From Candidatus Poribacteria bacterium (GTDB taxonomy: Bacteria > Poribacteria > WGA-4E > WGA-3G), in the NCBI GenBank assembly GCA_963663765.2, contig CAXXUA010000005.1:1664001-1728000 (forward strand): a DNA stretch of 64,000 bases. The letters run 5' to 3'. This document shows, piece by piece, positions 1-64,000 of this stretch; the stretch's first letter is position 1; each line of letters begins with the position of its first letter. The notes under the pieces were generated by a model. It worked only from the letters and a program-made list of their open reading frames with translations, had not been told where the DNA came from and did not search any database. Both the position numbers and the translations under genes were made by a program.

Positions 1-2
1 CA

Positions 3-527
3 TTTACTCATTTTCAAGAGACTTTTGATAGCTTAAATGAGGTGATCACTGGGTTAAAGAGGTACTATAAACAAACTGACGAACAAATAAAAGGCTTAAA
101 ATTACCTGATTTTTCAATGGATGCCGAATTGCGCTATCTTAGTCTTGAAGAGAATTTATATACGGAATTTGGGTTCTCACTAAAACCACTACCACCTTCA
201 AAAAACCTATACCGTTTTGGTCTCGGCATAAGAGATGAGAACATCGGGGTAGAAGTTCAATATGCATATAATTTCACAGATTATCTGCAAGGAAGATTCG
301 GTTTCATGCGCTCCAATTTCGGGGTTGGTGTCGACCTTTGGTTGATGGCACGCCGCTTAGGTATCAGTGTTGAAAGCATTGGACTCACAAGAGACAAACC
401 TGAACTGAACGGTGAATTGAGTTACCGTTTCTTCAAAGGTGGACATTTTCTCGTAGGTGTTGAAAACTGGAGGAGTGATGATAGACGTTGGATAACAGGA
501 TTCAAATTGATAACAAGCGGATGGTAA
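3..527 (+). CDS. 5'-truncated protein; C-terminal beta-rich region, possibly the end of an MCE/MlaD-type or outer-membrane protein
   Basis: Frame is open from base 3 (FTHFQETFDSLNEV...) to TAA at 527. Helical segment followed by amphipathic beta strands ending in W. Confidence 0.5.
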   Translation, partial: FTHFQETFDSLNEVITGLKRYYKQTDEQIKGLKLPDFSMDAELRYLSLEENLYTEFGFSLKPLPPSKNLYRFGLGIRDENIGVEVQYAYNFTDYLQGRFGFMRSNFGVGVDLWLMARRLGISVESIGLTRDKPELNGELSYRFFKGGHFLVGVENWRSDDRRWITGFKLITSGW

Positions 528-621
528 AAGACATACGACTGTCTGCAATTGATTATCAGGTTTAGTGATGCAAAGACAACATGCTTTGGGATAGAAACTC
601 AATAGCAATAAACGGATAGAT

Positions 622-1983
622 ATGGCACAAACAAAACACAAATTTGTCTGTCAAGAATGTGGGTACACAACTCCGAGAGGACTCGGAAAATGTCCGAGTT
701 GTCAGGCATGGAACAGCTTTACCGAAGAAACTGAAATCGTTACGACATCCCCGTTACATCGAGTTATTAGTCATCAAGCTAACACACCCGAAATTATTGC
801 TCACGTAACAGCGACAGATGTAGAACGACAATTCACTGGAATGCCTGAATTTGATAGAGTTTTAGGCGGTGGAATTGTACCCGGATCCGTAGTCCTAATC
901 GGAGGGGACCCAGGTATAGGTAAATCCACACTATTGCTACAAGCAAGCGACGCACTCAGCCGCAAATATGGCAATGTGCTTTATGTATCAGGTGAAGAAT
1001 CAGTAAACCAGACGAAGATCCGTTCAAACCGACTTGGTGTAAATTCCGATACGCTCTATGTCCTCTGCGAAAATAATTTAGAGCAAATTGAAAAACAAAT
1101 TGAAAAACTTCAACCACAAGCAGTTGTTATTGACTCAATACAATCAGTCTATCTAACGAATTTTCAATCGGCTCCAGGAAGTATCACACAGATTCGAGAA
1201 TGCGCTGCACAACTCTTAATTTGTGCTAAAAAACAGAACATACCTATTTTCCTCGTTGGACATGTGACAAAAGAGGGAAATTTAGCGGGACCACGCGTGT
1301 TAGAGCACATAGTAGATACAGTCCTCTATTTTGAAGGAGAACGACATCACATTTATCGCGTCCTACGTGCAACAAAAAACCGATTCGGGTCAACAAATGA
1401 ACTCGGTATTTTTGAAATGCAGAACAAGGGATTAGTAGATGTCAAAAATCCATCACAACTCTTTTTGAGCGATAGAGAAGAGAATATTTCTGGTTCTGTA
1501 GTCGTTTCAAGCATGGAAGGCACACGTCCATTGTTGTTGGAGGTACAAGCATTAGTCGTTCCAACACATTACGGAACGCCGCGCAACACAGCTACAGGTA
1601 TTGATCGTAACCGCGTCGCGCTCCTCATCGCAGTTCTAAATAAACGTGTTGGACTGGATATAGGTGACTCAGATGTCTTTGTGAACATTACAGGGGGAAT
1701 ACGAATCGATGAACCAGGTATTGATCTCGGTGTGTTAATGGCTATTATATCTAACCACCGAAACAAGCCAATTGATCCCCATACAGTCATAATTGGAGAA
1801 GTTGGGTTAGGCGGTGAAATTCGACCCGTACCTCACATTGAAAGACGGATAAATGAAGCAGCAAAACTCGGATTCACAAAAGCTATTTTCCCAGAATATA
1901 ACCAAAAAAGTTTGAATATACAAGAGACAATCAAGCCCATTAGTGTGAAGAATATTTATGACAGCCTAAAAATATTGGTGTAA
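622..1983 (+). CDS. radA: DNA repair protein RadA/Sms
   Basis: C4 zinc finger CQECG..CPSC, Walker A GDPGIGKST, KNRFG motif, C-terminal Lon-like domain (GEVGLGGEIR). Confidence 0.97.
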   Translation: MAQTKHKFVCQECGYTTPRGLGKCPSCQAWNSFTEETEIVTTSPLHRVISHQANTPEIIAHVTATDVERQFTGMPEFDRVLGGGIVPGSVVLIGGDPGIGKSTLLLQASDALSRKYGNVLYVSGEESVNQTKIRSNRLGVNSDTLYVLCENNLEQIEKQIEKLQPQAVVIDSIQSVYLTNFQSAPGSITQIRECAAQLLICAKKQNIPIFLVGHVTKEGNLAGPRVLEHIVDTVLYFEGERHHIYRVLRATKNRFGSTNELGIFEMQNKGLVDVKNPSQLFLSDREENISGSVVVSSMEGTRPLLLEVQALVVPTHYGTPRNTATGIDRNRVALLIAVLNKRVGLDIGDSDVFVNITGGIRIDEPGIDLGVLMAIISNHRNKPIDPHTVIIGEVGLGGEIRPVPHIERRINEAAKLGFTKAIFPEYNQKSLNIQETIKPISVKNIYDSLKILV

Positions 1984-2204
1984 AATATCCAAAAAAAAAC
2001 AGAATTTCTTACGCACACAAGTAAACAATCTAAAAAGTTCTTTTAGCATATAAAATGTTCGTCCAAACAAGGACTGTAAAGTTCTGTAACGTAACGATCG
2101 AAAATTTATAGAGTTCCCGTAGAAAAAGGTAATTCGTTAGAAAGAAACAACACCATCATGGTATAATGCTGATAACGAATCATGGAATAAAGCTCTAATT
2201 AGCG

Positions 2205-3281
2205 ATGAAATGCAATTCGCCGCTGCAACCGGTCGAGAAAAGAACTATGCAAATTAAGATTATTCGTATCTCTTTTGTAATCATAGGTGGCATCATTGGA
2301 TACTTATTTAATAGTAGTTTAACCTATGTTGTTATCGGAATAGGTGTTGCGGGTATTTTTGTTGGATTTGAAACTTTACTTCGTAAACCCAAGTGTCGCA
2401 GGATTGTCGCAAGCATCTTAGGACTCGCATTCGGTTCGTTGATCTCTCATGGGTTGTTTCAACTCCTCTATCAAACAGATTCAACTCTCGATCAAAGCAA
2501 TGAGTGGTTTAATAGTACTTTGCATATAATTCTAATGCTCGGAGGTGGATATACTGGAATGATTTGTGGCTACTATCTATCTGAAAGTTTACCCATCGTA
2601 AGATTATTCAATTCATTTCGGTTCACACAGATGGGGACGCCATTTGCCACAAACGATTCCAATGGATTTAAACTCTTAGATACAAGCGTGATTATTGATG
2701 GACGTATCCTTGAAATTTGCGAAACACAATTTATTGATGGAACACTATTGATCCCACGTTTTGTTCTAAATGAGTTACAACATATTGCTGATTCAAACGA
2801 TTTACTGCGAAGAAATAAGGGACGGCGAGGGTTTGACATTCTACGTTCACTCCAAAATAGTCCGTCTATCGCTGTTGAAAATATTGAAGAAGATGTACCA
2901 CACCTTGATGAAGTCGACGCAAAATTGGTACACCTTGCTAAAAAACATTACGCTAAAATCATTACAAACGATCTAAACCTAAACAAAGTCGCTGAATTAC
3001 AGGGTGTCACAGTACTAAATATCAACGAATTAGCAAATGCGATACGTCCAATTGTTATTGCAGGAGAAATCATACAAGTCCATTTACAAAAAATCGGTAA
3101 AGAACCAAACCAAGGTGTAGGCTATCTTGATGATGGTACCATGGTGATCGTTGAAGACGGTAAATCGTTTATCGGACAAACACTTGATGTTGTCGTTACA
3201 CAAATGTTGCGAACCAGCACTGGGCAGATGATTTTCGCAAGGAATGCAGATGAACCTTTTCCACAGAAGGGAATTAGATGA
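2205..3281 (+). CDS. PIN/TRAM domain membrane protein (YacL-like)
   Basis: N-terminal TM helices, PIN motif LDTSVIIDGRI...ITND, TRAM motif GKEPNQGVGYLDDGTMVIVE. Typical position between radA and ispD. Start may be ATG 2247. Confidence 0.92.
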   Translation: MKCNSPLQPVEKRTMQIKIIRISFVIIGGIIGYLFNSSLTYVVIGIGVAGIFVGFETLLRKPKCRRIVASILGLAFGSLISHGLFQLLYQTDSTLDQSNEWFNSTLHIILMLGGGYTGMICGYYLSESLPIVRLFNSFRFTQMGTPFATNDSNGFKLLDTSVIIDGRILEICETQFIDGTLLIPRFVLNELQHIADSNDLLRRNKGRRGFDILRSLQNSPSIAVENIEEDVPHLDEVDAKLVHLAKKHYAKIITNDLNLNKVAELQGVTVLNINELANAIRPIVIAGEIIQVHLQKIGKEPNQGVGYLDDGTMVIVEDGKSFIGQTLDVVVTQMLRTSTGQMIFARNADEPFPQKGIR

Positions 3282-4021
3282 TTCAAACAAAATCAGATAC
3301 GGATAAACCACCTAGTGGGACTTTGACGAACTCCAAAATATCTGTAATCATCGCTGCCGCAGGAAAAGGCAGTCGCATGGAATCGTCTGTCAGAAAGCCA
3401 TATCTATTGTTAGGTAATAAACCAATTTTGTCCCATACAATTGATCGGTTTGAACAGAACAGTGTCATTGACGAAATCATTGTGATCGTTGATACAAATG
3501 ATTTTGAGATATGCAAAAAAAATGTGTTTACCCCATACCGATACAAGAAGGTTTGTGAACTCGTATCGGGTGGAAAAACTCGTCAAGAATCTGTATTCAA
3601 CGGAATTCGTTCGCTTTCAGATGATGTTGATTTCGTTATCATCCATGACGGCGTACGTCCGTTTATCAATGACGAAATTATCTTTGGATGTCTCAAGGCA
3701 GCATCAAAAAACGGTGCAAGTGTCTCTGCTGTACCTGTAAAAGAGACTATTAAAATCGCAAACGCCGATGATTTCATTGATCACACACCCGTTAGGGATC
3801 GCTTGTGGCGTGTACAAACACCACAAGTATTTCGTAAATCATTATTAGTAGACGCACATAGAAAGGCAATTAAAGACAGAATATGTGCAACTGACGACGC
3901 TGCATTAGTTGAAATACTGGGGATGCCTGTAAAACTGGTCATGGGCAGCTACAAAAACATAAAAATAACCACTACAGAAGATTTGCAGATCGCCGAAACT
4001 TTGCTAAATGATAGAGCATAA
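3278..4021 (+). CDS. ispD: 2-C-methyl-D-erythritol 4-phosphate cytidylyltransferase
   Basis: AAGKGSRM, IHDGVRPF, QTPQVF, TDDA, NIKITT motifs. Confidence 0.96.
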   Translation: MIQTKSDTDKPPSGTLTNSKISVIIAAAGKGSRMESSVRKPYLLLGNKPILSHTIDRFEQNSVIDEIIVIVDTNDFEICKKNVFTPYRYKKVCELVSGGKTRQESVFNGIRSLSDDVDFVIIHDGVRPFINDEIIFGCLKAASKNGASVSAVPVKETIKIANADDFIDHTPVRDRLWRVQTPQVFRKSLLVDAHRKAIKDRICATDDAALVEILGMPVKLVMGSYKNIKITTTEDLQIAETLLNDRA

Positions 4022-4043
4022 GGTATAATAAATCGGACATAAG

Positions 4044-4523
4044 ATGCGGATAGGAATCGGGTACGACGTTCATCAACTTGTTGAGAATAGGAAACTAATT
4101 TTGGGTGGCGTTGAAATCCCCTATCACTTGGGATTATTAGGACATTCAGATGCGGATGTGTTGACACACGCAATCTGTGACGCAATTTTAGGCGCAGCAG
4201 CTTTAGGAGACATCGGAACACATTTTCCAGATACGGACAAATGTTACGCTGGAATAGACAGTCAACTTATTCTTCGCACTATCACAGCGAAGATTAAAGA
4301 ACAAAATTACGTAATAGAAAATGTTGATAGCACAGTAATTGCACAAAAACCGAAATTAGCTCCATATATCTCCCAAATGCAACGTGTACTCGCAAAAACA
4401 TTAGATATAACAGAGACACAAGTAAGTGTGAAAGCGACTACCGCAGAAGCATTAGGAATTGTCGGTGAAGGAAAAGCAATCGTAGCACAAGCGGTTGTAT
4501 GTCTCTCTAAAGTTCAATCATAA
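4044..4523 (+). CDS. ispF: 2-C-methyl-D-erythritol 2,4-cyclodiphosphate synthase
   Basis: MRIGIGYDVH, GHSDADV, GDIG.HFPD, KATT motifs. Confidence 0.97.
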   Translation: MRIGIGYDVHQLVENRKLILGGVEIPYHLGLLGHSDADVLTHAICDAILGAAALGDIGTHFPDTDKCYAGIDSQLILRTITAKIKEQNYVIENVDSTVIAQKPKLAPYISQMQRVLAKTLDITETQVSVKATTAEALGIVGEGKAIVAQAVVCLSKVQS

Positions 4524-4582
4524 ATCTTGTGCTTTGTCGTAATGCAGTATATGTGCTTCATCAAAATATGAAGGGAAAGTGA

Positions 4583-6040
4583 ATGGGATTACAAATATAT
4601 AACTCGCTTAGCAGACAACTTGAGGATTTTTCTCCGCTAACTGAGGGACAAGTGTCAATGTACAGTTGCGGTCCCACCGTCTATGACTATATACACATCG
4701 GTAATGCTCGCACAGCACTCGTTACGGATATTATAAGAAGGTATCTTGAATACAGCGGATATGATGTCAAATTAGTCCAAAATGTGACTGATATTGACGA
4801 TAAAATTATTGCACGGGCACAAACACTCGGAATCAGCACTAATCAACTAGCAAATACAAACAGTGAAGCATATTTTGAGGATACACTACGACTCGGTATT
4901 CAACCCGCAGATGTACACCCGAAAGCAACTGAACACATTCCAGAGATGATTGACCTGATAAAAATGCTAATTGATAAAGGGGCAGCTTATGTTATTGACG
5001 GCAGCGTCTATTATCGCGTCAATACATTCAATGAATACGGCAAACTGTCAAGACGAAAACCAGAGGATCTCTTAGCAGGCGCACGAGTTGAAGTTGATCA
5101 ACGTAAAGAAGACCCGCGCGATTTTGACATGTGGAAGGCAGCAAAACCAGGAGAACCTTATTGGGATAGTCCATGGGGACCCGGTAGACCCGGATGGCAT
5201 ATTGAGTGTTCATCTATGGCGATGAAACATCTGGGTGAAACAATTGATATTCACGCAGGCGGTGAAGACCTCCTGTTTCCACATCACGAAAACGAAATCG
5301 CACAGAGTGAATTGGCTACAGGTAAACCATTTGCACGTTACTGGATTCATGTCGCGTTCCTGAAAATAGATGGAAAACGGATGGGTAAATCTGAAAAAAA
5401 CTTTATATTCTTACGAGACGCATTGGACAGATACCCCGCAGAAGTCATCCGTCATTTCCTCATTTCTGCACAATACAGACACCCCCTTGATTACAGTTTG
5501 GAAAGTTTGCAAAAATCTGATTCCGCCCTTAAACGTTTGAACAACTGTTTAAATACACTAAAAAAATATGATGAAGATACAAACGAAGGCACAAGTGATA
5601 AAGCCTCGCTAACGCAAGATGTTTCCAAAACTGACGACACACTTCTTTCTGCAATAGAGAACATGCAGTCACAATTTACTGATGCTATGAATACCGATTT
5701 CAATACCGCACAAGCAATGGGGTCAATTTTCTCACTTGTCAGTCACGTCAATCGGTCAATTGCAAATTCCAACGGTGTTACCCCAAACACTTTCGCAAAA
5801 GCCCGCAAAACCCTATTTGAAACCTGTCAAGTTCTTGGCATCTATACGCAAAACAAAGATGCAACTGGCAACTCCGAGGAATATCTCAAACCACTGCTTG
5901 AACTCCTATTAGAAATTAGACAGGAAGCACGAAACCAGAAAGATTGGGATACATCAGATAAGATCCGTGATAGACTGAAAAAACTGAATATAGAAATTCA
6001 AGACTCACATGAAGACTCTACTTGGAAATTTGTATCATAA
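4583..6040 (+). CDS. cysS: Cysteine--tRNA ligase
   Basis: CGPTVY, HIGN (HIGH), GRPGWHIEC, FPHHENE, RMGKS (KMSKS variant). Confidence 0.97.
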   Translation: MGLQIYNSLSRQLEDFSPLTEGQVSMYSCGPTVYDYIHIGNARTALVTDIIRRYLEYSGYDVKLVQNVTDIDDKIIARAQTLGISTNQLANTNSEAYFEDTLRLGIQPADVHPKATEHIPEMIDLIKMLIDKGAAYVIDGSVYYRVNTFNEYGKLSRRKPEDLLAGARVEVDQRKEDPRDFDMWKAAKPGEPYWDSPWGPGRPGWHIECSSMAMKHLGETIDIHAGGEDLLFPHHENEIAQSELATGKPFARYWIHVAFLKIDGKRMGKSEKNFIFLRDALDRYPAEVIRHFLISAQYRHPLDYSLESLQKSDSALKRLNNCLNTLKKYDEDTNEGTSDKASLTQDVSKTDDTLLSAIENMQSQFTDAMNTDFNTAQAMGSIFSLVSHVNRSIANSNGVTPNTFAKARKTLFETCQVLGIYTQNKDATGNSEEYLKPLLELLLEIRQEARNQKDWDTSDKIRDRLKKLNIEIQDSHEDSTWKFVS

Positions 6041-6149
6041 CAACAAATATAGAACATCTAATGTTTAGTCCGTGTCTAAAAAAATAAGAACGCTCATAGT
6101 TTCTTAATATTTTGCACATAATAGTTACGTGCAATAAGGAGATAAAGTC

Positions 6150-6794
6150 ATGTATATTAAAAAGGTTTTTCATTTCTCACTCATCTGTTTTGCTGTTGTT
6201 CTTGTCGGTTGTAGTGCATTGCTATCCCAACAAGAATGGAGTGAAAACTACTCACTTCTTGAAGGAACCATTTCAACCAGTCCATCAATGATTGATGGAG
6301 ATATAAACACAATCGGTGAAACGACACTCCCCGCAACCGCAAGCTCCGCGTTGGGATCAAATCCTGCACCTGAAGTCATTATCACACTGCCAGAAGAAAA
6401 AGTTATACGTAGAATCGTTATCCATTCAGAAAATCTAAAGACATTTGATATCTTCGCTGACCAAGGCGGAATTGTTAAGGAAACTGACTGGAAATTAATC
6501 AAAGAGATAAAAACTGTCAAATCAAACCCAATTGAGATCCCTGTTTTAATCTCACACCCTACAAACCGCATTCGGCTTAGAGTATTATCTACGACAGACG
6601 ATGCAAATCTAAAACGTAGTCAACGCGCGCGCAGCGGCGGTGCTGGTAATAGAGCATTCGGTCAAAATCGTCGAGCACAAGGTAAAATCAAGGAAATTGA
6701 ACTTTACGGATATAAAACTGTTGAACAAACAAAGCAAAACACCGCAGCCGAAAACCGTGAGAAAGAACTTGATGATTTATTGAATACAGAATAA
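6150..6794 (+). CDS. Putative lipoprotein, discoidin/galactose-binding-like fold
   Basis: Signal peptide with lipobox LVGC; WSEN motif; ends in IKEIELYG as in F5/8-type domains; RBS aaggag. Confidence 0.6.
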   Translation: MYIKKVFHFSLICFAVVLVGCSALLSQQEWSENYSLLEGTISTSPSMIDGDINTIGETTLPATASSALGSNPAPEVIITLPEEKVIRRIVIHSENLKTFDIFADQGGIVKETDWKLIKEIKTVKSNPIEIPVLISHPTNRIRLRVLSTTDDANLKRSQRARSGGAGNRAFGQNRRAQGKIKEIELYGYKTVEQTKQNTAAENREKELDDLLNTE

Positions 6795-6889
6795 ATAATA
6801 AAATATCGGTACGACCGTTTTACCAACAAGACATTGGTAGAATTTAGCAGAATGTTGTACAAATATAAACACGAAATAAGGAGGAATAA

Positions 6890-7474
6890 ATGCGTTTCGG
6901 TATATTGATAATAATGTTCATCGGTATGCTTGTTGCGATATCTGGTTGTGTTCTCTCCTCAAATTCAACGCTTAACTGGAGCGAGAACATTGCAATAAGA
7001 GCCAACAGCAAAAATTCAAAATTTCATGATGACAACTTATATACGGAAGGAAGAACCTCAACCATAGTTGAAGAAAATCGAAGCCAAGCTGCACAAGAAG
7101 AATCTGATAAATACACAGAAGCTGTGTTAAGTTGGAACGTCCCTCAGGCGATCCAACAAATTGTCGTCAAAGCAAAAGAGGGACAACTGGAATTCTTTCA
7201 TATTCAATATATGGATGAAGAAGGAAAGTGGGTTACAATCAAAGATGTTCGCGAAAACATGCGTCCTGTCTATAAATACACACTTAGAGATCCTATTCTG
7301 ACAAAAAAGTTCCGACTCAAAGTTCCACGCAGATGGGAATCCCGACGAATCGGCGGACAGAGTAGGTCAAAACGCTCAGAAACTGGGGCACCATCTGCTG
7401 CTGAATACAAGAATATTCAGGAAATTGAACTCTATTACGCACTCCCAACACCCGAAACTACCTCAATGGAATAA
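6890..7474 (+). CDS. Putative lipoprotein, paralogue of 6150..6794
   Basis: Lipobox ISGC, WSEN motif, IQEIELYY; RBS aggagg. Confidence 0.6.
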   Translation: MRFGILIIMFIGMLVAISGCVLSSNSTLNWSENIAIRANSKNSKFHDDNLYTEGRTSTIVEENRSQAAQEESDKYTEAVLSWNVPQAIQQIVVKAKEGQLEFFHIQYMDEEGKWVTIKDVRENMRPVYKYTLRDPILTKKFRLKVPRRWESRRIGGQSRSKRSETGAPSAAEYKNIQEIELYYALPTPETTSME

Positions 7475-7529
7475 TGAATACCATAAGCAGTCCAAATCTT
7501 CAACGGTTTTCAGGAGCATAATAAATTAG

Positions 7530-8747
7530 GTGATGCTATCTCAGGAAACAAAAAATCTTCTACATCTTAGTCTAATTCAAGGAGTTGGACCGAAAACCAT
7601 CTTATCCTTAGTCAATATATTGGGTAGTGCAGAAAAAGTTCTCAACGCTACGTCAGAGGAATTGGAAAAAATTGAAAAACTTTCTCCAAACGCACGAAAA
7701 CGTTTAACCCAAAGAAAACTCGGATGTCCATTAGAACGCGAGTTGGAACTGATACAGGAATATGGATGTCAAATAATAACATACTACGACACATCGTATC
7801 CACTCCTGTTGAAGGAAGTTGACCCACCACCTTTGTTACTTTACGTCAGAGGTGAAGTGAAACCGGAAGATTCACTTGGCTTCGCTATTGTCGGTTCCAG
7901 AGAAGCAAAAGATTATGGACGACGTGTCAGTTACCAATTAGCATACCAACTCGCGAACCGTGGTCTGACTGTCGTCAGTGGGTTCGCAAAGGGTATAGAC
8001 ACCTGTGCACACAGAGGCGCACTGGAAGCTGGCGGCAGAACAATTGCCGTAATGGGAAACGGACTGAGCCTCATCTATCCAGCAGGTAATCAAGAATTGG
8101 TGGAAAAAGTTGTTGAATCTGGCGCATTGATTTCTGAATTTCCGATGGGAATGAAACCAAGATCAGAGAATTTTCCCAGGCGCAATCGCATCATTAGCGG
8201 ATTAACACTTGGAACCGTTGTGGTTGAAGCTTCAAATAGAAGTGGCGCCCTTATAACAGCACGTCTCGCAAGTGAACAAGGTAGGGAGGTATTCGCTGTC
8301 CCAGGAGAAATCTTCTCTGAATTATCAACTGGCACACATAAACTAATTGATAACGGGGCGAAACTCATCAGCAAAGTAGACGATCTAATAGAAGCACTCC
8401 CACATCACGTCATAAATCAAATATCCGCCATCACACCAACATCAGAAACAGATAGAGGGAAGGAAACACCTTTCGTAAACAAGGGCAATCTTGAAGGTAC
8501 AAGCAGCACATTACCAAAATCAACCGATACTGATAAGAAAAAACCTTTACCCAAACCTCCACCACCAGATTTAACATCCGATGAAAAAACGGTGTTTGAT
8601 GCGATTGAAGTCCCTTCAACTCATATTGATACCATCGTCCGAACAACGCAGTTGCCGATTAACCAAATCTCAAGCGCACTGTTGATGTTAGAACTCAAAG
8701 GTGCTATTGAACAGTTACCCGGTAAACAGTTTGCCAAAACTATTTGA
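7530..8747 (+). CDS. dprA: DNA-processing protein DprA
   Basis: AIVGSR, VSGFAKGID, FPRRNRIISGL, SGALITA, VFAVPG motifs; C-terminal winged helix after a Pro-rich linker. Confidence 0.96.
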   Translation: MMLSQETKNLLHLSLIQGVGPKTILSLVNILGSAEKVLNATSEELEKIEKLSPNARKRLTQRKLGCPLERELELIQEYGCQIITYYDTSYPLLLKEVDPPPLLLYVRGEVKPEDSLGFAIVGSREAKDYGRRVSYQLAYQLANRGLTVVSGFAKGIDTCAHRGALEAGGRTIAVMGNGLSLIYPAGNQELVEKVVESGALISEFPMGMKPRSENFPRRNRIISGLTLGTVVVEASNRSGALITARLASEQGREVFAVPGEIFSELSTGTHKLIDNGAKLISKVDDLIEALPHHVINQISAITPTSETDRGKETPFVNKGNLEGTSSTLPKSTDTDKKKPLPKPPPPDLTSDEKTVFDAIEVPSTHIDTIVRTTQLPINQISSALLMLELKGAIEQLPGKQFAKTI

Positions 8748-8752
8748 GAGGT

Positions 8753-9730
8753 ATGCTTGTGAATTCATCTGAATTAGATTTTGAAAAACCACTAATAGAA
8801 TTAGAACGCCACCTAACACAACTGGACGCTTTCACAGAAGAACATCCAGAGTTAGACCTTTCAGAAGGTATTGCTGCATTGAAACAGAATGCAGACACAC
8901 TCACAAAACAGACTTTTCAAAAACTGAGTCGATGGGATAAAGTCCGTTTAGCACGGCACCCACAACGACCGCAATCTTCACTCTATATAGACGAACTTCT
9001 TGACGATCCTGTTGAACTCCGCAGCGATAAGTTATACGGCGATGACCGCGCTCTTATCGGTGGCTTAGCATGGTTTGATGAACACCCTATCGTCTACCTT
9101 GCACAACAAAAAGGAACGAACCTTGAAGAACGGCAGAAGATGAACTTCGGATATACACACCCAGAGGGGTACCGAAAAGCAAGACGTCTGATGCAGTTGG
9201 CGAACAAATACAACCGTCCCTTAATCTGTTTTGTTGATACGCCAGGTGCACACTTTGACCTCCGTTCCGAAGAATACGGACAAGCGGCAGCCATCGCTGA
9301 CAATCTCGCTGAAATGATACAGATGCATGTCCCAATTCTTGTCGTTATCATCGGTGAAGGCGGCAGCGGGGGCGCGTTAGCAATCGCTGTTGGTAATCGC
9401 GTGTTGATGATGGAATATGCAATCTACTGTGTCGCACCACCCGAGGCATGCAGTGGAATCGTATGGAAAGATAAAGGTGAACACGCACCTGAAGCCACCG
9501 AAGGCTATAAACCCACCGCACCTGACCTGCTAAAATTAGGTATCATTGACCAAATAATTCGCGAACCCCTCGGTGGTGCACACAGGGACCCAGAGGCAGC
9601 TGTCCGCAGCGTCAAACGTGCTATGCGAAAACATCTCAATGAATTGCTACAGATGACAGAAATACAACTTGTCCAACAACGTCATGAACGTTATAGAAAT
9701 CTCGGACTTTACGGAGAAGATGAAAATTAA
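8753..9730 (+). CDS. accA: Acetyl-CoA carboxylase carboxyltransferase alpha subunit
   Basis: LDFEKPL, ARHPQRP, PEGYRKA, DTPGA, GEGGSGGALA, EPLGGAHR motifs. ATG 8753 chosen after gagagg. Confidence 0.95.
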   Translation: MLVNSSELDFEKPLIELERHLTQLDAFTEEHPELDLSEGIAALKQNADTLTKQTFQKLSRWDKVRLARHPQRPQSSLYIDELLDDPVELRSDKLYGDDRALIGGLAWFDEHPIVYLAQQKGTNLEERQKMNFGYTHPEGYRKARRLMQLANKYNRPLICFVDTPGAHFDLRSEEYGQAAAIADNLAEMIQMHVPILVVIIGEGGSGGALAIAVGNRVLMMEYAIYCVAPPEACSGIVWKDKGEHAPEATEGYKPTAPDLLKLGIIDQIIREPLGGAHRDPEAAVRSVKRAMRKHLNELLQMTEIQLVQQRHERYRNLGLYGEDEN

Positions 9731-9740
9731 TACTACAATA

Positions 9741-9955
9741 ACGCAAGTTGCTACCTATAAGGTTTAGACGAATAAACACCGTTTTTTATAGAGTATAATA
9801 CACTTTTCGGTAGTATTTGTAGCACAAACTTTTAGTTTGTGCATCTTTATGACGCAAACTAAAAGTTTGCGCTACAAAATATAGGCTATTTATCAGCACT
9901 TTTTTGATAATAGATGGTTTTTCTAGGTCTAATTATTGTAGGTAGCAACATGGGT
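9741..9955. mobile_element. MITE with AC...GT termini carrying a REPIN
   Basis: Imperfect TIR acgcaagttgctacc / ggtagcaacatgggt; 7-bp direct repeat tacaata on both sides; internal inverted pair gtagcacaaacttttagtttgtgc ... gcaaactaaaagtttgcgctac (9819-9875). Confidence 0.75.
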
Positions 9956-10068
9956 TACAATATATAATTCTAAAGTAAAAAATCCTATTTTCAAATATTA
10001 CAAAATAAACAAATACCCTACAAAACTCATGAAAATCCCACTATCACATAAACATTCCATAAAAAAAT

Positions 10069-11199
10069 ATGAAAATACGTACAATTACTACAGGTATCCC
10101 ATTCCCATTTTCTTCTTACCAACTCCAACGTGCCGCAAAATTTAATACTGCCTGCAAAACGGCCATTGAAGCGAACGGTTACGAAGTCCAAACGACACGT
10201 GTTAGCTGCCAAATCTGGGATGAGCAAAGAGATATAGAGACCATCCTTGCATTAGAGAATGAAGCACAAGCATTAGGGATTGAGTTTCTGAGCTTAGGCA
10301 CAATTCCACCTGAAAAAAGATGCACAGCAACACACCTTGCACAGGTCGCAGATGTGATTGTAAAAAGCGAGATACTATTTGCAACCGTAACCCTAACGTC
10401 AGATACCGGACAAGTTGTACCAAACATTGCAGAAACCACTGCCGACATCATCCGGCAGATAGCACACCAAACCGAAGCAGGCTACGGTAACCTGCGCTTT
10501 GCTGCTTTGATGAACTGCCCCCCGAATACCCCCTTCTTCCCAGCTGCATACTGGCGCGACACCAGAACTAATTTCAGCATCGGATGGCAAGCGATTGACC
10601 TCGTCCAAGATGCCTTCACTGATGCACCGAATTTAGAAGCCGGGTTGCAAAATATGAAGACAGCAATGGAAGTGGAAGGAAAGAAAGTTGTCGCACTTGT
10701 GGAAACCATCGCAAAAGACTGTGGTATAAAGTTTATCGGTATTGACGTGTCGCTTGCACCGATGGGTAATGACAGCATCGCTTATGCAATGGAACAACTC
10801 CTCCCAGGATGCTTCGGTGATAGTGGCACCTTGACAGCCGCCGCAGGTATCACACGAACCCTTAAGTCCCTCTCCTTGCCGCTGTGTGGATATTCGGGAC
10901 TAATGCTCCCTGTGCTGGAAGACATCGGACTCGGCAAGCGGAGTGAAGAATGCTATTTCAATTTAGACAGCCTCCTCCTATATTCCTCTGTCTGTGGAAC
11001 GGGATTGGACACAATCCCTATTCCCGGGGATGCTTCCACTGAACAGATCGCCGCCATTTTGTCTGATGTCGCAACCCTCTCTATGCAGCTCAAAAAACCA
11101 CTATCTGTCCGTCTTTTCCCCGTTCCCGGTCGCAGGGCAGGTGACATAACGCAGTTTCAATCACCTTATCTCACAAACACTGCAGTGATGCAGATATAA
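10069..11199 (+). CDS. DUF711 family (PFL-like fold) protein
   Basis: MKIRTIT start, PFFPAAY, GIDVSLAP, GYSGLMLPVLED, SVCGTGLDTIPIPG motifs. Confidence 0.85.
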   Translation: MKIRTITTGIPFPFSSYQLQRAAKFNTACKTAIEANGYEVQTTRVSCQIWDEQRDIETILALENEAQALGIEFLSLGTIPPEKRCTATHLAQVADVIVKSEILFATVTLTSDTGQVVPNIAETTADIIRQIAHQTEAGYGNLRFAALMNCPPNTPFFPAAYWRDTRTNFSIGWQAIDLVQDAFTDAPNLEAGLQNMKTAMEVEGKKVVALVETIAKDCGIKFIGIDVSLAPMGNDSIAYAMEQLLPGCFGDSGTLTAAAGITRTLKSLSLPLCGYSGLMLPVLEDIGLGKRSEECYFNLDSLLLYSSVCGTGLDTIPIPGDASTEQIAAILSDVATLSMQLKKPLSVRLFPVPGRRAGDITQFQSPYLTNTAVMQI

Positions 11200-11241
11200 A
11201 CAGAAATTCAACATGCAATTCATAGTTTTTCTGCTAAAAAA

Positions 11242-11992
11242 CAAGTTTATTCAGTTTTAAGAGCAGGACTTACGCACCCAACGGTAGGCGTGCTTTGTAA
11301 GCGCGCCGTTGCCAATAGGAGGGAAACCTTGAAATCCCGATTTTCTCACTCAAGGTAGGCGGGGAATGCCTAAACGGCATTCATACCGTTGATTTCTTGA
11401 TTTGATGCTTTGTAAGCGCGCCGTTGCTAATCCTGTGTTTATGACGCACATACAAAACACGCCTACCGGGATGGGGTATTTAGCACTTGGCTTTTTCTTA
11501 AGTTGACACCTATGGGGTCTCTGTGCCCCGCCGCAACTGATTAAATAAGAGATTGCGGAAACAGCACCCATAGGTGTTGTCAACATAAGGAAATATTGTT
11601 AATATCAACCCCATACTCTTCAGTCCCGTAGGGACGATATGTTTATAGATAACGAATACCCTCCCATGTCTTTAGTCCCGTAGGGACGATATGTTTATAG
11701 ATAACGAGTTCCCACCCCTTTTTAGTCCCGTAGGGACGATATGTTTATAGATAACGAATACCCTCCCCATGTCTTTAGTCCCGACAAATGCCATACGCGC
11801 ATTTGGCGTTGATTTGGTAGGGACGATATGTTTATTCTTCTATGCCGTTCCTACGGAACTCAAGAGGGGTAGATAACATATTTCTATAAACATATCGTCC
11901 CTACGGGACTAAAGACATGTACAAGATGGCAATACATAATATTAACGTTATAGTAAACACTCATCAAAAATACCTAAAACTAAATAACCCTG
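11242..11992. mobile_element. Composite, degenerate CAGGG-family MITE with nested element ends and a REP array
   Basis: Degenerate left end caagtttattcagtttt, right end aaaactaaataaccctg. Contains a caggacttacgca end (11264), CATAGG-family ends (~11497-11514, 11569) and agtcccgtagggacgatatg repeats. Confidence 0.65.
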
Positions 11993-12002
11993 CCTTTTTT
12001 CC

Positions 12003-12031
12003 TTGCCAATTCCCACAGCATTTGATAAGAT
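12003..12031 (+). promoter_or_regulatory. Putative sigma70 promoter of the sulfatase gene
   Basis: ttgcca-N17-taagat. Confidence 0.45.
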
Positions 12032-12072
12032 GATAAAAAACATATTACTGTGATAGGAAGGAAAACATCCCA

Positions 12073-13530
12073 ATGGCAGACAAACCTCATGTCCTACTAA
12101 TTAGCACAGACCATTGGCCCAACTCACTACTCGGTGTCAGTGGACATCCAGATATCCAAACTCCGACCCTTGACTCACTCGCCCGCGCAGGCACCCGATT
12201 TACCAACGGATACAGTGAATGTCCTGTCTGTGTCCCTGCCCGAAAAACCTTGATGACAGGCACAACAACACGCACACACAAAGACAGAACTTTCAACGAC
12301 AAAAAAGGTATAGATGGACTGCCAACCATCGCACAGACGTTTCGCGATGCAGGTTATCAGGCTCATGCTGTCGGTAAGCTGCATGTATATCCACAACGTG
12401 ACCGCATCGGATTTGACGATGTGATTTTAGGTGAAGAAGGCAGATTACAATATGGTGTAATTGACGATTATGAACTCTTCCTCGGAGACAGAGGCTATGC
12501 AGGACAACAGTTCGCACACGGTATGTGCAACAACGATTATCTCAACCGTCCTTGGCACCTCCCCGAAGAATGCCACGTCACCAACTGGAGCACACAACAG
12601 ATGGTTCGACAGATAAAACGCCGAGACCCCACCAGACCCGGCTTCTGGTTCCTCTCCTATTGTCATCCACACCCGCCTTTAGCACCACTTCAATGTTACA
12701 TGGATATGTATCGCAACATTGAAATAGAGATGCCATATCACGGAGAATGGTCTAAAGACTCTGACAAACTCCCTTTACCTCTCAAATCCAAACAGATGCA
12801 GAATGCACAATATAGTGAAAACCTAATCCGCTCAGCACGACAAGCATTCTACGCACTCTGTACGCACATTGACCATCAATTACGTCTCGTTGTCGGCACA
12901 CTCCGCGAAGAAGGTTTGTTGAACAATACAATCATACTGTTTACATCCGACCATGGCGATATGCTCGGTAACCACAGACTTTGGGCAAAACGACTCTACT
13001 ATGAAGACTCCACTAACGTGCCAATGCTCCTCGTCGGCACCGCAGGCGATGACAGAGTGGGACACAACAGAGTTGACAACCGTCTCGTTGGATGGCAAGA
13101 TGTCATGCCAACACTACTCCATCTTGCTGGTATTGATATACCCAACACAGTTGACGGCATGCCCATGGTAGGCGACAATAAACGCGAATGGTTATATGGA
13201 GAAGTCGGTAGTGGTAGCAGTGCCACGCGCATGATACATGAAGGACGGTACAAACTCATATATTACGCTATGGGAAACTACCGCCAACTCTTTGATCTGG
13301 AGGAGGACCCCAGAGAGTTGAACGACCTATCGAATTCACCCACGCATGCTGAAATCCTTGAGCGATTGACCAACCTACTCATCGGTGAACTCTATGGTGG
13401 TGATGAAAAGTGGGTACAAGATGGTGAATTTGTTGGACTACCAGACAAACCGTATCGTCCCTCTGCAAACCGCAGTTTATCCGGACAGCGCGGACTCCAC
13501 TGGCCACAATCTCCATCTACCGGACGTTGA
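12073..13530 (+). CDS. Sulfatase (formylglycine-dependent, Cys-type)
   Basis: CVPARKTLMTG (CxPxR), GKLH, PHPP, TSDHGDMLG motifs. Confidence 0.93.
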   Translation: MADKPHVLLISTDHWPNSLLGVSGHPDIQTPTLDSLARAGTRFTNGYSECPVCVPARKTLMTGTTTRTHKDRTFNDKKGIDGLPTIAQTFRDAGYQAHAVGKLHVYPQRDRIGFDDVILGEEGRLQYGVIDDYELFLGDRGYAGQQFAHGMCNNDYLNRPWHLPEECHVTNWSTQQMVRQIKRRDPTRPGFWFLSYCHPHPPLAPLQCYMDMYRNIEIEMPYHGEWSKDSDKLPLPLKSKQMQNAQYSENLIRSARQAFYALCTHIDHQLRLVVGTLREEGLLNNTIILFTSDHGDMLGNHRLWAKRLYYEDSTNVPMLLVGTAGDDRVGHNRVDNRLVGWQDVMPTLLHLAGIDIPNTVDGMPMVGDNKREWLYGEVGSGSSATRMIHEGRYKLIYYAMGNYRQLFDLEEDPRELNDLSNSPTHAEILERLTNLLIGELYGGDEKWVQDGEFVGLPDKPYRPSANRSLSGQRGLHWPQSPSTGR

Positions 13531-13531
13531 A

Positions 13532-13964
13532 CAGGGTTATTTAGTTTTAAAAGTTTTCTGTTATTGAGATGGACTGAAAGTTAATACCCAAATGAGGTCT
13601 TCTAACTGCACCTTACACGTCAATTTTAGATTATTGAAACATGAACATCGGTCTTTAGTCCCGACAAATGCCATACGGGGAATGCCTAAATGGCATTCAT
13701 ACCGTTGATTTGGCGCATTTGGCGTTGATTTGGTAGGGACGATATGTTTATAGATAACGAGTACCCTTCCCAGTTCTTCTTTAGTCCCGTAGGGACGATA
13801 TGTTTATTCTTCTATGCCGTTCCTACGGAACTCAAGAGGGGCAGATAACATTTTTCTATAAACATATCGTCCCTACGGGACTAAAGACATGGACAATATG
13901 GCAACACATAATATTAACGTTATAGTAAACATTCATCAAAAATACCTAAAACTGAATAACCCTG
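13532..13964. mobile_element. CAGGG-family MITE
   Basis: 17-bp TIR cagggttatttagtttt / aaaactgaataaccctg; perfect 9-bp target duplication gacgttgaa; internal REP/REPIN cargo. Confidence 0.9.
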
Positions 13965-13968
13965 GACG

Positions 13969-13997
13969 TTGAATATCCTGACCAAATGTGGTATTAT
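13969..13997 (+). promoter_or_regulatory. Putative sigma70 promoter of hsdM
   Basis: ttgaat-N17-tattat with extended -10 TG; near-identical copy at 24813-24841. Confidence 0.65.
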
Positions 13998-14047
13998 TTT
14001 AAGCAACAATCCCATAATGCCACATTTAGGTGAACCCGTAAGAAGTT

Positions 14048-15655
14048 ATGGCAAAAAAGAATTCAGATACAAACGCAAATAATAACGGTGCAACACTCGG
14101 CTTTGAAGCAACTTTATACCAAGCAGCAGATAAACTTCGCAATAACATAGATGCTGCTGAATACAAGCATGTCGTGTTGGGGTTGATTTTCCTCAAATAT
14201 ATTTCTGATTCCTTTGAGGAAAAGTATAACTTTCTACTGGAAGAGTATTCTAATCCACAGAGTGAATTTTTTGTTGCAGAGAAAACAGACCGTTATACGT
14301 ATGCAGAGGATAGAGATGAATACTTAGCAGAAAACATCTTTTATGTACCAAAGGAAGCGCGCTGGTCACATTTACAGGCAAACGCAAAGCAGCCAGAAAT
14401 TGGGAAACTGATTGATAACGCGATGCATGCAATTGAACAGGAAAACCCACGACTCAAAGGTATACTGCCCAAGAACTACGCACGACCAACGCTTGACAAG
14501 CAAACACTCGGTGAACTTGTTGATCTCATCGGCACAATCGGTTTAGGTGAAGAGGAAAATCGCTCAAAAGATATTTTGGGCAGAGTTTATGAATATTTCC
14601 TCGCACGGTTTGCCAGTGCCGAAGGCAAAAGGGGTGGTCAGTTTTACACCCCTCGCTGTGTCGTACAACTACTTGTTGAAATGCTCTCGCCATATCAAGG
14701 AAGAATTTACGACCCTTGCTGCGGTTCAGGCGGCATGTTTGTCCAAAGTGAGGAATTTGTAGAAGCACACGGTGGACAGCGCGATGATATCTCTATTTAT
14801 GGACAGGAGTCCAACCCAACCACGCGGCAATTGGCACTGATGAACCTCGCTATTAGAGGTATTGAGGCGAATCTCGGACAGGAACATGCCGACAGTTTTC
14901 ACGACGATCAACACCCAGACCTGAAAGTCGACTACATCCTCGCTAATCCACCTTTCAACAGTAGCGACTGGGGCGGTGATCGATTACGTGAAGATAAACG
15001 TTGGGCTTACGGCACACCGCCTACCGGCAACGCTAACTTTGCTTGGGTGCAGCACTTTATCTATCACCTCGCACCAAACGGTATCGCTGGATTTGTGTTA
15101 GCAAACGGTTCTATGAGTACAAATACCGCAACCGAAGGCAAAATTCGCAAGAACATTGTTGAGGCAGACTTAGTGGATTGCATGGTCGCTTTGCCCGGGC
15201 AGCTCTTCTATTCTACCTCTATTCCCGTTTGCCTCTGGTTTATCGCAAGGAACAAAGAAAATCGCCGCTTTCGGAAACGTACAGGTGAAACACTTTTTAT
15301 AGATGCACGCAGATTAGGGAAGATGATTGATCGTGTACATCGTGAGTTAACTACTTCAGAAATGAAACGTATAGCCGAAACCTATCACGCATGGCGAGGG
15401 GATGAAGGCGCAAGTGATTATGACGACGTGCCAGGTTTCTGTAAAACCACCACTCTTGTTGAAGTTCAAGAGCACGCTAACGTTCTGACTCCCGGCCGCT
15501 ACGTCGGCGCAGAAATAGTGGAAGAGGACGACGAACTATTTGAAGATACAATGGTAGACTTGACTGAGAAATTGACCGAACAGATGGCAGAGTCAAGGCG
15601 ATTGGATGATGCTATCGCGAAGAATTTGCAAACTCTCGGATTTGGAAATGGATAA
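14048..15655 (+). CDS. hsdM: Type I restriction-modification methyltransferase subunit
   Basis: HsdM N-terminal [32 protein letters not shown] (motif I), NPPF (motif IV). Confidence 0.96.
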
Positions 15656-15664
15656 GAGGAAAAA

Positions 15665-15913
15665 ATGACAGTAAAAGAATTAATGGAATTTCTTGGAAAA
15701 TATCCAGACGATTTACGAGTTGTTGTCAACGGTTATGAGGATGGCTATGACGATATTTTACCAGAACGAATTTCCACCAGAAAAATAGAATTAGACGCAG
15801 GAACGCATGACTGGGAAGGACAACACAACGATCCACCCTATGAAACTGAAACAACAACTGACGATGCCGAAATTGTAGATGCTTTGGTTTTCTATCGCGC
15901 TCCGTATTATTGA
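15665..15913 (+). CDS. Small acidic hypothetical protein
   Basis: 82-aa ORF with RBS gaggaa directly after hsdM; starts MTVKELMEFL..YPDDLRV. Confidence 0.65.
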   Translation: MTVKELMEFLGKYPDDLRVVVNGYEDGYDDILPERISTRKIELDAGTHDWEGQHNDPPYETETTTDDAEIVDALVFYRAPYY

Positions 15914-15960
15914 ACTCAAAGAAAACACATGGCAATACTGAGGTGAAACCTATTAAGGAA

Positions 15961-16117
15961 CAGGACTTACGCACCCAACGGTAGGCGCGCTTTGTAGGTG
16001 GGGAATGCCAAAAGGCATTCATACCGTTGATTTGGCGCTGGAAACCGAAAAAATGCTGAAAATTACACCATTTTCGTCATAATTCTTCATCAAATCATGA
16101 AAACTGCGTAAGTCCTG
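15961..16117. mobile_element. CAGGAC-family MITE
   Basis: Perfect 13-bp TIR caggacttacgca / tgcgtaagtcctg; 6-bp duplication aaggaa; internal gtaggcgcgc REP interrupted by a 35-nt insert. Confidence 0.88.
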
Positions 16118-16135
16118 AAGGAAAATAGAGAAACT

Positions 16136-17461
16136 ATGGAAACCCACGAAAGTCGGGGCATCCGAAAAAACTCATCGAATCTGGTGAAGCTTGAAGATGT
16201 TGTTCAAATTAATCCTCAGCGAACACTTAACAAAACAAACGAGGCATTCCATCTTGCTATGCGAGATGTTGAAGTATACAGACGGAAAATTACTTCACAT
16301 TCATATAAAGAATTTCGGGGATCTGGCGCACGGTTTCAAAATGGAGATACGCTTTTAGCTCGCATCACGCCTTGCCTTGAAAATGGTAAAACTGTATATG
16401 TAGACTGTCTGAAACCTGATCAAGTTGGGCATGGATCAACTGAGTTTATTGTCCTATCTGGAATTAAAGGTAAAACAGATAATTTGTTTGTATACTATTT
16501 AGCAAGAGATCTGAATTTTCGCACGTTCGCAATTCATTCAATGCGGGGTTCTACAGGACGCCAGCGAGTTGATGCAAATTCGTTACGTTTGTTTGATTTG
16601 TCACTACCTTCTATTGAGGAACAACGCCGCATCGCTCACATCCTCGGTACACTTGACGACAAAATAGAACTCAACCGACAGATGAATGAAACACTGGAAG
16701 CGACAGCACGCGCAATTTTCAAGTCGTGGTTTGTGAACTTTGACCCCGTAAAGGCAAAGATGGAGGGACGCACACCTGTATGCATGGATGCCGATACCGC
16801 TGCCTTATTCCCAACAGTATTCCAAGATTCTCCGCTGGGGAAAATTCCGGAAGGATGGACAGTTGGAACACTTGGCGAGATTGCGAAAAATGTTCGGAGG
16901 AGTGTAAAAGCGAGTGAAATTGAATCTATCGACTGTTTTCTTGGATTAGAACACATGCCAAGGCGTAATATCGCTCTTTCTCAATGGCAAATAGATGCTA
17001 ATATCGCAAGTAGTAAGTATCGTTTCAGAAAAGGTGAAATCCTTTTTGGCAAACTTAATCCTCATTTCCATAAGGTTGGCGTTGCACCTATTGACGGGAT
17101 TTGCTCCACTGACATTTTAGTAATTCAACCTATTGATTCAGAATGGTTTGGTGTTATCTTAAGTCTTGTATCAAGTGATAATTTTGTTGCTTATACTACT
17201 GCATGTTCGAAGGGGACAACATTACCACGTACAAATTGGAATGATATGTCACGGTACGAAATCGCACTACCTAAAACGGAAATAGCTAAAAAATATACTG
17301 AATTCATACGACCTATCGTCAAGAAGATAGTCGAAAATATCCATAAATCTCACACCCTTTCCCAAATCCGAGACACACTGCTGCCAAAACTATTATCAGG
17401 TGAAATTCGTGTAGACGATGCAGTTGAGATATTGGAGGCACAAGATGGTGGACAATCCTAA
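16136..17461 (+). CDS. hsdS: Type I restriction-modification specificity subunit
   Basis: Two TRDs joined by LPSIEEQRRIAHILGTLDDKIELNRQMNETLE; ends RDTLLPKLLSGEIRV. Confidence 0.95.
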   Translation: METHESRGIRKNSSNLVKLEDVVQINPQRTLNKTNEAFHLAMRDVEVYRRKITSHSYKEFRGSGARFQNGDTLLARITPCLENGKTVYVDCLKPDQVGHGSTEFIVLSGIKGKTDNLFVYYLARDLNFRTFAIHSMRGSTGRQRVDANSLRLFDLSLPSIEEQRRIAHILGTLDDKIELNRQMNETLEATARAIFKSWFVNFDPVKAKMEGRTPVCMDADTAALFPTVFQDSPLGKIPEGWTVGTLGEIAKNVRRSVKASEIESIDCFLGLEHMPRRNIALSQWQIDANIASSKYRFRKGEILFGKLNPHFHKVGVAPIDGICSTDILVIQPIDSEWFGVILSLVSSDNFVAYTTACSKGTTLPRTNWNDMSRYEIALPKTEIAKKYTEFIRPIVKKIVENIHKSHTLSQIRDTLLPKLLSGEIRVDDAVEILEAQDGGQS

Positions 17462-18959
17462 AGTATTTATTTCATATTCTCACGATTCCCCAGAGCATAA
17501 ACAATGGGTAGCGGAACTTGCTGAAAAACTTCGGCACAGTGGCATTGATGCCATACTTGACCAATGGGACCTTGGATTCGGAGATGATATAACACGATTC
17601 ATGGAACGTGGCATTGTAGATGCTGATAGGGTGTTGGTTATTTGTACAGACAAATACGTGAGCAAAGCAAACGCAAATGAGGGTGGTGTTGGCTATGAGC
17701 GGATGATTGTAAACTCGGAACTTGTTCAGAATTTAGGGACAGACAAATTTATTCCTATCATACGTCAGGCATCAGGAAAAGAAAAAACACCCGTATTTTT
17801 AGGTACAAGAGTTTATGCTGACTTTAGAGATGACAGTCAATTTGACGCGGAATGTGAGAAATTAATTCGTGACCTTCACGAAATGCCAATTATAGAGAAG
17901 CCCCCTTTGGGAAAAAATCCGTTCCCTTCTGTAGCTACAGATCCGCAGCTGGTTGATATTCCGAAGCATGTTGAATCTGCCTCCGAAGCTTACAACACAG
18001 CGTCTAAGATAATACGGACAGGAGACACATTTGGATGGCGTGAACTTATCAAGCAAATTCGACCCAACGTATTTAGAACATTAGTCAAATGGCGGCAAGA
18101 TGAGTTGGACGGTCAAAAACCTGAAGGAAAAGAACACTTAGTTCAAGTTGTGGATAAAGTAGTCGAGATTATATCCCCTTTAATGGCTGTTGCATTAGTG
18201 GGAGTTGCATCTGGTAGAGAGGAATTTCGGAATCAAAAATCTTTGATTGATGACTTGCAAAACATTGTAGGATGGAATCCTGCTGGGTACGATGTTTGGA
18301 TACGTCTTCCGAACGCGTTAGGGTACGTGTACCACAGCCTGCATGGTTGCGTCTGTATGAGTACATCTCAGATAGATCTTGCCCTGGGACTTGCGCGGAT
18401 TAAGATTTCTGTTGTTGTCGAAACTCTCGGAACAAGATTTTTTCCCTTATGGGAAATGAGCGAATTTAGAGGTTATCCCATATCAATTAGTGGAACTCGT
18501 GGTGGAAATAGTCTCGAAAGTTGGAACTATTTGTTTAATGCCTATGATAGATGGGATTGGTTAACTTCTATATTTGAGACTGAATCAGAATACCAAACTT
18601 CATTGGTAGCGTATTACATGTTACTCAATATCCATGAATTAGCAACAGTAATCGCTGCAGGTAGTGCCAACACTTTGAAAACAAGTTCAGAATATTGGTT
18701 CACAGTCCCATTGACTTTTTTGTATGGAGATTACGATATTACGAATCGTGCTACTTCTCTATTGCGTCGTAATCCAGAAGTTTTCATGGAATTATGGACA
18801 TGCTTAGATGTTACGCGTGAGCAGATAGAGAACTCCTGGGATGATTGGACAAACTTGGTTGAAAAAGAATTGTCTAAATTAGTGTTTAGCAAACCTGATA
18901 ATCCAAAATCTCTTTTAAATCTTTCTGATATTTATAGACCTCTCTTTGATGGTATGTAA
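17445..18959 (+). CDS. TIR/SEFIR-like domain protein with unknown helical C-terminal region
   Basis: PKVFISYSHDS, ILDQWDL, ADRVLVICT, GGVGYE motifs. ATG 17445 follows ggagg and overlaps the end of hsdS. Confidence 0.85.
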   Translation: MVDNPKVFISYSHDSPEHKQWVAELAEKLRHSGIDAILDQWDLGFGDDITRFMERGIVDADRVLVICTDKYVSKANANEGGVGYERMIVNSELVQNLGTDKFIPIIRQASGKEKTPVFLGTRVYADFRDDSQFDAECEKLIRDLHEMPIIEKPPLGKNPFPSVATDPQLVDIPKHVESASEAYNTASKIIRTGDTFGWRELIKQIRPNVFRTLVKWRQDELDGQKPEGKEHLVQVVDKVVEIISPLMAVALVGVASGREEFRNQKSLIDDLQNIVGWNPAGYDVWIRLPNALGYVYHSLHGCVCMSTSQIDLALGLARIKISVVVETLGTRFFPLWEMSEFRGYPISISGTRGGNSLESWNYLFNAYDRWDWLTSIFETESEYQTSLVAYYMLLNIHELATVIAAGSANTLKTSSEYWFTVPLTFLYGDYDITNRATSLLRRNPEVFMELWTCLDVTREQIENSWDDWTNLVEKELSKLVFSKPDNPKSLLNLSDIYRPLFDGM

Positions 18960-19016
18960 GTTTAACCGTTATTGCTTGAAATCTTCGAAAATTATCTAAA
19001 ATTTAGTAACACATAG

Positions 19017-20687
19017 ATGACAAAAACTCCTAAGGTCTTCATTTCATATTCTCACGATTCTCGAGATCACAAGCTGTGGGTGTCCAAGTTCGCTGTACGA
19101 CTTCAGCACAATGATGTTGATATTATACTTGATCAGCGTGTCCCTAACCTAGACGAGAACTCTATGCAATTCATGGAATCTGGTGTTAGAGATGCAGATA
19201 GGATCTTGGTCATTTGCACGGACAGTTACGTGCGAAAGGCAAATGATGGTGAAGATGGTATTGGATACGAGCCGATGATTGTAACTCATAAACTTGTTGA
19301 ATATCTCGGAACTAATAAATTCATCTCTATAATTCGTCAGACATTAACAGAAGAGAAAACACCAGAATTTTTGAGAGACCAGGTTTATATTGACTTTACG
19401 GATGACGAACAATTTGATGCAAAATTTGAGGAACTCCTTCATGAACGCCTCTTAGTCCCACCCATACAAACACCTGATGTCCCACACATTGAGTCATTGA
19501 GCATAAAAAACTACCGCGCGCTACGGGATATAGAATTGAAACAACTTAAACCCCTAACTGTCTTTTTAGGCGCAAACGGTAGCGGTAAATCGACGTTCTT
19601 TGATGTGTTCGCTTTCCTCTCTGAATGTTTCACAGTTGGGTTAGATAGCACATGGAAAAAAAGAGGTGGACTTAAAGAACTGAGGAGTCGCGGCTGTGAT
19701 GGCCCAATTGAATTTGAACTAAAATATCGTGAGAAACCTAAATCGCCAATTATCACATACCATCTGTCTATTGATGAAAACATGGAAGGACCATTTATAA
19801 CCACCGAGTGGTTACAGTGGAGGGTCGGTAGAGGCGGAAAACATGTTCGTTTTCTCAATTTTGAGCGTGGGACAGGGAGTGTTATCCCCGGTGAAAAACC
19901 TGATAAAACAGGAACTCCAATTCATGAACAACTTGCTGATCCATCTACACTTGCTGTCAACATGTTTGGTCAATCTTCACAACACCCCCGCATGAGAGCA
20001 CTCCGCCGTTTTATTACAGATTGGCACCTCTCCTGCCTTTCCACCGACGCCACACGCCAGACCACTGACGACGGACCGCAAAAAAGATTGTCCAAAACAG
20101 GAGACAATCTGACCAATGTTATCCAATATCTACAGGAAAGATACCCAGAACGTTTGGAGAAAATCATATCGCTACTGTCGGACCGAGTGCCACGTTTAGA
20201 AATGGTCGACACAGAATTAATGATAGATGGAAGACGTTTGCTGAAAATTAAAGACGCACCTTTTGAACAACCGATTTTGGCAAAGTTCGCTTCCGACGGC
20301 TCATTGAAGCTGCTATCTTACCTAATCCTATTTCATGATAGACAACCGCCGCAATTCATCGGTATTGAAGAACCTGAGAATTACCTACACCCACGCCTGT
20401 TGACCGGTTTAGTCGGGGACTGTTTTAATGCATCAGCTTCGTCTCAACTTATGATTACCACCCATTCACCTCATTTTGTTAATGAACTTCATCCTGAGGA
20501 TGTGTGGGTTTTGTATCGGGATGAACAAGGTTTCACAGTGTGTAAACGCGCGTCGGAGATGCAGGGAATAGAGCAGCTTTTGGATGCTGGCGCGAAATTA
20601 GGGAAACTCTGGATGGAAGGTTACTTTGAATTCGGTGACCCGTTGACCAATGCAGGAGGTCCAAAGCGAAATCTGCATGCACATTAA
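19017..20687 (+). CDS. TIR/SEFIR domain fused to an ABC-type (AAA_21-like) ATPase
   Basis: N-terminal PKVFISYSHDS...GIGYE; Walker A GANGSGKST, signature ASDGSLK, Walker B IGIEEPEN, H-loop ITTHSP. Confidence 0.88.
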   Translation: MTKTPKVFISYSHDSRDHKLWVSKFAVRLQHNDVDIILDQRVPNLDENSMQFMESGVRDADRILVICTDSYVRKANDGEDGIGYEPMIVTHKLVEYLGTNKFISIIRQTLTEEKTPEFLRDQVYIDFTDDEQFDAKFEELLHERLLVPPIQTPDVPHIESLSIKNYRALRDIELKQLKPLTVFLGANGSGKSTFFDVFAFLSECFTVGLDSTWKKRGGLKELRSRGCDGPIEFELKYREKPKSPIITYHLSIDENMEGPFITTEWLQWRVGRGGKHVRFLNFERGTGSVIPGEKPDKTGTPIHEQLADPSTLAVNMFGQSSQHPRMRALRRFITDWHLSCLSTDATRQTTDDGPQKRLSKTGDNLTNVIQYLQERYPERLEKIISLLSDRVPRLEMVDTELMIDGRRLLKIKDAPFEQPILAKFASDGSLKLLSYLILFHDRQPPQFIGIEEPENYLHPRLLTGLVGDCFNASASSQLMITTHSPHFVNELHPEDVWVLYRDEQGFTVCKRASEMQGIEQLLDAGAKLGKLWMEGYFEFGDPLTNAGGPKRNLHAH

Positions 20688-21300
20688 ATTCTTCTTAGAG
20701 GAGCTTTCTGCTGAGGTAGCATTAAAGCATATCTTGCCCAAGATTCTTTCACCAGATGTCATTTGTATCTTCCATGCATTTGAAGGAAAGGATGACATGC
20801 TCAAGGAATTGCCAAAGTTTATGAAAGGACACCGATGGATACCTAACGACTGGCGACTTATCGTGTTAATTGATGAAGATCGAAGAGACTGTCACGAACT
20901 CAAAGCAAAATTAGAAAAAGCAGCACACGATGCGGGTTTTGTGACAAAATCCAGTGCTGCTCCGAATGAAGACTTTCAAGTCGTCAATCGGTTAGCAATT
21001 GAAGAATTAGAGGCATGGTTTTTTGGAGACGTTGAGGCTTTACATGCAGCTTATCCAAGAATCTCAAAAAACCTCCAAACTCAAGCAAAATATCGTGATC
21101 CCGATGCAATTGGGGGAGGTACATGTGAGGCTTTAGAACATCTACTGAAACAAGCGCACTATTATAAGGGTTATCTACCCAAACGTGAGGTGGCTCAGAA
21201 GATCGCACAACACATGGAACCGAGTCGGAACACATCCAAAAGTTTTCAGGTTTTTGTTAATGGGCTTAAAGCATGTGTAGGAGAAGAATCATTGGTGTAA
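20677..21300 (+). CDS. DUF4276-like protein (partner of ABC ATPases, TOPRIM-like)
   Basis: FFLEELS, LIDED, IEELEAWFFGD, NTSKSF motifs; start overlaps the ATPase stop region. Confidence 0.8.
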   Translation: MHIKFFLEELSAEVALKHILPKILSPDVICIFHAFEGKDDMLKELPKFMKGHRWIPNDWRLIVLIDEDRRDCHELKAKLEKAAHDAGFVTKSSAAPNEDFQVVNRLAIEELEAWFFGDVEALHAAYPRISKNLQTQAKYRDPDAIGGGTCEALEHLLKQAHYYKGYLPKREVAQKIAQHMEPSRNTSKSFQVFVNGLKACVGEESLV

Positions 21301-21318
21301 CTTGGTTAGGACAATAAT

Positions 21319-24300
21319 ATGAATCTCAATACAATTTACGAATCCGACATTGAAGAAGCTGCGCTCAATTGGTTTGCCGACTTGAGTTATACTGTTTTAC
21401 ACGGTCCCGAGATCGCCGCAGACGCGCCCAATGCAGAACGTTCCACTTACAAAGAAGTGGTCTTGACATCGCGCTTACGAGATGCCGTTGCCCGCCTAAA
21501 TCCAACAATACCTGCTGATGCACAGCAAGAAGCAATCCGCAAAGTGCTTAATCCAGATTCTCCCGCTTTAGGGAAAAACAACCGCGCATTTCATCAAATG
21601 CTTATTGACGGTATAGAGGTTGAATATCGGCAAGCTGATGGAACGATACGTGGTGATCGTGTGCGGTTAGTCGATTTTGAAGCACCAGAAAACAACGATT
21701 GGCTTGCAGTCAACCAGTTTACAGTCGTAGGTACAAACGAATGCCGTCCGGACGTTGTGTTATTTATCAACGGACTTCCCTTAGCTATCATAGAACTTAA
21801 AAACCCAACTAACGAGAAAGCAACTACCCTAACAGCATTTCGCCAAATCCAGACCTACAAACAAGAAATTTCGGCACTATTCACCTATAACGAAGCGGTT
21901 GTTATCTCTGATGGATTAGAGGCGCGCATCGGATCATTAACTGCCGACACGGATTGGTTTTTGCCGTGGCGCACAATTGAAGGTGAAGGAGAAGCACCAT
22001 CTACTGAATTAGAGTTAGAAATATTGATTAAAGGTGTTTTTGACAAACGTCGTTTTTTGCGTTATCTTAAACACTTTATCGTCTTTGAAGAAACAGAAAG
22101 CGGAGCAATTGCCAAAAAAATCGCTGGGTATCACCAATTCCATGCTGTTCAAACAGCCGTAGAAGCAACGCTAAAAGCGTCATGTCCTGAAGGCGATCAA
22201 CAGTGCGGTGTCGTCTGGCATACACAAGGTTCTGGCAAAAGCTTAACGATGGCTTTTTACGCTGGCAACATCGTACAACATCCGCAGATGGAAAACCCAA
22301 CCCTTGTCGTCATCACTGACACAAACGACTTAGACGACCAACTGTTTGGCACATTCGCTCGATGCCACCAACTTTTGCGACAAACACCAGAACAAGCAAA
22401 AAATAGACAACACTTACGTGAACTCCTTAAAGTTGCCTCTGGAGGCGTAGTCTTTACTACTGTTCAAAAGTTTTTCACTGAAGGTGAAGAGACCCGTTTT
22501 CCGCAGCTGTCTGATCGACGAAATATCGTGGTAATTGCAGACGAAGCACACCGTAGCCAATACGGCTTTATTGATGGCTTTGCCGCTCACATGCGCGATG
22601 CACTTCCCAATGCCTCTTTTATCGGTTTTACCGGTACACCCATTGAACTCACTGATCGCAATACAGTTGCTGTTTTTGGAGAATACATAAGCACGTATGA
22701 TATCCAGCAGGCGGTTGATGATGGAGCAACCGTGCCAATTTACTACGAGAGTCGCCTCGCAAAAATTGAGCTTGACGAAGACGAAAAACCGTACATTGAC
22801 CCGGAATTCGAGGAACTTACCGAGACGGAGGAGGCAACAGAAAGGGAAAAACTCAAAACCAAATGGGCACAACTTGAGGCGTTGGTGGGAACAGAAAAAC
22901 GCTTGGGACTCATCGCAGATGATATAATTGCACATTTTGAAGAACGGTTAGAGACAATAGATGGTAAAGGTATGATTGTTTGTATGAGCCGCCGTATCTG
23001 CGTTGACCTCTACAATGCAATTATTCAACGCCGTCCAGAGTGGCACAACGATGATGACAAGGAAGGCGAAATAAAGGTCGTCATGACAGGGTCAGCTTCT
23101 GATGACGCATCATGGCAACCGCATATCCGCAACAAAACAAGGCGAGAAACGTTGGCAAATCAATTTAAAAAACCCAATGATCCGTTGAAACTTGTTATTG
23201 TCCGCGATATGTGGCTAACCGGATTTGACGCGCCGAGTCTTCACACTATGTATGTAGACAAACCGATGCGTGGACATGGACTGATGCAAGCAATTGCCCG
23301 CGTTAATCGTGTCTATGGCGATAAACCGGGCGGTTTGATAGTAGATTATATCGGACTTGCCTACCACCTGAAAAACGCATTAAGTAATTATACCAGAAGC
23401 GGTGGGAAAGGAAAGGCTACCCTTGACAAAGCTGAAGCCGTCGCCGTAATGATGGAAAAGCATGAAATCTGCTGTAACTTATTTCACGGATTCGATTGGT
23501 CATTATGGACTACAGGGAAAACGTCAGATCGACTCAAATTGCTACCTGCAGCGCAAGAGCATATCCTGCAACAAAAGGATGGAAAAAAGCGTATACTGGA
23601 AGAAGTTTCTGCTCTAACTAAAGCATTTGCACTGGCTGTCCCACATGAAAAAACAACCGAAATACGCGACGATGTCTCCTTTTTTCAAACGGTAAGAAAA
23701 GTTCTGGCTAAGCCATCGGCTGCAGAAGAAGCACAGTTGGATGCCGCAGACCAAGCAATTAAGCAGTTGGTTTCCAAAGCTGTTATTCCTGAAGGTGTAG
23801 TAGATATATTCTCCGCTGCTGGGCTGGAAAAGCCTGATGTCTCTATTCTCTCCGATGAATTTCTTGCAGAAGTGCAAGACCTTCCCCATAAAAACTTGGC
23901 AGTTGAACTCTTGGAAAAACTCCTCAACGGAGAAATTAAAACGCGCTCACAGAAAAACGTTGTCCAAGGTCGATCATTTGCAGAAATGTTGGAACGATCA
24001 ATCCGTTCCTATCAGAACCGAACAGTTGAAGCGGCACAAGTCATTGAAGAACTTATTGAAATCGCAGGAGTGATGCGTCAAGCGCAAGACCGAGGTGAAA
24101 AATTAGGATTGTCAGAAGAAGAATTAGCATTTTATGATGCTCTTGAAACTAACGATAGTGCAGTCCAAGTACTCGGTGATGAAACACTGCGCAACATCGC
24201 TATTGAACTTGTAGAAACCGTTCGCAAGAGTGTGGCAATTGACTGGACAATGAAAGAAAGTGTACGTGCAAATATACGAAGGTTGGTGAAGCGCATTCTT

Positions 24301-24393
24301 CGCAGACACGGTTACCCGCCTGATAAACAAGAAAAAGCTGCCCAAACTGTTTTAGAACAGACAGAAGTGTTATGTAAAAACTGGGTAATATAG
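21319..24393 (+). CDS. hsdR: Type I restriction endonuclease subunit R
   Basis: PD..(FINGLP)..ELK nuclease motif, [34 protein letters not shown]. Confidence 0.96.
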
Positions 24394-24415
24394 TACAATA
24401 CCTTCGCCAATAATA

Positions 24416-24808
24416 CAGCGTTATTTAGTTTTAAAAGTTTTCTGTTATTGAGATTTACTGAAAGTTAATACCCAAATGAGGTCTCCTAACTGCACCTTAC
24501 ACATCAATTTTAGATTCTTGAAACATGAACATCGGTCTTTAGTCCCGACAAATGCCACACGCGCATTTGGCGTTGATTTGGTAGGGACGATATGTTTATA
24601 GAAAACGAATACCATCCACAGTTCTTTAGTCCCGTAGGGACGATATGTTTATTCTTCTATGTCGTTCCTACGGAACTCAATTGGGGTGGAAAACATTTTC
24701 TATAAACATATCGTCCCTACGGGACTAAAGACATGGACAATATGGCAACACATAATATTAACGTTATAGTAAACATTCATCAAAAATACCTAAAACTGAA
24801 TAACCCTG
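24416..24808. mobile_element. CAGGG-family MITE, abutting a 20-bp CAATACC-family end at 24396
   Basis: cagcgttatttagtttt ... aaaactgaataaccctg; highly similar to 13532..13964; left and right flanks do not match each other. Confidence 0.88.
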
Positions 24809-24812
24809 GCCG

Positions 24813-24841
24813 TTGAATATCCTGACCAAATGTGGTATAAT
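24813..24841 (+). promoter_or_regulatory. Putative sigma70 promoter of the AlbA/Schlafen gene
   Basis: ttgaat-N17-tataat with extended -10 TG. Confidence 0.7.
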
Positions 24842-24891
24842 TCTGTAATGATTGATAAACAACGCTGCAGCACTTCCCATGGAGATGAACG

Positions 24892-26649
24892 ATGGATTTC
24901 AGTGACGAAGAGATCAAACGCCAGATACGTTTAGGTGAAGACAGCCACTGGGAATTCAAGGAAATTGTATTCACAGGAAACAAACCCAAAAGCCCTAACC
25001 GGGATGATCTTGCAGACGAAATCGCTGCATTCGCCAACACAGATGGTGGTGTGGTACTATGTGGCGTAACCGATGACGGTGATGTTCAAGGCATGTCGCG
25101 CGAGCAGATGGACAAATTAGAGATGTTCTTGGTACAAATTTGCACCGACACAATTAAACCGGCAATTCGTCCTACAATATTACGCCGAGAAATAGAGCAA
25201 AGGAAACCTTTTCTTCTCGTTGAAATACCACAAGTTTATACACAGCACGACAGTCTTGGAGGCAGCTTCCACCGAGTCGGCAGCTCAAAACGTAAAATGA
25301 CAAGCGATGAACGCCTACGTCTTGCACAGCGACGTGGACAGGCACGGTTCCTCTGGTACGACAAACAGCCGGTCCCTGGCACAGGTTTCGGTTCATTGGA
25401 TGAATCGCTTTGGAAACCACTATTGAGTGCCGAAGGTGCAGCCAACCCTGTATTAACACTAGAGAAAATGGGACTCCTAACCGACGATGAAAAAGGGATA
25501 ACGCGGGCAACGGTAGCAGGTGTTCTTTTGTGCACCCGTTCTCCTGAAGAATGGCTTCCCAATGCCTGCATCTCTGTGACCTATTATAGAGGTACAGACC
25601 GCGCCTCTGGACAAATAGATGCTCAAGTAATTACCGGACCCCTGAACAGACAGATTGCAGAAGCGGTTGCATTCGCAGTTCGTAACATGCGTGTTGGTGC
25701 GTACAAAAATCCCGCTCGAACTGACCTGCCGCAATATAGCAAAAAAACTTTGTTTGAAGCAATTGTGAACGCAATTGTACATCGTGACTACTCAATTCGC
25801 GGCAGCCGAATACGTATCTCAATGTTTTCTGACCGCATTGAAATTGCTTCTCCCGGTGGTCTGCCAAACAATCTCACTATTGATAGCATGAACATCCGAC
25901 AATCAACACGAAATGAGGCACTCGCTTCAATATTCGGAAGGATGTCCGTAGAAAATGTGCACGGATCGGGGGAACGACAATTTTTCATGGAACGCCGTGG
26001 AGACGGAGTACCAATCATTTTACGCGAAACAGAAGCTTTATGCGGAAAACTCCCAGATTATCAACTCGTTGATAATTCTGAACTTGTTCTTACTATCCCA
26101 GCTGCAGATACTCAATTGACCCCAGCAACCGTTGATATCTTTGTTCACCATAATGGTATACCTCTATCAAATATTGACCTATTAGTTATGTTTCCAAATA
26201 AAACGTATGAGCGCTCTCGCACTGATGAAAATGGTAATACGCAAATTGATCTACACACAACACATCTACCGATGACGGTGTTTGCAGCCGCACCAAGCCT
26301 TACTGCATATCTTGAACGCAATTGGATTCCCGAGAAAGGACAACTTTCGTTTGAAATGACAAGTCTTCAACATGGCGGATCAGTAATCTTTAGTAATACA
26401 ATTGGTAGTATTCCGGGTTTATCAGGACGGTTGAACCCCATACGTGATACACACAACCGCACCTACCTGTCCGCTTCAAATATAACTATTAATGAAGGAA
26501 AACCACTGCCAGTTCATTTCTCTATAGGTGAAGACTTACACCTAACAGATACCAAAGGAAAAGAAATGTTAGTACGTATCGTTGAGATTATTGGAAAATC
26601 AGCTCTATTAGAATATCGTCCTTTCAGTAAATCAGATAAGACAAAATAA
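24892..26649 (+). CDS. AlbA_2/Schlafen-like domain + HATPase_c_4 protein with a beta-rich C-terminal extension
   Basis: GEDSHWEFKE, AFANTDGG..GVTDDG, EAIVNAIVHRDY, FSDRIEIASPG, MERRGDGV motifs. Confidence 0.85.
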   Translation: MDFSDEEIKRQIRLGEDSHWEFKEIVFTGNKPKSPNRDDLADEIAAFANTDGGVVLCGVTDDGDVQGMSREQMDKLEMFLVQICTDTIKPAIRPTILRREIEQRKPFLLVEIPQVYTQHDSLGGSFHRVGSSKRKMTSDERLRLAQRRGQARFLWYDKQPVPGTGFGSLDESLWKPLLSAEGAANPVLTLEKMGLLTDDEKGITRATVAGVLLCTRSPEEWLPNACISVTYYRGTDRASGQIDAQVITGPLNRQIAEAVAFAVRNMRVGAYKNPARTDLPQYSKKTLFEAIVNAIVHRDYSIRGSRIRISMFSDRIEIASPGGLPNNLTIDSMNIRQSTRNEALASIFGRMSVENVHGSGERQFFMERRGDGVPIILRETEALCGKLPDYQLVDNSELVLTIPAADTQLTPATVDIFVHHNGIPLSNIDLLVMFPNKTYERSRTDENGNTQIDLHTTHLPMTVFAAAPSLTAYLERNWIPEKGQLSFEMTSLQHGGSVIFSNTIGSIPGLSGRLNPIRDTHNRTYLSASNITINEGKPLPVHFSIGEDLHLTDTKGKEMLVRIVEIIGKSALLEYRPFSKSDKTK

Positions 26650-26667
26650 GAACCTTTTCATACATCC

Positions 26668-26696
26668 TTGACAAATCCAAAAGAATTCGTTAAACT
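26668..26696 (+). promoter_or_regulatory. Putative sigma70 promoter
   Basis: ttgaca-N17-taaact. Confidence 0.65.
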
Positions 26697-26751
26697 TAAA
26701 CTATAAAATCATTCACGCATATAAATGCGGAATAACTTTGAGGGAGAGAAT

Positions 26752-27102
26752 ATGTTAGCAGAAATTCGCAACAGAGAAGGTATCATCGTTATCCGTCCTA
26801 CCGGGCGCATGATCGGTGCAGCAAACGTTGAACTTAGACAACAAATCCATGAAGAACTTGAAGAATACTTCGATTCACCCAAGGTCATCTTTAACCTTGA
26901 GGAGGTCACCCGTATGGATAGTAGTGGTTTAGGCACACTCGTTTCTGTGCACGTCACTATCACACGTAAGGGAGGACGCACAGCTCTTGTCAAAGCAGGC
27001 GCACATATTAGAAACCTACTCGTTCTGGGACGGTTAGCGTCCGTTTTTGAAAGCTATGAAACTGAAGAAGAAGCAATCCTTGAGTTGAACGCGGATAAGT
27101 AA
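26752..27102 (+). CDS. STAS domain anti-sigma factor antagonist
   Basis: VIFNLEEVTRMDSSGLGTLV motif; ATG 26752 follows gagggag. Confidence 0.9.
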   Translation: MLAEIRNREGIIVIRPTGRMIGAANVELRQQIHEELEEYFDSPKVIFNLEEVTRMDSSGLGTLVSVHVTITRKGGRTALVKAGAHIRNLLVLGRLASVFESYETEEEAILELNADK

Positions 27103-27191
27103 TACCAAATTAACGGAATTTATCTTTTTTACGAAGGTAGGTGCGGTTTCCTAACCGCACAATTAGCAATACAGTTCACGTGAATTGGGTA
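27103..27191. mobile_element. Short TACCA-family MITE carrying one REP
   Basis: taccaaattaac ... gaattgggta flanked by TAA on both sides (left TAA is the STAS stop codon); internal hairpin gtaggtgcggtttcctaaccgcac. Confidence 0.7.
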
Positions 27192-27299
27192 TAAGAATAC
27201 GCAGTATCGATTTTCGTACGATTAGCAAACCCAATGCTGAGTATATCAATTTGCACACTTCCATAATTCATTACTATTTGAAGAAGATTAAGGAGATAC

Positions 27300-28457
27300 A
27301 TGCCAAATCAGAATGACATAAAACTCACTGTGAATGCTGGTTTTCACGATAGGGACGGATGTCCTGTTCTCGTCAATGTTGACCATCCGGGGGTTCACGA
27401 GTTTTCTGGACAAGATGTCATATTAACAGATTCAGAAACTGGAGATGCAATCCCAGCACAATGCTACAAAAGTGACGATAAAAAGTCTACAACCTTAGCA
27501 TGGATACTTGAGGGACTCAACGCCGGCTCCACACGCACCTATACTCTTTCAGAGGGAAATATCAACAAAAATACTGGTATTGAATTAGAATACGGTACTG
27601 ATACCATTGATGTCACCCTCAACGGAAGACCTTTTACAACCTTCCGCTATGGAAAAACACAACAACGACCCTATTTCTTTCCAGTGTTGGGTCCAAACGG
27701 TTGTGAAGTAACACGCGGTGAAACCAGCGACATCTCAAAAGACCACGTACATCACCGATCACTCTACGTCGCTTATGGCGAAGTCAATGATGTTGACCTG
27801 TGGGGTGAAGGTAGTAATTGCGGAAAAGTGGTACATCAAGGGTTTACACAAAAACACGGCGGTGCAGTCGTCAGTAGAATCTATACTGAAAACAGTTGGG
27901 AAACAAAAGACGGTGCCGTGTTGATGACAGACTGGCAAAAATTCCGCATCTACAATTTACCCGAAGACGGCGCAATTTTTGACCTTAACTTGAGTTTTGT
28001 TGCATCTGCTGGTGACGTCCACTTCGGTGACACAAAAGAGGGAGGCATCATGTGCATTCGGGTAAATCCCTCAATGAACGCTTCCGACGGTGGAAAAATT
28101 GAAAACGCTTTCGGAGGTATAAACGAAGGTGAAACATGGGGTAAACGCGCAAATTGGTGCGATTATTCCGGGGTCGTTGACAACACACATGTCGGAATCG
28201 TTGTCTATGATCATATCGGTAATCCGCGATATCCAACCTATTGGCACGTCCGCAACTACGGTCTAATGGGAAGCAACATCTTCGGCAGTGGTACCTTTGA
28301 ACGTGACAAATCTAAAGATGGTTCCTACACACTTAAAGAGGGTGATGAGATGCACTTCCGATTCCGCGTGCTTATTCATGCGGGGGATGCAACTGCCGGC
28401 AAGGTCGCACAGAAATACCACGATTTCATCAACCCACCAACTGTTGAGATTGCCTGA
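27300..28457 (+). CDS. PmoA-like / DUF6807 family beta-sandwich protein
   Basis: RPYFFPV.GP, DHVHHRSL, WCDYSG, DHIGNP, WHVRNYGL motifs. Confidence 0.7.
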   Translation: MPNQNDIKLTVNAGFHDRDGCPVLVNVDHPGVHEFSGQDVILTDSETGDAIPAQCYKSDDKKSTTLAWILEGLNAGSTRTYTLSEGNINKNTGIELEYGTDTIDVTLNGRPFTTFRYGKTQQRPYFFPVLGPNGCEVTRGETSDISKDHVHHRSLYVAYGEVNDVDLWGEGSNCGKVVHQGFTQKHGGAVVSRIYTENSWETKDGAVLMTDWQKFRIYNLPEDGAIFDLNLSFVASAGDVHFGDTKEGGIMCIRVNPSMNASDGGKIENAFGGINEGETWGKRANWCDYSGVVDNTHVGIVVYDHIGNPRYPTYWHVRNYGLMGSNIFGSGTFERDKSKDGSYTLKEGDEMHFRFRVLIHAGDATAGKVAQKYHDFINPPTVEIA

Positions 28458-28473
28458 AATATGTAAATACTAA

Positions 28474-28907
28474 TACCATTTTCATGTGATAATGTCTCAT
28501 TAGCAGCGGAAATCTGGTAGGAGCGACCTCCCGGTCGCGACAGTGAGATCGCTCCTAAGCAGCGGAAATCTGGTAGGAGCGACCTCCCGGTCGCGACAGT
28601 GAGATCGCTCCTAAGCAGCGGAAATCTGGTAGGAGCGACCTCCCGGTCGCGACAGTGAGATCGCTCCTAAGCAGCGGAAATCTGGTAGGAGCGACCTCCC
28701 GGTCGCGACAGTGAGATCGCTCCTAAGCAGCGGAAATCTGGTAGGAGCGACCTCCCGGTCGCGACAGTGAGATCGCTCCTAAGCAGCGGAAATCTGGTAG
28801 GAGCGACCTCCCGGTCGCGACAGTGAGGGCGCTCCTACCGAAGAGAGTAACCCCATGCCAGTAAACAGTAGAATTCCTTAATGAGACAAGATTTATTTGA
28901 ATTGGTA
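28474..28907. mobile_element. TACCA-family MITE with an internal 56-bp tandem array
   Basis: Imperfect TIR taccattttca..tgtctcatta / taatgagaca..tgaattggta; TAA duplicated on both sides. Confidence 0.85.
28502..28837 (+). repeat. Six tandem 56-bp units, each containing a GTAG REP
   Basis: agcagcggaaatctggtaggagcgacctcccggtcgcgacagtgagatcgctccta repeated at 28502, 28558, 28614, 28670, 28726, 28782; the last unit varies slightly. Confidence 0.95.
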
Positions 28908-29043
28908 TAACTTATAGACGCACTCCTTCTTTGGTCAGTAGGCGCGCCTTTGTAAGCGCGCTATTTTATAGAATATAATTGGTTTGACTGAAAATTCAAT
29001 CACGTAACAACAGAACAGTGTACTTTCTAAGGAGACCAATATA

Positions 29044-30114
29044 ATGGCTATTCCTACAATACATGTCGGCTGCACACATTTTGCACACGGACGCTTACAA
29101 GCACAAGTCAACACAAACGGACTGGAACCTGTCGCATGCGTAGACATCAACCTTGAAGCTGCAAAAAGAGGCGTAGAATCAATAAATGGCGCACCAGAAG
29201 GTTTGTCAGAACGCATCTATACAACAATCACCGAAGCAAAAGAAAAACACCCTGAAGCACAAGCATGTCTTATCTATGCTTCAACAACTGTGCATGAAAT
29301 ATTAATCATCGAAAGCCTGAATCTCGGTATGCACACACTGTGTGTGAAGCCAATAGCAACAACACAAGCAGAATTCCACAACATCATTAAAGCACACAAA
29401 GCAAACCCTGGAACAATTTTGGTACAAGGGCAAAACAAGCGATGGAATCCTGCAGCCTCAAAAATGCGAGAATGGCTCCGTGAAGACGACGGCATCGGTG
29501 AAATGTTAGGCGGCGAATGCAGATTCTGGATACGTCAAAACCTATTCACAGGTCCCGATTCCCGACAACCCGATGCTTACGTTGACGGTCTTTTTTTTCA
29601 CGCAGGTTGTAGCCACCAAATTGACCAACTCGTCGGAGCAAAAGGACTCCCAAAATACGTTACAGCACAGGTTCACAACCGTCGCGACCCAGCCTTAGGA
29701 CAGACAGACGCATGGGGTACCGCCGGCGGAAACGCCTTGATGGAATACGACAACGGCGCACCTGTCACCTACGCTGGCACACGGGCAGGACACATGGGGG
29801 CTTACGGATGGAGTGGCGTTTGGACATTCCACGGTGAAGATGGAGACCTACGACGTGATGGAGGACACCTCCAACTCTTCAGAACAGGACAAGAAATTGA
29901 AAACCTTTCGCTACAAGACCTTCATGGCGGATTGATTGAAGACGACAGACTCCAATTTGATGCCTTCGCAGAAGCAATCTCCACCGGCAAAGACCGAGAC
30001 TGGATACAAGATAGCACACTCGGAACATGGATACTGATGGAAGCATGCAACGAATCCGCAAACACACACGCACGCGTTGATGTTGAAGCATTCGCTAAGA
30101 AAATGCTCGCTTAA
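29044..30114 (+). CDS. Gfo/Idh/MocA family oxidoreductase
   Basis: Rossmann-like N-terminus, HTLCVKPIA (EKP-like), NKRWNP, HQID motifs. Confidence 0.75.
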   Translation: MAIPTIHVGCTHFAHGRLQAQVNTNGLEPVACVDINLEAAKRGVESINGAPEGLSERIYTTITEAKEKHPEAQACLIYASTTVHEILIIESLNLGMHTLCVKPIATTQAEFHNIIKAHKANPGTILVQGQNKRWNPAASKMREWLREDDGIGEMLGGECRFWIRQNLFTGPDSRQPDAYVDGLFFHAGCSHQIDQLVGAKGLPKYVTAQVHNRRDPALGQTDAWGTAGGNALMEYDNGAPVTYAGTRAGHMGAYGWSGVWTFHGEDGDLRRDGGHLQLFRTGQEIENLSLQDLHGGLIEDDRLQFDAFAEAISTGKDRDWIQDSTLGTWILMEACNESANTHARVDVEAFAKKMLA

Positions 30115-30133
30115 TTTCTTTGATGGGAGATCA

Positions 30134-31432
30134 ATGAAGTTTCTTACTCTACTTTTTGTTGCAATACTTAGCACAACAATATTCATTGCGTGCGAATTTA
30201 TCCGACCATTACCAGGCAAAGATGTTCCTGAATCTCCACAAACCAGCACGCAATTCGCGCAAAGTGCATTGTCGAACCTTGCTAACACAGCAAATGAACG
30301 CGCTTTCGTTGACCTTGCTAACGCTGCAAGCGAACTTGCAGATACACTCGCAATGGATGATGGCAGATCCGTGGAACCAATGTTCTCAAAACTTGCTAAA
30401 CTCGCTGATGCAGCGACTATCTTGGAACACGCATTTAGTGAAGCCGGATGCGAAATTGAATTGCAGAAATTCGCTGAAGCATCAATGGACGCTGTAAAGG
30501 CATATACAATAAGGGATGCAGCTGACATGGAACAGACATTGCAGAAACTTGCTCATGGCGCATCGGCAGCGGAAACAGCATTGCAGCAGCTACCTGTTGA
30601 AAACGGTTTCATGCCTTTCACCTTCGGTTATGGACCCGCCATAGATGCAACCATAAGTGAGTTTTTTTGTCCCGAATCAGACGATCCTCTTTATGAACCC
30701 GGCGTAATCTTGATAAAGTACGACAGCACAATTCGACCAATATCTGAAACAAGGACCGCTGTAACTGAACTTTTGGCTCTTAAAGGATATACTGAGCAAG
30801 AAAATGGTTTGTCTGGGCATGAGCGAAGAAACTCCACGTTGTGGTTCCATCTCAAAGAATACACAGCACACATACAATTGGAAACGACGTCCAACGATTT
30901 TGAGTCTATTGACTTAGGGACAGATGTCGATCCGCTTCTTATTATCAGTGAATTAATGCACATTCAAGGTGTTACTCGTGTGCAACCCTATGTCTTTAAT
31001 GTCATTTTTGAAAAAGTTCTACCACCCATTAGACATTATGTAATGCAAGATGTCGCAGCAAAATACAATGAAGCATGGTGTCAAGGTAACTTTAATGCCA
31101 TAAACAATATGCTAACTGAAAGGAGCAATTTAAACTTTTTTGATTATACTTTTGTGCAGAAACTTGCAGACATCTATGCTGAAGAAATTCCTGAAACTGC
31201 AGAACAAATCCCATTGAATCGTTTCTTTCTCCGCAGGATAACTGAGGTATTCCTATATATCTACTTTTTGAATACGGATAAAAACCTTGACGAGATTATT
31301 GACCTTTTTCGCGAAAATGTTAGTACCAGACAACTGAGTTTTATTGGATATAGAACATTTTTTCACTACTACCAAACTACCGACTATTGGAAACAACTTG
31401 TCACTGACAACTTGACTACAACACAACAATAA
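30134..31432 (+). CDS. Hypothetical lipoprotein
   Basis: MKFLTLLFVAILSTTIFIAC signal peptide with lipobox after gggaga; Ala-rich helical N-terminal half. Confidence 0.65.
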   Translation: MKFLTLLFVAILSTTIFIACEFIRPLPGKDVPESPQTSTQFAQSALSNLANTANERAFVDLANAASELADTLAMDDGRSVEPMFSKLAKLADAATILEHAFSEAGCEIELQKFAEASMDAVKAYTIRDAADMEQTLQKLAHGASAAETALQQLPVENGFMPFTFGYGPAIDATISEFFCPESDDPLYEPGVILIKYDSTIRPISETRTAVTELLALKGYTEQENGLSGHERRNSTLWFHLKEYTAHIQLETTSNDFESIDLGTDVDPLLIISELMHIQGVTRVQPYVFNVIFEKVLPPIRHYVMQDVAAKYNEAWCQGNFNAINNMLTERSNLNFFDYTFVQKLADIYAEEIPETAEQIPLNRFFLRRITEVFLYIYFLNTDKNLDEIIDLFRENVSTRQLSFIGYRTFFHYYQTTDYWKQLVTDNLTTTQQ

Positions 31433-31498
31433 TTAGTGATAATTAAAATATCGTAAAAATGCATATTTTAATATCACTTATGTCAATTTTATTTATTA

Positions 31499-31689
31499 TA
31501 GTGGATTTTAGAATTATTTTTACACTTTCAGGTGTAGGAGGGAACTCCGATTCCCGACTATCAAGACGTTCAGTCGCGATTCGGAGATCGAAATCAACGG
31601 TATGAATCATAGCGAATGCCATACGCGCATTCGCCTATTGGCATTCCCCGCCTACAGAAAAAGTGTAAACTTAATTGTATATTTCACTA
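31499..31689. mobile_element. TA-flanked (IS630-like) MITE with REP cargo
   Basis: Imperfect TIR tagtggattttagaattatttttacacttt / aaagtgtaaacttaattgtatatttcacta flanked by TA; left half repeated at ~32842-32917. Confidence 0.7.
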
Positions 31690-31694
31690 TATTA

Positions 31695-32023
31695 ACGAGT
31701 TGTGCTAAATAACTATATGTTAATCATTGTATCACATAAGCATGACGTTTTGCAGGTGTCCTTCATAGGTTGAAACGATCTTCAGTCCCGTAGGGACGAT
31801 ATGTTTATAGAAAAACGGCATAGTACATCCTCTTTAGTCCCGTAGGGACGATATGTTTATAGAAATACGGCATAGTACATCCTCTTTAGTCCCGTAGGGA
31901 CGATATGTTTATAGAAAAACGGCATAGTACATCCTCTTTAGTCCCGTAGGGACGATATGTGTGCATTATAAACCTAAAATATGTAAAAACTTTGAAAACA
32001 ATGGGTTAACTGGCACAAGTCGT
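31695..32023. mobile_element. MITE with AC...GT termini carrying a 52-bp REP tandem array
   Basis: TIR acgagttgtgc / gcacaagtcgt; 7-bp duplication tatatta; four agtcccgtagggacgatatg units inside. Confidence 0.8.
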
Positions 32024-32030
32024 TATATTA

Positions 32031-32183
32031 TACCATTTCATGTGATAATGTCTCATAAGCAGCGGAAATCTGGTAGGAGCAACCTCCCGGTCGCGACAGT
32101 GAGGGCGCTCATACCGAAGAGAGTAACCCACTGCCAGTAAACAGTAGAATTCCTTAATCAGACAAGATTTATTTGAATTGGTA
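32031..32183. mobile_element. TACCA-family MITE with a single REP unit
   Basis: Same ends and body as 28474..28907 but with one unit. Confidence 0.85.
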
Positions 32184-32184
32184 T

Positions 32185-32677
32185 CAATACCTTCGCCAAT
32201 AAAAGACATTCTGCTAGATTGCAGGGTTATTTAGTTTTAAGAGTTTTCCATTATTAAGGTTTACTTAAAGTTAATATCCAAGGCCGGTAGGTGCGGTTTC
32301 CTAACCGCACCGCATCCTACAGAGCAAGTCATTATGAAGGTTTTTGATCCAAATTCGGTGCGGTTAGGAAACCGCACCTACCGGCCTGGGTATAGCAGGT
32401 GTTAAAAATTCGCAAGAATAATCGAAAACTGAATAACCCTGGCCAGATTGTGCGGGTAGTTGTAGCACATTCTGCCAGATTGTGCATATAAATTATTCTG
32501 TCAGATTGCTGATATAGTCATTTCTATTGTCAAATTAGACGCTATGATAATTAAAAATACTTCAACGAAAACCTGAAGTTATTTTTATTTATGTAATCCT
32601 AACAATATCACAGAGCAATGGTAGATCAACACTATATACTCATTCAACTGAAGCATTCAAAAATGGCGAAGGTATTG
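32185..32677. mobile_element. CAATACC-family MITE interrupted by a CAGGG MITE (32222..32441)
   Basis: 14-bp TIR caataccttcgcca / tggcgaaggtattg; 7-bp duplication ttggtat; inner element flanked by gctagattg / gccagattg. Confidence 0.88.
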
Positions 32678-32686
32678 TTGGTATAA

Positions 32687-32838
32687 TACCATTTTCATGT
32701 GATAATGTCTCATAAGCAGCGGAAATCTGGTAGGAGCAACCTCCCGGTCGCGACAGTGAGGGCGCTCATACCGAAGAGTAACCCACTGCCAGTAAACAGT
32801 CGAATTCCTTAATCAGACAAGATTTATTTGAATTGGGA
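32687..32838. mobile_element. TACCA-family MITE with a single REP unit
   Basis: Near-identical direct copy of 32031..32183. Confidence 0.85.
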
Positions 32839-33027
32839 TTATAGTGGATTTTAGAATTAATTTTACACTTTCAGGTGTAGGAGGGAACTCCGATTCCCGA
32901 CTATCAAGACGTTCAGTTCTGGAAATCATGAAAATCCTGGTTCAGATAAAACGAAAATGTTTTCTTATGAAAACATGTAAGAAAATCTTCCTGAAAATCC
33001 ACACCATAGATAACGGAGACACCACAA

Positions 33028-34656
33028 ATGCAATCACCACACGGTTCAGCATTCCGTCCATCGGTCATGGGCAGCAACGGCATGGTTACATCAGGACACG
33101 TACTCGCTTCACAAGCTGGCATACAGACAATGATGGCTGGTGGCAACGCTGTTGACGCCGCAATCGCAACCGCCGCTGCACTCAATGCTGTGGAACCTGC
33201 GGGGTCCGGTGTCGGTGGAGACGGATTTATCCTCATCTATTGGGCAGAGACAGGACAGGTCGCAGCTGTAAACGCTACTGGACCCGCACCACGCGCCGCA
33301 ACCCGAGAAACCTATCTCAAAAATGGGGGTATTCCAATGAAAGGGATGCGAACCGTCTCTGTTCCAGGGCTCGTTGACGGATGGCTACTTGCACATGAAC
33401 GTTACGGGACCCTCAAATTAGATGAAGTTTTCGCACCAGCAATTTCTCTCTGTGAAGAAGGATTCCCCGTCAGCCACAGACTCGCAGGCAGTTTGCGTGG
33501 ACAAAACACAAACTTCGCTGCTGACCCACATACGCGCGCTATTTTCACAAACGAAGGCAACCCAATCCCCGCAGGTGAACGACTTGCAAATCCCAATCTC
33601 GGCACAACCCTACGCAAAATTGCAAAAGATGGTAGAGACATATTCTACGAAGGTAATATTGCTAAAGCCATAGATAAATTCAGCCACGCTCATACCGGGC
33701 TACTAACAGCAGAAGACCTCGCAAACTATCATGCACACTGGGACGATCCAATACACGTCAGCTACCGCGATTATGAAGTATACGAAATGCCTCCAAACTC
33801 AAGCGGACATATCTTATTGCAAGAATTAAACGTCGTAGAATTATTTGATCTGCAAACGTTGGGATACAACACTGCCGAAAGTGTGCATCTAATGGTTGAA
33901 GCGAAAAAACTCGCATTCGCCGATAGGGAAAAATATATGGCAGACCCAAATTGGGTGGATGTTCCAATAGAAGGACTGCTATCAAAATCTTATGCCGCAG
34001 AACAAGCAAAACGAATTGATTTGGAAAAGGCGGCATTTGATATTCCCGCAGGCGGTGCAGAAGCACATCAAGATACGACCTGCTTCTGCACCGCTGACCG
34101 CGCAGGAAATCTTGTTTGCATGCTACAGAGTATCCAATCAGGATTTGGCTCCGGTCTAATAGCAGGTGACACAGGCATTCTGCTAAACAACCGAATGACC
34201 TACTGGCATCTGGAAGAAGACCATCCGAATTGTCTGATACCCGGCAAACGTGTCCGCCATACAATGAATCCCGTCATCGTCACAAAAGATGGCAAACCCG
34301 TGTTAGCATGTGGTACACCGGGAGCAGATACACAAGTCCAAACAAACCTACAATTGGTCACACATGTCCTTGACTTCGGCATGACTCCACAAGAAGCAGT
34401 CTCCGCTCCGCGTTGGCGAAGTCTTCAAAACCCAATGGAATCCACTATCCCACACACATGTTCCAACCACCTACAGTTAGAAAAGCGATTCCCCTCAGAT
34501 ACTCAAGAAGGTTTAGCACAGAAAGGACATGAACTCCAACTTATAGGGGATTGGGGCGGTCCGGGCAGCGCACAAATGATACAGATCCATCACGAATCTG
34601 GTGCACTCATCGGCGGCTCCGACCCACGAACTGATGGATATGCTGTCACATATTAA
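33028..34656 (+). CDS. ggt: Gamma-glutamyltransferase family protein
   Basis: GGNAVDAAIA, SGVGGDGF, VPG, catalytic Thr in DTT, GILLNNR, PGKR..HT, GTPG, DPR motifs. Confidence 0.93.
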   Translation: MQSPHGSAFRPSVMGSNGMVTSGHVLASQAGIQTMMAGGNAVDAAIATAAALNAVEPAGSGVGGDGFILIYWAETGQVAAVNATGPAPRAATRETYLKNGGIPMKGMRTVSVPGLVDGWLLAHERYGTLKLDEVFAPAISLCEEGFPVSHRLAGSLRGQNTNFAADPHTRAIFTNEGNPIPAGERLANPNLGTTLRKIAKDGRDIFYEGNIAKAIDKFSHAHTGLLTAEDLANYHAHWDDPIHVSYRDYEVYEMPPNSSGHILLQELNVVELFDLQTLGYNTAESVHLMVEAKKLAFADREKYMADPNWVDVPIEGLLSKSYAAEQAKRIDLEKAAFDIPAGGAEAHQDTTCFCTADRAGNLVCMLQSIQSGFGSGLIAGDTGILLNNRMTYWHLEEDHPNCLIPGKRVRHTMNPVIVTKDGKPVLACGTPGADTQVQTNLQLVTHVLDFGMTPQEAVSAPRWRSLQNPMESTIPHTCSNHLQLEKRFPSDTQEGLAQKGHELQLIGDWGGPGSAQMIQIHHESGALIGGSDPRTDGYAVTY

Positions 34657-35286
34657 CAATACCTTCGCCATTTTTGAGTGCTTCAGTTGAATGAGTATAT
34701 AGTGTTGATCTACCATTGCTCTGTGATATTGTTAGGATTATATAAATAAAAATAACTTCAGGTTTTCGTTGAAGTATTTTTTATCATAGCAGGGTTATTT
34801 AGTTTTAAGAGTTTTCTGTTATTGAGATTTACTGAAAGTTAATACCCAGGTTTGGTTTCCTAACCGAACTTTCTGCATCAGTTTTAGATTATTGAAAAAT
34901 GAATATCGCTCTTTAGTCCCGTAGGGACGATATGTTTATAGAAAACGAATACCCTCCCCAGTTCTTTAGTCCCGTAGGGACGATATGTTTATTTTTCTAT
35001 GTCGTTCCTACGGAACTCAAGAGGGATAGATAACATGTTTCTATAAACATATCGTCCCTACGGGACTAAAGACATGGACAAGATGGCAACACATAATATT
35101 AACGACATAGCAAAATATTATCAATAATATTGAAAACTGAATAACCCTGTTATCACATCCTCTAATTTGACAATAGAAATGACTATATCAGCAATCCGAC
35201 AGAATAATTTATAGGCACAATCTGGCAGAATGTGCTACAACTGCCCGCACAATCTGGAAGAATGTCTATTATTGGCGAAGGTATTG
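34657..35286. mobile_element. CAATACC-family MITE (inverted relative to 32185..32677) interrupted by a CAGGG MITE (34790..35149)
   Basis: Same TIR; 7-bp duplication atattaa; body is the reverse complement of the 32185 copy. Confidence 0.88.
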
Positions 35287-35329
35287 ATATTAACTATAGT
35301 AGAATATACAATTAATTCTACATCATGGA

Positions 35330-35477
35330 GGTAGGAGTGACCTCCCGGTCGCGACCGTTGTCATTCCTACAGTGGTGGTAGGTGCGACCTCCTGGTCGTG
35401 ACTGTGGTCATTCCTACAGTGGTAGGAGCAACCTCCCAGTCGCGACCGTGGTAGGAGCGACCTCCTGGTCGCGACCG
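35330..35477 (+). repeat. Cluster of four GTAG REPs
   Basis: gtaggagcgacctcc(c/t)ggtcgcgacc variants. Confidence 0.85.
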
Positions 35478-35526
35478 TTAATTCACCATAATAACTCTGG
35501 ATATACACTGAATACGGAGAGACACA

Positions 35527-36585
35527 ATGAAAATCTTAGTCACAGGCGGCACAGGACGCATCGGTTCAAACCTCACAAAAAAACTATTAGAAAAGGGACA
35601 CAAAATCCGATGTTTTACATATCCCGGCGATGCTAACCGTGTTGACAGATGGAAAGATACTGAAAACGTTGAAACCGTCCTCGGCGATCTTCGCGAATAC
35701 GAAGATGTCAAAAGTGCCGTTGAAGACGTTGATGCTATATATCATATCGCAGCAGCCTTCGGCGGTCCGTTCAATCACCGCGACTATTTAGCCATCAACG
35801 GAATGGGAACGCTCAATATATTAGAATGTGTCCGTGAATTCAACCCAAACATTCACCGTCTCGTCTATGCATGCACAGAAGCAATCTATTGGCGAATGAC
35901 CGAAAAAGGCAGACTCTTCAATGAACACATCACAGAGGATATGGTCGCAAAATATCACCACATGCCATACTTCCTAACAAAATGGATCGGCGAAGAACTC
36001 TGTATGTCATATCACCATCAGTTTAAAGTACCATCCACTGTGTTTCGGTTCACCACTGTCATTGAACCCAGTGAATTCCTCAATCAAGACGGACTCCCAA
36101 AAAACTTCGTTTTTAGTCAGATACACAACAGATACAAAAACTACAAAGGCAACGATCCCGCAGAATTAGAAACCGCCGAAGTAGTCAAAAAAGCGTGGAA
36201 TGGAGAAGAAAAGTTCATACTCAAACGTAACCCTGACGGTAGACCCTACAAAGAACATTTCACCGATATTCGAGATATTGTGCAGGGATTGCTTTTAGGA
36301 ATTGAAAAAGATACTGCTACCGGGCAAGAGTTCACACTCGGTGGTAAAGGTGTTTTCAAACACGAAGAGGTAATACCATATCTATGCAAACGCTACAAAA
36401 TGGATTTCGCTGATATAAAACTCACAAACCCAAATTATTTTGAGTTTGACCTCACAAAAATCAAAACACTTCTTGACTTTGAACCGCAGCACGACATAGC
36501 AAGCATCATTGATGCAACAGAAGCAATGCAACGCGGTGAAGATGTCGGCATCATACCAACAGGCATCCGATGGGAAAAACGCTAA
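35527..36585 (+). CDS. NAD-dependent epimerase/dehydratase (extended SDR)
   Basis: ILVTGGTGRIG, YHIAA, YFLTK (YxxxK). Confidence 0.9.
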   Translation: MKILVTGGTGRIGSNLTKKLLEKGHKIRCFTYPGDANRVDRWKDTENVETVLGDLREYEDVKSAVEDVDAIYHIAAAFGGPFNHRDYLAINGMGTLNILECVREFNPNIHRLVYACTEAIYWRMTEKGRLFNEHITEDMVAKYHHMPYFLTKWIGEELCMSYHHQFKVPSTVFRFTTVIEPSEFLNQDGLPKNFVFSQIHNRYKNYKGNDPAELETAEVVKKAWNGEEKFILKRNPDGRPYKEHFTDIRDIVQGLLLGIEKDTATGQEFTLGGKGVFKHEEVIPYLCKRYKMDFADIKLTNPNYFEFDLTKIKTLLDFEPQHDIASIIDATEAMQRGEDVGIIPTGIRWEKR

Positions 36586-36677
36586 TTTCCCTTGAAAAAT
36601 AACAAAAAATGCGTTAAACTTAATACATTACACCACACCTTTGACCACAAGCATTGATAATGTATAGGAGAACACCA

Positions 36678-38342
36678 ATGAAAACAACATTTTGGACAAC
36701 ATATAGGTACGGGGCAATCCTACTGCTCCTCGCCTTTTTCGTAGCAAGTTGTGCAACAGTCACAACAATGACAAGAACCGATACACACGTCCCCTCAAGC
36801 ACAAAACACTTGGACAGACACATCAATGCTGTCCTAAAACGAGAAGGACTACAACCCTCAAGACAAACAACCGATGCCGAATTTCTTAGACGCATCTATT
36901 TGGATATGACAGGAAAAATACCCACACGAGATCAAGTGTTAGATTTTGTTGATGACGGCGCATCAAACAAACGCGCAAAACTCATTGACGAACTTATCGG
37001 CAGCGAAGATTCTGTTAAATTCTGGACAAACAAATGGGTGAACTGGCTCATCGGAAGACGCGACGATGGCGATGACAGACGCGTCGGTCTAAATACATGG
37101 GTAGAAGAAGCCATCCAAACCAACATCCCTTACAACGAATTTGTCCGAGAACTTGTCGCCGCTGATGGAGAAATAAAGGATAACCCCGCAGGAAACTACG
37201 TCCTACGATATGAACGGTCACCAGTCGTCTTAACCTCTCATACCTCACGCCTCTTCCTCGGACTCCCAATGCAATGCGCTGAATGCCACGACCATAAAAC
37301 TGAAGCATGGCTACAAGAAGATTTCTACGGAGTCGCCGCATTCTTCACAGGTATTCAAAGTGAGGAAAGAGGAAACATCGAAACCACAGATATGATCGGC
37401 GATATGAAAACAATGGAGAATTACTACATCTTCTATAACCCAAAACAGAATAAGGATATCTATGTTGAAAGTATGAATGAATCTGTCTCACCACGGTTCC
37501 TTGACGGCACAGATTATGATGGGGAACTCAACAATAAACGAGAAGCACTCGCAGATTGGATAACAGCCGACACAAACCCATACTTCAGCAAAGCCATCGT
37601 AAACCGTATCTGGAAACACTTTATGGGACGCGGTTTCGTTGAACCCATCGACGGCTTCGGAGAAGAATATCCCGCATCCAATCCTGAACTCCTCGCATGG
37701 TTAGCAGAAGATTTCGTCATTCACAGATACGACCTGCAACACCTGATGCGCATCATCCTAAATTCAAACACATATCAACGAAGCTCTGAAACAAATAAAA
37801 GCAACGAAGATGATGAATTCTACTACTCGCACGCATATATGAAACCTTTGAGTGCTGAACAATTCTTCTACTCTTTGATTCAAGCAACAGATTTTGACAG
37901 ACGCCAACACTTAGATATGGGTGGATTAGGCAACAAAAGTGGAGATGAACGCATGGACAAGTTACGAGGCTTTGAGCGAGAAAAACGCGAACATCTCAAA
38001 AAATTCCTATTCCTACTTGACAACGGAGAAATGGAAGAAATTGAAGCATTCAACGGTACCGTACCACAAGCTCTCATGATGATAAACGGTGATATGGTAA
38101 CTGAAAGTTCCAACTACAAAAAACGCGGAAGTTTCATAAACTACGTCCTTCAAAACTGGAGAGAAACACCCGAAAGGGTTGAATACATATATCTCTCCGT
38201 CCTCTCACGCAAACCAACTGCTAAAGAACAAACCTTTTTCAAACGCTACTTAGATAGAAGTAATTACAGAGAGAAAAGTTTGGCTTACGAAGACCTCTAT
38301 TGGGTACTTCTGAACTCAGCAGAGTTCTCGCTAAACCATTAG
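36678..38342 (+). CDS. DUF1549/DUF1553 (PSD1/PSCyt2-like) lipoprotein with a CxxCH motif
   Basis: Lipobox VASC; FLRRIYLDMTG.IPT, QCAECHDH, VNRIWKHFMGRG, SNPELL, DLYWVLLNSAEF. ATG 36678 follows aggag. Confidence 0.88.
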   Translation: MKTTFWTTYRYGAILLLLAFFVASCATVTTMTRTDTHVPSSTKHLDRHINAVLKREGLQPSRQTTDAEFLRRIYLDMTGKIPTRDQVLDFVDDGASNKRAKLIDELIGSEDSVKFWTNKWVNWLIGRRDDGDDRRVGLNTWVEEAIQTNIPYNEFVRELVAADGEIKDNPAGNYVLRYERSPVVLTSHTSRLFLGLPMQCAECHDHKTEAWLQEDFYGVAAFFTGIQSEERGNIETTDMIGDMKTMENYYIFYNPKQNKDIYVESMNESVSPRFLDGTDYDGELNNKREALADWITADTNPYFSKAIVNRIWKHFMGRGFVEPIDGFGEEYPASNPELLAWLAEDFVIHRYDLQHLMRIILNSNTYQRSSETNKSNEDDEFYYSHAYMKPLSAEQFFYSLIQATDFDRRQHLDMGGLGNKSGDERMDKLRGFEREKREHLKKFLFLLDNGEMEEIEAFNGTVPQALMMINGDMVTESSNYKKRGSFINYVLQNWRETPERVEYIYLSVLSRKPTAKEQTFFKRYLDRSNYREKSLAYEDLYWVLLNSAEFSLNH

Positions 38343-38351
38343 AACCAATGC

Positions 38352-38381
38352 AGACGGTTCGTCTATAAACGAACCGTCTTT
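38352..38381 (+). terminator. Putative intrinsic terminator or stem-loop
   Basis: agacggttcgt-ctataa-acgaaccgtct followed by a short T run. Confidence 0.5.
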
Positions 38382-38403
38382 CTATATATAGGAGAATTAC
38401 CAA

Positions 38404-39129
38404 ATGAAAAAACTTAGCATATTAATCCTCTTATGTTGTTTCACCCTTAGTTTTACAACGATTACCTCATCTCAAATCTACTTTGAAGATGACTTTGACA
38501 ACGTCAATGAATCTCAAGAGAAGTGGACTCCCTTGTGGGGAACCTGGGAATTCAAAGATAAGGAATACCATCAACTCCTAAATGATTCCAATTGCATGAG
38601 CATTGTAACAGACAAATATTGGGAAGAAGATTGGAACGATTACACATTTGAAGTACGCGGCAATAAAATCAGTGGCGCCGAAGGTTTCTTGATTATGTTC
38701 AGGTGTCAAGGCACAATGAATCCCCGTGGGAAAAACCTTGAAACACATCCGCCACGCATGCAAAACCAAGATCAATTAGAATACTGGTGGAACCTTGGCG
38801 GGTGGAATAATACTCGTTCACAAATTGAAACTTGGGGCGTCAGTGCCGGTCAAGCTGGTGCAAATAGCAGCCACACCATTGACACTGATGAATGGTATAA
38901 CATCAAAATCGTCAATACCCCCACAAGTTATACGCTAATTATCAATGATGAAGAGGTACACGAAATTAGCGATAATAGCAGAGACGGTGTCGGTAGAATC
39001 GGTGTCGCAACATGGAATACCACGGCAAGATTCGAAGATGTCCTCGTCTATGGTCCCAAAGGGGCTTTACCTGTTGACCCCAACGGCAAAATCGCTACAA
39101 GTTGGGGACTCATCAAAGCCGGAAGATAG
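38404..39129 (+). CDS. Secreted ConA-like/DUF1080-type beta-sandwich protein with C-terminal WGxIK motif
   Basis: Signal peptide; FEDDF, W..YTFEV, WYNIKI, GRIGVATW; ends PVDPNGKIATSWGLIKAGR. Confidence 0.75.
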   Translation: MKKLSILILLCCFTLSFTTITSSQIYFEDDFDNVNESQEKWTPLWGTWEFKDKEYHQLLNDSNCMSIVTDKYWEEDWNDYTFEVRGNKISGAEGFLIMFRCQGTMNPRGKNLETHPPRMQNQDQLEYWWNLGGWNNTRSQIETWGVSAGQAGANSSHTIDTDEWYNIKIVNTPTSYTLIINDEEVHEISDNSRDGVGRIGVATWNTTARFEDVLVYGPKGALPVDPNGKIATSWGLIKAGR

Positions 39130-39230
39130 TATATTGTTGGAGGGGTTTCTAACCTCGTTTTGATTACCACACCAACACTATATATATATAGTAATATAGT
39201 AACCTTTACTACAAAAAAGGAGCATACAAT

Positions 39231-39947
39231 ATGAAAAGGTTGAGTACGTTTATTCTCTTATGTTGTTTAACTTTCGGACTTGTAACTACCGCAATGTCAC
39301 AAGTCTACTTTCAAGATGATTTTGAGCAACCAAGTGAATCTGAAATGAAATGGGTGCCACTCTTCGGAAACTGGCAAATCGCAGATGGCGTATATAAACA
39401 ATCCGCAAATAGTGTCAATTGTATCAGCCTCGTCGCAGACGAATACTGGGACGAAAGTTGGAACAGCTACACCTATGAAGTCCGAGGCAGCAAAGTCGGT
39501 GGTGCTGAAGGATTCTTGATATTATACAGATGCATGGGACTCATGCAAGACAGAGGACAATCACTCGCTGCACATCCACCACGTATGATAGACCAACCAC
39601 GTTTAGAATACTGGTGGAACATCGGCGGCTGGGGAAACACACAGTCAACAGTAGAATCCTGGGGCGGCACTGGCACCGGTTTTACCACGCACAAAGTCGT
39701 TACTGGAGACTGGTACAATATCAAAATCGTAAACACACCTACAAGTTATACGCTCTACTATAATGATGAAATGGTAGAAGAAGTAAGTGATTCCGCCCAA
39801 GATGGGCACGGACGCATCGGTCTCGGAACCTGGGCAACTATGGCAAACTATGATGACGTCCTCGTCTACGGACCCGATGGTCCCACACCCGTTGACCCAA
39901 AAGGCAAAATCGCTACAAGTTGGGGACTCATCAAAGCCGGAAGATAA
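39231..39947 (+). CDS. Secreted paralogue of 38404..39129
   Basis: Shared GAEGFLI, HPPRM, LEYWWN.GGW, WYNIKIVNTPTSYTL; ends PVDPKGKIATSWGLIKAGR. Confidence 0.75.
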   Translation: MKRLSTFILLCCLTFGLVTTAMSQVYFQDDFEQPSESEMKWVPLFGNWQIADGVYKQSANSVNCISLVADEYWDESWNSYTYEVRGSKVGGAEGFLILYRCMGLMQDRGQSLAAHPPRMIDQPRLEYWWNIGGWGNTQSTVESWGGTGTGFTTHKVVTGDWYNIKIVNTPTSYTLYYNDEMVEEVSDSAQDGHGRIGLGTWATMANYDDVLVYGPDGPTPVDPKGKIATSWGLIKAGR

Positions 39948-39972
39948 GTTCTCCCGCAACTAACATTTAATG

Positions 39973-40008
39973 GAGGTAGCGTCATCACAGATGGCACTAC
40001 CTCTTTTT
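39973..40008 (+). terminator. Intrinsic terminator
   Basis: gaggtagcgtcatc-aca-gatggcactacctc followed by tttttt. Confidence 0.7.
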
Positions 40009-40039
40009 TAGTAAATAAAAACAAATCAAAGGCAAAAAA

Positions 40040-40435
40040 ATGGAAGAACATTCAAAATACGACGAATTACAAACACATATAAGACAACTAAAAACACTAC
40101 CAATAGAAACATGGGAGAACAAATACAGCGACAAAGACTATACAATAGAAATAACCAACCTTGAATTTACTGCTGTCTGCCCCAAAACAGGTCTACCCGA
40201 TTACGCAACAATCCGCATCACCTATGTCCCAGACAAACACTGCGTTGAACTCAAGTCCCTCAAAGAATACTTTGTCTTCTATCGGGATATCGGCATATTC
40301 CATGAGCATCTCGTCAACAAAGTACTTGAAGACTTCGTCGCAGCCTGCCAACCACGCTCCGCAGAAGTCGTCGGCGATTTCAACATCCGCGGCGGCATCA
40401 AAACCATCGTCACCGCAAACTATCAAATGAAATAA
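40040..40435 (+). CDS. queF: NADPH-dependent preQ0 reductase (short type)
   Basis: EFTAVCPKTGLPDYA, VELKSLKEY, HE, FNIRGGI motifs. Confidence 0.95.
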   Translation: MEEHSKYDELQTHIRQLKTLPIETWENKYSDKDYTIEITNLEFTAVCPKTGLPDYATIRITYVPDKHCVELKSLKEYFVFYRDIGIFHEHLVNKVLEDFVAACQPRSAEVVGDFNIRGGIKTIVTANYQMK

Positions 40436-40568
40436 TTCAAACCAAACCCACAACCTCCTCCCTGGTAGGAGCGACCTCCCGGTCGCGACCGTCACGCAAA
40501 ACACCGTCACGACCAGGCGGCCCCTCCTACGAACAACCAACAGATCATTACATACAATGGAGGAAACC

Positions 40569-40673
40569 ATGCGAAAAAGATCCCAACCAAGACACAATCA
40601 ATTACGAAAAGGTCGACGCTCAATTCCTGGTGCATATTATTCTATAACCTTGTCAACACAAAATCGAGACCCA
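40569..40673 (+). pseudogene. N-terminal remnant of a REP-associated tyrosine transposase (RAYT/TnpA-REP)
   Basis: ggagg RBS and ATG give MRKRSQPRHNQLRKGRRSIPGAYYSITLSTQNRDP, which fits the RAYT N-terminal pattern LRxGRxSxxxxxYxITxxTxxRxP. Cut by a MITE at 40674; REP upstream at 40464. Confidence 0.75.
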
Positions 40674-41192
40674 CAGGGTAATTCAGTTTTAGGAGTTTTC
40701 TGTTATTGAGATTTACTGAAAGTTAATACCCAAATGAGGTTTTCTAAATGCACGTTATACATCAATTTTAGATTATTGAAACATGAACATCGCTCTTTAG
40801 TCCCGTAGGGACGATATGTTTATAGAAAACGAGTGCCCTTCCCAGTTCTTTAGTCCCGTAGGGACGATATGTTTATAGAAAACGAGTGCCCTTCCCAGTT
40901 CTTTAGTCCCGTAGGGACGAAATGTTTATAGAAAACGAGTGCCCTTCCCAGTTCTTTAGTCCCGTAGGGACGAAATGTTTATAGAAAACGAGTGCCCTTC
41001 CCAGTTCTTTAGTCCCGTAGGGACGAAATGTTTATTCTTCTATGCCGTTCCTACGGAACTCAAGAGGAGTAGATAACATTTTACTATAAACATATCGTCC
41101 CTACGGGACTAAAGACATGGACAAGATAGTAACACATATAATTAACGTTATAGCAAATAATCATCAAAAAAACCTAAAACTGAATAACCCTG
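40674..41192. mobile_element. CAGGG-family MITE with a 53-bp tandem REP array
   Basis: cagggtaattcagtttt ... aaaactgaataaccctg; five direct agtcccgtagggacga units plus one inverted; no matching target duplication. Confidence 0.88.
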
Positions 41193-41201
41193 CTCCCCCC
41201 C

Positions 41202-41660
41202 GTAGGAGCGACCTCCCGGTCACGAACGTTTTACACAAAATCCGCGATACAAACACACACAGGTCACGACCGTCACACAATACACAGTCGCGACCAGGAG
41301 GTTGCTCCTACCAGATCGCTACTGTCATACAAACACGCACAGCTCGCAAACGTCATGCAAAACACAGTCGCAAACGTAAACCCAAAGTCACAACCTCCTC
41401 CCTGGTAGGAGCGACCTCCCGGTCGGGACCGTTTTACACAAAATCCGCGATACAAACACGCACAGGTCACGAACGTCATACAACCTCCCGGTCGCTAACG
41501 TCACACAATACAAGATCGCGAACGTCAAACCAAACCCACAACCTCCCCGGTCGCAAACGTCAAACCAAACACTCAACAACCTCTCTGGTAGGAGCGACCT
41601 CCTGTTCGCGAACGTTTTACCCAAAATCCACGATACAAACACGCACAGGTCGAGAACATC
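41202..41660 (+). repeat. Degenerate REP cluster with AC-rich linkers
   Basis: gtaggagcgacctcc units with repeated aaaatccgcgatacaaacac and caaacccacaacctcc linkers; continues at 42320-42486. Confidence 0.75.
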
Positions 41661-41668
41661 ACACATTA

Positions 41669-42314
41669 TACCAAATTAACTTGAACTGTCTCGTTCAAGG
41701 CGCGGTTAGGAAACAGCACCATAGGCGTCAATTAAAGAAAAGATGTTGGTGTTTCTCGTGTGGGTGGGTTTTCAACCCCGATTTGGCAATTTGAAACCTG
41801 TATAATCGGGGTTGAAAACCCCTCACATATTGGTGTAAACTTAAGAATACGCTTGTATTACTATGACTCCATGTCAATACCTAATGTTATTGGGATTGTC
41901 TTATATACAGTCCCGTAGGGACGATATGTTTATAGATCACACACGAACAACCGTCCGTTAGTCCCGTAGGGACGATATGTTTATAGATCACACACGAACA
42001 ACCGTCCGTTAGTCCCGTAGGGACGATATGTTTGTACGAACCCCATCTTATAAACATATCGTCCCTACGGGACTAAAGAGGGTGGTGGCATCGTTTATCT
42101 ATAAACATATCGTCCCTACGGGACTAAATATAGGACAGTTCAATCCCGATAAGGGTTAAGAAGCACTCATAAACACATAAACGTATTCTTAAGTTTACAC
42201 CTATGGGGTTGAAAACCCCTCCCACAATACGTCAAAATCCTTAATTTGACGCCTATGATTCGGTTAGGAAACAACATCTACCATCGGAAAAAGATAAATT
42301 CCGTTAATTTGGTA
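41669..42314. mobile_element. Three-level nested MITE (TACCA > CATAGG 41720..42257 > CATAGG ~41828..42205 > REP array)
   Basis: Outer TIR taccaaattaac / gttaatttggta with TTA duplication; middle cataggcgtcaa / ttgacgcctatg; inner ggtgtaaacttaagaatacg / cgtattcttaagtttacacc. Confidence 0.85.
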
Positions 42315-42490
42315 TTACACGTTCGCGACCGTCAACCCAAACCCACAACCTCCCGATCGCAAACGTCAAACCAAACCCACAACCTCCCCCGGTAGGAGCG
42401 ACCTCCCGGTCGCGACCGTTTTACCCAAAATCCGCGATACAAACACTCAACGCCCCCGGTAGGAGCGACCTCCCGGTCACGACCGTCACG

Positions 42491-42537
42491 AAAAAAGAAA
42501 AGAGTAGAGAATTTGCTGGCACAAACTCTCTACTCTT
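42491..42537 (-). terminator. Intrinsic terminator downstream of the large minus-strand gene
   Basis: Hairpin aagagtagaga...tctctactctt preceded by an A run on + (T tail on -). Confidence 0.65.
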
Positions 42538-42712
42538 ATTAGGTTAGTTAGATAGGTAAGGTTAGTAATAGCACCAATAGGAAACCGCTGCAACGGCAAT
42601 TTACATCAGTCCCCTAAAGGTGTATTATGTATTAGATGAAATTCCTTCTATAAGGATACTGCAGTGTCCTTATATATAAGGAGAACTTGGTTAAATATCC
42701 CTGAATTTAACC

Positions 42713-45700
42713 CTATTGTACCTTCTTAATTTCGCCCCACTTCGTCGTCAACTTGTTCTCGGCAGAGATCAAACCTCTCAACTTAGTAGTAGCAAGCATT
42801 TGACGCTCGCCTGCGAAAGATACGTCTTCAATTTGATAATAATATACTTGACCAGGTTTCGCTGAAGCATCTACCCAATCATACGCATTACGTTCACCGG
42901 TCGTACCAGCACCTTGAATCATCTCGGCGTTGACCTGCTTATATTCACCATCACGAGACTCACTACGATAGACATTAAATCCAGCGTTGTCAAGCTCAGA
43001 TTCGGTTGTCCAACGGACTACGATTTTACCGTTTTCCAATGCTGGACGGAAGGAGGACAACTGAACTGGCAGCACCTGACCTTTAATCGCACCAGGTGTT
43101 CCATAATCATCTTCACTACCATACCAAGTATGTCTCACATAAATCGTATCAAAGTTGAACGCTGCAGCTTGGATCCACGCATATTGCGAAGGAACCACAC
43201 TGTCAAAGTCATTGAGGTCAATTGAACCCTGATCCACTGCGCCGGAACCAACAGCACCAAGAGTAAGGACATCAACAGCAGCAGCACCAAGGGCTGAACG
43301 TGCATTGCCTTCATCATAGAGACGAACGAACGAGGTGCGGTCACCCTCTTTAGTAAGGCCACTCGGGTAATCCCATGCAGCTGTATCGTTTGTGCGGGCT
43401 CTACCATCAAGGTTACCTATGACGTCTGCCGTATTTCCTTTACCGTCTTTCAACGCTATATGGAAATGTATCGGATTCAAGAAACGGTAACGATCATTCT
43501 TCACTCTGGCACCATCAACTTCAAATTCACTAAATTTGTCTCCATACTCTCTGATAACATTGAAGACACGGTCAGATTTGAAGATTATATCTGACCGAAG
43601 ATTATCACTGCCTGCTTGCGCATTGCGGGTAGGACTACCAGCAACAATCAGGATGGTCTGCTTCGGATAAATATACTTAACCTGACCTTTAGCTTTAAAG
43701 TTAAGGGTTCTGATTTCATCACCTGGTGTTTCAATCACCAATTCCCAACCATTATCGGCATCAAGATTCACGGTTTTGGTAGCAGAATTATTTGCGATTT
43801 CAATCCACTGTGGCAGTCTACGGCTAGCAGAACTACCAATAGAAAGCATTAACTCACTAATAACTACGTCGCCAGTGAAATCTGCGGCAAGATTCTTTTG
43901 CGGATTATGATAACCGGGATCACCACCGTGTATTGCAGCATTAGCCACATCACGTCTATATCCAATACCAGTAAAACCAGCATCTACAAATACAGGTCTA
44001 CCGTTATTATTTTCAATTCTACCTGTGCCAAATCGGTCGCCATCTTTGTTGTCTTTATCAACTGACCGACGATGCACTTTGTTTTCCGTAAGGTTATTCC
44101 CGGAAACTGGTCCTGGGAAATTATCCAAGGGCCACAAACCTGTGCTGGAAACTGGATTCGGATACGGATTGGCAGATAAGTTAGCATAGCCTGCCATATC
44201 AACGATCTTATCAAAATCATTCCTACCGGTTTCTGATATATCATTCTTACCAGCATTATCTGGACGGCGCAGCACTAACACAAAGTTACCATTCGGGATA
44301 CCGTTGCTTCCAAAACTTACGACCTTATACCTTGGCACATGATCGCCTTTGAAACCCGGCACCTGATCTTCCACTGCCTTATCAATGTCGTAACCAATAG
44401 CTATCGGATGATCATTGTCATCTGCTGGGTTTGAAGCAAGCAAGAGCAACACACCATTTGCCGCAATATTAGTAGTTTCATTTGGGAAACGATACAGAAT
44501 GGATTCTGCATTCACTCCCGTTATCGTAGTTATAATGTATGCACGCAAATCCACAGCAGAACCTGTTCTATTCCGAAGTTCAATCCATTCATAAGCTTTA
44601 TCGGCAGTGGAACGGTTCCCAATCTCATTGAACACAACAGCAAGACTATCACTAAGATTCGTCCTTCCTGCTTTCGTGTGAAGTGTTATACCTGTACGGT
44701 TATTCACATCACCAGGTGTGCCTCTGTAATCAAAAAGAACTGGAATGTTGGAAATGCCACCTGATGTATGGGTTGTCTGTCCGCGGACATAAGCACCTAT
44801 GGACGTAGCCCAATGTGAGTCTTTTGTACCCTTGCGTTTCGTGTAATTCTGAGAAGCACTAAAAGCAGGCTGCTTATCCGGAAGGATACGGTGCATTGAG
44901 GCGAAAGGTACACCTTCTACACTGTTACCATCCTGACCTTTACCGACAACATCCCATCCATTGTTAGCTTGATTGCCATCATTTCGAATGTTTTGGATAG
45001 CATCAACAACCATAGTACCAGAATGGTCAAGGTTACCAAGAAGATTGTCACCAGCAGCTGTATTGACAAGGATTCCACCACTGATAAGTCCATCTCCACC
45101 TTTTTGTGCATAGATCAGAACTACAACGGGTTTACTATTGAGATTTTGGAGTTCAATCCACTGTCCTGCTGCTTGTTCGTCTGCAGTTCCTTGTCGCAGA
45201 TCACGCGCCCACATAATTTCACTGATACCTACACTACCGCGAGCTGGTGTGGCAAGTCTTCCTACCAGATTTCCGTCTTCGTCTGTCATATCGTTTTCAT
45301 GAGCATTAACAGACCTTCTCACGACGAGTGCACCACCATGATTCTGAGCACTTCTCAGGAAAAGATCGTGTAAATCCGGCATATCTCCCCAGACTTCGAC
45401 ATTAACATCTGTGCCGTTAACCGGCGGAACTTGCGGAAATTCCAATGCGCCTTCAGTTTCGCTCATCGATCTAACGAGAACAACATAAGATTCTGCTGGA
45501 ATCTCTAACTTCATTATGTTTGATGGTGAAGTCGGATTGTTATCAGCTGGCGGTACAATGACTGTATAAGTAAGCATCTGAGAACCAGCTTGGTGACCAG
45601 TCTTGGTCCATGAAACCGTAATTGTCACCGCACCTGCTGCCTGAGCAGCTGGAATCGTGAGAGTGCGTGTTGTGCCAGTACCACTAATGGCACCTACACT

Positions 45701-47155
45701 TGCAGTTACAGTACCAGGATCTGCAGCAAAGGTTAAAGTGATTTCTGTACCTCGCATGACATTACCACTTGCTGGAGCCGCTGACGTAAACGCCACTGCA
45801 GCATCAGGAGGAATTACAACTGTGTAATTAAGTACCTGCCGTCCGCCTTTATCCCATGTAAGCACGATTTCCTGTGCACCAGCAGTACTTCCAACCGTGA
45901 CAGTGCGTGTGTTGCCAGTGCCGGTGACGGTAGCATTTGTAGCATTTACAGTGCCAGGATCTTTATCAAAGGTCACTGTGATTGTGCCACCAGGTCCTAC
46001 ATTACCACTTGCTGGAGACGCACGTGTAAACGCAGCAGCAGGTGATTGACTCGCCGCCAACTTCACTGAAACAACACCGCTACCTTCGTTACCGGCTTTA
46101 TCAACAGGAACTATAGTGATAGTAACATTTTCTCCTGCTGTTGTATCACGACCTGCCTTCGGTGTAATTCTAACAAGATACTCCGTGTCTGTCTCAGTAT
46201 TATCTGCTGTGCCTAATCCTATAGCTTCAACTTCAAGCTTATCATTGTCTGTTTCAATGCTGACAGGATTTACATCTGGTAATCCACTACCACCATCTTC
46301 ATCTCCAACAGAGAAGGTGAGAAGGAAAGTGCTATTCCATACACCGTCAGAGGGTGTGGGGAAACCAGCAGGTGCAGCTACGGTAATAGCATTATTAGTT
46401 ATTGTCGGTGCTGTATCATCAAAAGTAACCATTGCCTGACCGTCTGCTGCTACAGTAGCCTGCGTGGCGTAAGAAGCACTGAGGTCCACTGTGCTACTAC
46501 CTGAGGTGCCACTAACACCCAAAGTTGAACGAAATGTTACTCGGTTAGTTCCGCTAACACTTACAATTTGTAAGCCAGCACTATTAGTACCATCTACCGT
46601 TACATCACTTACATGGAGCGGAGCAACCGGGGCACCATTCGTATCAGCAACCGCAGCTGCAAAATTAAATGTCACAGTTACTGTTCCATTAAAGGATACA
46701 TAGTATTCAGAAACGGCAAGTTCTGCTAACTTTGGAAGCAAAGTCAAGGTCGTTGATGCAAGTGTTGCACCAGGACCACCTGCTGGAAAGGTTACACGCT
46801 GATACGTATTAGCGGCTATTACGACTTGCACTGCAATGACATCACCAATGCCAGCAGCGATCGTGCCTTCAGACATAAGAACTGTTGCTGTTGCTGCATC
46901 AAAACCTGTTTGGGTGCCTTGTGCAGCTGCTGTAGTCCCAGCAGGATCCAAATATGTAACGTCCGGGTCATTGGTATCAGCAAGACCACCAATAGTAACA
47001 TCCCAGCCTGGATCGTCTGCTGTGTTGTCATCATTTAAATCATCAGTCCATGTAGCTGCAATTGTCTGTGCCATCACGGTTGGGGCAAAGATCATCCCAA
47101 CAGCAAGCAACACAGAAAAAACTAAGTAAAATGTCAATTTATTTGACAAGTACAT
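42713..47155 (-). CDS. Large secreted surface protein: Ig-like repeats, three lamin-tail-like domains, C-terminal Ig domain and KLTTKWGEIK motif
   Basis: Signal peptide; two T/A-rich repeats (FT.A.PASGNV..G..IT.TF..DPGTV); LTD-like motifs ISEIMW..QWIEL, FNEIG..EWIEL, ISELM..QWIEI; LPVQLSSF..WTTESE.DNAGFN..YYYQIEDV. Confidence 0.85.
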   Translation of the reverse strand: MYLSNKLTFYLVFSVLLAVGMIFAPTVMAQTIAATWTDDLNDDNTADDPGWDVTIGGLADTNDPDVTYLDPAGTTAAAQGTQTGFDAATATVLMSEGTIAAGIGDVIAVQVVIAANTYQRVTFPAGGPGATLASTTLTLLPKLAELAVSEYYVSFNGTVTVTFNFAAAVADTNGAPVAPLHVSDVTVDGTNSAGLQIVSVSGTNRVTFRSTLGVSGTSGSSTVDLSASYATQATVAADGQAMVTFDDTAPTITNNAITVAAPAGFPTPSDGVWNSTFLLTFSVGDEDGGSGLPDVNPVSIETDNDKLEVEAIGLGTADNTETDTEYLVRITPKAGRDTTAGENVTITIVPVDKAGNEGSGVVSVKLAASQSPAAAFTRASPASGNVGPGGTITVTFDKDPGTVNATNATVTGTGNTRTVTVGSTAGAQEIVLTWDKGGRQVLNYTVVIPPDAAVAFTSAAPASGNVMRGTEITLTFAADPGTVTASVGAISGTGTTRTLTIPAAQAAGAVTITVSWTKTGHQAGSQMLTYTVIVPPADNNPTSPSNIMKLEIPAESYVVLVRSMSETEGALEFPQVPPVNGTDVNVEVWGDMPDLHDLFLRSAQNHGGALVVRRSVNAHENDMTDEDGNLVGRLATPARGSVGISEIMWARDLRQGTADEQAAGQWIELQNLNSKPVVVLIYAQKGGDGLISGGILVNTAAGDNLLGNLDHSGTMVVDAIQNIRNDGNQANNGWDVVGKGQDGNSVEGVPFASMHRILPDKQPAFSASQNYTKRKGTKDSHWATSIGAYVRGQTTHTSGGISNIPVLFDYRGTPGDVNNRTGITLHTKAGRTNLSDSLAVVFNEIGNRSTADKAYEWIELRNRTGSAVDLRAYIITTITGVNAESILYRFPNETTNIAANGVLLLLASNPADDNDHPIAIGYDIDKAVEDQVPGFKGDHVPRYKVVSFGSNGIPNGNFVLVLRRPDNAGKNDISETGRNDFDKIVDMAGYANLSANPYPNPVSSTGLWPLDNFPGPVSGNNLTENKVHRRSVDKDNKDGDRFGTGRIENNNGRPVFVDAGFTGIGYRRDVANAAIHGGDPGYHNPQKNLAADFTGDVVISELMLSIGSSASRRLPQWIEIANNSATKTVNLDADNGWELVIETPGDEIRTLNFKAKGQVKYIYPKQTILIVAGSPTRNAQAGSDNLRSDIIFKSDRVFNVIREYGDKFSEFEVDGARVKNDRYRFLNPIHFHIALKDGKGNTADVIGNLDGRARTNDTAAWDYPSGLTKEGDRTSFVRLYDEGNARSALGAAAVDVLTLGAVGSGAVDQGSIDLNDFDSVVPSQYAWIQAAAFNFDTIYVRHTWYGSEDDYGTPGAIKGQVLPVQLSSFRPALENGKIVVRWTTESELDNAGFNVYRSESRDGEYKQVNAEMIQGAGTTGERNAYDWVDASAKPGQVYYYQIEDVSFAGERQMLATTKLRGLISAENKLTTKWGEIKKVQ

Positions 47156-48119
47156 TTTATACTCCTTTTAGATATATTAAATTCAAGTTAAGATTCAGGG
47201 ATCAATTCCTGTTAATCTAATCTTCCAATCTATACTATAAATATACGCATATTGTGTGAAAAAAACAGGCTTGCCTGTTTACCTATCTCAATCGGTGTCA
47301 CATTGTCGTCTGTTCTTAATAGAAGTTTCGTGTCTACCGATTGTTTTTTCTTGCATCTTGAAACTACGAAGCACTAACCTAAAACTATTAACCTTGCTCC
47401 GTTCAATCTACAAAATCTAAAAACCTCTTCCGTAGGTGTTAAGATCACCCACGTTTTCTTATGTTAGTTAATTATATGACAATTTATATAAAATGTCAAA
47501 TTATTTTTTCTATGTCTTACAATTTAATTATAGAAATGGTATTCCAAATAAGAAATATCATTACATCTGTATTATATATATATATATATCCAAACCAAAA
47601 CCTGCTTTTTGTATATGGTAGGTTTTAGTTGTCTATCCCATCATAACGTAGTTGCATATTGAACAGACATGTTAATAATAACATAAATATTAATTATTTG
47701 CAACTAATTTATGATACTATTTTATTTATTTTATGTCTTAATATGAATTATTAAAACATATTGTATACTAATATACGTTATAAGTCAAATAAAAATTACA
47801 AGAAAATTCACTTTTTTTGCGAAAAATCTCCATAAAATGTAAAATCCTTGAAAAATAAACGTTTTTTTGCTATTATATTAAGCAGGACTTACGCATTAAA
47901 TTGTAGGCGTGCTTTGTAAGCGCGCTGGAAAAGGTAACAAACATGGGTTGGTGCAAATCCTAAGTGTGCCGATCACTTGTTCTTAGGTTAGTTGGTACAT
48001 TCGGAAAACGAATGTTTTATATTTACACACATATATATTAAGGGCATCGGTGTCATTTTGGCAAGTTTGACACTGTGAAGGGGAGACTTTCGTTTTCCTT
48101 TGTGCCAATTTGATTTCTG

Positions 48120-48366
48120 TGAGAAAATCTCTTACGGTAGGAGCGACCTCCTGCGGGAGAATATCTCTTACGGTAGGAGCGACCTCCTATGGGAGAAAAT
48201 CTCTTACGGTAGGAGCGACCTCTTGTGGAAGAAAATCTCTTACGGTAGGAGCGACCTCCTGGTCGCGACCGTACAGAGACCAGGTATCAAAACAGTCGTA
48301 ACCGGTAGGAGCAACCTCTTATGGGAGGAAATCTCTTACGGTAGGAGCGACCTCCTGGTCGCGACC
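48120..48366 (+). repeat. Tandem array of truncated and complete GTAG REPs (~34-bp period)
   Basis: gagaaaatctcttacggtaggagcgacctc units repeated. Confidence 0.85.
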
Positions 48367-48500
48367 GTATTCAAATTTATCGCAAACAGGAATTCGCACA
48401 TACAAAATTGGGGCTGGAACATCAAAAACACAATCCGTGTAATCCGCGATTCCGAACAAACACCGTGAAATCCTGAAAATCTTGGTTCAAACAAACATCT

Positions 48501-51500
48501 ATGAATAACATACAAAAAATAATCCAAAATTGCCACGAACAGCATGCAGTCAGAGACGCACTCCGACAACGCAAAACCGTCGTAACACTCACAATGCATA
48601 AACCCCTACCATATCAAATTAAGGTACATTGTGCACGGCGTAATCCTCTGACACTTAAAGAACTGGAAAATGCAAACATCTCCTTTATGCCGATCGGACA
48701 CGCACCAGATAATGACCACGCACCACAAGATTTTGATGGACACCGGTTCAAAAGACAACAGAAATTGGGATGTTGGACTATGAGACAGTGGCGAGAATCA
48801 TGGGGTATTCAGATATATACAGGCATACCATCACAACGTGAAGGTGCATTATGGCACGACTTTGAAATCAAATATGACGCTATATGTGCTGCACCACAAG
48901 CTGTTACGACCTGCTTAGAAACACTCCTGAACCTAACAGCAAACCCACTCTTAACCATAACAAAATCCGGTGGACTGCGGTTCTCTTGCCGAATCCAAAA
49001 TTACCTACATCCAAACACGGACAAAGCAAAATATTACATCTATAAACACAAACCAACCAAAGATAAACCCAACCACCGTGTAATCTATATGGAAGTCCGG
49101 GGCGACGAAGGATACAGCCGCTGGGATATGCGGTATGAAATTCTCTTGGGCAACCTGTTAGAGCCACCCATCATATCTAAAGAAGTCGTGTTCGCACCTA
49201 TCCATCAACTCCGTGCTACACTTCACGAACCCGAACCCTCACAACAAAACATCGTAAAAACTACCGATGTGAATCTACCCGCTTTCAGTTCAGCTAATCT
49301 TGAACTTGCAAAAGAAGCATTTTTAAAACGCGGTTATGCTTACTATCAAGAATCAAACAGTATTCACTATTGGAAACACGGTGATGAGTACGTGTTAATG
49401 TGGGAGGATCAAGGGATTGTATGGATGCGGGCAGCAACGCCGAATACCGAAATACCAACAACAGCAGTGGCAATCACAGATATATGGCATGACACAAGCA
49501 TTTCAACAAAAACAGAAATTAGAGAAACATTTGATGCTATTCGAAAAGGCGACCTGAGTCCATTGGCAATAAAACGCCTGCCACCGAATCTTCACAAGTC
49601 TCAAACAACATCAAAACAGTACCTATCACTGAAAACCCAACAGACGCAACTAAGACAATTTTTGGAGCGCGATACCCGTATTCTTGCATTCACATCTTCA
49701 GATGCAAATATATTCACAAACACCGAAGTCGAAAAACTACTCCTAAAAAACAATACAACCTGTTTAAACATATCCTCTCGCAGATTAGCCGAGACAGCAG
49801 AAGAACGGTACAGAACAAATAGCCAAACCACCGTCGCACGATGGCGTTCAAGACTATACCGATGGGAAGAAGTTAAAGATATACCCACAAACACCCGCAT
49901 GGCAAATCCTTTCCAACACGGTAATATGTGTGAAGACCCCGAACGATGTAGAACCCTCGAAAAAAAAGGAGGAAATCCCGATGTTAGTTTATGTCCAAAG
50001 TGTCCTGCAAATGTCGCATGCAAAGAACGCGGTTTTCTATCACAACCCACCACATTACAAAACGCAAACGCAAAAATCTCCGCAATCGGTGAATTGTTTA
50101 TGGAGCCACGGCACGCACACTTGGTAGAGAAAATATTGCATCCTACAGACGACGCACAAGATATCTGCATCATTGATGAACGCAAAACATCAATTAAAGC
50201 ACTATTTCTCAAATGTATGTTATCAAAAAACGTTATAAAGGAGTGGCGTATCAATTGGCAAGGACATGCTTTGGGAAACTTCGCAACTGCTTTAAACAAT
50301 GCAATTGAAACACATGGAGAACCTTACAGCAATCCTATCGGACAAGTGCGCGCTGCTGTCCAAGCCTTCAAACAACACGAAGATGAGATTATAAAGCAGA
50401 TGTGTTACATTAATGTACAGGGCAGAGTTGTTGAACGCACAACTGTAGATACCGAAACTGAAACCGAATTAGCACATTACGCTATTGACTTTCAAGACAG
50501 AGGAACTGCTGTAATCCCTTTGGACGACAAGGCTGAAAATAGACTGCGCGAAATGGGGATGCCGACTTTATCAGGCAATTCCTTTACGCCTAACGAGGAT
50601 GTCTCTATACAAATAGATATAACACAAGCTATCACATTCGGCATCCTTGATCTCCAAACCTTAGAGAATATTGAGTCCTTTCCAACCGTCTGTCCAGACC
50701 CAAACTGGACGTATTGGCATCAGTTGAAGCAATTCTTCACACATTACACGCGGGATGCAGATACACCAATGTATTGGAACAATACATATCTGACCTTTTG
50801 GTTACCACCCAAGCTGCATCCAAACATCAAACGACTCATATTTTCAACACATTTTTTCACCGAACAGCAACTTCATAGGATATTCCCGAATGAAAACATG
50901 GATGTCATTCATCTTGAACCGACAACATGGATGCCAGGCAACAAGCTCTTTCAAATACGCACAAGCAGCAAATCGCAACAGACAACACTAAAATACAACA
51001 GTCATACAGATAACATGGAGTTAACGAAAATAGGTGAACGGTATATCATCGGTATCCGCGCAGAAATTGAAAAAGACATGAATATAAAGCACGGTATCTT
51101 CACACATCTGGCTATTGTGAATAAAATACAGGACATTACAGTGAAACCGAATGTCTGTTTTGTAAAGAGTTTCAAAACTATTCTGTATGAAGATATAGAT
51201 GTTGAAGCGGTACAAGTGTTATGGATAATCGGTTTACCACGATGGGAACAACGTACCATATTACAGCAAACACGTATGTTGTTTGGGAACGACGAAAAAC
51301 CAATCAATTACAATGAAGAAATATGGACAGATGACTATAAAGATGAACGTATGGGAGATGTTCATCATCAATCTATAGTGGGATTACTCACGCAAATTAT
51401 AGGACGCGCAGGTTTGAACCACAGTAGCGCCAATAACGCCAGTAACAGAAGTAAACACAAGACGGTGATGCTACTAAACAACTATGAACTGCGGGACATT

Positions 51501-51917
51501 ACAGATAGACCCCAAACGCTCCTTTTTGACTGGGAAGACTTTGAAATCGCCGGTGGAATAGATAAACTTGAGGAAACCATCCGCATACGCGAAGGATTTG
51601 AAGCCGAACGGGATAACTTCACCGCAGAAACCAGCAGAAAAGAAGTAGAACGTGTGTTAGGATGTTCCTCAAGACAAGCAAACCGTGTGTTACAGAAAAT
51701 ACGCGGTGGCAACATCCCAAGAGTTTCATACAGAGAACAGATCCTCTTTCTCCTCTCTTCCGGGCGTGAAAAAACAACAGCATCCCTCATCGCTGCCATT
51801 GATAGCAGTCCGCAGGCAATCGGAAATGAACTCAACCGCCTCTTAAATGAAGGCAAGATCATCCGTGTACGCAGAGGCGTCTACACACTCCCCGAATATC
51901 ACCGACCAAGTTCATAG
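48501..51917 (+). CDS. Large hypothetical protein: primase-polymerase-like N-terminus, Cys cluster, degenerate helicase-like region, C-terminal winged HTH
   Basis: WGIQIYTG..WHDFE and ITKSGGLRF resemble Prim-Pol motifs; CEDPERC..CPKCP..C; IIDE and QIIGRAG resemble helicase motifs II and VI; ELNRLLNEGKIIRVRRGVY wHTH. Confidence 0.6.
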   Translation: MNNIQKIIQNCHEQHAVRDALRQRKTVVTLTMHKPLPYQIKVHCARRNPLTLKELENANISFMPIGHAPDNDHAPQDFDGHRFKRQQKLGCWTMRQWRESWGIQIYTGIPSQREGALWHDFEIKYDAICAAPQAVTTCLETLLNLTANPLLTITKSGGLRFSCRIQNYLHPNTDKAKYYIYKHKPTKDKPNHRVIYMEVRGDEGYSRWDMRYEILLGNLLEPPIISKEVVFAPIHQLRATLHEPEPSQQNIVKTTDVNLPAFSSANLELAKEAFLKRGYAYYQESNSIHYWKHGDEYVLMWEDQGIVWMRAATPNTEIPTTAVAITDIWHDTSISTKTEIRETFDAIRKGDLSPLAIKRLPPNLHKSQTTSKQYLSLKTQQTQLRQFLERDTRILAFTSSDANIFTNTEVEKLLLKNNTTCLNISSRRLAETAEERYRTNSQTTVARWRSRLYRWEEVKDIPTNTRMANPFQHGNMCEDPERCRTLEKKGGNPDVSLCPKCPANVACKERGFLSQPTTLQNANAKISAIGELFMEPRHAHLVEKILHPTDDAQDICIIDERKTSIKALFLKCMLSKNVIKEWRINWQGHALGNFATALNNAIETHGEPYSNPIGQVRAAVQAFKQHEDEIIKQMCYINVQGRVVERTTVDTETETELAHYAIDFQDRGTAVIPLDDKAENRLREMGMPTLSGNSFTPNEDVSIQIDITQAITFGILDLQTLENIESFPTVCPDPNWTYWHQLKQFFTHYTRDADTPMYWNNTYLTFWLPPKLHPNIKRLIFSTHFFTEQQLHRIFPNENMDVIHLEPTTWMPGNKLFQIRTSSKSQQTTLKYNSHTDNMELTKIGERYIIGIRAEIEKDMNIKHGIFTHLAIVNKIQDITVKPNVCFVKSFKTILYEDIDVEAVQVLWIIGLPRWEQRTILQQTRMLFGNDEKPINYNEEIWTDDYKDERMGDVHHQSIVGLLTQIIGRAGLNHSSANNASNRSKHKTVMLLNNYELRDITDRPQTLLFDWEDFEIAGGIDKLEETIRIREGFEAERDNFTAETSRKEVERVLGCSSRQANRVLQKIRGGNIPRVSYREQILFLLSSGREKTTASLIAAIDSSPQAIGNELNRLLNEGKIIRVRRGVYTLPEYHRPSS

Positions 51918-51958
51918 ATCGGGTTTCGCAAACTCAACCGTATTGGCGTAAACTTTCT

Positions 51959-52560
51959 TGTGGGAGGGGTTTTCAACCCCGATTTCTTCGGTAGGAGCGA
52001 CCTCCTGGTCGCGACCGTTTTCAACCCCGATTTCTTCGGTAGGAGCGACCTCCTGGTCGCGACCGTCAAACCAAACCTACAACTATTGGTAGGAGCGACC
52101 TCCTGGTCGCGACCGTTTTCAACCCCGACCGTGTGTGAGGATTTGTCTGAACCAGGATTTTCAGGATTAGTAGATTTTCAGGATTTCACTCATTAGATGT
52201 TTTGATGCACATTGATGTTTTCTTTTGAATGGTGCCAAAATGCGACAGACTCACAATCCTGGAAATCTGTAAATCCTGTGAATCCTGGTTCAGACAGAAT
52301 CCGCGTAAACAGTCGGGGTTGAAAACCCCAATTTCTTCGGTAGGAGCGACCTCCTGGTCGCGACCGTTTTCAACTCCATCGCGACCATGCACCGCGCTGG
52401 TAGGAGCGACCTCCTGGTCGCGACCGTACACCGCGCTGGTAGGAGCGACCTCCTGGTCGCGACCGTTTTCAACCCCAATTTCTTCGGTAGGAGGGACGCT
52501 CTTGTGGGAGGGGTTTTCAACCCCGATTTCTTCGGTAGGAGCAACCTCCTGGTCGCGACC
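51959..52560. repeat. Mixed REP cluster (GTAG and GTGG hairpins) around an inverted-repeat pair
   Basis: gtaggagcgacctcctggtcgcgacc and gtgggaggggttttcaaccccga units; inverted pair tctgaaccaggattttcagga (52146) / tcctgtgaatcctggttcaga (~52274). Confidence 0.85.
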
Positions 52561-52635
52561 GTCTTTGAATACCTATGCCATACGCGCAATCACCCAATGG
52601 CATTCCCCGCGTCGCTCTTTCAAATTCATCTGCCA

Positions 52636-53451
52636 TCAAATCGTAACAACTTGCGGCTCCTGTTCTATATTCAAATTGTGTTCTGCAGCCCATGCTGCAA
52701 CCGCACCACCCCCACCACCGAGAAACTGCTTACCCATGTCATCAACATTTTTCAACACATCCGCATCCGGCTGCAGCTTGTCATTATAATACAACAGATA
52801 GCCTTCCGGTTTCAGCCAAGTATAGTGATAACCGTAAATGACAATCTTAGCCGTCTGATCCGTCCAGTTCGGTGCGGTGGTATGGTAGATACGGTTTTCA
52901 AAAAAATACGCATCACCAGCACGCAGGAGCGGTTCATCGTAAGACTCAATCGGATCAATCTTACCTTCAGGTATACCCAACGGTTCACCCGAAATATGGC
53001 TTTTTCGGACAAACAGAGTCGTCCCAGAATTCGGCACACTACAATCGGTTAGGCAATACGCTACCTTCAGTCCAACACACGGGCAATTCTTGTGACCAAG
53101 GTCCAAATGCAAACCAACATCCCGATGCCAGCCGCGATTCTCCGGCAGTTCAGACGGTTGCGGACGCTTATAAAGCAGTGCAGTATTAGTTATATGTAAA
53201 TTTGTACCAAGCAGTTGAATAACTAACGGTATCGCTTTCGTCTGTGAGGTCAATTCAGCAAACGCAGGTTCTTGCACCAACCCATCACGTTTGTGTACGT
53301 ACTGTGCATCTGTATCCATTAAGTCTACAATACGATCACCTGCTTCAGTCAAACGCGCGATCATCTCCTCATCAAGAACAGAACGCACAATGAAATATCC
53401 GTTTTCCTCAAATTCCTCACGTTGTGCATCTGTCAACTGGACAAATTCCAT
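52636..53451 (-). CDS. Phytanoyl-CoA dioxygenase (PhyH) family protein
   Basis: LT..Q...FEENGY, WHRD (HxD), AGDAYFF...YH.T.PN motifs. Confidence 0.88.
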   Translation of the reverse strand: MEFVQLTDAQREEFEENGYFIVRSVLDEEMIARLTEAGDRIVDLMDTDAQYVHKRDGLVQEPAFAELTSQTKAIPLVIQLLGTNLHITNTALLYKRPQPSELPENRGWHRDVGLHLDLGHKNCPCVGLKVAYCLTDCSVPNSGTTLFVRKSHISGEPLGIPEGKIDPIESYDEPLLRAGDAYFFENRIYHTTAPNWTDQTAKIVIYGYHYTWLKPEGYLLYYNDKLQPDADVLKNVDDMGKQFLGGGGGAVAAWAAEHNLNIEQEPQVVTI

Positions 53452-53472
53452 GATTATTGCTCCTATACAATA

Positions 53473-53553
53473 CAGGACTTACGCACCCACGGTATGCGTG
53501 CTTTGTATGCGGGAATGCCAAAAGGCATTCATACCGTAGGTGCGTAAGTCCTA
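53473..53553. mobile_element. Short CAGGAC-family MITE
   Basis: caggacttacgcacc ... ggtgcgtaagtccta; flanking caata duplication (5-6 bp depending on boundary). Confidence 0.8.
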
Positions 53554-53627
53554 CAATACTAACGGTAGAGTTTAAGAATATATTAGCAAATATTGATATT
53601 CATGTCTACTGAAATGAAACCCCGCGG

Positions 53628-53774
53628 TAGGAGCGACCTCCCGGTCGCGACCGTTCTGATTCATTGTCCCCTTACGGTCGCAACCGTACACCGCACTGGT
53701 AGGAGCGACCTCCCGGTCGCGACCGTTTTCATTCATTGTCCCCTTACGGTCGCGACCAGGAGGTCGCTCCTACC
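53628..53774. repeat. REP/REPIN cluster
   Basis: Two direct GTAG REPs and one inverted copy (ggtcgcgaccaggaggtcgctcctac). Confidence 0.85.
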
Positions 53775-53917
53775 AAGAGGGTAATGATGAAAAAAACACA
53801 TTCCGCGTTTTCTGTGTCCTCTGTGATTCAGACATAATACGTAAGGTTCCTGTTTTATCCGAGTAAGCCGAGATTCTGACAACACATCTGCCAAGACGTT
53901 ACAACACCCATAAATCC

Positions 53918-54282
53918 CAGGGTTATTTAGTTTTAAGAATTATCAGTTAATGGGTGTTACTTAAAGTTTATATCGTAGTTCGGGTAGAGCGTATGCGAAA
54001 CCCGACATGTATTGATTTTGTCTATCATGTCGGGTTTCGCTCACGCTCTACCCATAGGTGTCAACTTAAGGATTCTGACCTCTTGTGGGAGGGGTTTGCA
54101 ACCCCGATTTTATGTTCATTTCCACTCAAATCGGGGTTACAAACCCCTCCCACAAGAGAATATGCCAACACTTTTTTCTTAAGTTGACACCTATGGGTTT
54201 CGCTCACGCTCTACCCGACCTACGATATTAAATCATGAATGTTATAAATATCTGCCAAAATATCTAAAACTGAATAACCCTG
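53918..54282. mobile_element. CAGGG-family MITE containing a nested CATAGG MITE (54053..54195)
   Basis: Perfect 9-bp duplication cataaatcc; inner element has an 18-bp TIR cataggtgtcaacttaag and a perfect 20-bp duplication ggtttcgctcacgctctacc. Confidence 0.9.
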
Positions 54283-54299
54283 CATAAATCCGAATTGAC

Positions 54300-54328
54300 T
54301 TGACTTATTTTATTTCACTCCATATAAT
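54300..54328 (+). promoter_or_regulatory. Putative sigma70 promoter
   Basis: ttgact-N17-tataat. Confidence 0.7.
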
Positions 54329-54368
54329 TGCCATCACAACCTAACAAACATACTGGAGGATTCTGCCG

Positions 54369-55577
54369 ATGGCTAAAACAGTTTGCATCGTGGGAACAAT
54401 GGATACCAAAGGCATAGAATTTGACTTCATCAAAGATCACATAGAAGCAAGCGGTGTTTCAACATGTGTTGTCAATACAGGTATCATGGGAGAACCACAG
54501 TTTACCCCTGATATTTCTGCTGATGAGGTCGCACAAGCTGCACACTCATCACTGAAGGCATTGCGGGATGAAGGCGACCGCGGCAATAGTGTCGCTGTGA
54601 TGGCACAAGGCGCAGCAACGCTTATTGCAGAAAAACATACTGCGGGTGAAATTGACGGTATAATTTCCCTGGGAGGTTCTGCAGGCACTACAATCGGCAC
54701 GACAGCCATGCAGGCATTGCCTGTCGGTGTGCCGAAACTCATGGTCTCCACTCTCGCCTCTGGTGATACAAGTCCTTATGTGCAATCCAAAGACATCTGT
54801 ATGATGTATTCTGTCGTTGACATTGCTGGCATCAATCGCCTGTCACGAGAGATACTTTCAAACGCAGCAGGAGCAATTGTCGGGATGGTCACTGCTGAAA
54901 CACCCCAAGCTACAACAGACAAACCCCTCATCGCTGCAACAATGTTTGGCGTAACCACTCCGTGTGTAACAAAAGCCCATGAAATCCTTGAAGCCGCAGG
55001 ATACGAAGTCCTCGTTTTTCATGCAACAGGCACAGGTGGACGCGCAATGGAAGACCTCGTCAAAGGTGGATTCCTTGCAGCCGTGCTTGACGTAACAACA
55101 ACTGAGCTTGCTGACGAATTGGTCGGTGGCATTCTCAGTGCCGGTCCCGAACGGTTGGATGCTGCAGCACAAGCGGGGTTACCACAAGTCATCGCTCCAG
55201 GTGCTTTAGATATGGTCAACTTCGGTCCACCAGATACCGTCCCAGAAAAGTTCAAGCAACGTCAGTTCTATCAACACAATCCAACGGTCACCCTCATGCG
55301 AACAACCCCTGAAGAAACTGCTGAGTTAGGCAAAATCATGGCACACAAACTCAACGAAGCAAAAGGTCCCACTACCGTCCTCATTCCCACACAAGGTGTT
55401 TCTGCAATTGATATGACAGGACAGCCTTTTGATTCACCCGAAGCGAGAGACGCATGGAGAGAAAACCTAAAGGCACACATCGGCAACAATGTTACGGTCA
55501 TTGAAATGGATGCGCATATCAACGATGACGAATTCGCTACTAAACTTGCTGAAACATTGTTAGAGAATTTGAAATAA
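54369..55577 (+). CDS. Tm-1-like ATP-binding domain protein (UPF0261)
   Basis: GTMDTKG.E, GGSAGT, LPVGVPKLMVST, TMFGVTTPCV, VFHATGTGG, GALDMVNFG, HIND motifs. Confidence 0.9.
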   Translation: MAKTVCIVGTMDTKGIEFDFIKDHIEASGVSTCVVNTGIMGEPQFTPDISADEVAQAAHSSLKALRDEGDRGNSVAVMAQGAATLIAEKHTAGEIDGIISLGGSAGTTIGTTAMQALPVGVPKLMVSTLASGDTSPYVQSKDICMMYSVVDIAGINRLSREILSNAAGAIVGMVTAETPQATTDKPLIAATMFGVTTPCVTKAHEILEAAGYEVLVFHATGTGGRAMEDLVKGGFLAAVLDVTTTELADELVGGILSAGPERLDAAAQAGLPQVIAPGALDMVNFGPPDTVPEKFKQRQFYQHNPTVTLMRTTPEETAELGKIMAHKLNEAKGPTTVLIPTQGVSAIDMTGQPFDSPEARDAWRENLKAHIGNNVTVIEMDAHINDDEFATKLAETLLENLK

Positions 55578-55587
55578 GAGGAATCAC

Positions 55588-56505
55588 ATGCCAAAAACCT
55601 ATAAAACACTGACAGAATCAGATGTCCAACATTTCATAAAGAAGGGACACGTTGTCCTGAAAGACTGCTTTTCGCGCGAATTAGCAGCGGAATGGCGCGC
55701 ACTCGCTTTCAAACGACTCGGCTACGACCCCGACAACCCATCAACTTGGCAGGAACCCCGCATACACATGCCATCCATGAACCGTAAACCTATTCAAGAA
55801 ATTGCTCCGAGAGCCTGGGACGCCATCTGTGACCTACTCGGTGGTGATGATAGAATTGCTAACAGAGAACCGTCATGGAGTGATGGATTCATCATAAACT
55901 TTGCCTTAGGCGCCGATAAAAAATGGATACCGCCTGAAACACATCGATGGGGTTGGCATAAAGATGGAGATTTCTTCCGACACTTTTTGGACAGTCCCGA
56001 ACAAGGACTGCTCACTATCATTGTCTGGTCTGATATTCAACCAAAAAGCGGCGGCACTTTTGTGGCATGCGATTCAGTGCAGCATGTGGCACGGCATCTG
56101 TTTGAAAATCCACAAGGACTCCGACCCGGAGATGGTTTCGGTCAGTTGGTCGAGAAGTGCAAAGACTTTGTAGAAATCACAGGGAACGCAGGGGATGTTG
56201 TGCTTTTGCATCCATTTATCTTGCACTCTGCATCCAACAACCCATCCGGCCGCGCTCGTTTCATCACAAACCCACCAGTTGCACTCAAAGAACCGATGAA
56301 TTTCAACCGTCACAACCCAGACGATTTCTCCCCTGTGGAACTGGCAGTTTTGCGGGGATTAGGTAAAAGCCGCTTAGACTTCAAAACAGAAGCACCGCGC
56401 GAACGTTTAGTACCAGAACGTATCAAACGCCAAAAGAAAATGTTGGAAGAGCAGAAGAAACGGCTTGCAGTGGTAGGAGCGAACTCCCGGTCCCGACCGT
56501 TTTAG
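55588..56505 (+). CDS. Phytanoyl-CoA dioxygenase-like protein
   Basis: F.KKG.V, WHKDG (HxD), GGT, AGDVVLLHPFILHSAS.N motifs. Confidence 0.8.
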   Translation: MPKTYKTLTESDVQHFIKKGHVVLKDCFSRELAAEWRALAFKRLGYDPDNPSTWQEPRIHMPSMNRKPIQEIAPRAWDAICDLLGGDDRIANREPSWSDGFIINFALGADKKWIPPETHRWGWHKDGDFFRHFLDSPEQGLLTIIVWSDIQPKSGGTFVACDSVQHVARHLFENPQGLRPGDGFGQLVEKCKDFVEITGNAGDVVLLHPFILHSASNNPSGRARFITNPPVALKEPMNFNRHNPDDFSPVELAVLRGLGKSRLDFKTEAPRERLVPERIKRQKKMLEEQKKRLAVVGANSRSRPF

Positions 56506-56870
56506 AATCTTGTGGTAGGAGCGACCTCCCGGTCCCGACCGTTTTACAATCTTGTGGTAGGAGCGACCTCCCGGTCCCGACCGTTTTACAATCTTGTGGT
56601 AGGAGCGACCTCCCGGTCCCGACCGTTTTACAATCTTGTGGTAGGAGCGACCTCCCGGTCGCGACCGTATACCGCGCTGGTAGGAGCGACCTCCCGGTCG
56701 CGACCGTATACCGCGCTGGTAGGAGCGACCTCCCGGTCGCGACCGTTTTACAATCTTGTGGTAGGAGCGACCTCCCAGTCGCGACCGTATACCGCGCTGG
56801 TAGGAGCGACCTCCCGGTCGCGACTGTTGTCCTCCCCTTCAATGGTAGGAGCGACCTCCCGGTCGCGACC
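56473..56870 (+). repeat. Array of ten direct GTAG REPs with two recurring linkers
   Basis: REPs at 56473, 56515, 56557, 56599, 56641, 56680, 56719, 56761, 56800, 56845; linkers gttttacaatcttgtg or gtataccgcgctg. Confidence 0.95.
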
Positions 56871-56984
56871 GTTATTTTCAACATAATTCTTGATTAAATC
56901 AAGAAAACTGCGTCCGGCCTGTTCTCTGCTCTTAATTACAATCCTTCCTATCTAATCCCCAAACATCACAGTTCATCAGTTTTA

Positions 56985-57016
56985 TGTAACCTTTTCTTAT
57001 GTTTTGCATTCTTACA
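56985..57016 (+). promoter_or_regulatory. Putative ECF sigma promoter, copy 1
   Basis: tgtaac-N16-cattcttaca; same boxes and spacing at 59439. Confidence 0.65.
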
Positions 57017-57063
57017 TATAAATACACGCTCAAAATTGCAATCAGAAAAAAGGAGAAATAACC

Positions 57064-58377
57064 ATGAAAGAAAATAGTGTAGATGTTTGGAATGACTATC
57101 TGAATACACTTGAAAACCGTGGGCTTGCAACCGTTGATTGGGAAATTGCATCAGATGTTCAGGAAAAGTTAATAGACTTCTTCAAATCAAAAATTGATGA
57201 AGGTGTCTCTGATGGAAAAACGTCGCTTCCCCCCGATTTGACAGTGTACATCTATCGCTTCCCTAAAGAGATGCGGTGGATACTGCGAGTCTATGCTGAG
57301 GGGGCATTAGAAAGCCAGCCAGACAATGGCGCAGCAGCAAAATTCTTGGCGATAGAAACGTTGAACGTACTTAATGTAACAATTCCTTTCAATCAAAAAC
57401 GTCCACTTTTGGAAAAAGCGATGGAACAATTGGCAAAAGATATTGAAATCTGCTTCTTCGCCTTTTTGCAATATGGCTCCTACCATGAAGACGAAGATGC
57501 ACTCCAATCTTTGGAAAAAATGTTTGAGAGACTACAAGATGCTTCTCACGAGACACAAACTACGTGGGTATACCGAATATACGACTATAGTGAAGTCTGG
57601 CAAAATCCAATTGATATCCGTCAGGACCTTAATTCTGACGATCCATTCATTGAACGGTGGAATGTTATATTTAGCAAAATACAAACTATCTTGGAGAAAC
57701 AATTAGAGCAAAAACCCAAAGATTGGGATGCCTCACGGATGTTAGCTAAAATTCACGAAACATTAGGTGACCCTGAAGGGGTGAAAGCAGTTTATAAAGA
57801 AGCACAACCGGTTTTTGAGAAGGTATTGGAGAAAAAACCCAACGATTGGGATGCTCTAAACGCACTCACTAATATCCATGAGAAGTTAGGAAATACCGAA
57901 CTTTCACGCCAATATCAACTAAAGCAGGATCCGACATTAGCATGGGAAGGACAGAACTTGCCCGATTTCTCAGAAGGAACAGTTGACCTTGATGAAAATC
58001 CAATTTCACTTGCGGATTACAAAGGAAAAATCGTGTTACTCGATTTCTGGGCAGTGTGGTGCGGTCCCTGCCTCGGAGAAATACCGAATGTTAAAGAAGT
58101 CTACGAGAAATATCACCACAAAGGTTTTGATGTTATTGGTGTGAGTTTTGACAAAGACGAAGCAGTATTGCGTGAATTCATCAAGGAAAAAGAGATACCA
58201 TGGAAGCAAATTTTGGATAAAGATGGTTTTCGCGGCGTATTTGCAAAGCAGTACGGTGTGAGTGGTATTCCTGCACCATTTCTGATTGATCGTAATGGTA
58301 AGGTACTCTCAGTCAATGCAAGAAATAACCTACTTGGTGAACTCGTTAAAGCAGAGATTGAAGGTAAAAAAGGATAA
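57064..58377 (+). CDS. TPR-containing TlpA/ResA-like thiol-disulfide oxidoreductase
   Basis: Two TPR-like repeats (LE.KP.DWDA..L..IHE.LG); C-terminal KGKIVLLDFWAVWCGPC, YGVSGIP..FLID. Confidence 0.88.
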   Translation: MKENSVDVWNDYLNTLENRGLATVDWEIASDVQEKLIDFFKSKIDEGVSDGKTSLPPDLTVYIYRFPKEMRWILRVYAEGALESQPDNGAAAKFLAIETLNVLNVTIPFNQKRPLLEKAMEQLAKDIEICFFAFLQYGSYHEDEDALQSLEKMFERLQDASHETQTTWVYRIYDYSEVWQNPIDIRQDLNSDDPFIERWNVIFSKIQTILEKQLEQKPKDWDASRMLAKIHETLGDPEGVKAVYKEAQPVFEKVLEKKPNDWDALNALTNIHEKLGNTELSRQYQLKQDPTLAWEGQNLPDFSEGTVDLDENPISLADYKGKIVLLDFWAVWCGPCLGEIPNVKEVYEKYHHKGFDVIGVSFDKDEAVLREFIKEKEIPWKQILDKDGFRGVFAKQYGVSGIPAPFLIDRNGKVLSVNARNNLLGELVKAEIEGKKG

Positions 58378-58464
58378 GTAAAGGTTTTTCTGTAGGTGTG
58401 CCTTGCAAGCGCGCCTACTGCGGATGTTAAATAAATTATGAGTTTTGCAATGTCAGAGAATTAA

Positions 58465-58768
58465 TACCATTTCAAATAAATCTTGTCTCATTAAGGAAGT
58501 CTAATGTTTACTGCCAGGGGGGTACTCGCTTCGGTAGGAGCGACCTCCCGGTCGCGACCGTAAGATCACTGCTGAGATCTCTGGTAGGAGCGACCTCCCG
58601 GTCGCGACCGTCAAACCAAACCTACAACTATCGGTAGGAGCGACCTCCCGGTCGCGACCGTAAGATCACTGCTGAGATCTCTGGTAGGAGCGACCTCCCG
58701 GTCGCGACCGTGTTGTCCCACCTACCAGATTTACGCTGATAATGAGACATTATCACATGAAAATGGTA
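58465..58768. mobile_element. TACCA-family MITE (reverse orientation) with four REPs
   Basis: taccatttcaaataaatcttgtctcatta ... taatgagacattatcacatgaaaatggta; TAA duplicated on both sides. Confidence 0.85.
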
Positions 58769-58804
58769 TAATAAAACAGCGATGGACACAGAGGATAAAT
58801 ACCA

Positions 58805-59419
58805 ATGGATGAACTTCACGACGAAGAATTAATACATCAAAATATAGACGTTGATGATGACGGTGCATTTGAAATCCTTTACCACCGTTATGAAGGTCCA
58901 TTGCTCAGCTTTTTCTACAGACGCGTCGGCAACTGGGAAACCGCACAAGACCTTGTGCAGGAGACGTTCATCAAGGTGCATCAAAATCTACGGAAACTTC
59001 GGAATCCAAAAAGCTTTTCCAGTTGGTTGTATAGTATCGCGCATCAACTCATTGCAGCACATTTCCGTAAAGAGCAGAGAAAACTTGAAATCGGTTCAAT
59101 TGAAGGAAATCCAGAGGCATATTTGGTAGACCTTGAGCATCGTTCACCTATCTATCGCATCATTGCCAAAGAACAAATGGAAATTGTATATGCGCTTGCA
59201 CAACGATTGCCTATTTCCGAACAAGAAGTATTTGAACTGAAACTCGCAAATCCCAAAATGCTGTTGGATGAAATCGCTAAAAAATTGAATATCAACCTAT
59301 CGGCAACTAAAGTTCGATTTTATCGCGCTAAGAAAAGAATTCGTTCCTGGATGAAAACTGAATATCCCGGTGAATTTGATAACATCTTTGGAAAAGAAAA
59401 TGATACAAAAACAGAATGA
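58805..59419 (+). CDS. ECF-family RNA polymerase sigma factor
   Basis: DEELI..AFEILYHRY, AQDLVQETFIKV, FSSWLYSIA, EIAKKLNINLSATKVRFYRAKK. Confidence 0.92.
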   Translation: MDELHDEELIHQNIDVDDDGAFEILYHRYEGPLLSFFYRRVGNWETAQDLVQETFIKVHQNLRKLRNPKSFSSWLYSIAHQLIAAHFRKEQRKLEIGSIEGNPEAYLVDLEHRSPIYRIIAKEQMEIVYALAQRLPISEQEVFELKLANPKMLLDEIAKKLNINLSATKVRFYRAKKRIRSWMKTEYPGEFDNIFGKENDTKTE

Positions 59420-59438
59420 TATAGCAAAATGGATTTTA

Positions 59439-59470
59439 TGTAACCTTTTTAGTCTATATACATTCTTACA
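59439..59470 (+). promoter_or_regulatory. Putative ECF sigma promoter, copy 2
   Basis: tgtaac-N16-cattcttaca just upstream of RBS aaggag. Confidence 0.65.
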
Positions 59471-59487
59471 CTAAAAGGAGAATACAC

Positions 59488-60198
59488 ATGACACCGACTG
59501 ATGTCAAGGAATTGCTAATAACTCTAATCGCAGCACAGGAACTGCAAATCAATGTAGTTGATACAGTACTTGAACGATATCGTGGTGGTTCAGACTACAC
59601 CACCGAAGAACGTATAAAGGATGTTATCCACCAATGGAACAAAGATGGTAAAATCTACACGCGGCATCCCGGGAGAGCAGATATTATGGAGTTTTATACA
59701 AAAACTGACGCTACTTCCCCAACAAAAGAATTGTTGGATTCTTTAGAAGTTGAAGTACTTCTTGAAACCATTATCAAAGAACAAGATCTATCTCTCTCTT
59801 TCACAGACCACGGCTTCAGATTGGTCACTATGGCTGAAAATGATACGTCGCGTTACCCTGTCAAAATACTGCACGGTGGATTTCAGTTAGAGAAACAAAC
59901 AGAGGCTAAGGCTTTAATCCCACAACTAAAGGGTGTCGCGAAGAAATTTGAAATAGTACTAAAGGAGAAGTTCATCAAAGCAAAACTGTTCCACAGAGGT
60001 TTTAGATTAGAGAAAACTTCTGAATCCAACATTCCTCTCACACAGATTAGTGAGATTGCAAAACAGATAGATGATACGCTCGGTATTAACTATAGACTAA
60101 ATTCATATAGGACACCCCCATCCGAAGATGACTTCAAGTCTACCAACTGTATAAGTGCTAATATACGTCCGTCTCTTTGGCGGTTTCCACGACGTTGA
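59488..60198 (+). CDS. Hypothetical protein, internal-repeat family paralogue 1
   Basis: MTPTDVKELL start; repeated DHGFRL / HGGFQL / HRGFRL; GINY; strong RBS. Confidence 0.8.
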   Translation: MTPTDVKELLITLIAAQELQINVVDTVLERYRGGSDYTTEERIKDVIHQWNKDGKIYTRHPGRADIMEFYTKTDATSPTKELLDSLEVEVLLETIIKEQDLSLSFTDHGFRLVTMAENDTSRYPVKILHGGFQLEKQTEAKALIPQLKGVAKKFEIVLKEKFIKAKLFHRGFRLEKTSESNIPLTQISEIAKQIDDTLGINYRLNSYRTPPSEDDFKSTNCISANIRPSLWRFPRR

Positions 60199-60256
60199 AG
60201 GATTCTGTAGAACCAAACTTGACAACATTTCTATTTCAATGAAAGGAGACTGAACT

Positions 60257-60991
60257 ATGAACCCAAGCAAAGTTGAAGAAATACTAAACAGTTTAATCGA
60301 CGAACTCAATCTTCCTATCAATATCTCAGAAAGTGGACCAAAAGTGATTATTAATAGTGATAGTGCAACACGAGAACGAGCAGAAGAGATAGTAAAAGAG
60401 TGGATGGATGGAGAGCATCTGAGTCATGGAATTTCTGTCGGACGCACCGTCGCAGAAATTGATAAACTAACAACACGTCTCGCTTTAGACACGCACCGTT
60501 CATCGGAAGTAAAGACAATCCTCAAATCACTCATTACAGAGCAGGCACTGCCTTTGAAAGTGACTGATTGCGGTTTTCAATTGGAAATCCTAATAGATGA
60601 AAACGTTGACTATCGGAGTGAAGAGATGATAACGCTGGAATCAATGTATGAAAAAGAAGGTATAGACATTCCAGTACGCCATAACGGTTTCATACTACGG
60701 CATAAGGAAGACGACACCGAAGTTCAGTTTTCTGATGCCGAAACATTGGCAAAACATCTCGCGTCTTTGTTGATAGAATACGGACTACACGTAAAATTGC
60801 TCCATATAGGTTTTCAAGTGCATAAAAAGCAAGAAAACGAAATTGATATCGCAGAGGTGGAAGAGTTGACAAATCGGTTAGAAAACATGGTAGGCATCCG
60901 CTATGTCCAAGGCGGTTACGGATACATTGTGCCCGGTTTAGATACAGAAATCCACTGGACACAAGCAGATATAACTACTGCTTTGCCATAG
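60257..60991 (+). CDS. Hypothetical protein, internal-repeat family paralogue 2
   Basis: MNPSKVEEIL start; DCGFQL / HNGFIL / HIGFQV; GIRY; RBS aaggag. Confidence 0.8.
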   Translation: MNPSKVEEILNSLIDELNLPINISESGPKVIINSDSATRERAEEIVKEWMDGEHLSHGISVGRTVAEIDKLTTRLALDTHRSSEVKTILKSLITEQALPLKVTDCGFQLEILIDENVDYRSEEMITLESMYEKEGIDIPVRHNGFILRHKEDDTEVQFSDAETLAKHLASLLIEYGLHVKLLHIGFQVHKKQENEIDIAEVEELTNRLENMVGIRYVQGGYGYIVPGLDTEIHWTQADITTALP

Positions 60992-61078
60992 TTGTCAACA
61001 CATAGACACAAAATTCACATACATATTAATCTGAACGAGTCAAAACCCAAAATAACAAAATTTCTTTGGAGGTAAAAT

Positions 61079-61906
61079 ATGTACCCAAACGATGTGAAAG
61101 ATCTATTGCGATCTTCAGTTACAGAGTTATCGTTGCCAGTTGCGGTTTCGGATTGCGGTCCCCTCTTAATTAGCGATGACGATTCCAATGCAACAAGAGA
61201 CCGTCTCAAAAATATCGCACAACAGTGGATGGACCTTGAAAGAGATGAATGCGACGAAATTCCTAAAATGGTACAAGAAGCAAGGGAAGCTATCGGGTTT
61301 TATGGAAAACATAGAAGCTATAGGACATCTGTAGGAATAACTGAATCTGAGATGTGCGACGAAATAGAACATCTTGCATTAGGCACGAAACGGCTTTCTG
61401 AAGTAAGAGAAATTTTGGAAACCTTGATGGCAGAAAGAAAGCTGCAATGTGATATAAACTACAGCGGCTTTGTTGTCAAAGTCCTTTCAGAAGACCCAAC
61501 AAGGTATCGCGACGCAGAAATGGTAAGACTTGAAACCTTGATAAAAGAACAGAACTTAAAAGTCCAGGTACGCCATAGCGGTTTTAGTTTACCCCGAGCA
61601 AACAAATCCACAGATATACAATTATCAGGAATGCAAGAATTAGCAAACCGCGTGCAGAATACATTAGAAAAACACGGATTGAAAGCATACTTACTCCACG
61701 ACGGTTTTGAACTAATAAAAGACCAAGAATACGAGATAGATCTCGCAGAGATCGAAGAAATAGTACTTCGCTTAAAACTTATGTCTGGAATTAATTATAG
61801 GGTAAGTCAAAACAGTATGGGAGACAATAAAAAAGTAAAACCAGAGTGGAATTTTGATATTAATTGGAACTATGTGAAGCTGTTAACAAGCAGTCCGTAT
61901 TATTAA
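61079..61906 (+). CDS. Hypothetical protein, internal-repeat family paralogue 3
   Basis: MYPNDVKDLL start; YSGFVV / HSGFSL / HDGFEL; GINY; RBS ggaggt. Confidence 0.8.
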   Translation: MYPNDVKDLLRSSVTELSLPVAVSDCGPLLISDDDSNATRDRLKNIAQQWMDLERDECDEIPKMVQEAREAIGFYGKHRSYRTSVGITESEMCDEIEHLALGTKRLSEVREILETLMAERKLQCDINYSGFVVKVLSEDPTRYRDAEMVRLETLIKEQNLKVQVRHSGFSLPRANKSTDIQLSGMQELANRVQNTLEKHGLKAYLLHDGFELIKDQEYEIDLAEIEEIVLRLKLMSGINYRVSQNSMGDNKKVKPEWNFDINWNYVKLLTSSPYY

Positions 61907-61941
61907 TTCAGTTTAGCAACACCCCTACCAACGGAGAATGA

Positions 61942-62688
61942 ATGATGAATCCGAATAAAGTAAAAGAATTACTCAACGCTTTGATTGACGAACTCAAATT
62001 ACCTATCCGTGTTACTGTTACTCATAGTGGACCTATTCTGGTTTTCGGTCCAGGAAGCACTGCTACACGATCACGAGCGAGAGATGTATTAACACAATGG
62101 TCAATTGAAAATAATCGTAGTTGGAACATATCTGTAGGACTACCTATAAACGAGAGGGAAAAGGCTACAACCTGTCTTGCTGTGGACACACATCGCACGA
62201 CAGAAATAAGAAATATACTGGAATCCTTAATCACTGAACAAGCTTTCCCATTGACTGTTGTTGATAGTGGTTTTCAATTGGAAATTCTAACTGATGAAGG
62301 GGTAGACTATCGTAATGAAGATATGATAAATCTGGAAGCACTGTTAGAAAAAGAGAACATAAATGTTCCAGTACGTCATAGCGGTTATAGTCTACACCAC
62401 AAGGAAAATGATGAAGAACTTCTTTTTAGCGAAGCCAATACATTGGCAAATCATCTCTCCTCTTTACTGGTAAGACACGGGTTACATGTACGACTGCTCC
62501 ATAACGGTTTTAGAATACTTAAAAACCAAGAAGACGCAATACATATTGCAGAAGTGAAGGAACTCACCAACAGATTGAAGCTTATGGTTGGTATCCGCTA
62601 TATCCAAGGTGAATATAGATATTCAAATGACGTACAAAATCCTGAAATACATTGGGAATCTGCTGATGTCAATACCGCCTTGCCATAG
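61942..62688 (+). CDS. Hypothetical protein, internal-repeat family paralogue 4
   Basis: Colinear with paralogue 2 (EQA.PL.V.D.GFQLEIL, PVRH.G, GIRY.QG, EIHW..AD..TALP). Confidence 0.8.
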   Translation: MMNPNKVKELLNALIDELKLPIRVTVTHSGPILVFGPGSTATRSRARDVLTQWSIENNRSWNISVGLPINEREKATTCLAVDTHRTTEIRNILESLITEQAFPLTVVDSGFQLEILTDEGVDYRNEDMINLEALLEKENINVPVRHSGYSLHHKENDEELLFSEANTLANHLSSLLVRHGLHVRLLHNGFRILKNQEDAIHIAEVKELTNRLKLMVGIRYIQGEYRYSNDVQNPEIHWESADVNTALP

Positions 62689-62790
62689 TTTCAAAAAATG
62701 CACTGTATTGCGATGTGGGTTGATCCAAACAGATCAATCTCATAATAACAATACATTTAATGAATAACATACAAGATGGAGGATACTCCA

Positions 62791-63054
62791 ATGACCTACG
62801 TAATTTGCGAACCATGCATTGATGTAAAAGATCACGTTTGTGCCGATATATGTCCTGTGGATTGTATCCACCCAATGCAAAACATTGACCCAGATGGATT
62901 TGAGGAAGTAAATCAACTATACATTGACCCTGAAGAATGCATCGATTGCGGAATTTGTGAATCTGAATGTCCCGTTGAGGCGATCTTCGTTGAGGAAGAA
63001 GTACCAGAAGAATGGGAACATTTCATACAAATTAACGCAGATTATTTCAAATAA
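62791..63054 (+). CDS. Dicluster ferredoxin (7Fe FdxA-like)
   Basis: MTYVICEPC..KD..C...CPVDCI and CIDCGICESECP. ATG 62791 follows ggagg. Confidence 0.92.
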   Translation: MTYVICEPCIDVKDHVCADICPVDCIHPMQNIDPDGFEEVNQLYIDPEECIDCGICESECPVEAIFVEEEVPEEWEHFIQINADYFK

Positions 63055-63065
63055 CAAAACAATTC

Positions 63066-63093
63066 TTGACAAATTCATATAATAGGATATAAT
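63066..63093 (+). promoter_or_regulatory. Putative sigma70 promoter of the second ferredoxin
   Basis: ttgaca-N16-tataat. Confidence 0.6.
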
Positions 63094-63111
63094 ATTAAAA
63101 GGAATAAACAG

Positions 63112-63378
63112 ATGACTTACGTAATATGTGAACCCTGCATAGACGAAAAAGACAGTTCATGTGTTGATATTTGTCCTTGCGATTCTATCCGACCGAATCC
63201 TGGATGGGAAGCCAAAGAATATGAGGCAGTAGACCAGCTTTTTATTGACCCAGTAACATGTATTGAATGTGGTGTTTGTGAACCAGAATGTCCTGTTGAA
63301 GCTATATATTTTGAGGAAGATGTACCTGAAGAATGGGAGCATTATATAGAAAAAAACGCTGATTTTTATAAAAAATAA
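63112..63378 (+). CDS. Dicluster ferredoxin (variant CPCDSI)
   Basis: CEPC..C...CPCD and CIECGVCEPECP. Confidence 0.92.
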   Translation: MTYVICEPCIDEKDSSCVDICPCDSIRPNPGWEAKEYEAVDQLFIDPVTCIECGVCEPECPVEAIYFEEDVPEEWEHYIEKNADFYKK

Positions 63379-63438
63379 AAAAACAGTGTTTAAGTAGATA
63401 ATGAGTACGTTATAATATAACAGAAAGGAGATTTTATA

Positions 63439-63702
63439 ATGACCTATGTAATTTGTGAACCTTGCATTGACGAAAAAGATAGTTCATGTGTTGATGTCTG
63501 TCCAGTTGATTGCATTCACCCACATCCAACTGATGCACCAGATGACTTTGAAGAAGTCGAAATGCTATATATAGACCCAGAAGAGTGCATCGATTGTGGT
63601 GTATGTGAACCGGAATGTCCCGTAGAGGCTATCTTTATGGAAGAAGATGTACCTGAAGAATGGGAACATTTCATTGAAATCAACGCCGCATATTTTGAAT
63701 AA
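63439..63702 (+). CDS. Dicluster ferredoxin
   Basis: CEPC..C...CPVDC and CIDCGVCEPECP. Confidence 0.92.
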   Translation: MTYVICEPCIDEKDSSCVDVCPVDCIHPHPTDAPDDFEEVEMLYIDPEECIDCGVCEPECPVEAIFMEEDVPEEWEHFIEINAAYFE

Positions 63703-63887
63703 TAACCCCCTATTGACTACAAAACACTAAAAACTAAGGGTGTTGTCTAAATATTGATTGATATTGATGCAAGTTCTAACAAGAAGAACTATGATCTATC
63801 ATTCGTTAGACAATACCCTTGCTTTTTGTCAAAAGATATAAATCTTCACTGGAAAAGAATATTCCCGCAGACTAAACTATAACTGTC

Positions 63888-64000
63888 CAGGGTTATTCAG
63901 TTTTAAGAGTTTTCCATTATTAAGGTTTACTTAAAGTTAATATCCAAGGCCGGTAGGTGCGGTTTCCTAACCGCACCGCATCCTACAGAGCAAGTCATTA
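63888..64000. mobile_element. CAGGG-family MITE, truncated by the window end
   Basis: cagggttattcagtttt...; essentially identical to the start of 32222..32441. Confidence 0.85.

Follow-up and report, generated by a model that had tools for sequence, protein, structure and literature searches.

The question raised by this locus is what three closely packed genes are doing inside a type I restriction-modification (R-M) operon of a sponge-symbiont (Poribacteria) genome, where they fill the slot between hsdS and hsdR. An earlier note, made from the sequence alone, had called them a candidate abortive-infection cassette, and the domains, intact motifs and operon position described below agree with that proposal. 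On balance, we lean towards an anti-phage module of the abortive-infection type, in which two known kinds of parts have been linked in Poribacteria. The best reading of its composition is a PARIS/OLD-like ATPase–nuclease system that has acquired an NADase arm along with a new domain for sensing or regulation.

The cassette within the R-M operon

In the window (the whole 64,000-nt stretch of DNA that was analyzed), the operon runs on the + strand and begins with hsdM (14048..15655; Pfam N6_Mtase 8.6e-109 and HsdM_N 6.6e-26; PADLOC MTase_I 2.1e-217). Between hsdM and hsdS lies a conserved 82-aa ORF (15665..15913) that belongs to no known family, with zero matches in Pfam, PADLOC or NCBIfam; full-length tblastn matches at 64–87% identity were found at the same position in six related loci (L003, L004, L012, L013, L016 and L023). 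The hsdS specificity subunit follows (16136..17461; Pfam Methylase_S 3.4e-23; PADLOC Specificity_I 1.1e-99). According to the ORF list and translations, gene A (17445–18959), gene B (19017–20687) and gene C (20677..21300), closely spaced and all on the + strand, then separate it from the hsdR restriction subunit (21319..24393; Pfam HSDR_N, SWI2_SNF2 and T1RH-like_C; PADLOC REase_I 1138 bits), the operon's last gene. The ORF list and the HsdM, HsdS and HsdR neighbors identified by Pfam bear out the earlier description of three packed genes interrupting a type I R-M operon.

The final 17 nt of hsdS overlap the start of A, B begins 57 nt past A, C (ATG at 20677) overlaps B by 11 nt, and hsdR begins 18 nt past C. 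Upon inspection of the sequence, the start of A is most likely the ATG at 17445, with ggagg ahead of it; an identical 504-aa form of A is present in the protein database (P0123). A promoter scan returned 28 promoter-like sites against 27.7 expected (i.e. no excess), the terminator scan gave no trustworthy internal terminator, and zero Rfam families were found within the window. The 52-nt intergenic repeats were considered as CRISPR-like elements and rejected, because their “spacer” parts are repeated too (88–97% matches between copies).

Domain content of the three genes

Gene A combines an N-terminal SEFIR/TIR domain with a 335-aa helical domain (Pfam TIR_2 2.9e-23, SEFIR 6.4e-16). The SEFIR/TIR-like domain (residues 1–155; 17445..17909, + strand; PADLOC bSEFIR 7.9e-80) has as its nearest solved structure the SEFIR domain of Bacillus cereus (PDB 5y8e; 6.8e-28, about 40% identity). 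A fold search of full-length A against the PDB returned SEFIR/TIR matches only, and the Foldseek matches include the IL-17RA/RB/ACT1 helical assembly. The domain carries D39 and the motif G-V-G-Y-E85. The Glu of G-x-G-Y-E, present in 42/42 close SEFIR-bearing homologues of A, is found in the solved bacterial SEFIR and is absent at the aligned position of Act1. By position and conservation, E85 is the putative counterpart of the TIR catalytic Glu, with HMM alignments to TIR NADases ending just before it. Asp39 (ILDQW), likewise kept in all 42 homologues and also in B, is a candidate counterpart of residue D40 of the validated bSEFIR protein. The median dN/dS of the domain is 0.095.

The helical C-terminal domain of A (residues 170–504; 17952..18959, + strand) represents an uncharacterized family with a confidently predicted fold (AF2 pLDDT 94.3, pTM 0.93) and a median dN/dS of 0.245. 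It matched no Pfam, NCBIfam or PADLOC model, and fold searches gave no match at E≤0.001 among PDB structures (best 0.066, TM≤0.34) or viral structures. Its relatives in the ESM Atlas are “hypothetical protein” clusters only, and tblastn against 72,556 plasmids yielded zero matches. The combination of a SEFIR with this type of domain is widespread (361 representative clusters, mostly ∼500 aa), the SEFIR content of the ∼500-aa relatives being taken from precomputed Pfam columns and alignment columns. Elsewhere the domain stands alone, widely, as proteins of ∼340 aa, or is joined to a PD-T4-6/mad6-like Pkinase (9/35 relatives in a Pfam scan of the 35 odd-length members among 116). It thus behaves like a swappable sensor module, and is most likely a sensor or regulator. 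Since it is joined to two types of defense effector (SEFIR and PD-T4-6-like kinase), and combines a confident fold with no solved or annotated relative, we consider it a good candidate for a phage-sensing module of a new kind.

Gene B is a fusion of a second SEFIR domain with an ABC ATPase (Pfam TIR_2 4.2e-15, SEFIR 8.4e-11, AAA_21 6.3e-24). Its SEFIR (residues 1–150; 19017..19466, + strand; PADLOC bSEFIR 4e-54; PDB 5y8e 6.1e-20) is a paralogue of that of A. The ATPase (residues 156–556; 19482..20687, + strand; Pfam AAA_21 and AAA_15) is of the HEC-01A type (PADLOC 1.9e-152), residues 156–541 aligning to positions 2–404 of 406 of the profile (PDLC04182); matches to PDB sequences were weak, the best being 3e-06 or poorer. 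Walker A (G185–T193), Q-loop (G318-Q-S), signature (S426-D-G-S), Walker B (F447–E452) and H-loop (T481–S484) are conserved across 120 homologues, and show little or no variation in an alignment of 68 rows; Glu85 of G-x-G-Y-E is at least 98% conserved in the same 120. Pfam, PADLOC and the homologue alignments therefore agree with the earlier claim of a TIR domain fused to an ABC ATPase with intact motifs.

The fusion is real and under purifying selection (median dN/dS 0.20 for the SEFIR and 0.125 for the ATPase). The possibility that it was peculiar to this assembly, raised in the earlier note, is countered by the existence of full-length fusions in at least 120 clusters (554–645 aa, mostly 556), with 73–85% identity over 99–100% of the length. 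All 13 fused loci examined are from Poribacteria, as are both of the labelled clusters (2 of at least 120). Among plasmids, tblastn of B retrieved 243 records, of which zero cover the SEFIR part; no fused relatives were found there.

The SEFIR domains of A and B share 55% identity over 155 aa (E 5e-59), and in both the Glu of G-x-G-Y-E is residue 85. Their likeness extends to DNA, as had been proposed: a 20-mer picked out in the earlier note has exactly two copies in the window (at 17469 and 19041), where 100 shuffles gave 0, and a 121-nt stretch is 71% identical (family D6). In a quick SEFIR tree, comprising 14 B, 13 Poribacteria A and 14 outgroup sequences, the B SEFIRs formed one clade (SH-aLRT 99) that grouped with the Poribacteria A SEFIRs (support 81). 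The SEFIR of B is the product of one duplication of that of A, and the fusion has a single origin.

Gene C (20677..21300, + strand) encodes a DUF4276 TOPRIM-like protein, matched in Pfam by DUF4276 alone (1e-30) and in PADLOC by HEC-01 profiles only (HEC-01B, PDLC04202, 3.8e-84), the HEC-01B match beginning at residue 10 of the longer ORF. Together with the overlap between B and C, the Pfam match upholds the reported coupling of a DUF4276-like gene to the TIR–ATPase. DUF4276 belongs to the Toprim superfamily, with a catalytic Glu and DxD, and has been called a Mad4 homologue (PMC12065111). The acidic residues E8, D66-x-D68 and E109/E110/E112 (EELE) of C are kept in 36 sequences, and C is a probable nuclease effector.

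Relationship to known defense systems

The architecture had earlier not been recognized as a named system. It resolves into named parts, which tempers its novelty: PADLOC assigns the N-terminus of A to bSEFIR, the ATPase of B to HEC-01A and C to HEC-01B. HEC-01 (Hma-embedded candidate 01) pairs an ABC ATPase with a TOPRIM protein; as described by Payne et al. (bioRxiv 10.1101/2024.01.29.577857), it was first found within operons of Hma and type I R-M and gave zero protection in the original screen. For one HEC-01 representative, protection is reported against one or more of T7, T5 and T4. The cassette has in common with HEC-01 the ABC ATPase, the adjoining and overlapping DUF4276 TOPRIM-like partner, and the location inside a multi-gene restriction system. 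It differs in that the ATPase bears a 150-aa N-terminal SEFIR outside the HEC-01A profile, which matches from residue 156, and in that a bSEFIR-like gene precedes the ATPase. The main text of the HEC-01 paper contains zero occurrences of “SEFIR”, and neither the fused ATPase nor the preceding bSEFIR-like gene appears there; the SEFIR–ATPase fusion looks like a new variant, with no description found in the literature searched. HEC-01 is among the commonest candidates embedded in restriction systems, with no known mechanism and weak experimental support; an NADase-type domain on a variant of its ATPase would offer, in the NAD+ level, a simple readout of the timing and manner of ATPase activation.

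The validated bSEFIR system is a single protein in which an N-terminal SEFIR brings about NAD+ depletion, and a mutation predicted to break SEFIR–SEFIR contacts, at residue D40, abolished defense, as reported by Millman et al. (2022, bioRxiv 10.1101/2022.05.11.491447). Gene A resembles it in having an N-terminal bacterial SEFIR followed by a C-terminal domain. However, A aligns only to positions 33–250 of 412 of the bSEFIR profile rather than to its full length, and its 335-aa helical domain belongs to another family, for which there is no profile model. Moreover, bSEFIR is a single-gene system, whereas A lies within a conserved three-gene unit with a second SEFIR on the adjoining ATPase.

The pairing of an ABC ATPase with a TOPRIM nuclease is shared with PARIS (AriA + AriB) and OLD/Gabija, and a link to anti-restriction sensing is possible, PARIS being triggered by anti-restriction proteins. 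To our knowledge, PARIS has not been described with a TIR-family domain. The match of B to AriA models in PADLOC is partial, in two stretches (8.3e-24 and 1.2e-23), and the TOPRIM partner is DUF4276 rather than the DUF4435 of AriB or TOPRIM_OLD, so that the locus lacks an AriA–AriB pair. The ATPase phylogeny of the PARIS paper does include AAA_21 + DUF4276 pairs. MADS (Mad3/Mad4) and Menshen (NsnB/NsnC-DUF4276) also combine a DUF4276 Toprim effector with an ATPase of the AAA_21 type, and B matched mad3 (6.5e-21) and NsnB (4.8e-17) in PADLOC. However, it scored 108 bits on NCBIfam antiphage_MADS3 against a cut-off of 420 and is therefore not a Mad3 equivalog; no other MADS or Menshen genes were found among the locus ORFs scanned. 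As regards Thoeris, the ThsB model gave E 0.0096 with no significant stretch (PADLOC) and NCBIfam ThcB4 scored 15.8 bits against a cut-off of 220; among the PADLOC matches listed for 45 window ORFs there was no ThsA-like protein, leaving the locus without a ThsB plus ThsA-type effector pair. PrrC and RloC occupy the same niche, their ABC-type ATPase gene lying between hsdS and hsdR of a type I R-M operon. Each of these is one protein that includes a nuclease domain at its C-terminus, whereas the cassette encodes its putative nuclease separately, as a TOPRIM-like protein, and has NADase-type domains in addition. Both are counted among the ABC-ATPase defenses by Payne et al. (bioRxiv 10.1101/2024.01.29.577857).

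Related loci and the possible linkage of the three genes

A survey of 41 related loci recovered the unfused HEC-01 form in 28 and fused B in 13. An A-type gene lies directly upstream of fused B in 12/13, and at each of these 12 it is a single intact ORF. Unfused B adjoins an A gene at only two loci (L007 and L029), and in both A is split into two ORFs, although a frameshift in a metagenome-assembled genome can be an artifact of assembly. The SEFIR of B thus co-varies with gene A, with the qualification that the counts are small and are not independent events, as they stem for the most part from a single orthologous site on the chromosome, in a single phylum (17 loci). At two loci (L001 and L008), A has no SEFIR but keeps the helical domain beside a SEFIR-bearing B; these fall in separate subclades of the ATPase tree (built with FastTree only), and the SEFIR of A has been lost twice, independently. 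One locus (L019) has fused B with neither A nor C, and an in-frame stop in hsdS. Placement between hsdS and hsdR was observed at 17/41 loci and on a Meiothermus plasmid, while 24/41 had no hsd gene in the available DNA.

Several readings of the cassette can be weighed against these data. Two independent systems may share one slot, A being a self-contained bSEFIR-type protein (effector plus its own sensor) and B+C being HEC-01 with an extra SEFIR, with no cross-talk between A and B. The N-terminus of A and B+C do fall in separate PADLOC families, bSEFIR is reported to act as a single protein, and the SEFIR plus A-type combination is itself widespread. Furthermore, B+C occur without A in 26/41 loci, and on the Meiothermus plasmid DUF4433 and macro-domain genes, presumably of the DarT/DarG kind, occupy that position between hsdS and HEC-01A instead, so A could be occupying a permissive slot as an independent tenant. 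Against this, the SEFIR of B was duplicated from that of A, A is intact beside fused B and split beside unfused B, and A reduced to its C-domain persists beside fused B in two subclades, with stand-alone C-domain proteins being widespread. A sensor with no effector of its own would be hard to explain except as the partner of another protein, and we find the independence of A and B doubtful. Alternatively, the SEFIR domains could be non-enzymatic adaptors, as in eukaryotic IL-17R/Act1, tethering A to B or building an assembly, with the TOPRIM protein C as sole effector. Eukaryotic SEFIR domains are interaction modules, the IL-17RA/RB/ACT1 assembly is among the Foldseek matches, and the reported contact-breaking mutation abolished bSEFIR defense. 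This reading seems to us very unlikely, as a bacterial SEFIR is reported to deplete NAD+, and the G-x-G-Y-E Glu, absent at the aligned position of Act1, is conserved in the homologues of both A and B. The dispensability of the SEFIR of A while the cassette persists also argues against an essential SEFIR–SEFIR tether.

The reading preferred in the earlier note was that the cassette guards R-M: as in PARIS, the ATPase would detect the anti-restriction proteins by which phages disable the surrounding type I enzyme (Ocr-like DNA mimics), and fire nuclease and NADase. Such a role would suit a cassette whose overlapping or near-abutting genes share one operon between hsdS and hsdR, a placement of HEC-01 that recurs in Poribacteria, Elusimicrobiaceae (L032) and Meiothermus, and an ATPase with weak, partial similarity to AriA. 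However, six of the 12 three-gene loci (L001, L005, L006, L008, L009 and L017) have no hsd genes yet retain A, B and C intact at the same chromosomal site, which does not support an obligate guard role. Given also the many HEC-01 loci with no hsd gene, a DUF4276 rather than a DUF4435 partner, and a sequence that reveals no trigger, we regard guarding of R-M as unlikely.

A bolder and less probable account than the one we lean towards is a three-component, dual-effector machine in which the helical sensor of A controls in trans a SEFIR NADase on a PARIS/OLD-like ATPase that also controls a TOPRIM nuclease. The favored reading includes the observed domain identities, motif conservation, single fusion origin, purifying selection and co-variation of A with the SEFIR of B; the enzymatic activities, the trigger, any A–B contact and the order of events are inferred. 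The HEC-01 core would be the ABC ATPase B, translationally coupled to C; if the analogy with PARIS and OLD-family systems holds, the nuclease would be held or controlled by the ATPase assembly and freed on a phage cue. To this core the lineage would have made two additions of its own: gene A, which joins a bSEFIR-like domain of the NAD+-depleting kind to the new helical domain, and a copy of the SEFIR of A that arose by one duplication and became the N-terminal part of the ATPase protein. Oligomerization or ATP-driven rearrangement of B may gather SEFIR domains and switch on NAD+ hydrolysis, giving two outputs, NAD+ depletion and nucleic-acid cleavage. The helical domain of A would act on the SEFIR of B in trans and on its own SEFIR in cis. 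The earlier suggestion that TIR–TIR contacts recruit the first protein fits poorly with the double loss of the SEFIR of A beside SEFIR-bearing B; as the helical domain was kept, any link between A and B would run via the C-domain of A. A complex prediction for full-length B with this C-domain scored 0.01 and was counted neither for nor against binding.

If the three-component reading holds, one phage cue would elicit NAD+ depletion and nucleic-acid cleavage together, B would carry the first TIR-family domain on this class of ATPase, and two adjoining defense systems would have been caught in the act of welding through duplication of an effector domain. The series of Poribacteria loci at one orthologous site, with B unfused or fused, A with or without its SEFIR, and decayed forms, is a ready-made comparative experiment that bears on how adjoining defense genes become functionally linked.

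Gene order and correspondence to known systems

In the window, which comes from an uncultivated sponge symbiont, the ORFs and Pfam matches on the plus strand at 14048–24393 are read as a single operon of hsdM, a conserved 82-aa ORF, hsdS, three inserted genes (A, B and C) and hsdR. Gene A (17445–18959) most likely starts at the ATG at 17445, which is preceded by ggagg; its first 17 nt lie within the end of hsdS, and an identical 504-aa form is present in the protein collection (P0123). Gene B (19017–20687, 556 aa) follows after 57 nt. Gene C (20677–21300) starts at the ATG at 20677, where its family profile begins, overlaps B by 11 nt and lies 18 nt ahead of hsdR. Pfam placed TIR_2/SEFIR in the first 150 residues of both A and B, AAA_21/AAA_15 at B residues 156–541, and DUF4276 in C. 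Identity between the two SEFIR domains is 55%, and their genes have in common an exact 20-mer with no other copy in the window and none in 100 shuffles. The earlier note had described three genes, two of them with related SEFIR/TIR domains, and every element of that observation, domain calls included, was borne out by the ORFs, Pfam and the 20-mer.

The 82-aa ORF at 15665–15913, preceding hsdS, had no family match in Pfam, PADLOC or NCBIfam; it recurs at 64–87% identity in the same place in six related loci (L003, L004, L012, L013, L016, L023), and is possibly a small regulator or a further embedded gene.

When compared with individual PADLOC profile models, A residues 8–223 (7.9e-80) and B residues 1–154 (4e-54) matched bSEFIR, B residues 156–541 matched HEC-01A (1.9e-152) and C matched HEC-01B (3.8e-84). 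bSEFIR is reported as a validated single-protein system (bioRxiv 10.1101/2022.05.11.491447), with NAD+ depletion attributed to its N-terminal SEFIR domain (10.1101/2024.02.11.579819; 10.64898/2026.09.04.749371). HEC-01 was introduced as an “ABC ATPase + TOPRIM” candidate found within Hma and other restriction systems, and is given there as non-protective in the original screen (10.1101/2024.01.29.577857); a later preprint reports one HEC-01 representative as protective against at least one of T7, T5 and T4 (10.1101/2024.09.26.614923). DUF4276 has been assigned to the Toprim superfamily and termed a Mad4 homologue (PMC12065111), and a figure legend places it beside AAA_21 ATPases in a PARIS phylogeny (PMC11464382). 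Systems that pair an ABC ATPase with TOPRIM inside R-M are already known, as are SEFIR NADases. No description of the SEFIR-ATPase fusion was found in the literature searched, though bioRxiv supplements listing candidate systems might hold one; nor did that literature describe an origin of the fusion from a neighbouring gene or a helical domain of new type that co-varies with it, and the word “SEFIR” is absent from the HEC article's main text (10.1101/2024.01.29.577857).

Distribution and history of the fusion

The earlier note had considered that the fusion might be unique to this assembly; at least 120 full-length fusion clusters at 90% identity were recovered, mostly of 556 aa and 73–85% identical, and the two that are named are both Candidatus Poribacteria. 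An assembly artefact does not account for the fusion. The window proteins were mapped by tblastn, with a check of ORF integrity, onto 41 loci from a scan that kept one genome per species. Besides the window, ten loci carry A, fused B (the ATPase with its N-terminal SEFIR) and C (L002, L003, L004, L005, L006, L009, L011, L015, L017, L028). Two retain only the C-terminal domain of A (349–350 aa, lacking SEFIR) with fused B and C (L001, L008), and one has fused B alone, with an in-frame stop in hsdS and C gone (L019). Two combine A and C with an unfused B (L007, L029), A being split in both (324+150 aa and 354+127 aa). The remaining 26 are plain HEC-01, with unfused B and lacking A, although A could lie beyond the <300 nt of upstream sequence available for L010, L031 and L035; taxa in this group of 26 include cyanobacteria, Elusimicrobiaceae, Sumerlaeota and Chloroflexi. 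Fused loci were confined to Poribacteria (13/13), and the SEFIR part was covered by none of 243 plasmid-record matches. C lies downstream in 39 of the 41 loci and is missing in L019 and L030. The DUF4276 gene of two unfused loci matches as two overlapping pieces (L027, 11200–11821; L039, 11215–11816), which suggests a frameshift or assembly error.

A quick maximum-likelihood analysis of 41 SEFIR domains placed the 14 from B in one clade (support 99), which grouped with the 13 Poribacteria A domains (support 81), away from the 14 outgroup SEFIRs; this pattern suggests that A's SEFIR was duplicated once onto the ATPase. When FastTree was applied to the ATPase part, all fused and three-gene loci fell within one clade of 20 (support 90), together with five unfused loci (L010, L012, L013, L014, L016) and L007; L001 and L008 fell in different subclades. 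From these placements, the simplest history is therefore one in which the fusion was gained once, A and B's SEFIR were then lost jointly several times, A's SEFIR was lost twice independently with the helical domain kept, and A decays where B has lost its SEFIR. Purifying selection acts on each of the four segments: median pairwise dN/dS was 0.20 for B SEFIR, 0.125 for B ATPase, 0.095 for A SEFIR and 0.245 for the A C-terminal domain, values that are rough because dS is near 1. Together, these patterns suggest that A, specifically its C-terminal domain, works with B's SEFIR; the counts are small and drawn from related genomes, and a frameshift in a metagenome-assembled genome may be an error.

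Conserved residues and the helical domain

Among 120 B homologues, the glutamate of the SEFIR G-x-G-Y-E motif (E85) is at least 98% conserved, and Walker A (G185–T193), the Q-loop (G318-Q-S), the signature (S426-D-G-S), Walker B (F447–E452) and the H-loop (T481–S484) are at least 98% conserved or invariant. E85 of A is found in all 42 close homologues that bear a SEFIR, as well as in 73 of the 82 rows of a remote alignment; its neighbour E79 is unconserved in the remote set. The solved Bacillus cereus SEFIR has Glu at the aligned place, and eukaryotic Act1 lacks it. We infer a catalytic role for E85 from position and conservation, because alignments to TIR NADases end just ahead of this residue. 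In C, E8, D66-x-D68 and E109/E110/E112 are kept in 36 sequences, in the Toprim pattern as described in PMC12065111.

The 335-aa C-terminal domain of A matched no Pfam, NCBIfam or PADLOC model. With very high confidence (pLDDT 94.3, pTM 0.93), AlphaFold (104-row alignment) predicted a largely helical fold that includes one beta-hairpin pair, for which Foldseek returned no match at E≤0.001 in the PDB (best 0.066, TM≤0.34) or among viral models. HMMER, run exhaustively, found the domain in 361 representative clusters, always at the C-terminus; most relatives have an N-terminal SEFIR/TIR, and some stand alone at ∼340 aa. Among the 116 relatives that reach 300 aa or more, the 35 of odd length were scanned for domains, which revealed a protein kinase domain in nine, a ParA-like domain in one, and a LexA DNA-binding domain with SEFIR in another. 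Kinase-fused (Ser/Thr) relatives include P0267, P0300, P0332, P0342, P0352, P0366, P0383 and P0386; the kinase domains of the three checked (P0300, P0342, P0386) match the PADLOC defence models PD-T4-6 and mad6, and these proteins may represent a sister form of the SEFIR proteins that is armed with a kinase. One C-terminal module found with two different defence effector domains fits the expected appearance of a sensor or regulatory domain, its putative role.

Chromosomal site and possible mode of action

Seventeen Poribacteria loci share the window's site, with a sulfatase gene on one side and a STAS/DUF6807 pair on the other. Twelve loci carry A, fused B and C. In six of them hsdS and hsdR flank the cassette (L002, L003, L004, L011, L015, L028); the other six have no hsd gene (L001, L005, L006, L008, L009, L017), with A, B and C intact, so that the cassette can persist where the restriction enzyme is absent. 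On a Meiothermus taiwanensis plasmid (NZ_CP021131.1, L042, 5257–8865), the order is hsdM, DUF262, hsdS, DUF4433, macro domain, AAA ATPase, DUF4276 and hsdR, that is, three modules (DUF262; DUF4433 + macro; the HEC-01 pair) embedded in one type I R-M operon. The DUF4433 and macro genes, which we take to be of the DarT/DarG kind, a NAD+-using toxin-antitoxin pair, thus mark A's position in Poribacteria as a slot open to another module.

With slightly better than even confidence, we favor a reading in which B and C would act as a PARIS/OLD-like ATPase-nuclease pair, and the SEFIRs of A and B (N-terminal) as NAD+ hydrolases that must be brought together to act. The helical domain of A would sense a phage cue or restrain the SEFIR domains, in cis and in trans; activation would deplete NAD+, set off TOPRIM-mediated cleavage and so bring the infected cell to a halt. 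The main rival reading, which treats A and B+C as independent neighbours, is possible but rather doubtful. The earlier note had proposed that the ATPase guards R-M. The six hsd-less loci argue against an obligate form of this function; sensing of anti-restriction proteins stays compatible, and such a trigger, which is unlikely and ranks below independent neighbours, could operate within the favored ATPase-nuclease and NADase scheme. That SEFIR is a non-enzymatic adaptor, as in eukaryotic Act1, also ranks below independent neighbours and appears improbable next to the conservation of E85.

Intergenic repeats with a palindromic core (GTCCCGTAGGGAC...) bracket the hsdM-to-hsdR block (13531–13964 and 24415–24808), and palindromic-core families also occur at 11617–11992 and 31779–31960. 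A 147-nt stretch (repeat family D4) is 95% identical between the two flanks, and 52-nt units recur in both orientations. A CRISPR-like nature was rejected because the variable parts are also repeated; the repeats could mediate gain or loss of the block at this hotspot. The protein encoded at 24892–26649 (585 aa) combines Schlafen AlbA_2 and HATPase_c_4 domains (Pfam) with partial PADLOC matches to Argonaute-associated domains. Its gene differs in position from species to species: it follows hsdR in the window, L003 and L004, lies between hsdM and hsdS in L002, L011, L012, L014, L016, L019, L023, L028 and L029, and adjoins the cassette in R-M-less loci; it may be a further embedded gene with a defence or regulatory role. 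At 28502–28837, a short way downstream of the DUF6807 gene, are six tandem copies of a 56-nt unit (99% identical) with no Rfam match. A PADLOC scan of 33 other window ORFs gave a match only at 7530–8747, where a 405-aa protein matches the ShosA and PsyrA models (8.3e-68) and is probably not a defence gene but a DNA-processing protein of the DprA family.

What the first reader, a model, noticed from the sequence alone, without database searches (positions are those of the whole stretch)
56985..63702. Candidate new ECF-sigma module: four tandem paralogues of an unrecognised repeat family, a TPR-redoxin sharing their promoter, and three ferredoxins
Seen: directly after the ECF gene, where an anti-sigma gene usually sits, are four paralogous 236-275 aa ORFs with no obvious signal peptide or TM segment. 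Each starts M-x-P-x-x-V-x-(E/D)-(L/I)-L. Each is built of about 4-5 units of amphipathic helix, strand, G(F/P/Y), strand (e.g. VKTILKSLITEQALPLKVTDCGFQL; LAKHLASLLIEYGLHVKLLHIGFQV) and has a late GI(N/R)Y. Paralogues differ most at residues ~30-80 and at the C-terminus. The motif TTTTATGTAACCTTTT-N12-CATTCTTACA lies upstream of both the TPR-CxxC redoxin and the first paralogue. Established: ECF -35 boxes typically contain AAC, and ECFs often control neighbouring genes. Inference: a redox or stress regulon whose effectors are a diversified, possibly hetero-oligomeric new protein family. I cannot assign the four proteins to any family I know.
Basis: partly seen in the sequence, partly recalled or inferred. 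Interest (0 to 1): 0.8.

Follow-up and report, generated by a model that had tools for sequence, protein, structure and literature searches.

The report
Poribacterial sigma-factor module with orphan proteins
A sponge-symbiont (Poribacteria) gene cluster pairs a dedicated stress-type sigma factor with a previously undescribed family of repeat-built proteins and extra ferredoxins, all apparently switched on from two copies of one promoter, but what the new proteins do is still unknown.

Summary
An ECF sigma gene is followed by four paralogous 236-275 aa ORFs and three 7Fe ferredoxins. The motif TGTAACC-N15-CATTCT occurs twice in the window and nowhere else in the 6.35 Mb genome.

Comparative data make it a real module. 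The sigma orthologue and the protein family occur in the same 71 of 176 Poribacteria genomes, and in 25 of 25 loci read they lie side by side. The motif is conserved before the first gene of the unit and between the sigma gene and the first paralogue.

The family has no Pfam, NCBIfam, PADLOC or PDB relative. It folds confidently (pLDDT 94) as tandem helix-hairpin units with no clear structural match.

Three points are new here:
- The family splits into an invariant A-type, always first after the sigma gene, and expandable B-types (0-8 copies).
- The sigma factor's predicted regulon is only these two promoters.
- Ferredoxins 2 and 3 have their own conserved consensus sigma-70 promoter.

Function is inferred. 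Either A is a non-canonical cytoplasmic anti-sigma or sensor (about 0.4), or A and B are the effectors (about 0.4). The binding test could not be run. Earlier notes of this scan describe the same module in other genomes.

The parts
56985..57012 (+). ECF-type promoter motif 1 (TGTAACC-N15-CATTCT), 52 nt before the TPR-redoxin ATG. It is presumed to drive TPR-redoxin and, by read-through, the ECF gene (autoregulation).
   Evidence: Exact match. PWM score 44.0, one of only two genome-wide hits above 14 bits. The same motif lies before the first gene of the unit in the 20 relatives.
57064..58377 (+). Cytoplasmic TPR + thioredoxin-fold (TlpA/ResA-like, WCGPC) protein, 437 aa
   Evidence: Pfam Redoxin 88.2 bits, AhpC-TSA 84.2 and TPR_19 37.3. 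ResA subfamily 94.9 bits, below its cut-off of 170. No signal peptide or TM segment. Present directly upstream of the ECF gene in 13 of 25 loci.
58533..58709 (+). Four copies of a 27-bp genome-wide repeat (REP-like) inserted between the redoxin and ECF genes
   Evidence: 45 copies in the window. As RNA it folds with z = -5.1. Very high contig depth in DNA runs. Relatives have short redoxin-ECF gaps (coordinates).
58744..58772 (+). Sigma-70-like promoter candidate (GAGACA-17-TATAAT with TG) just before the ECF gene. It is a possible basal promoter downstream of the repeat insertion.
   Evidence: 10 of 12 positions, extended -10. The number of such sites in the region is not above shuffles (19 against 19.5), so this is a weak call.
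58805..59419 (+). ECF (group 4) sigma factor, 204 aa, no C-terminal extension
   Evidence: Sigma70_r2 67.7 bits and r4_2 24.6 bits. TIGR02937 78.2 bits, above its cut-off of 42.9, with no equivalog reached. Orthologues are 57-100% identical within Poribacteria, then identity drops to 34% or less.
59439..59466 (+). ECF-type promoter motif 2, 22 nt before the A-type ATG, followed by an AAAGGAG ribosome-binding site
   Evidence: PWM score 46.0. Conserved in the ECF-to-A intergenic region of 20 of 20 relatives and of 3 of 4 further loci; the fourth carries a CGTAACC variant.
59488..60198 (+). A-type member (P1) of the new helix-hairpin repeat family, the invariant first gene after the sigma gene
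   Evidence: Separate clade with 100/100 support and stem length 1.19. Present in 25 of 25 loci. AF2 pLDDT 75.6, low at residues 29-72; it lacks the helix of unit 4. Conserved C-terminal SLWRFPRR.
60257..60991 (+). B-type member (P2)
   Evidence: AF2 pLDDT 94.0 and pTM 0.88, six helix+hairpin elements. An RNA-library contig covers 60847-60998 with 0 differences.
61079..61906 (+). B-type member (P3, long subclade)
61942..62688 (+). B-type member (P4)
62776..63054 (+). 7Fe-type ferredoxin 1. The true start is probably the MTYVICEPC methionine at 62791.
   Evidence: Fer4 37.9 bits. FdxA_Actino 89.8 bits, below its cut-off of 125. Alignment with orthologues.
63066..63093 (+). Perfect sigma-70 consensus promoter TTGACA-N16-TATAAT before ferredoxin 2
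   Evidence: 12 of 12 positions. Conserved before the Fd2-type gene in 9 of 20 related loci and in L057.
63112..63378 (+). 7Fe-type ferredoxin 2 (variant CPCDSI in place of CPVDCI)
63439..63702 (+). 7Fe-type ferredoxin 3
   Evidence: An RNA-library contig covers 63382-63750 with 2 differences.

Best explanation
This is a self-contained, wholly cytoplasmic ECF sigma module restricted to one family of Poribacteria.

Shown by sequence and comparison: the sigma gene, an invariant A-type protein and ferredoxin genes always travel together. One promoter-like motif (TGTAAC-N16-CATTCT, an ECF-style -35 AAC box followed by a T-tract) sits before the first gene of the unit and again between the sigma gene and the A-type gene. 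The genome holds no third copy.

Inferred: the sigma factor reads both motifs. It therefore activates its own gene (together with the TPR-thioredoxin where present) and the operon of A, then B(0-8), then ferredoxin 1.

Proposed mechanism (inference, about 0.4): the A-type helix-hairpin repeat protein is the sigma factor's cognate cytoplasmic partner, a non-canonical anti-sigma or sensor. It holds the sigma factor until a redox or Fe-S stress signal arrives. The induced thioredoxin-fold protein and ferredoxin then restore the state that lets A re-bind, a homeostatic loop like SigR-RsrA-thioredoxin. The B-types are duplicated derivatives of A that modulate it or act as additional outputs.
For: Motif:
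- 2 exact sites in the window, 0 expected, and only these 2 in the 6.35 Mb genome.
- A PWM built from 41 sites of 20 other genomes finds only these 2 sites above 14 bits (scores 46.0 and 44.0). The reversed-PWM control reaches at most 10.5.
- 43 sites in 21 loci, all with the same 15-base spacer (43 of 43). There are two per locus, and three in the locus that has two A-type genes.
- Site 1 lies before the TPR-redoxin, or before the ECF gene where the redoxin is absent. Site 2 lies 22-25 nt before the A-type ATG.

Linkage:
- The order ECF, A, further members, ferredoxin(s) holds on one strand in 20 of 20 loci and in 4 of 4 further loci.
- The family is in 71 of 176 genomes and the ECF orthologue (E<=1e-40) is in the same 71. 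Both present 71, neither 105, only one 0.
- The own genome has only these 4 family copies.

A as the core partner:
- The A clade has 100/100 support and one member per array (two in L052), always first.
- In 4 of 25 loci A is the only member.

No canonical anti-sigma:
- No Pfam or NCBIfam anti-sigma domain in any gene of the unit.
- The sigma factor has no C-terminal extension.
- No TM protein in the unit.

Precedents:
- ECF16 sigmas with the same -35 box (tGTAACc-N16-CGAA) are ROS- or HOCl-inducible and autoregulated (passages of PMC3420878 and PMC8315932).
- From recall, not from a call: Streptomyces RsbN is an anti-sigma without similarity to known ones and is itself a target of its sigma factor.

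The low-confidence stretch 29-72 of the A-type model is compatible with folding on a partner.
Against: - No binding evidence of any kind. The complex predictor never ran.
- No transcription start data. Only two short contigs from one RNA library lie on the unit, and such libraries can hold DNA.
- A sigma-dependent promoter placed between a sigma gene and its neighbour is the usual signature of a target gene, as in ECF41 and its COE gene (recalled). Anti-sigma genes are normally co-transcribed and often translationally coupled.
- A is a 236-aa alpha/beta repeat protein, unlike the small helical anti-sigma domains. It has no conserved Cys pair or zinc motif for redox sensing.
- In the A-only genomes the ferredoxins appear to have sigma-70-like promoters of their own (read by eye for three of them). 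A would then be the only sigma-specific product, which argues that A itself does something useful.
- The motif could in principle be the site of another regulator.
Confidence: 0.4

Rival explanations
1. A and B proteins are the effectors of the regulon. The sigma factor, controlled by something not encoded here, switches on a set of soluble helix-hairpin repeat proteins that work with the co-expressed 7Fe ferredoxin and thioredoxin-fold protein. They might be a ferredoxin-dependent enzyme or scaffold that uses the two invariant His residues, or holdase-like protectors under oxidative or Fe-S stress. The A/B pair may form a hetero-oligomer.
For: - A has its own copy of the sigma-type promoter in 24 of 25 loci, plus a variant in the 25th. 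This is the pattern typical of target genes.
- The predicted regulon holds nothing else, so the useful output must be among the redoxin, A, B and ferredoxin.
- A-only modules are kept intact in 4 genomes.
- Family-wide invariant H-x-G-F in two units, plus conserved Glu, Lys, Tyr and Trp, suggest a functional site.
- The A/B split is ancient, and most arrays keep one of each.
- B copy number varies from 0 to 8 within one genus, as is usual for effector families.
Against: - It leaves an autoregulated sigma factor without any negative regulator in a module that is otherwise self-contained.
- No catalytic or cofactor motif is recognised.
- There is no structural relative to suggest an activity: best Z is 7.2 and 7.0, at background level.
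- There are no Cys ligands.
Confidence: 0.4
2. Partner-switching-like array. A is the anti-sigma and the B paralogues are homologous decoys or sensors. They heterodimerise with A through the shared helix-hairpin core and release the sigma factor. Their variable regions (residues 21-60 and the C-terminus) read different signals, much as RsbR paralogues diversify input to the stressosome.
For: - A and B share the core but differ most in two regions.
- There is one A with 1-8 B per array, and B expansion is lineage-specific.
- The best, though background-level, fold matches are helix-strand-strand pair domains: GspL/XcpY Z 6.8 and 6.6, EpsM Z 6.8, EpsL Z 5.9 and PilO Z 5.9. Those domains are known, from recall, to form homo- and heterodimers between paralogues.
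Against: - It is entirely inferential.
- B is absent in 4 of 25 loci, so it is not needed for the module to persist.
- B genes are themselves sigma-dependent, which would give runaway positive feedback.
- Nothing was tested for A-B contact.
Confidence: 0.15
3. The shared motif is not the ECF promoter but the operator of another transcription factor, and the gene cluster is merely syntenic.
For: No transcription start data. The -10 part (CATTCT) differs from the CGT-type -10 of many ECF promoters (recalled).
Against: - The architecture TGTAAC-N16-CATTCT has a fixed spacer in 43 of 43 sites.
- The AAC-containing -35 box is identical to that of ECF16 promoters.
- The position 22-25 nt upstream of the ATG leaves room for only a short leader with a ribosome-binding site.
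- The motif occurs only next to this sigma gene.
- It is not palindromic (read).
Confidence: 0.08

Closest known systems
SigR-RsrA (Streptomyces) and SigH-RshA (mycobacteria) thiol-stress ECF systems (recalled, not from a call)
   Same: A cytoplasmic ECF module with positive autoregulation, a small regulon that includes thioredoxin-fold proteins, and a soluble regulator encoded directly after the sigma gene.
   Different: No ZAS anti-sigma: no zf-HC2 hit, no HxxxCxxC, and P1 has a single Cys. The neighbour is a 236-aa alpha/beta repeat protein with its own promoter. Ferredoxins rather than trxBA are the conserved output.
ECF16 sigma factors (Caulobacter SigF-NrsF, Bradyrhizobium EcfF-OsrA, Brucella BcrS-AbcS)
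   Same: The same -35 box, TGTAAC(C), with a spacer of about 16. They are autoregulated, have small regulons and are ROS- or HOCl-inducible (passages of PMC3420878 and PMC8315932).
   Different: The -10 is CATTCT here and CGAA there. There is no membrane anti-sigma here, since no TM protein is present. The sigma factor's nearest non-poribacterial relatives are at most 34% identical and from Ignavibacteria. Sequence relationship to ECF16 was not tested.
ECF41/ECF42-type modules, in which the conserved neighbour (COE or DGPF protein) is the single target (recalled)
   Same: A conserved neighbour gene carries the sigma-dependent promoter directly upstream, and the regulon is very small.
   Different: Those sigmas are controlled by a fused C-terminal extension and are not autoregulated. 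This sigma factor is 204 aa with no extension, and its own unit carries the motif.
Helix-strand-strand pair domains of GspL/GspM/PilN/PilO and the C2B caps of HAD phosphatases (fold level only)
   Same: A two-layer sandwich built from tandem helix-hairpin units. VIA-align gives Z 6.6-7.2, rmsd 2.5-3.0 over 73-81 residues for both models.
   Different: The scores are at the background level for this search (typical best Z is 7-8). The matches cover only about a third of the protein, with 6-16% identity. Foldseek finds nothing at E<=1e-3. There is no evidence of homology.

Membership tests
ECF (group 4) sigma-70 factors | Only regions 2 and 4 are present, about 200 aa | tested here: met
   Sigma70_r2 67.7 bits and Sigma70_r4_2 24.6 bits. 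TIGR02937 78.2 bits, above its cut-off of 42.9. 204 aa.
ECF (group 4) sigma-70 factors | Autoregulated promoter with an AAC-containing -35 box and a fixed spacer | tested here: inconclusive
   The motif is conserved before the sigma unit in 25 of 25 loci. There are no transcription start or binding data.
ECF16 (SigF/EcfF/BcrS) | Promoter tGTAACc-N16-CGAA | tested here: not met
   The -35 box is identical, but the -10 is CATTCT in 43 of 43 sites. Consensus taken from passages of PMC3420878 and PMC8315932.
ECF16 (SigF/EcfF/BcrS) | Adjacent multi-pass membrane anti-sigma (NrsF/OsrA type; recalled as DUF1109) | tested here: not met
   No such Pfam hit. No hydrophobic segment in any window protein of the unit.
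Class I anti-sigma domain / ZAS (RsrA, RshA, ChrR) | Helical ASD with a zf-HC2 HxxxCxxC motif | tested here: not met
   No Pfam or NCBIfam hit for P1-P4. P1 has one Cys. The models are helix-hairpin repeats, not a helical bundle.
Partner-switching anti-sigma (SpoIIAB/RsbW GHKL kinase with a STAS antagonist) | HATPase_c and STAS domains | tested here: not met
   None found among the nine proteins or in 41 family members scanned one by one.
7Fe (FdxA-type) ferredoxins | The Cys pattern CxxC...C-x3-CP ... CxxCxxC-x3-CP; its assignment to a [3Fe-4S] plus a [4Fe-4S] cluster is recalled | tested here: met
   Invariant C6, C9, C17, C21-P22, C50, C53, C56 and C60-P61 in 18 sequences. Fer4 is above its cut-off. 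FdxA_Actino scores 84-94 bits, below its cut-off of 125, so these are family-level members and not the equivalog.
TlpA/ResA/DsbE-like thioredoxin-fold oxidoreductases | Redoxin domain with a WCxPC active site | tested here: met
   Redoxin 88.2 bits, above its cut-off of 26.6. WCGPC is in the sequence. ResA subfamily 94.9 bits, below its cut-off of 170. No export signal, unlike the periplasmic members.
GspL/GspM/PilO-type helix-strand-strand pair fold | Structural superposition clearly above background | tested here: inconclusive
   Z 5.9-6.8 over 73-121 residues, within the background range for this search.
TraI-like middle domain (PF22863) | Pfam score above the gathering threshold | tested here: not met
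   10 of 41 members give sub-threshold hits. The best is 24.4 bits against a threshold of 27.6, over 34 residues only.

The most novel reading that the evidence does not exclude
The A-type protein founds a new structural class of cytoplasmic anti-sigma factor or sensor, built from tandem helix-hairpin units. Its B-type paralogues are a lineage-expanded set of homologous sensor or decoy subunits. Together with the co-induced ferredoxin and thioredoxin-fold protein they would form a redox-resetting sigma switch with no counterpart among described ECF groups.
Probability: 0.3. Interest if true: 0.8.

Novelty: new variant of a known kind. Interest (0 to 1): 0.55.

Why it matters
ECF sigma factors are the third major mode of bacterial signal transduction, and each new way of controlling them has been mechanistically informative. 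This is a sharply delimited ECF clade. Its only obligatory partner is a protein family with no sequence relative outside one family of Poribacteria and no clear structural relative. Its predicted regulon is two promoters.

The system is small enough (sigma factor, A, one promoter) to be rebuilt in E. coli. The question of new anti-sigma class versus new effector family is therefore directly testable, even though the organisms are uncultured sponge symbionts.

The link to ferredoxins and cytoplasmic thioredoxin-fold proteins also bears on how these symbionts cope with redox stress in the host. The interest is limited by the narrow taxonomic range and by the many ECF groups that already lack a known regulator.

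Tried and rejected
- Complex prediction of the ECF sigma (A3) with the A-type protein (A4). Searches were not passed on. The tool was declared unavailable. Nothing was folded, so sigma-A, A-B and A-ferredoxin contacts remain untested.
- The search for related loci with alignment A2 failed because no stretch was conserved enough. It was replaced by the genome search.
- The ESM Atlas gave no usable hit for P2 or P1.
- Foldseek against the PDB and BFVD found nothing at E<=1e-3, with TM about 0.1-0.25.
- The PDB sequence-profile search gave a best E of 0.091, on eIF3c over 38 residues.
- PADLOC gave no hit. tblastn against plasmids (P2) and phages (P1) gave no match.
- The PF22863 TraI_middle lead was sub-threshold and covers 34 residues. 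I rejected it as evidence of homology.
- P0098, an 802-aa repeat protein, scored E 8.8e-11 in the representative search. It is not supported by the 41-sequence profile (hhalign probability 0.04%) and I take it as spurious.
- Looser genome-wide patterns (TGTAAC-N16-18-CATTCT, 6 hits) gave 4 extra sites with other spacers. None scores above 14 bits with the PWM, so they are not counted as regulon members.
- Literature searches: 'Poribacteria' with 'ECF sigma' found 0 papers, with 'extracytoplasmic function' 0 papers, and with 'sigma factor' 9 papers, of which 7 were listed. I saw one passage of PMC6081418, which concerns an acidobacterial-like sigma antagonist and is not relevant. I found no description of this module in those searches.
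- RNA evidence: one sponge metatranscriptome run held 0.05 of the sampled words. Its contigs cover 60847-60998 and 63382-63750 only. These are contigs and not reads, so they show no starts, ends, strand or level. Parts without cover say nothing.
- The last homologous-protein search and the 'longer'/'shorter' length modes were not used. The absence of fused forms rests on the length-unrestricted representative search.

Full report
**Observation**

The ORFs are as described. They are a 437-aa protein with TPR repeats and a Redoxin/AhpC-TSA domain, a 204-aa ECF sigma factor, four ORFs without any Pfam or NCBIfam hit, and three small Fer4 proteins that score best against FdxA models.

The four ORFs align over their whole length. 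P1 is 27-29% identical to the others and P2 is 58% identical to P4. The least conserved stretches are P2 residues 21-60 and 221-240. None of the window proteins of the unit has a hydrophobic segment.

The shared motif is exact at 56985-57012 and 59439-59466, with none expected by chance. The inner spacer is 11 bases rather than 12.

**Organism and spread of the family**

- A word-indexed search with P2 gave 90 relatives of about 245 aa. Every one that carries an NCBI name is a hypothetical protein of Candidatus Poribacteria.
- A full HMMER pass with the four-paralogue profile over 1.84 billion cluster representatives gave only 14 proteins at E<=1e-3. One of them is a spurious 802-aa repeat protein.
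- In 176 genomes of the phylum the family is found in 71, all in one taxonomic family: genus g1 37 of 39 (G000 not counted), g5 1 of 1, g6 32 of 65, and none in the other 28 genera.
- The window's own genome has only the four copies seen here.

**Linkage to the sigma factor**

I cut out 20 loci from other genomes and mapped the window's proteins on them. All 20 show, on one strand, the ECF gene, a P1-like gene, one to eight further members, and one to three ferredoxins.

A profile of the ECF orthologues, used at E<=1e-40, matches exactly the same 71 of 176 genomes as the family, next to the array. No genome has one without the other.

The sigma factor is a sharply bounded clade. Poribacterial relatives are 57-100% identical, and the next ones (Ignavibacteria and others) are at most 34% identical.

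A TPR-redoxin lies directly upstream of the sigma gene in 13 of 25 loci, counting the window.

**Promoter motif**

In the 20 loci and the window there are 43 instances of TGTAACC-N15-CATTCT, all with the same spacer. The consensus is tttttATGTAACCTTTT-N7-TtTgCATTCTTA. Each locus has two. The locus with a duplicated array and two P1-like genes has three.

One site lies before the first gene of the unit, which is the redoxin if present and otherwise the sigma gene. The other lies 22-25 nt before the P1-like ATG, followed by AAAGGAG.

A weight matrix built only from the other genomes' 41 sites finds just the two window sites in the whole 6.35 Mb genome, with scores 46.0 and 44.0. Nothing else exceeds 14 bits, and the reversed matrix reaches at most 10.5.

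The layout is that of ECF promoters. The -35 box equals the tGTAACc of ECF16 sigmas, which are ROS- or HOCl-inducible and autoregulated, but the -10 differs: CATTCT here, CGAA there (passages of PMC3420878 and PMC8315932).

That this sigma factor reads the motif is an inference from position, architecture and exclusive co-occurrence. No transcription start data exist.

**Two subfamilies**

A maximum-likelihood tree of 59 members splits them into an A clade (22 rows, stem 1.19, support 100/100) and a B clade (37 rows, with a long P3-like subclade of 16 and a P2/P4-like subclade of 21).

Each array has one A, always first after the sigma gene, then B copies. L052 has two A genes. In the four genomes with a single match the sole member is A, followed by ferredoxins, with no B remnant by tblastn. 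In one of them the gap after A still holds what reads, by eye, as the 3' end of a ferredoxin gene, so at least that state is a secondary deletion.

Thus A is present in 25 of 25 loci and B in 21 of 25. Genus g6 shows two matches in 30 of its 32 positive genomes, and genus g1 shows one to nine (matches are not strict copy numbers).

**Structure**

- P2 with a 41-sequence alignment gives a very confident model (pLDDT 94.0, pTM 0.88). It is made of six helix-plus-hairpin elements, of which the second has a single strand plus an extra helix.
- Unit-against-unit profile comparison supports four clear repeats.
- The A-type model is less confident (pLDDT 75.6, low at residues 29-72 and 125-129) and lacks the helix of unit 4.
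- Foldseek finds nothing at E<=1e-3 in the PDB or BFVD.
- An exhaustive VIA-align pass gives best Z 7.2 for P2 and 7.0 for P1, which is the background level of that search. The top rows, the same for both models, are generic two-layer sandwiches of helix-strand-strand pairs: HAD C2B caps and the GspL, GspM and PilO domains. They cover about 75-80 residues of the C-terminal two thirds.
- The N-terminal third was barely tested.
- Family-wide invariant residues include H-x-G-F in two units. There is no conserved Cys pair.

**Ferredoxins**

They carry the Cys pattern I recall for 7Fe ferredoxins. The family as such is in 166 of 176 genomes of the phylum. The window's genome has only the three module copies at E<=1e-20.

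A perfect TTGACA-N16-TATAAT lies before ferredoxin 2. It is conserved before the Fd2-type gene in 9 of 20 loci and in L057. Ferredoxins 2 and 3 are therefore probably expressed on their own as well. Only ferredoxin 1 follows the array without such a signal.

**Local peculiarity**

In this genome four copies of a 27-bp repeat, which has 45 copies in the window, separate the redoxin gene from the sigma gene. They fold stably as RNA. A sigma-70-like site with an extended -10 follows them, though the region holds no more such sites than its shuffles do. Autoregulation by read-through from motif 1 is therefore less certain here than in relatives with short gaps.

**Expression**

One sponge metatranscriptome run holds two short contigs on the unit, at the 3' end of P2 and on ferredoxin 3. 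This is a weak hint only.

**Mechanism**

The comparative data support a two-promoter regulon of a dedicated sigma factor, in which every product is cytoplasmic. The role of the family is open.

For A as a non-canonical anti-sigma or sensor:
- It is the only obligatory partner.
- It sits where anti-sigma genes sit.
- The sigma factor is autoregulated, has no extension and has no other candidate regulator.

Against that reading, and for A and B as effectors:
- A has its own sigma-type promoter.
- A is a large alpha/beta repeat protein.
- A-only modules are maintained, although there A would be the only sigma-specific product.

I put each reading at about 0.4. The partner-switching variant, scored 0.15 under Rival explanations, is a sub-case of the A-as-anti-sigma reading and is not additional to its 0.4.

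**Earlier notes of this scan**

Three earlier AI notes on other genomes describe the same cluster and reach the same general reading: a Poribacteria-only ECF module of unknown function. They are not independent evidence.

One of them suggests a selenoprotein ferredoxin. In one relative I confirmed an in-frame TGA at the position of the second Cys of the CxxCxxC motif. I did not look for a SECIS element or for selenocysteine machinery.

**Verdict**

The feature is real and conserved. It is a new variant of a known kind of system, an ECF sigma module, and it carries a novel protein family. Interest is moderate to good, mainly because the regulator-or-effector question can be settled with a three-component reporter experiment.

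Noticed in passing
window, 45 sites, e.g. 28516-28822, 51990-52560, 56472-56870, 58533-58709: A 27-bp repeat (GGTAGGAGCGACCTCCCGGTCGCGACC, up to 3 mismatches) occurs 45 times, 42 of them on the + strand. It forms clusters with 39-56 bp periods in intergenic DNA. It creates long spurious ORFs on both strands and has very high depth in DNA runs. It looks like a REP/BIME-type element and is too closely spaced for CRISPR.
   Followed up: partly
L056 (G000:C5:1727001-1746000), just beyond the window's 3' end: 1222-4962, 5032-7398, 7848-10301, 10331-10789: Downstream of ferredoxin 3 lie a 1246-aa ECF sigma fused to WD40 repeats, two proteins of about 800 aa with TPR and double Redoxin/AhpC-TSA domains, and a 152-aa 2x[4Fe-4S] ferredoxin. 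Similar large redoxin proteins flank the module in several relatives. The neighbourhood is a larger redox island.
   Followed up: partly
L043:5433-5696 (-), in G155; also flagged '1 TGA' rows: A module ferredoxin of a genus-g6 relative has an in-frame TGA exactly at the second Cys of the CxxCxxC motif. Some ECF and ferredoxin orthologues in other genomes also carry one TGA. This could be selenocysteine or a pseudogene. I did not search for a SECIS element or Sel genes.
   Followed up: partly
L058:2481-3421 (G073) and L060:3104-4210 (G079): An IS200-like or REP-associated tyrosine-transposase-like ORF, flanked by short palindromic repeats, is inserted between the ECF and A-type genes in L058. 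A similar ORF start is visible after the A-type gene in L060 (identified by eye, not scanned).
   Followed up: no
window 52636-53451 (-), 55588-56505 (+); L056:10947-11804 (-): ORFs flank the module on both sides. The L056 ORF hits Pfam PhyH (phytanoyl-CoA dioxygenase family). The two window ORFs were not scanned and only looked similar by eye.
   Followed up: no
window 63066-63093: A 12-of-12 match to the sigma-70 consensus (TTGACA-N16-TATAAT) lies before ferredoxin 2 and is conserved in relatives. It is an unusually perfect promoter and suggests strong constitutive expression.
   Followed up: yes
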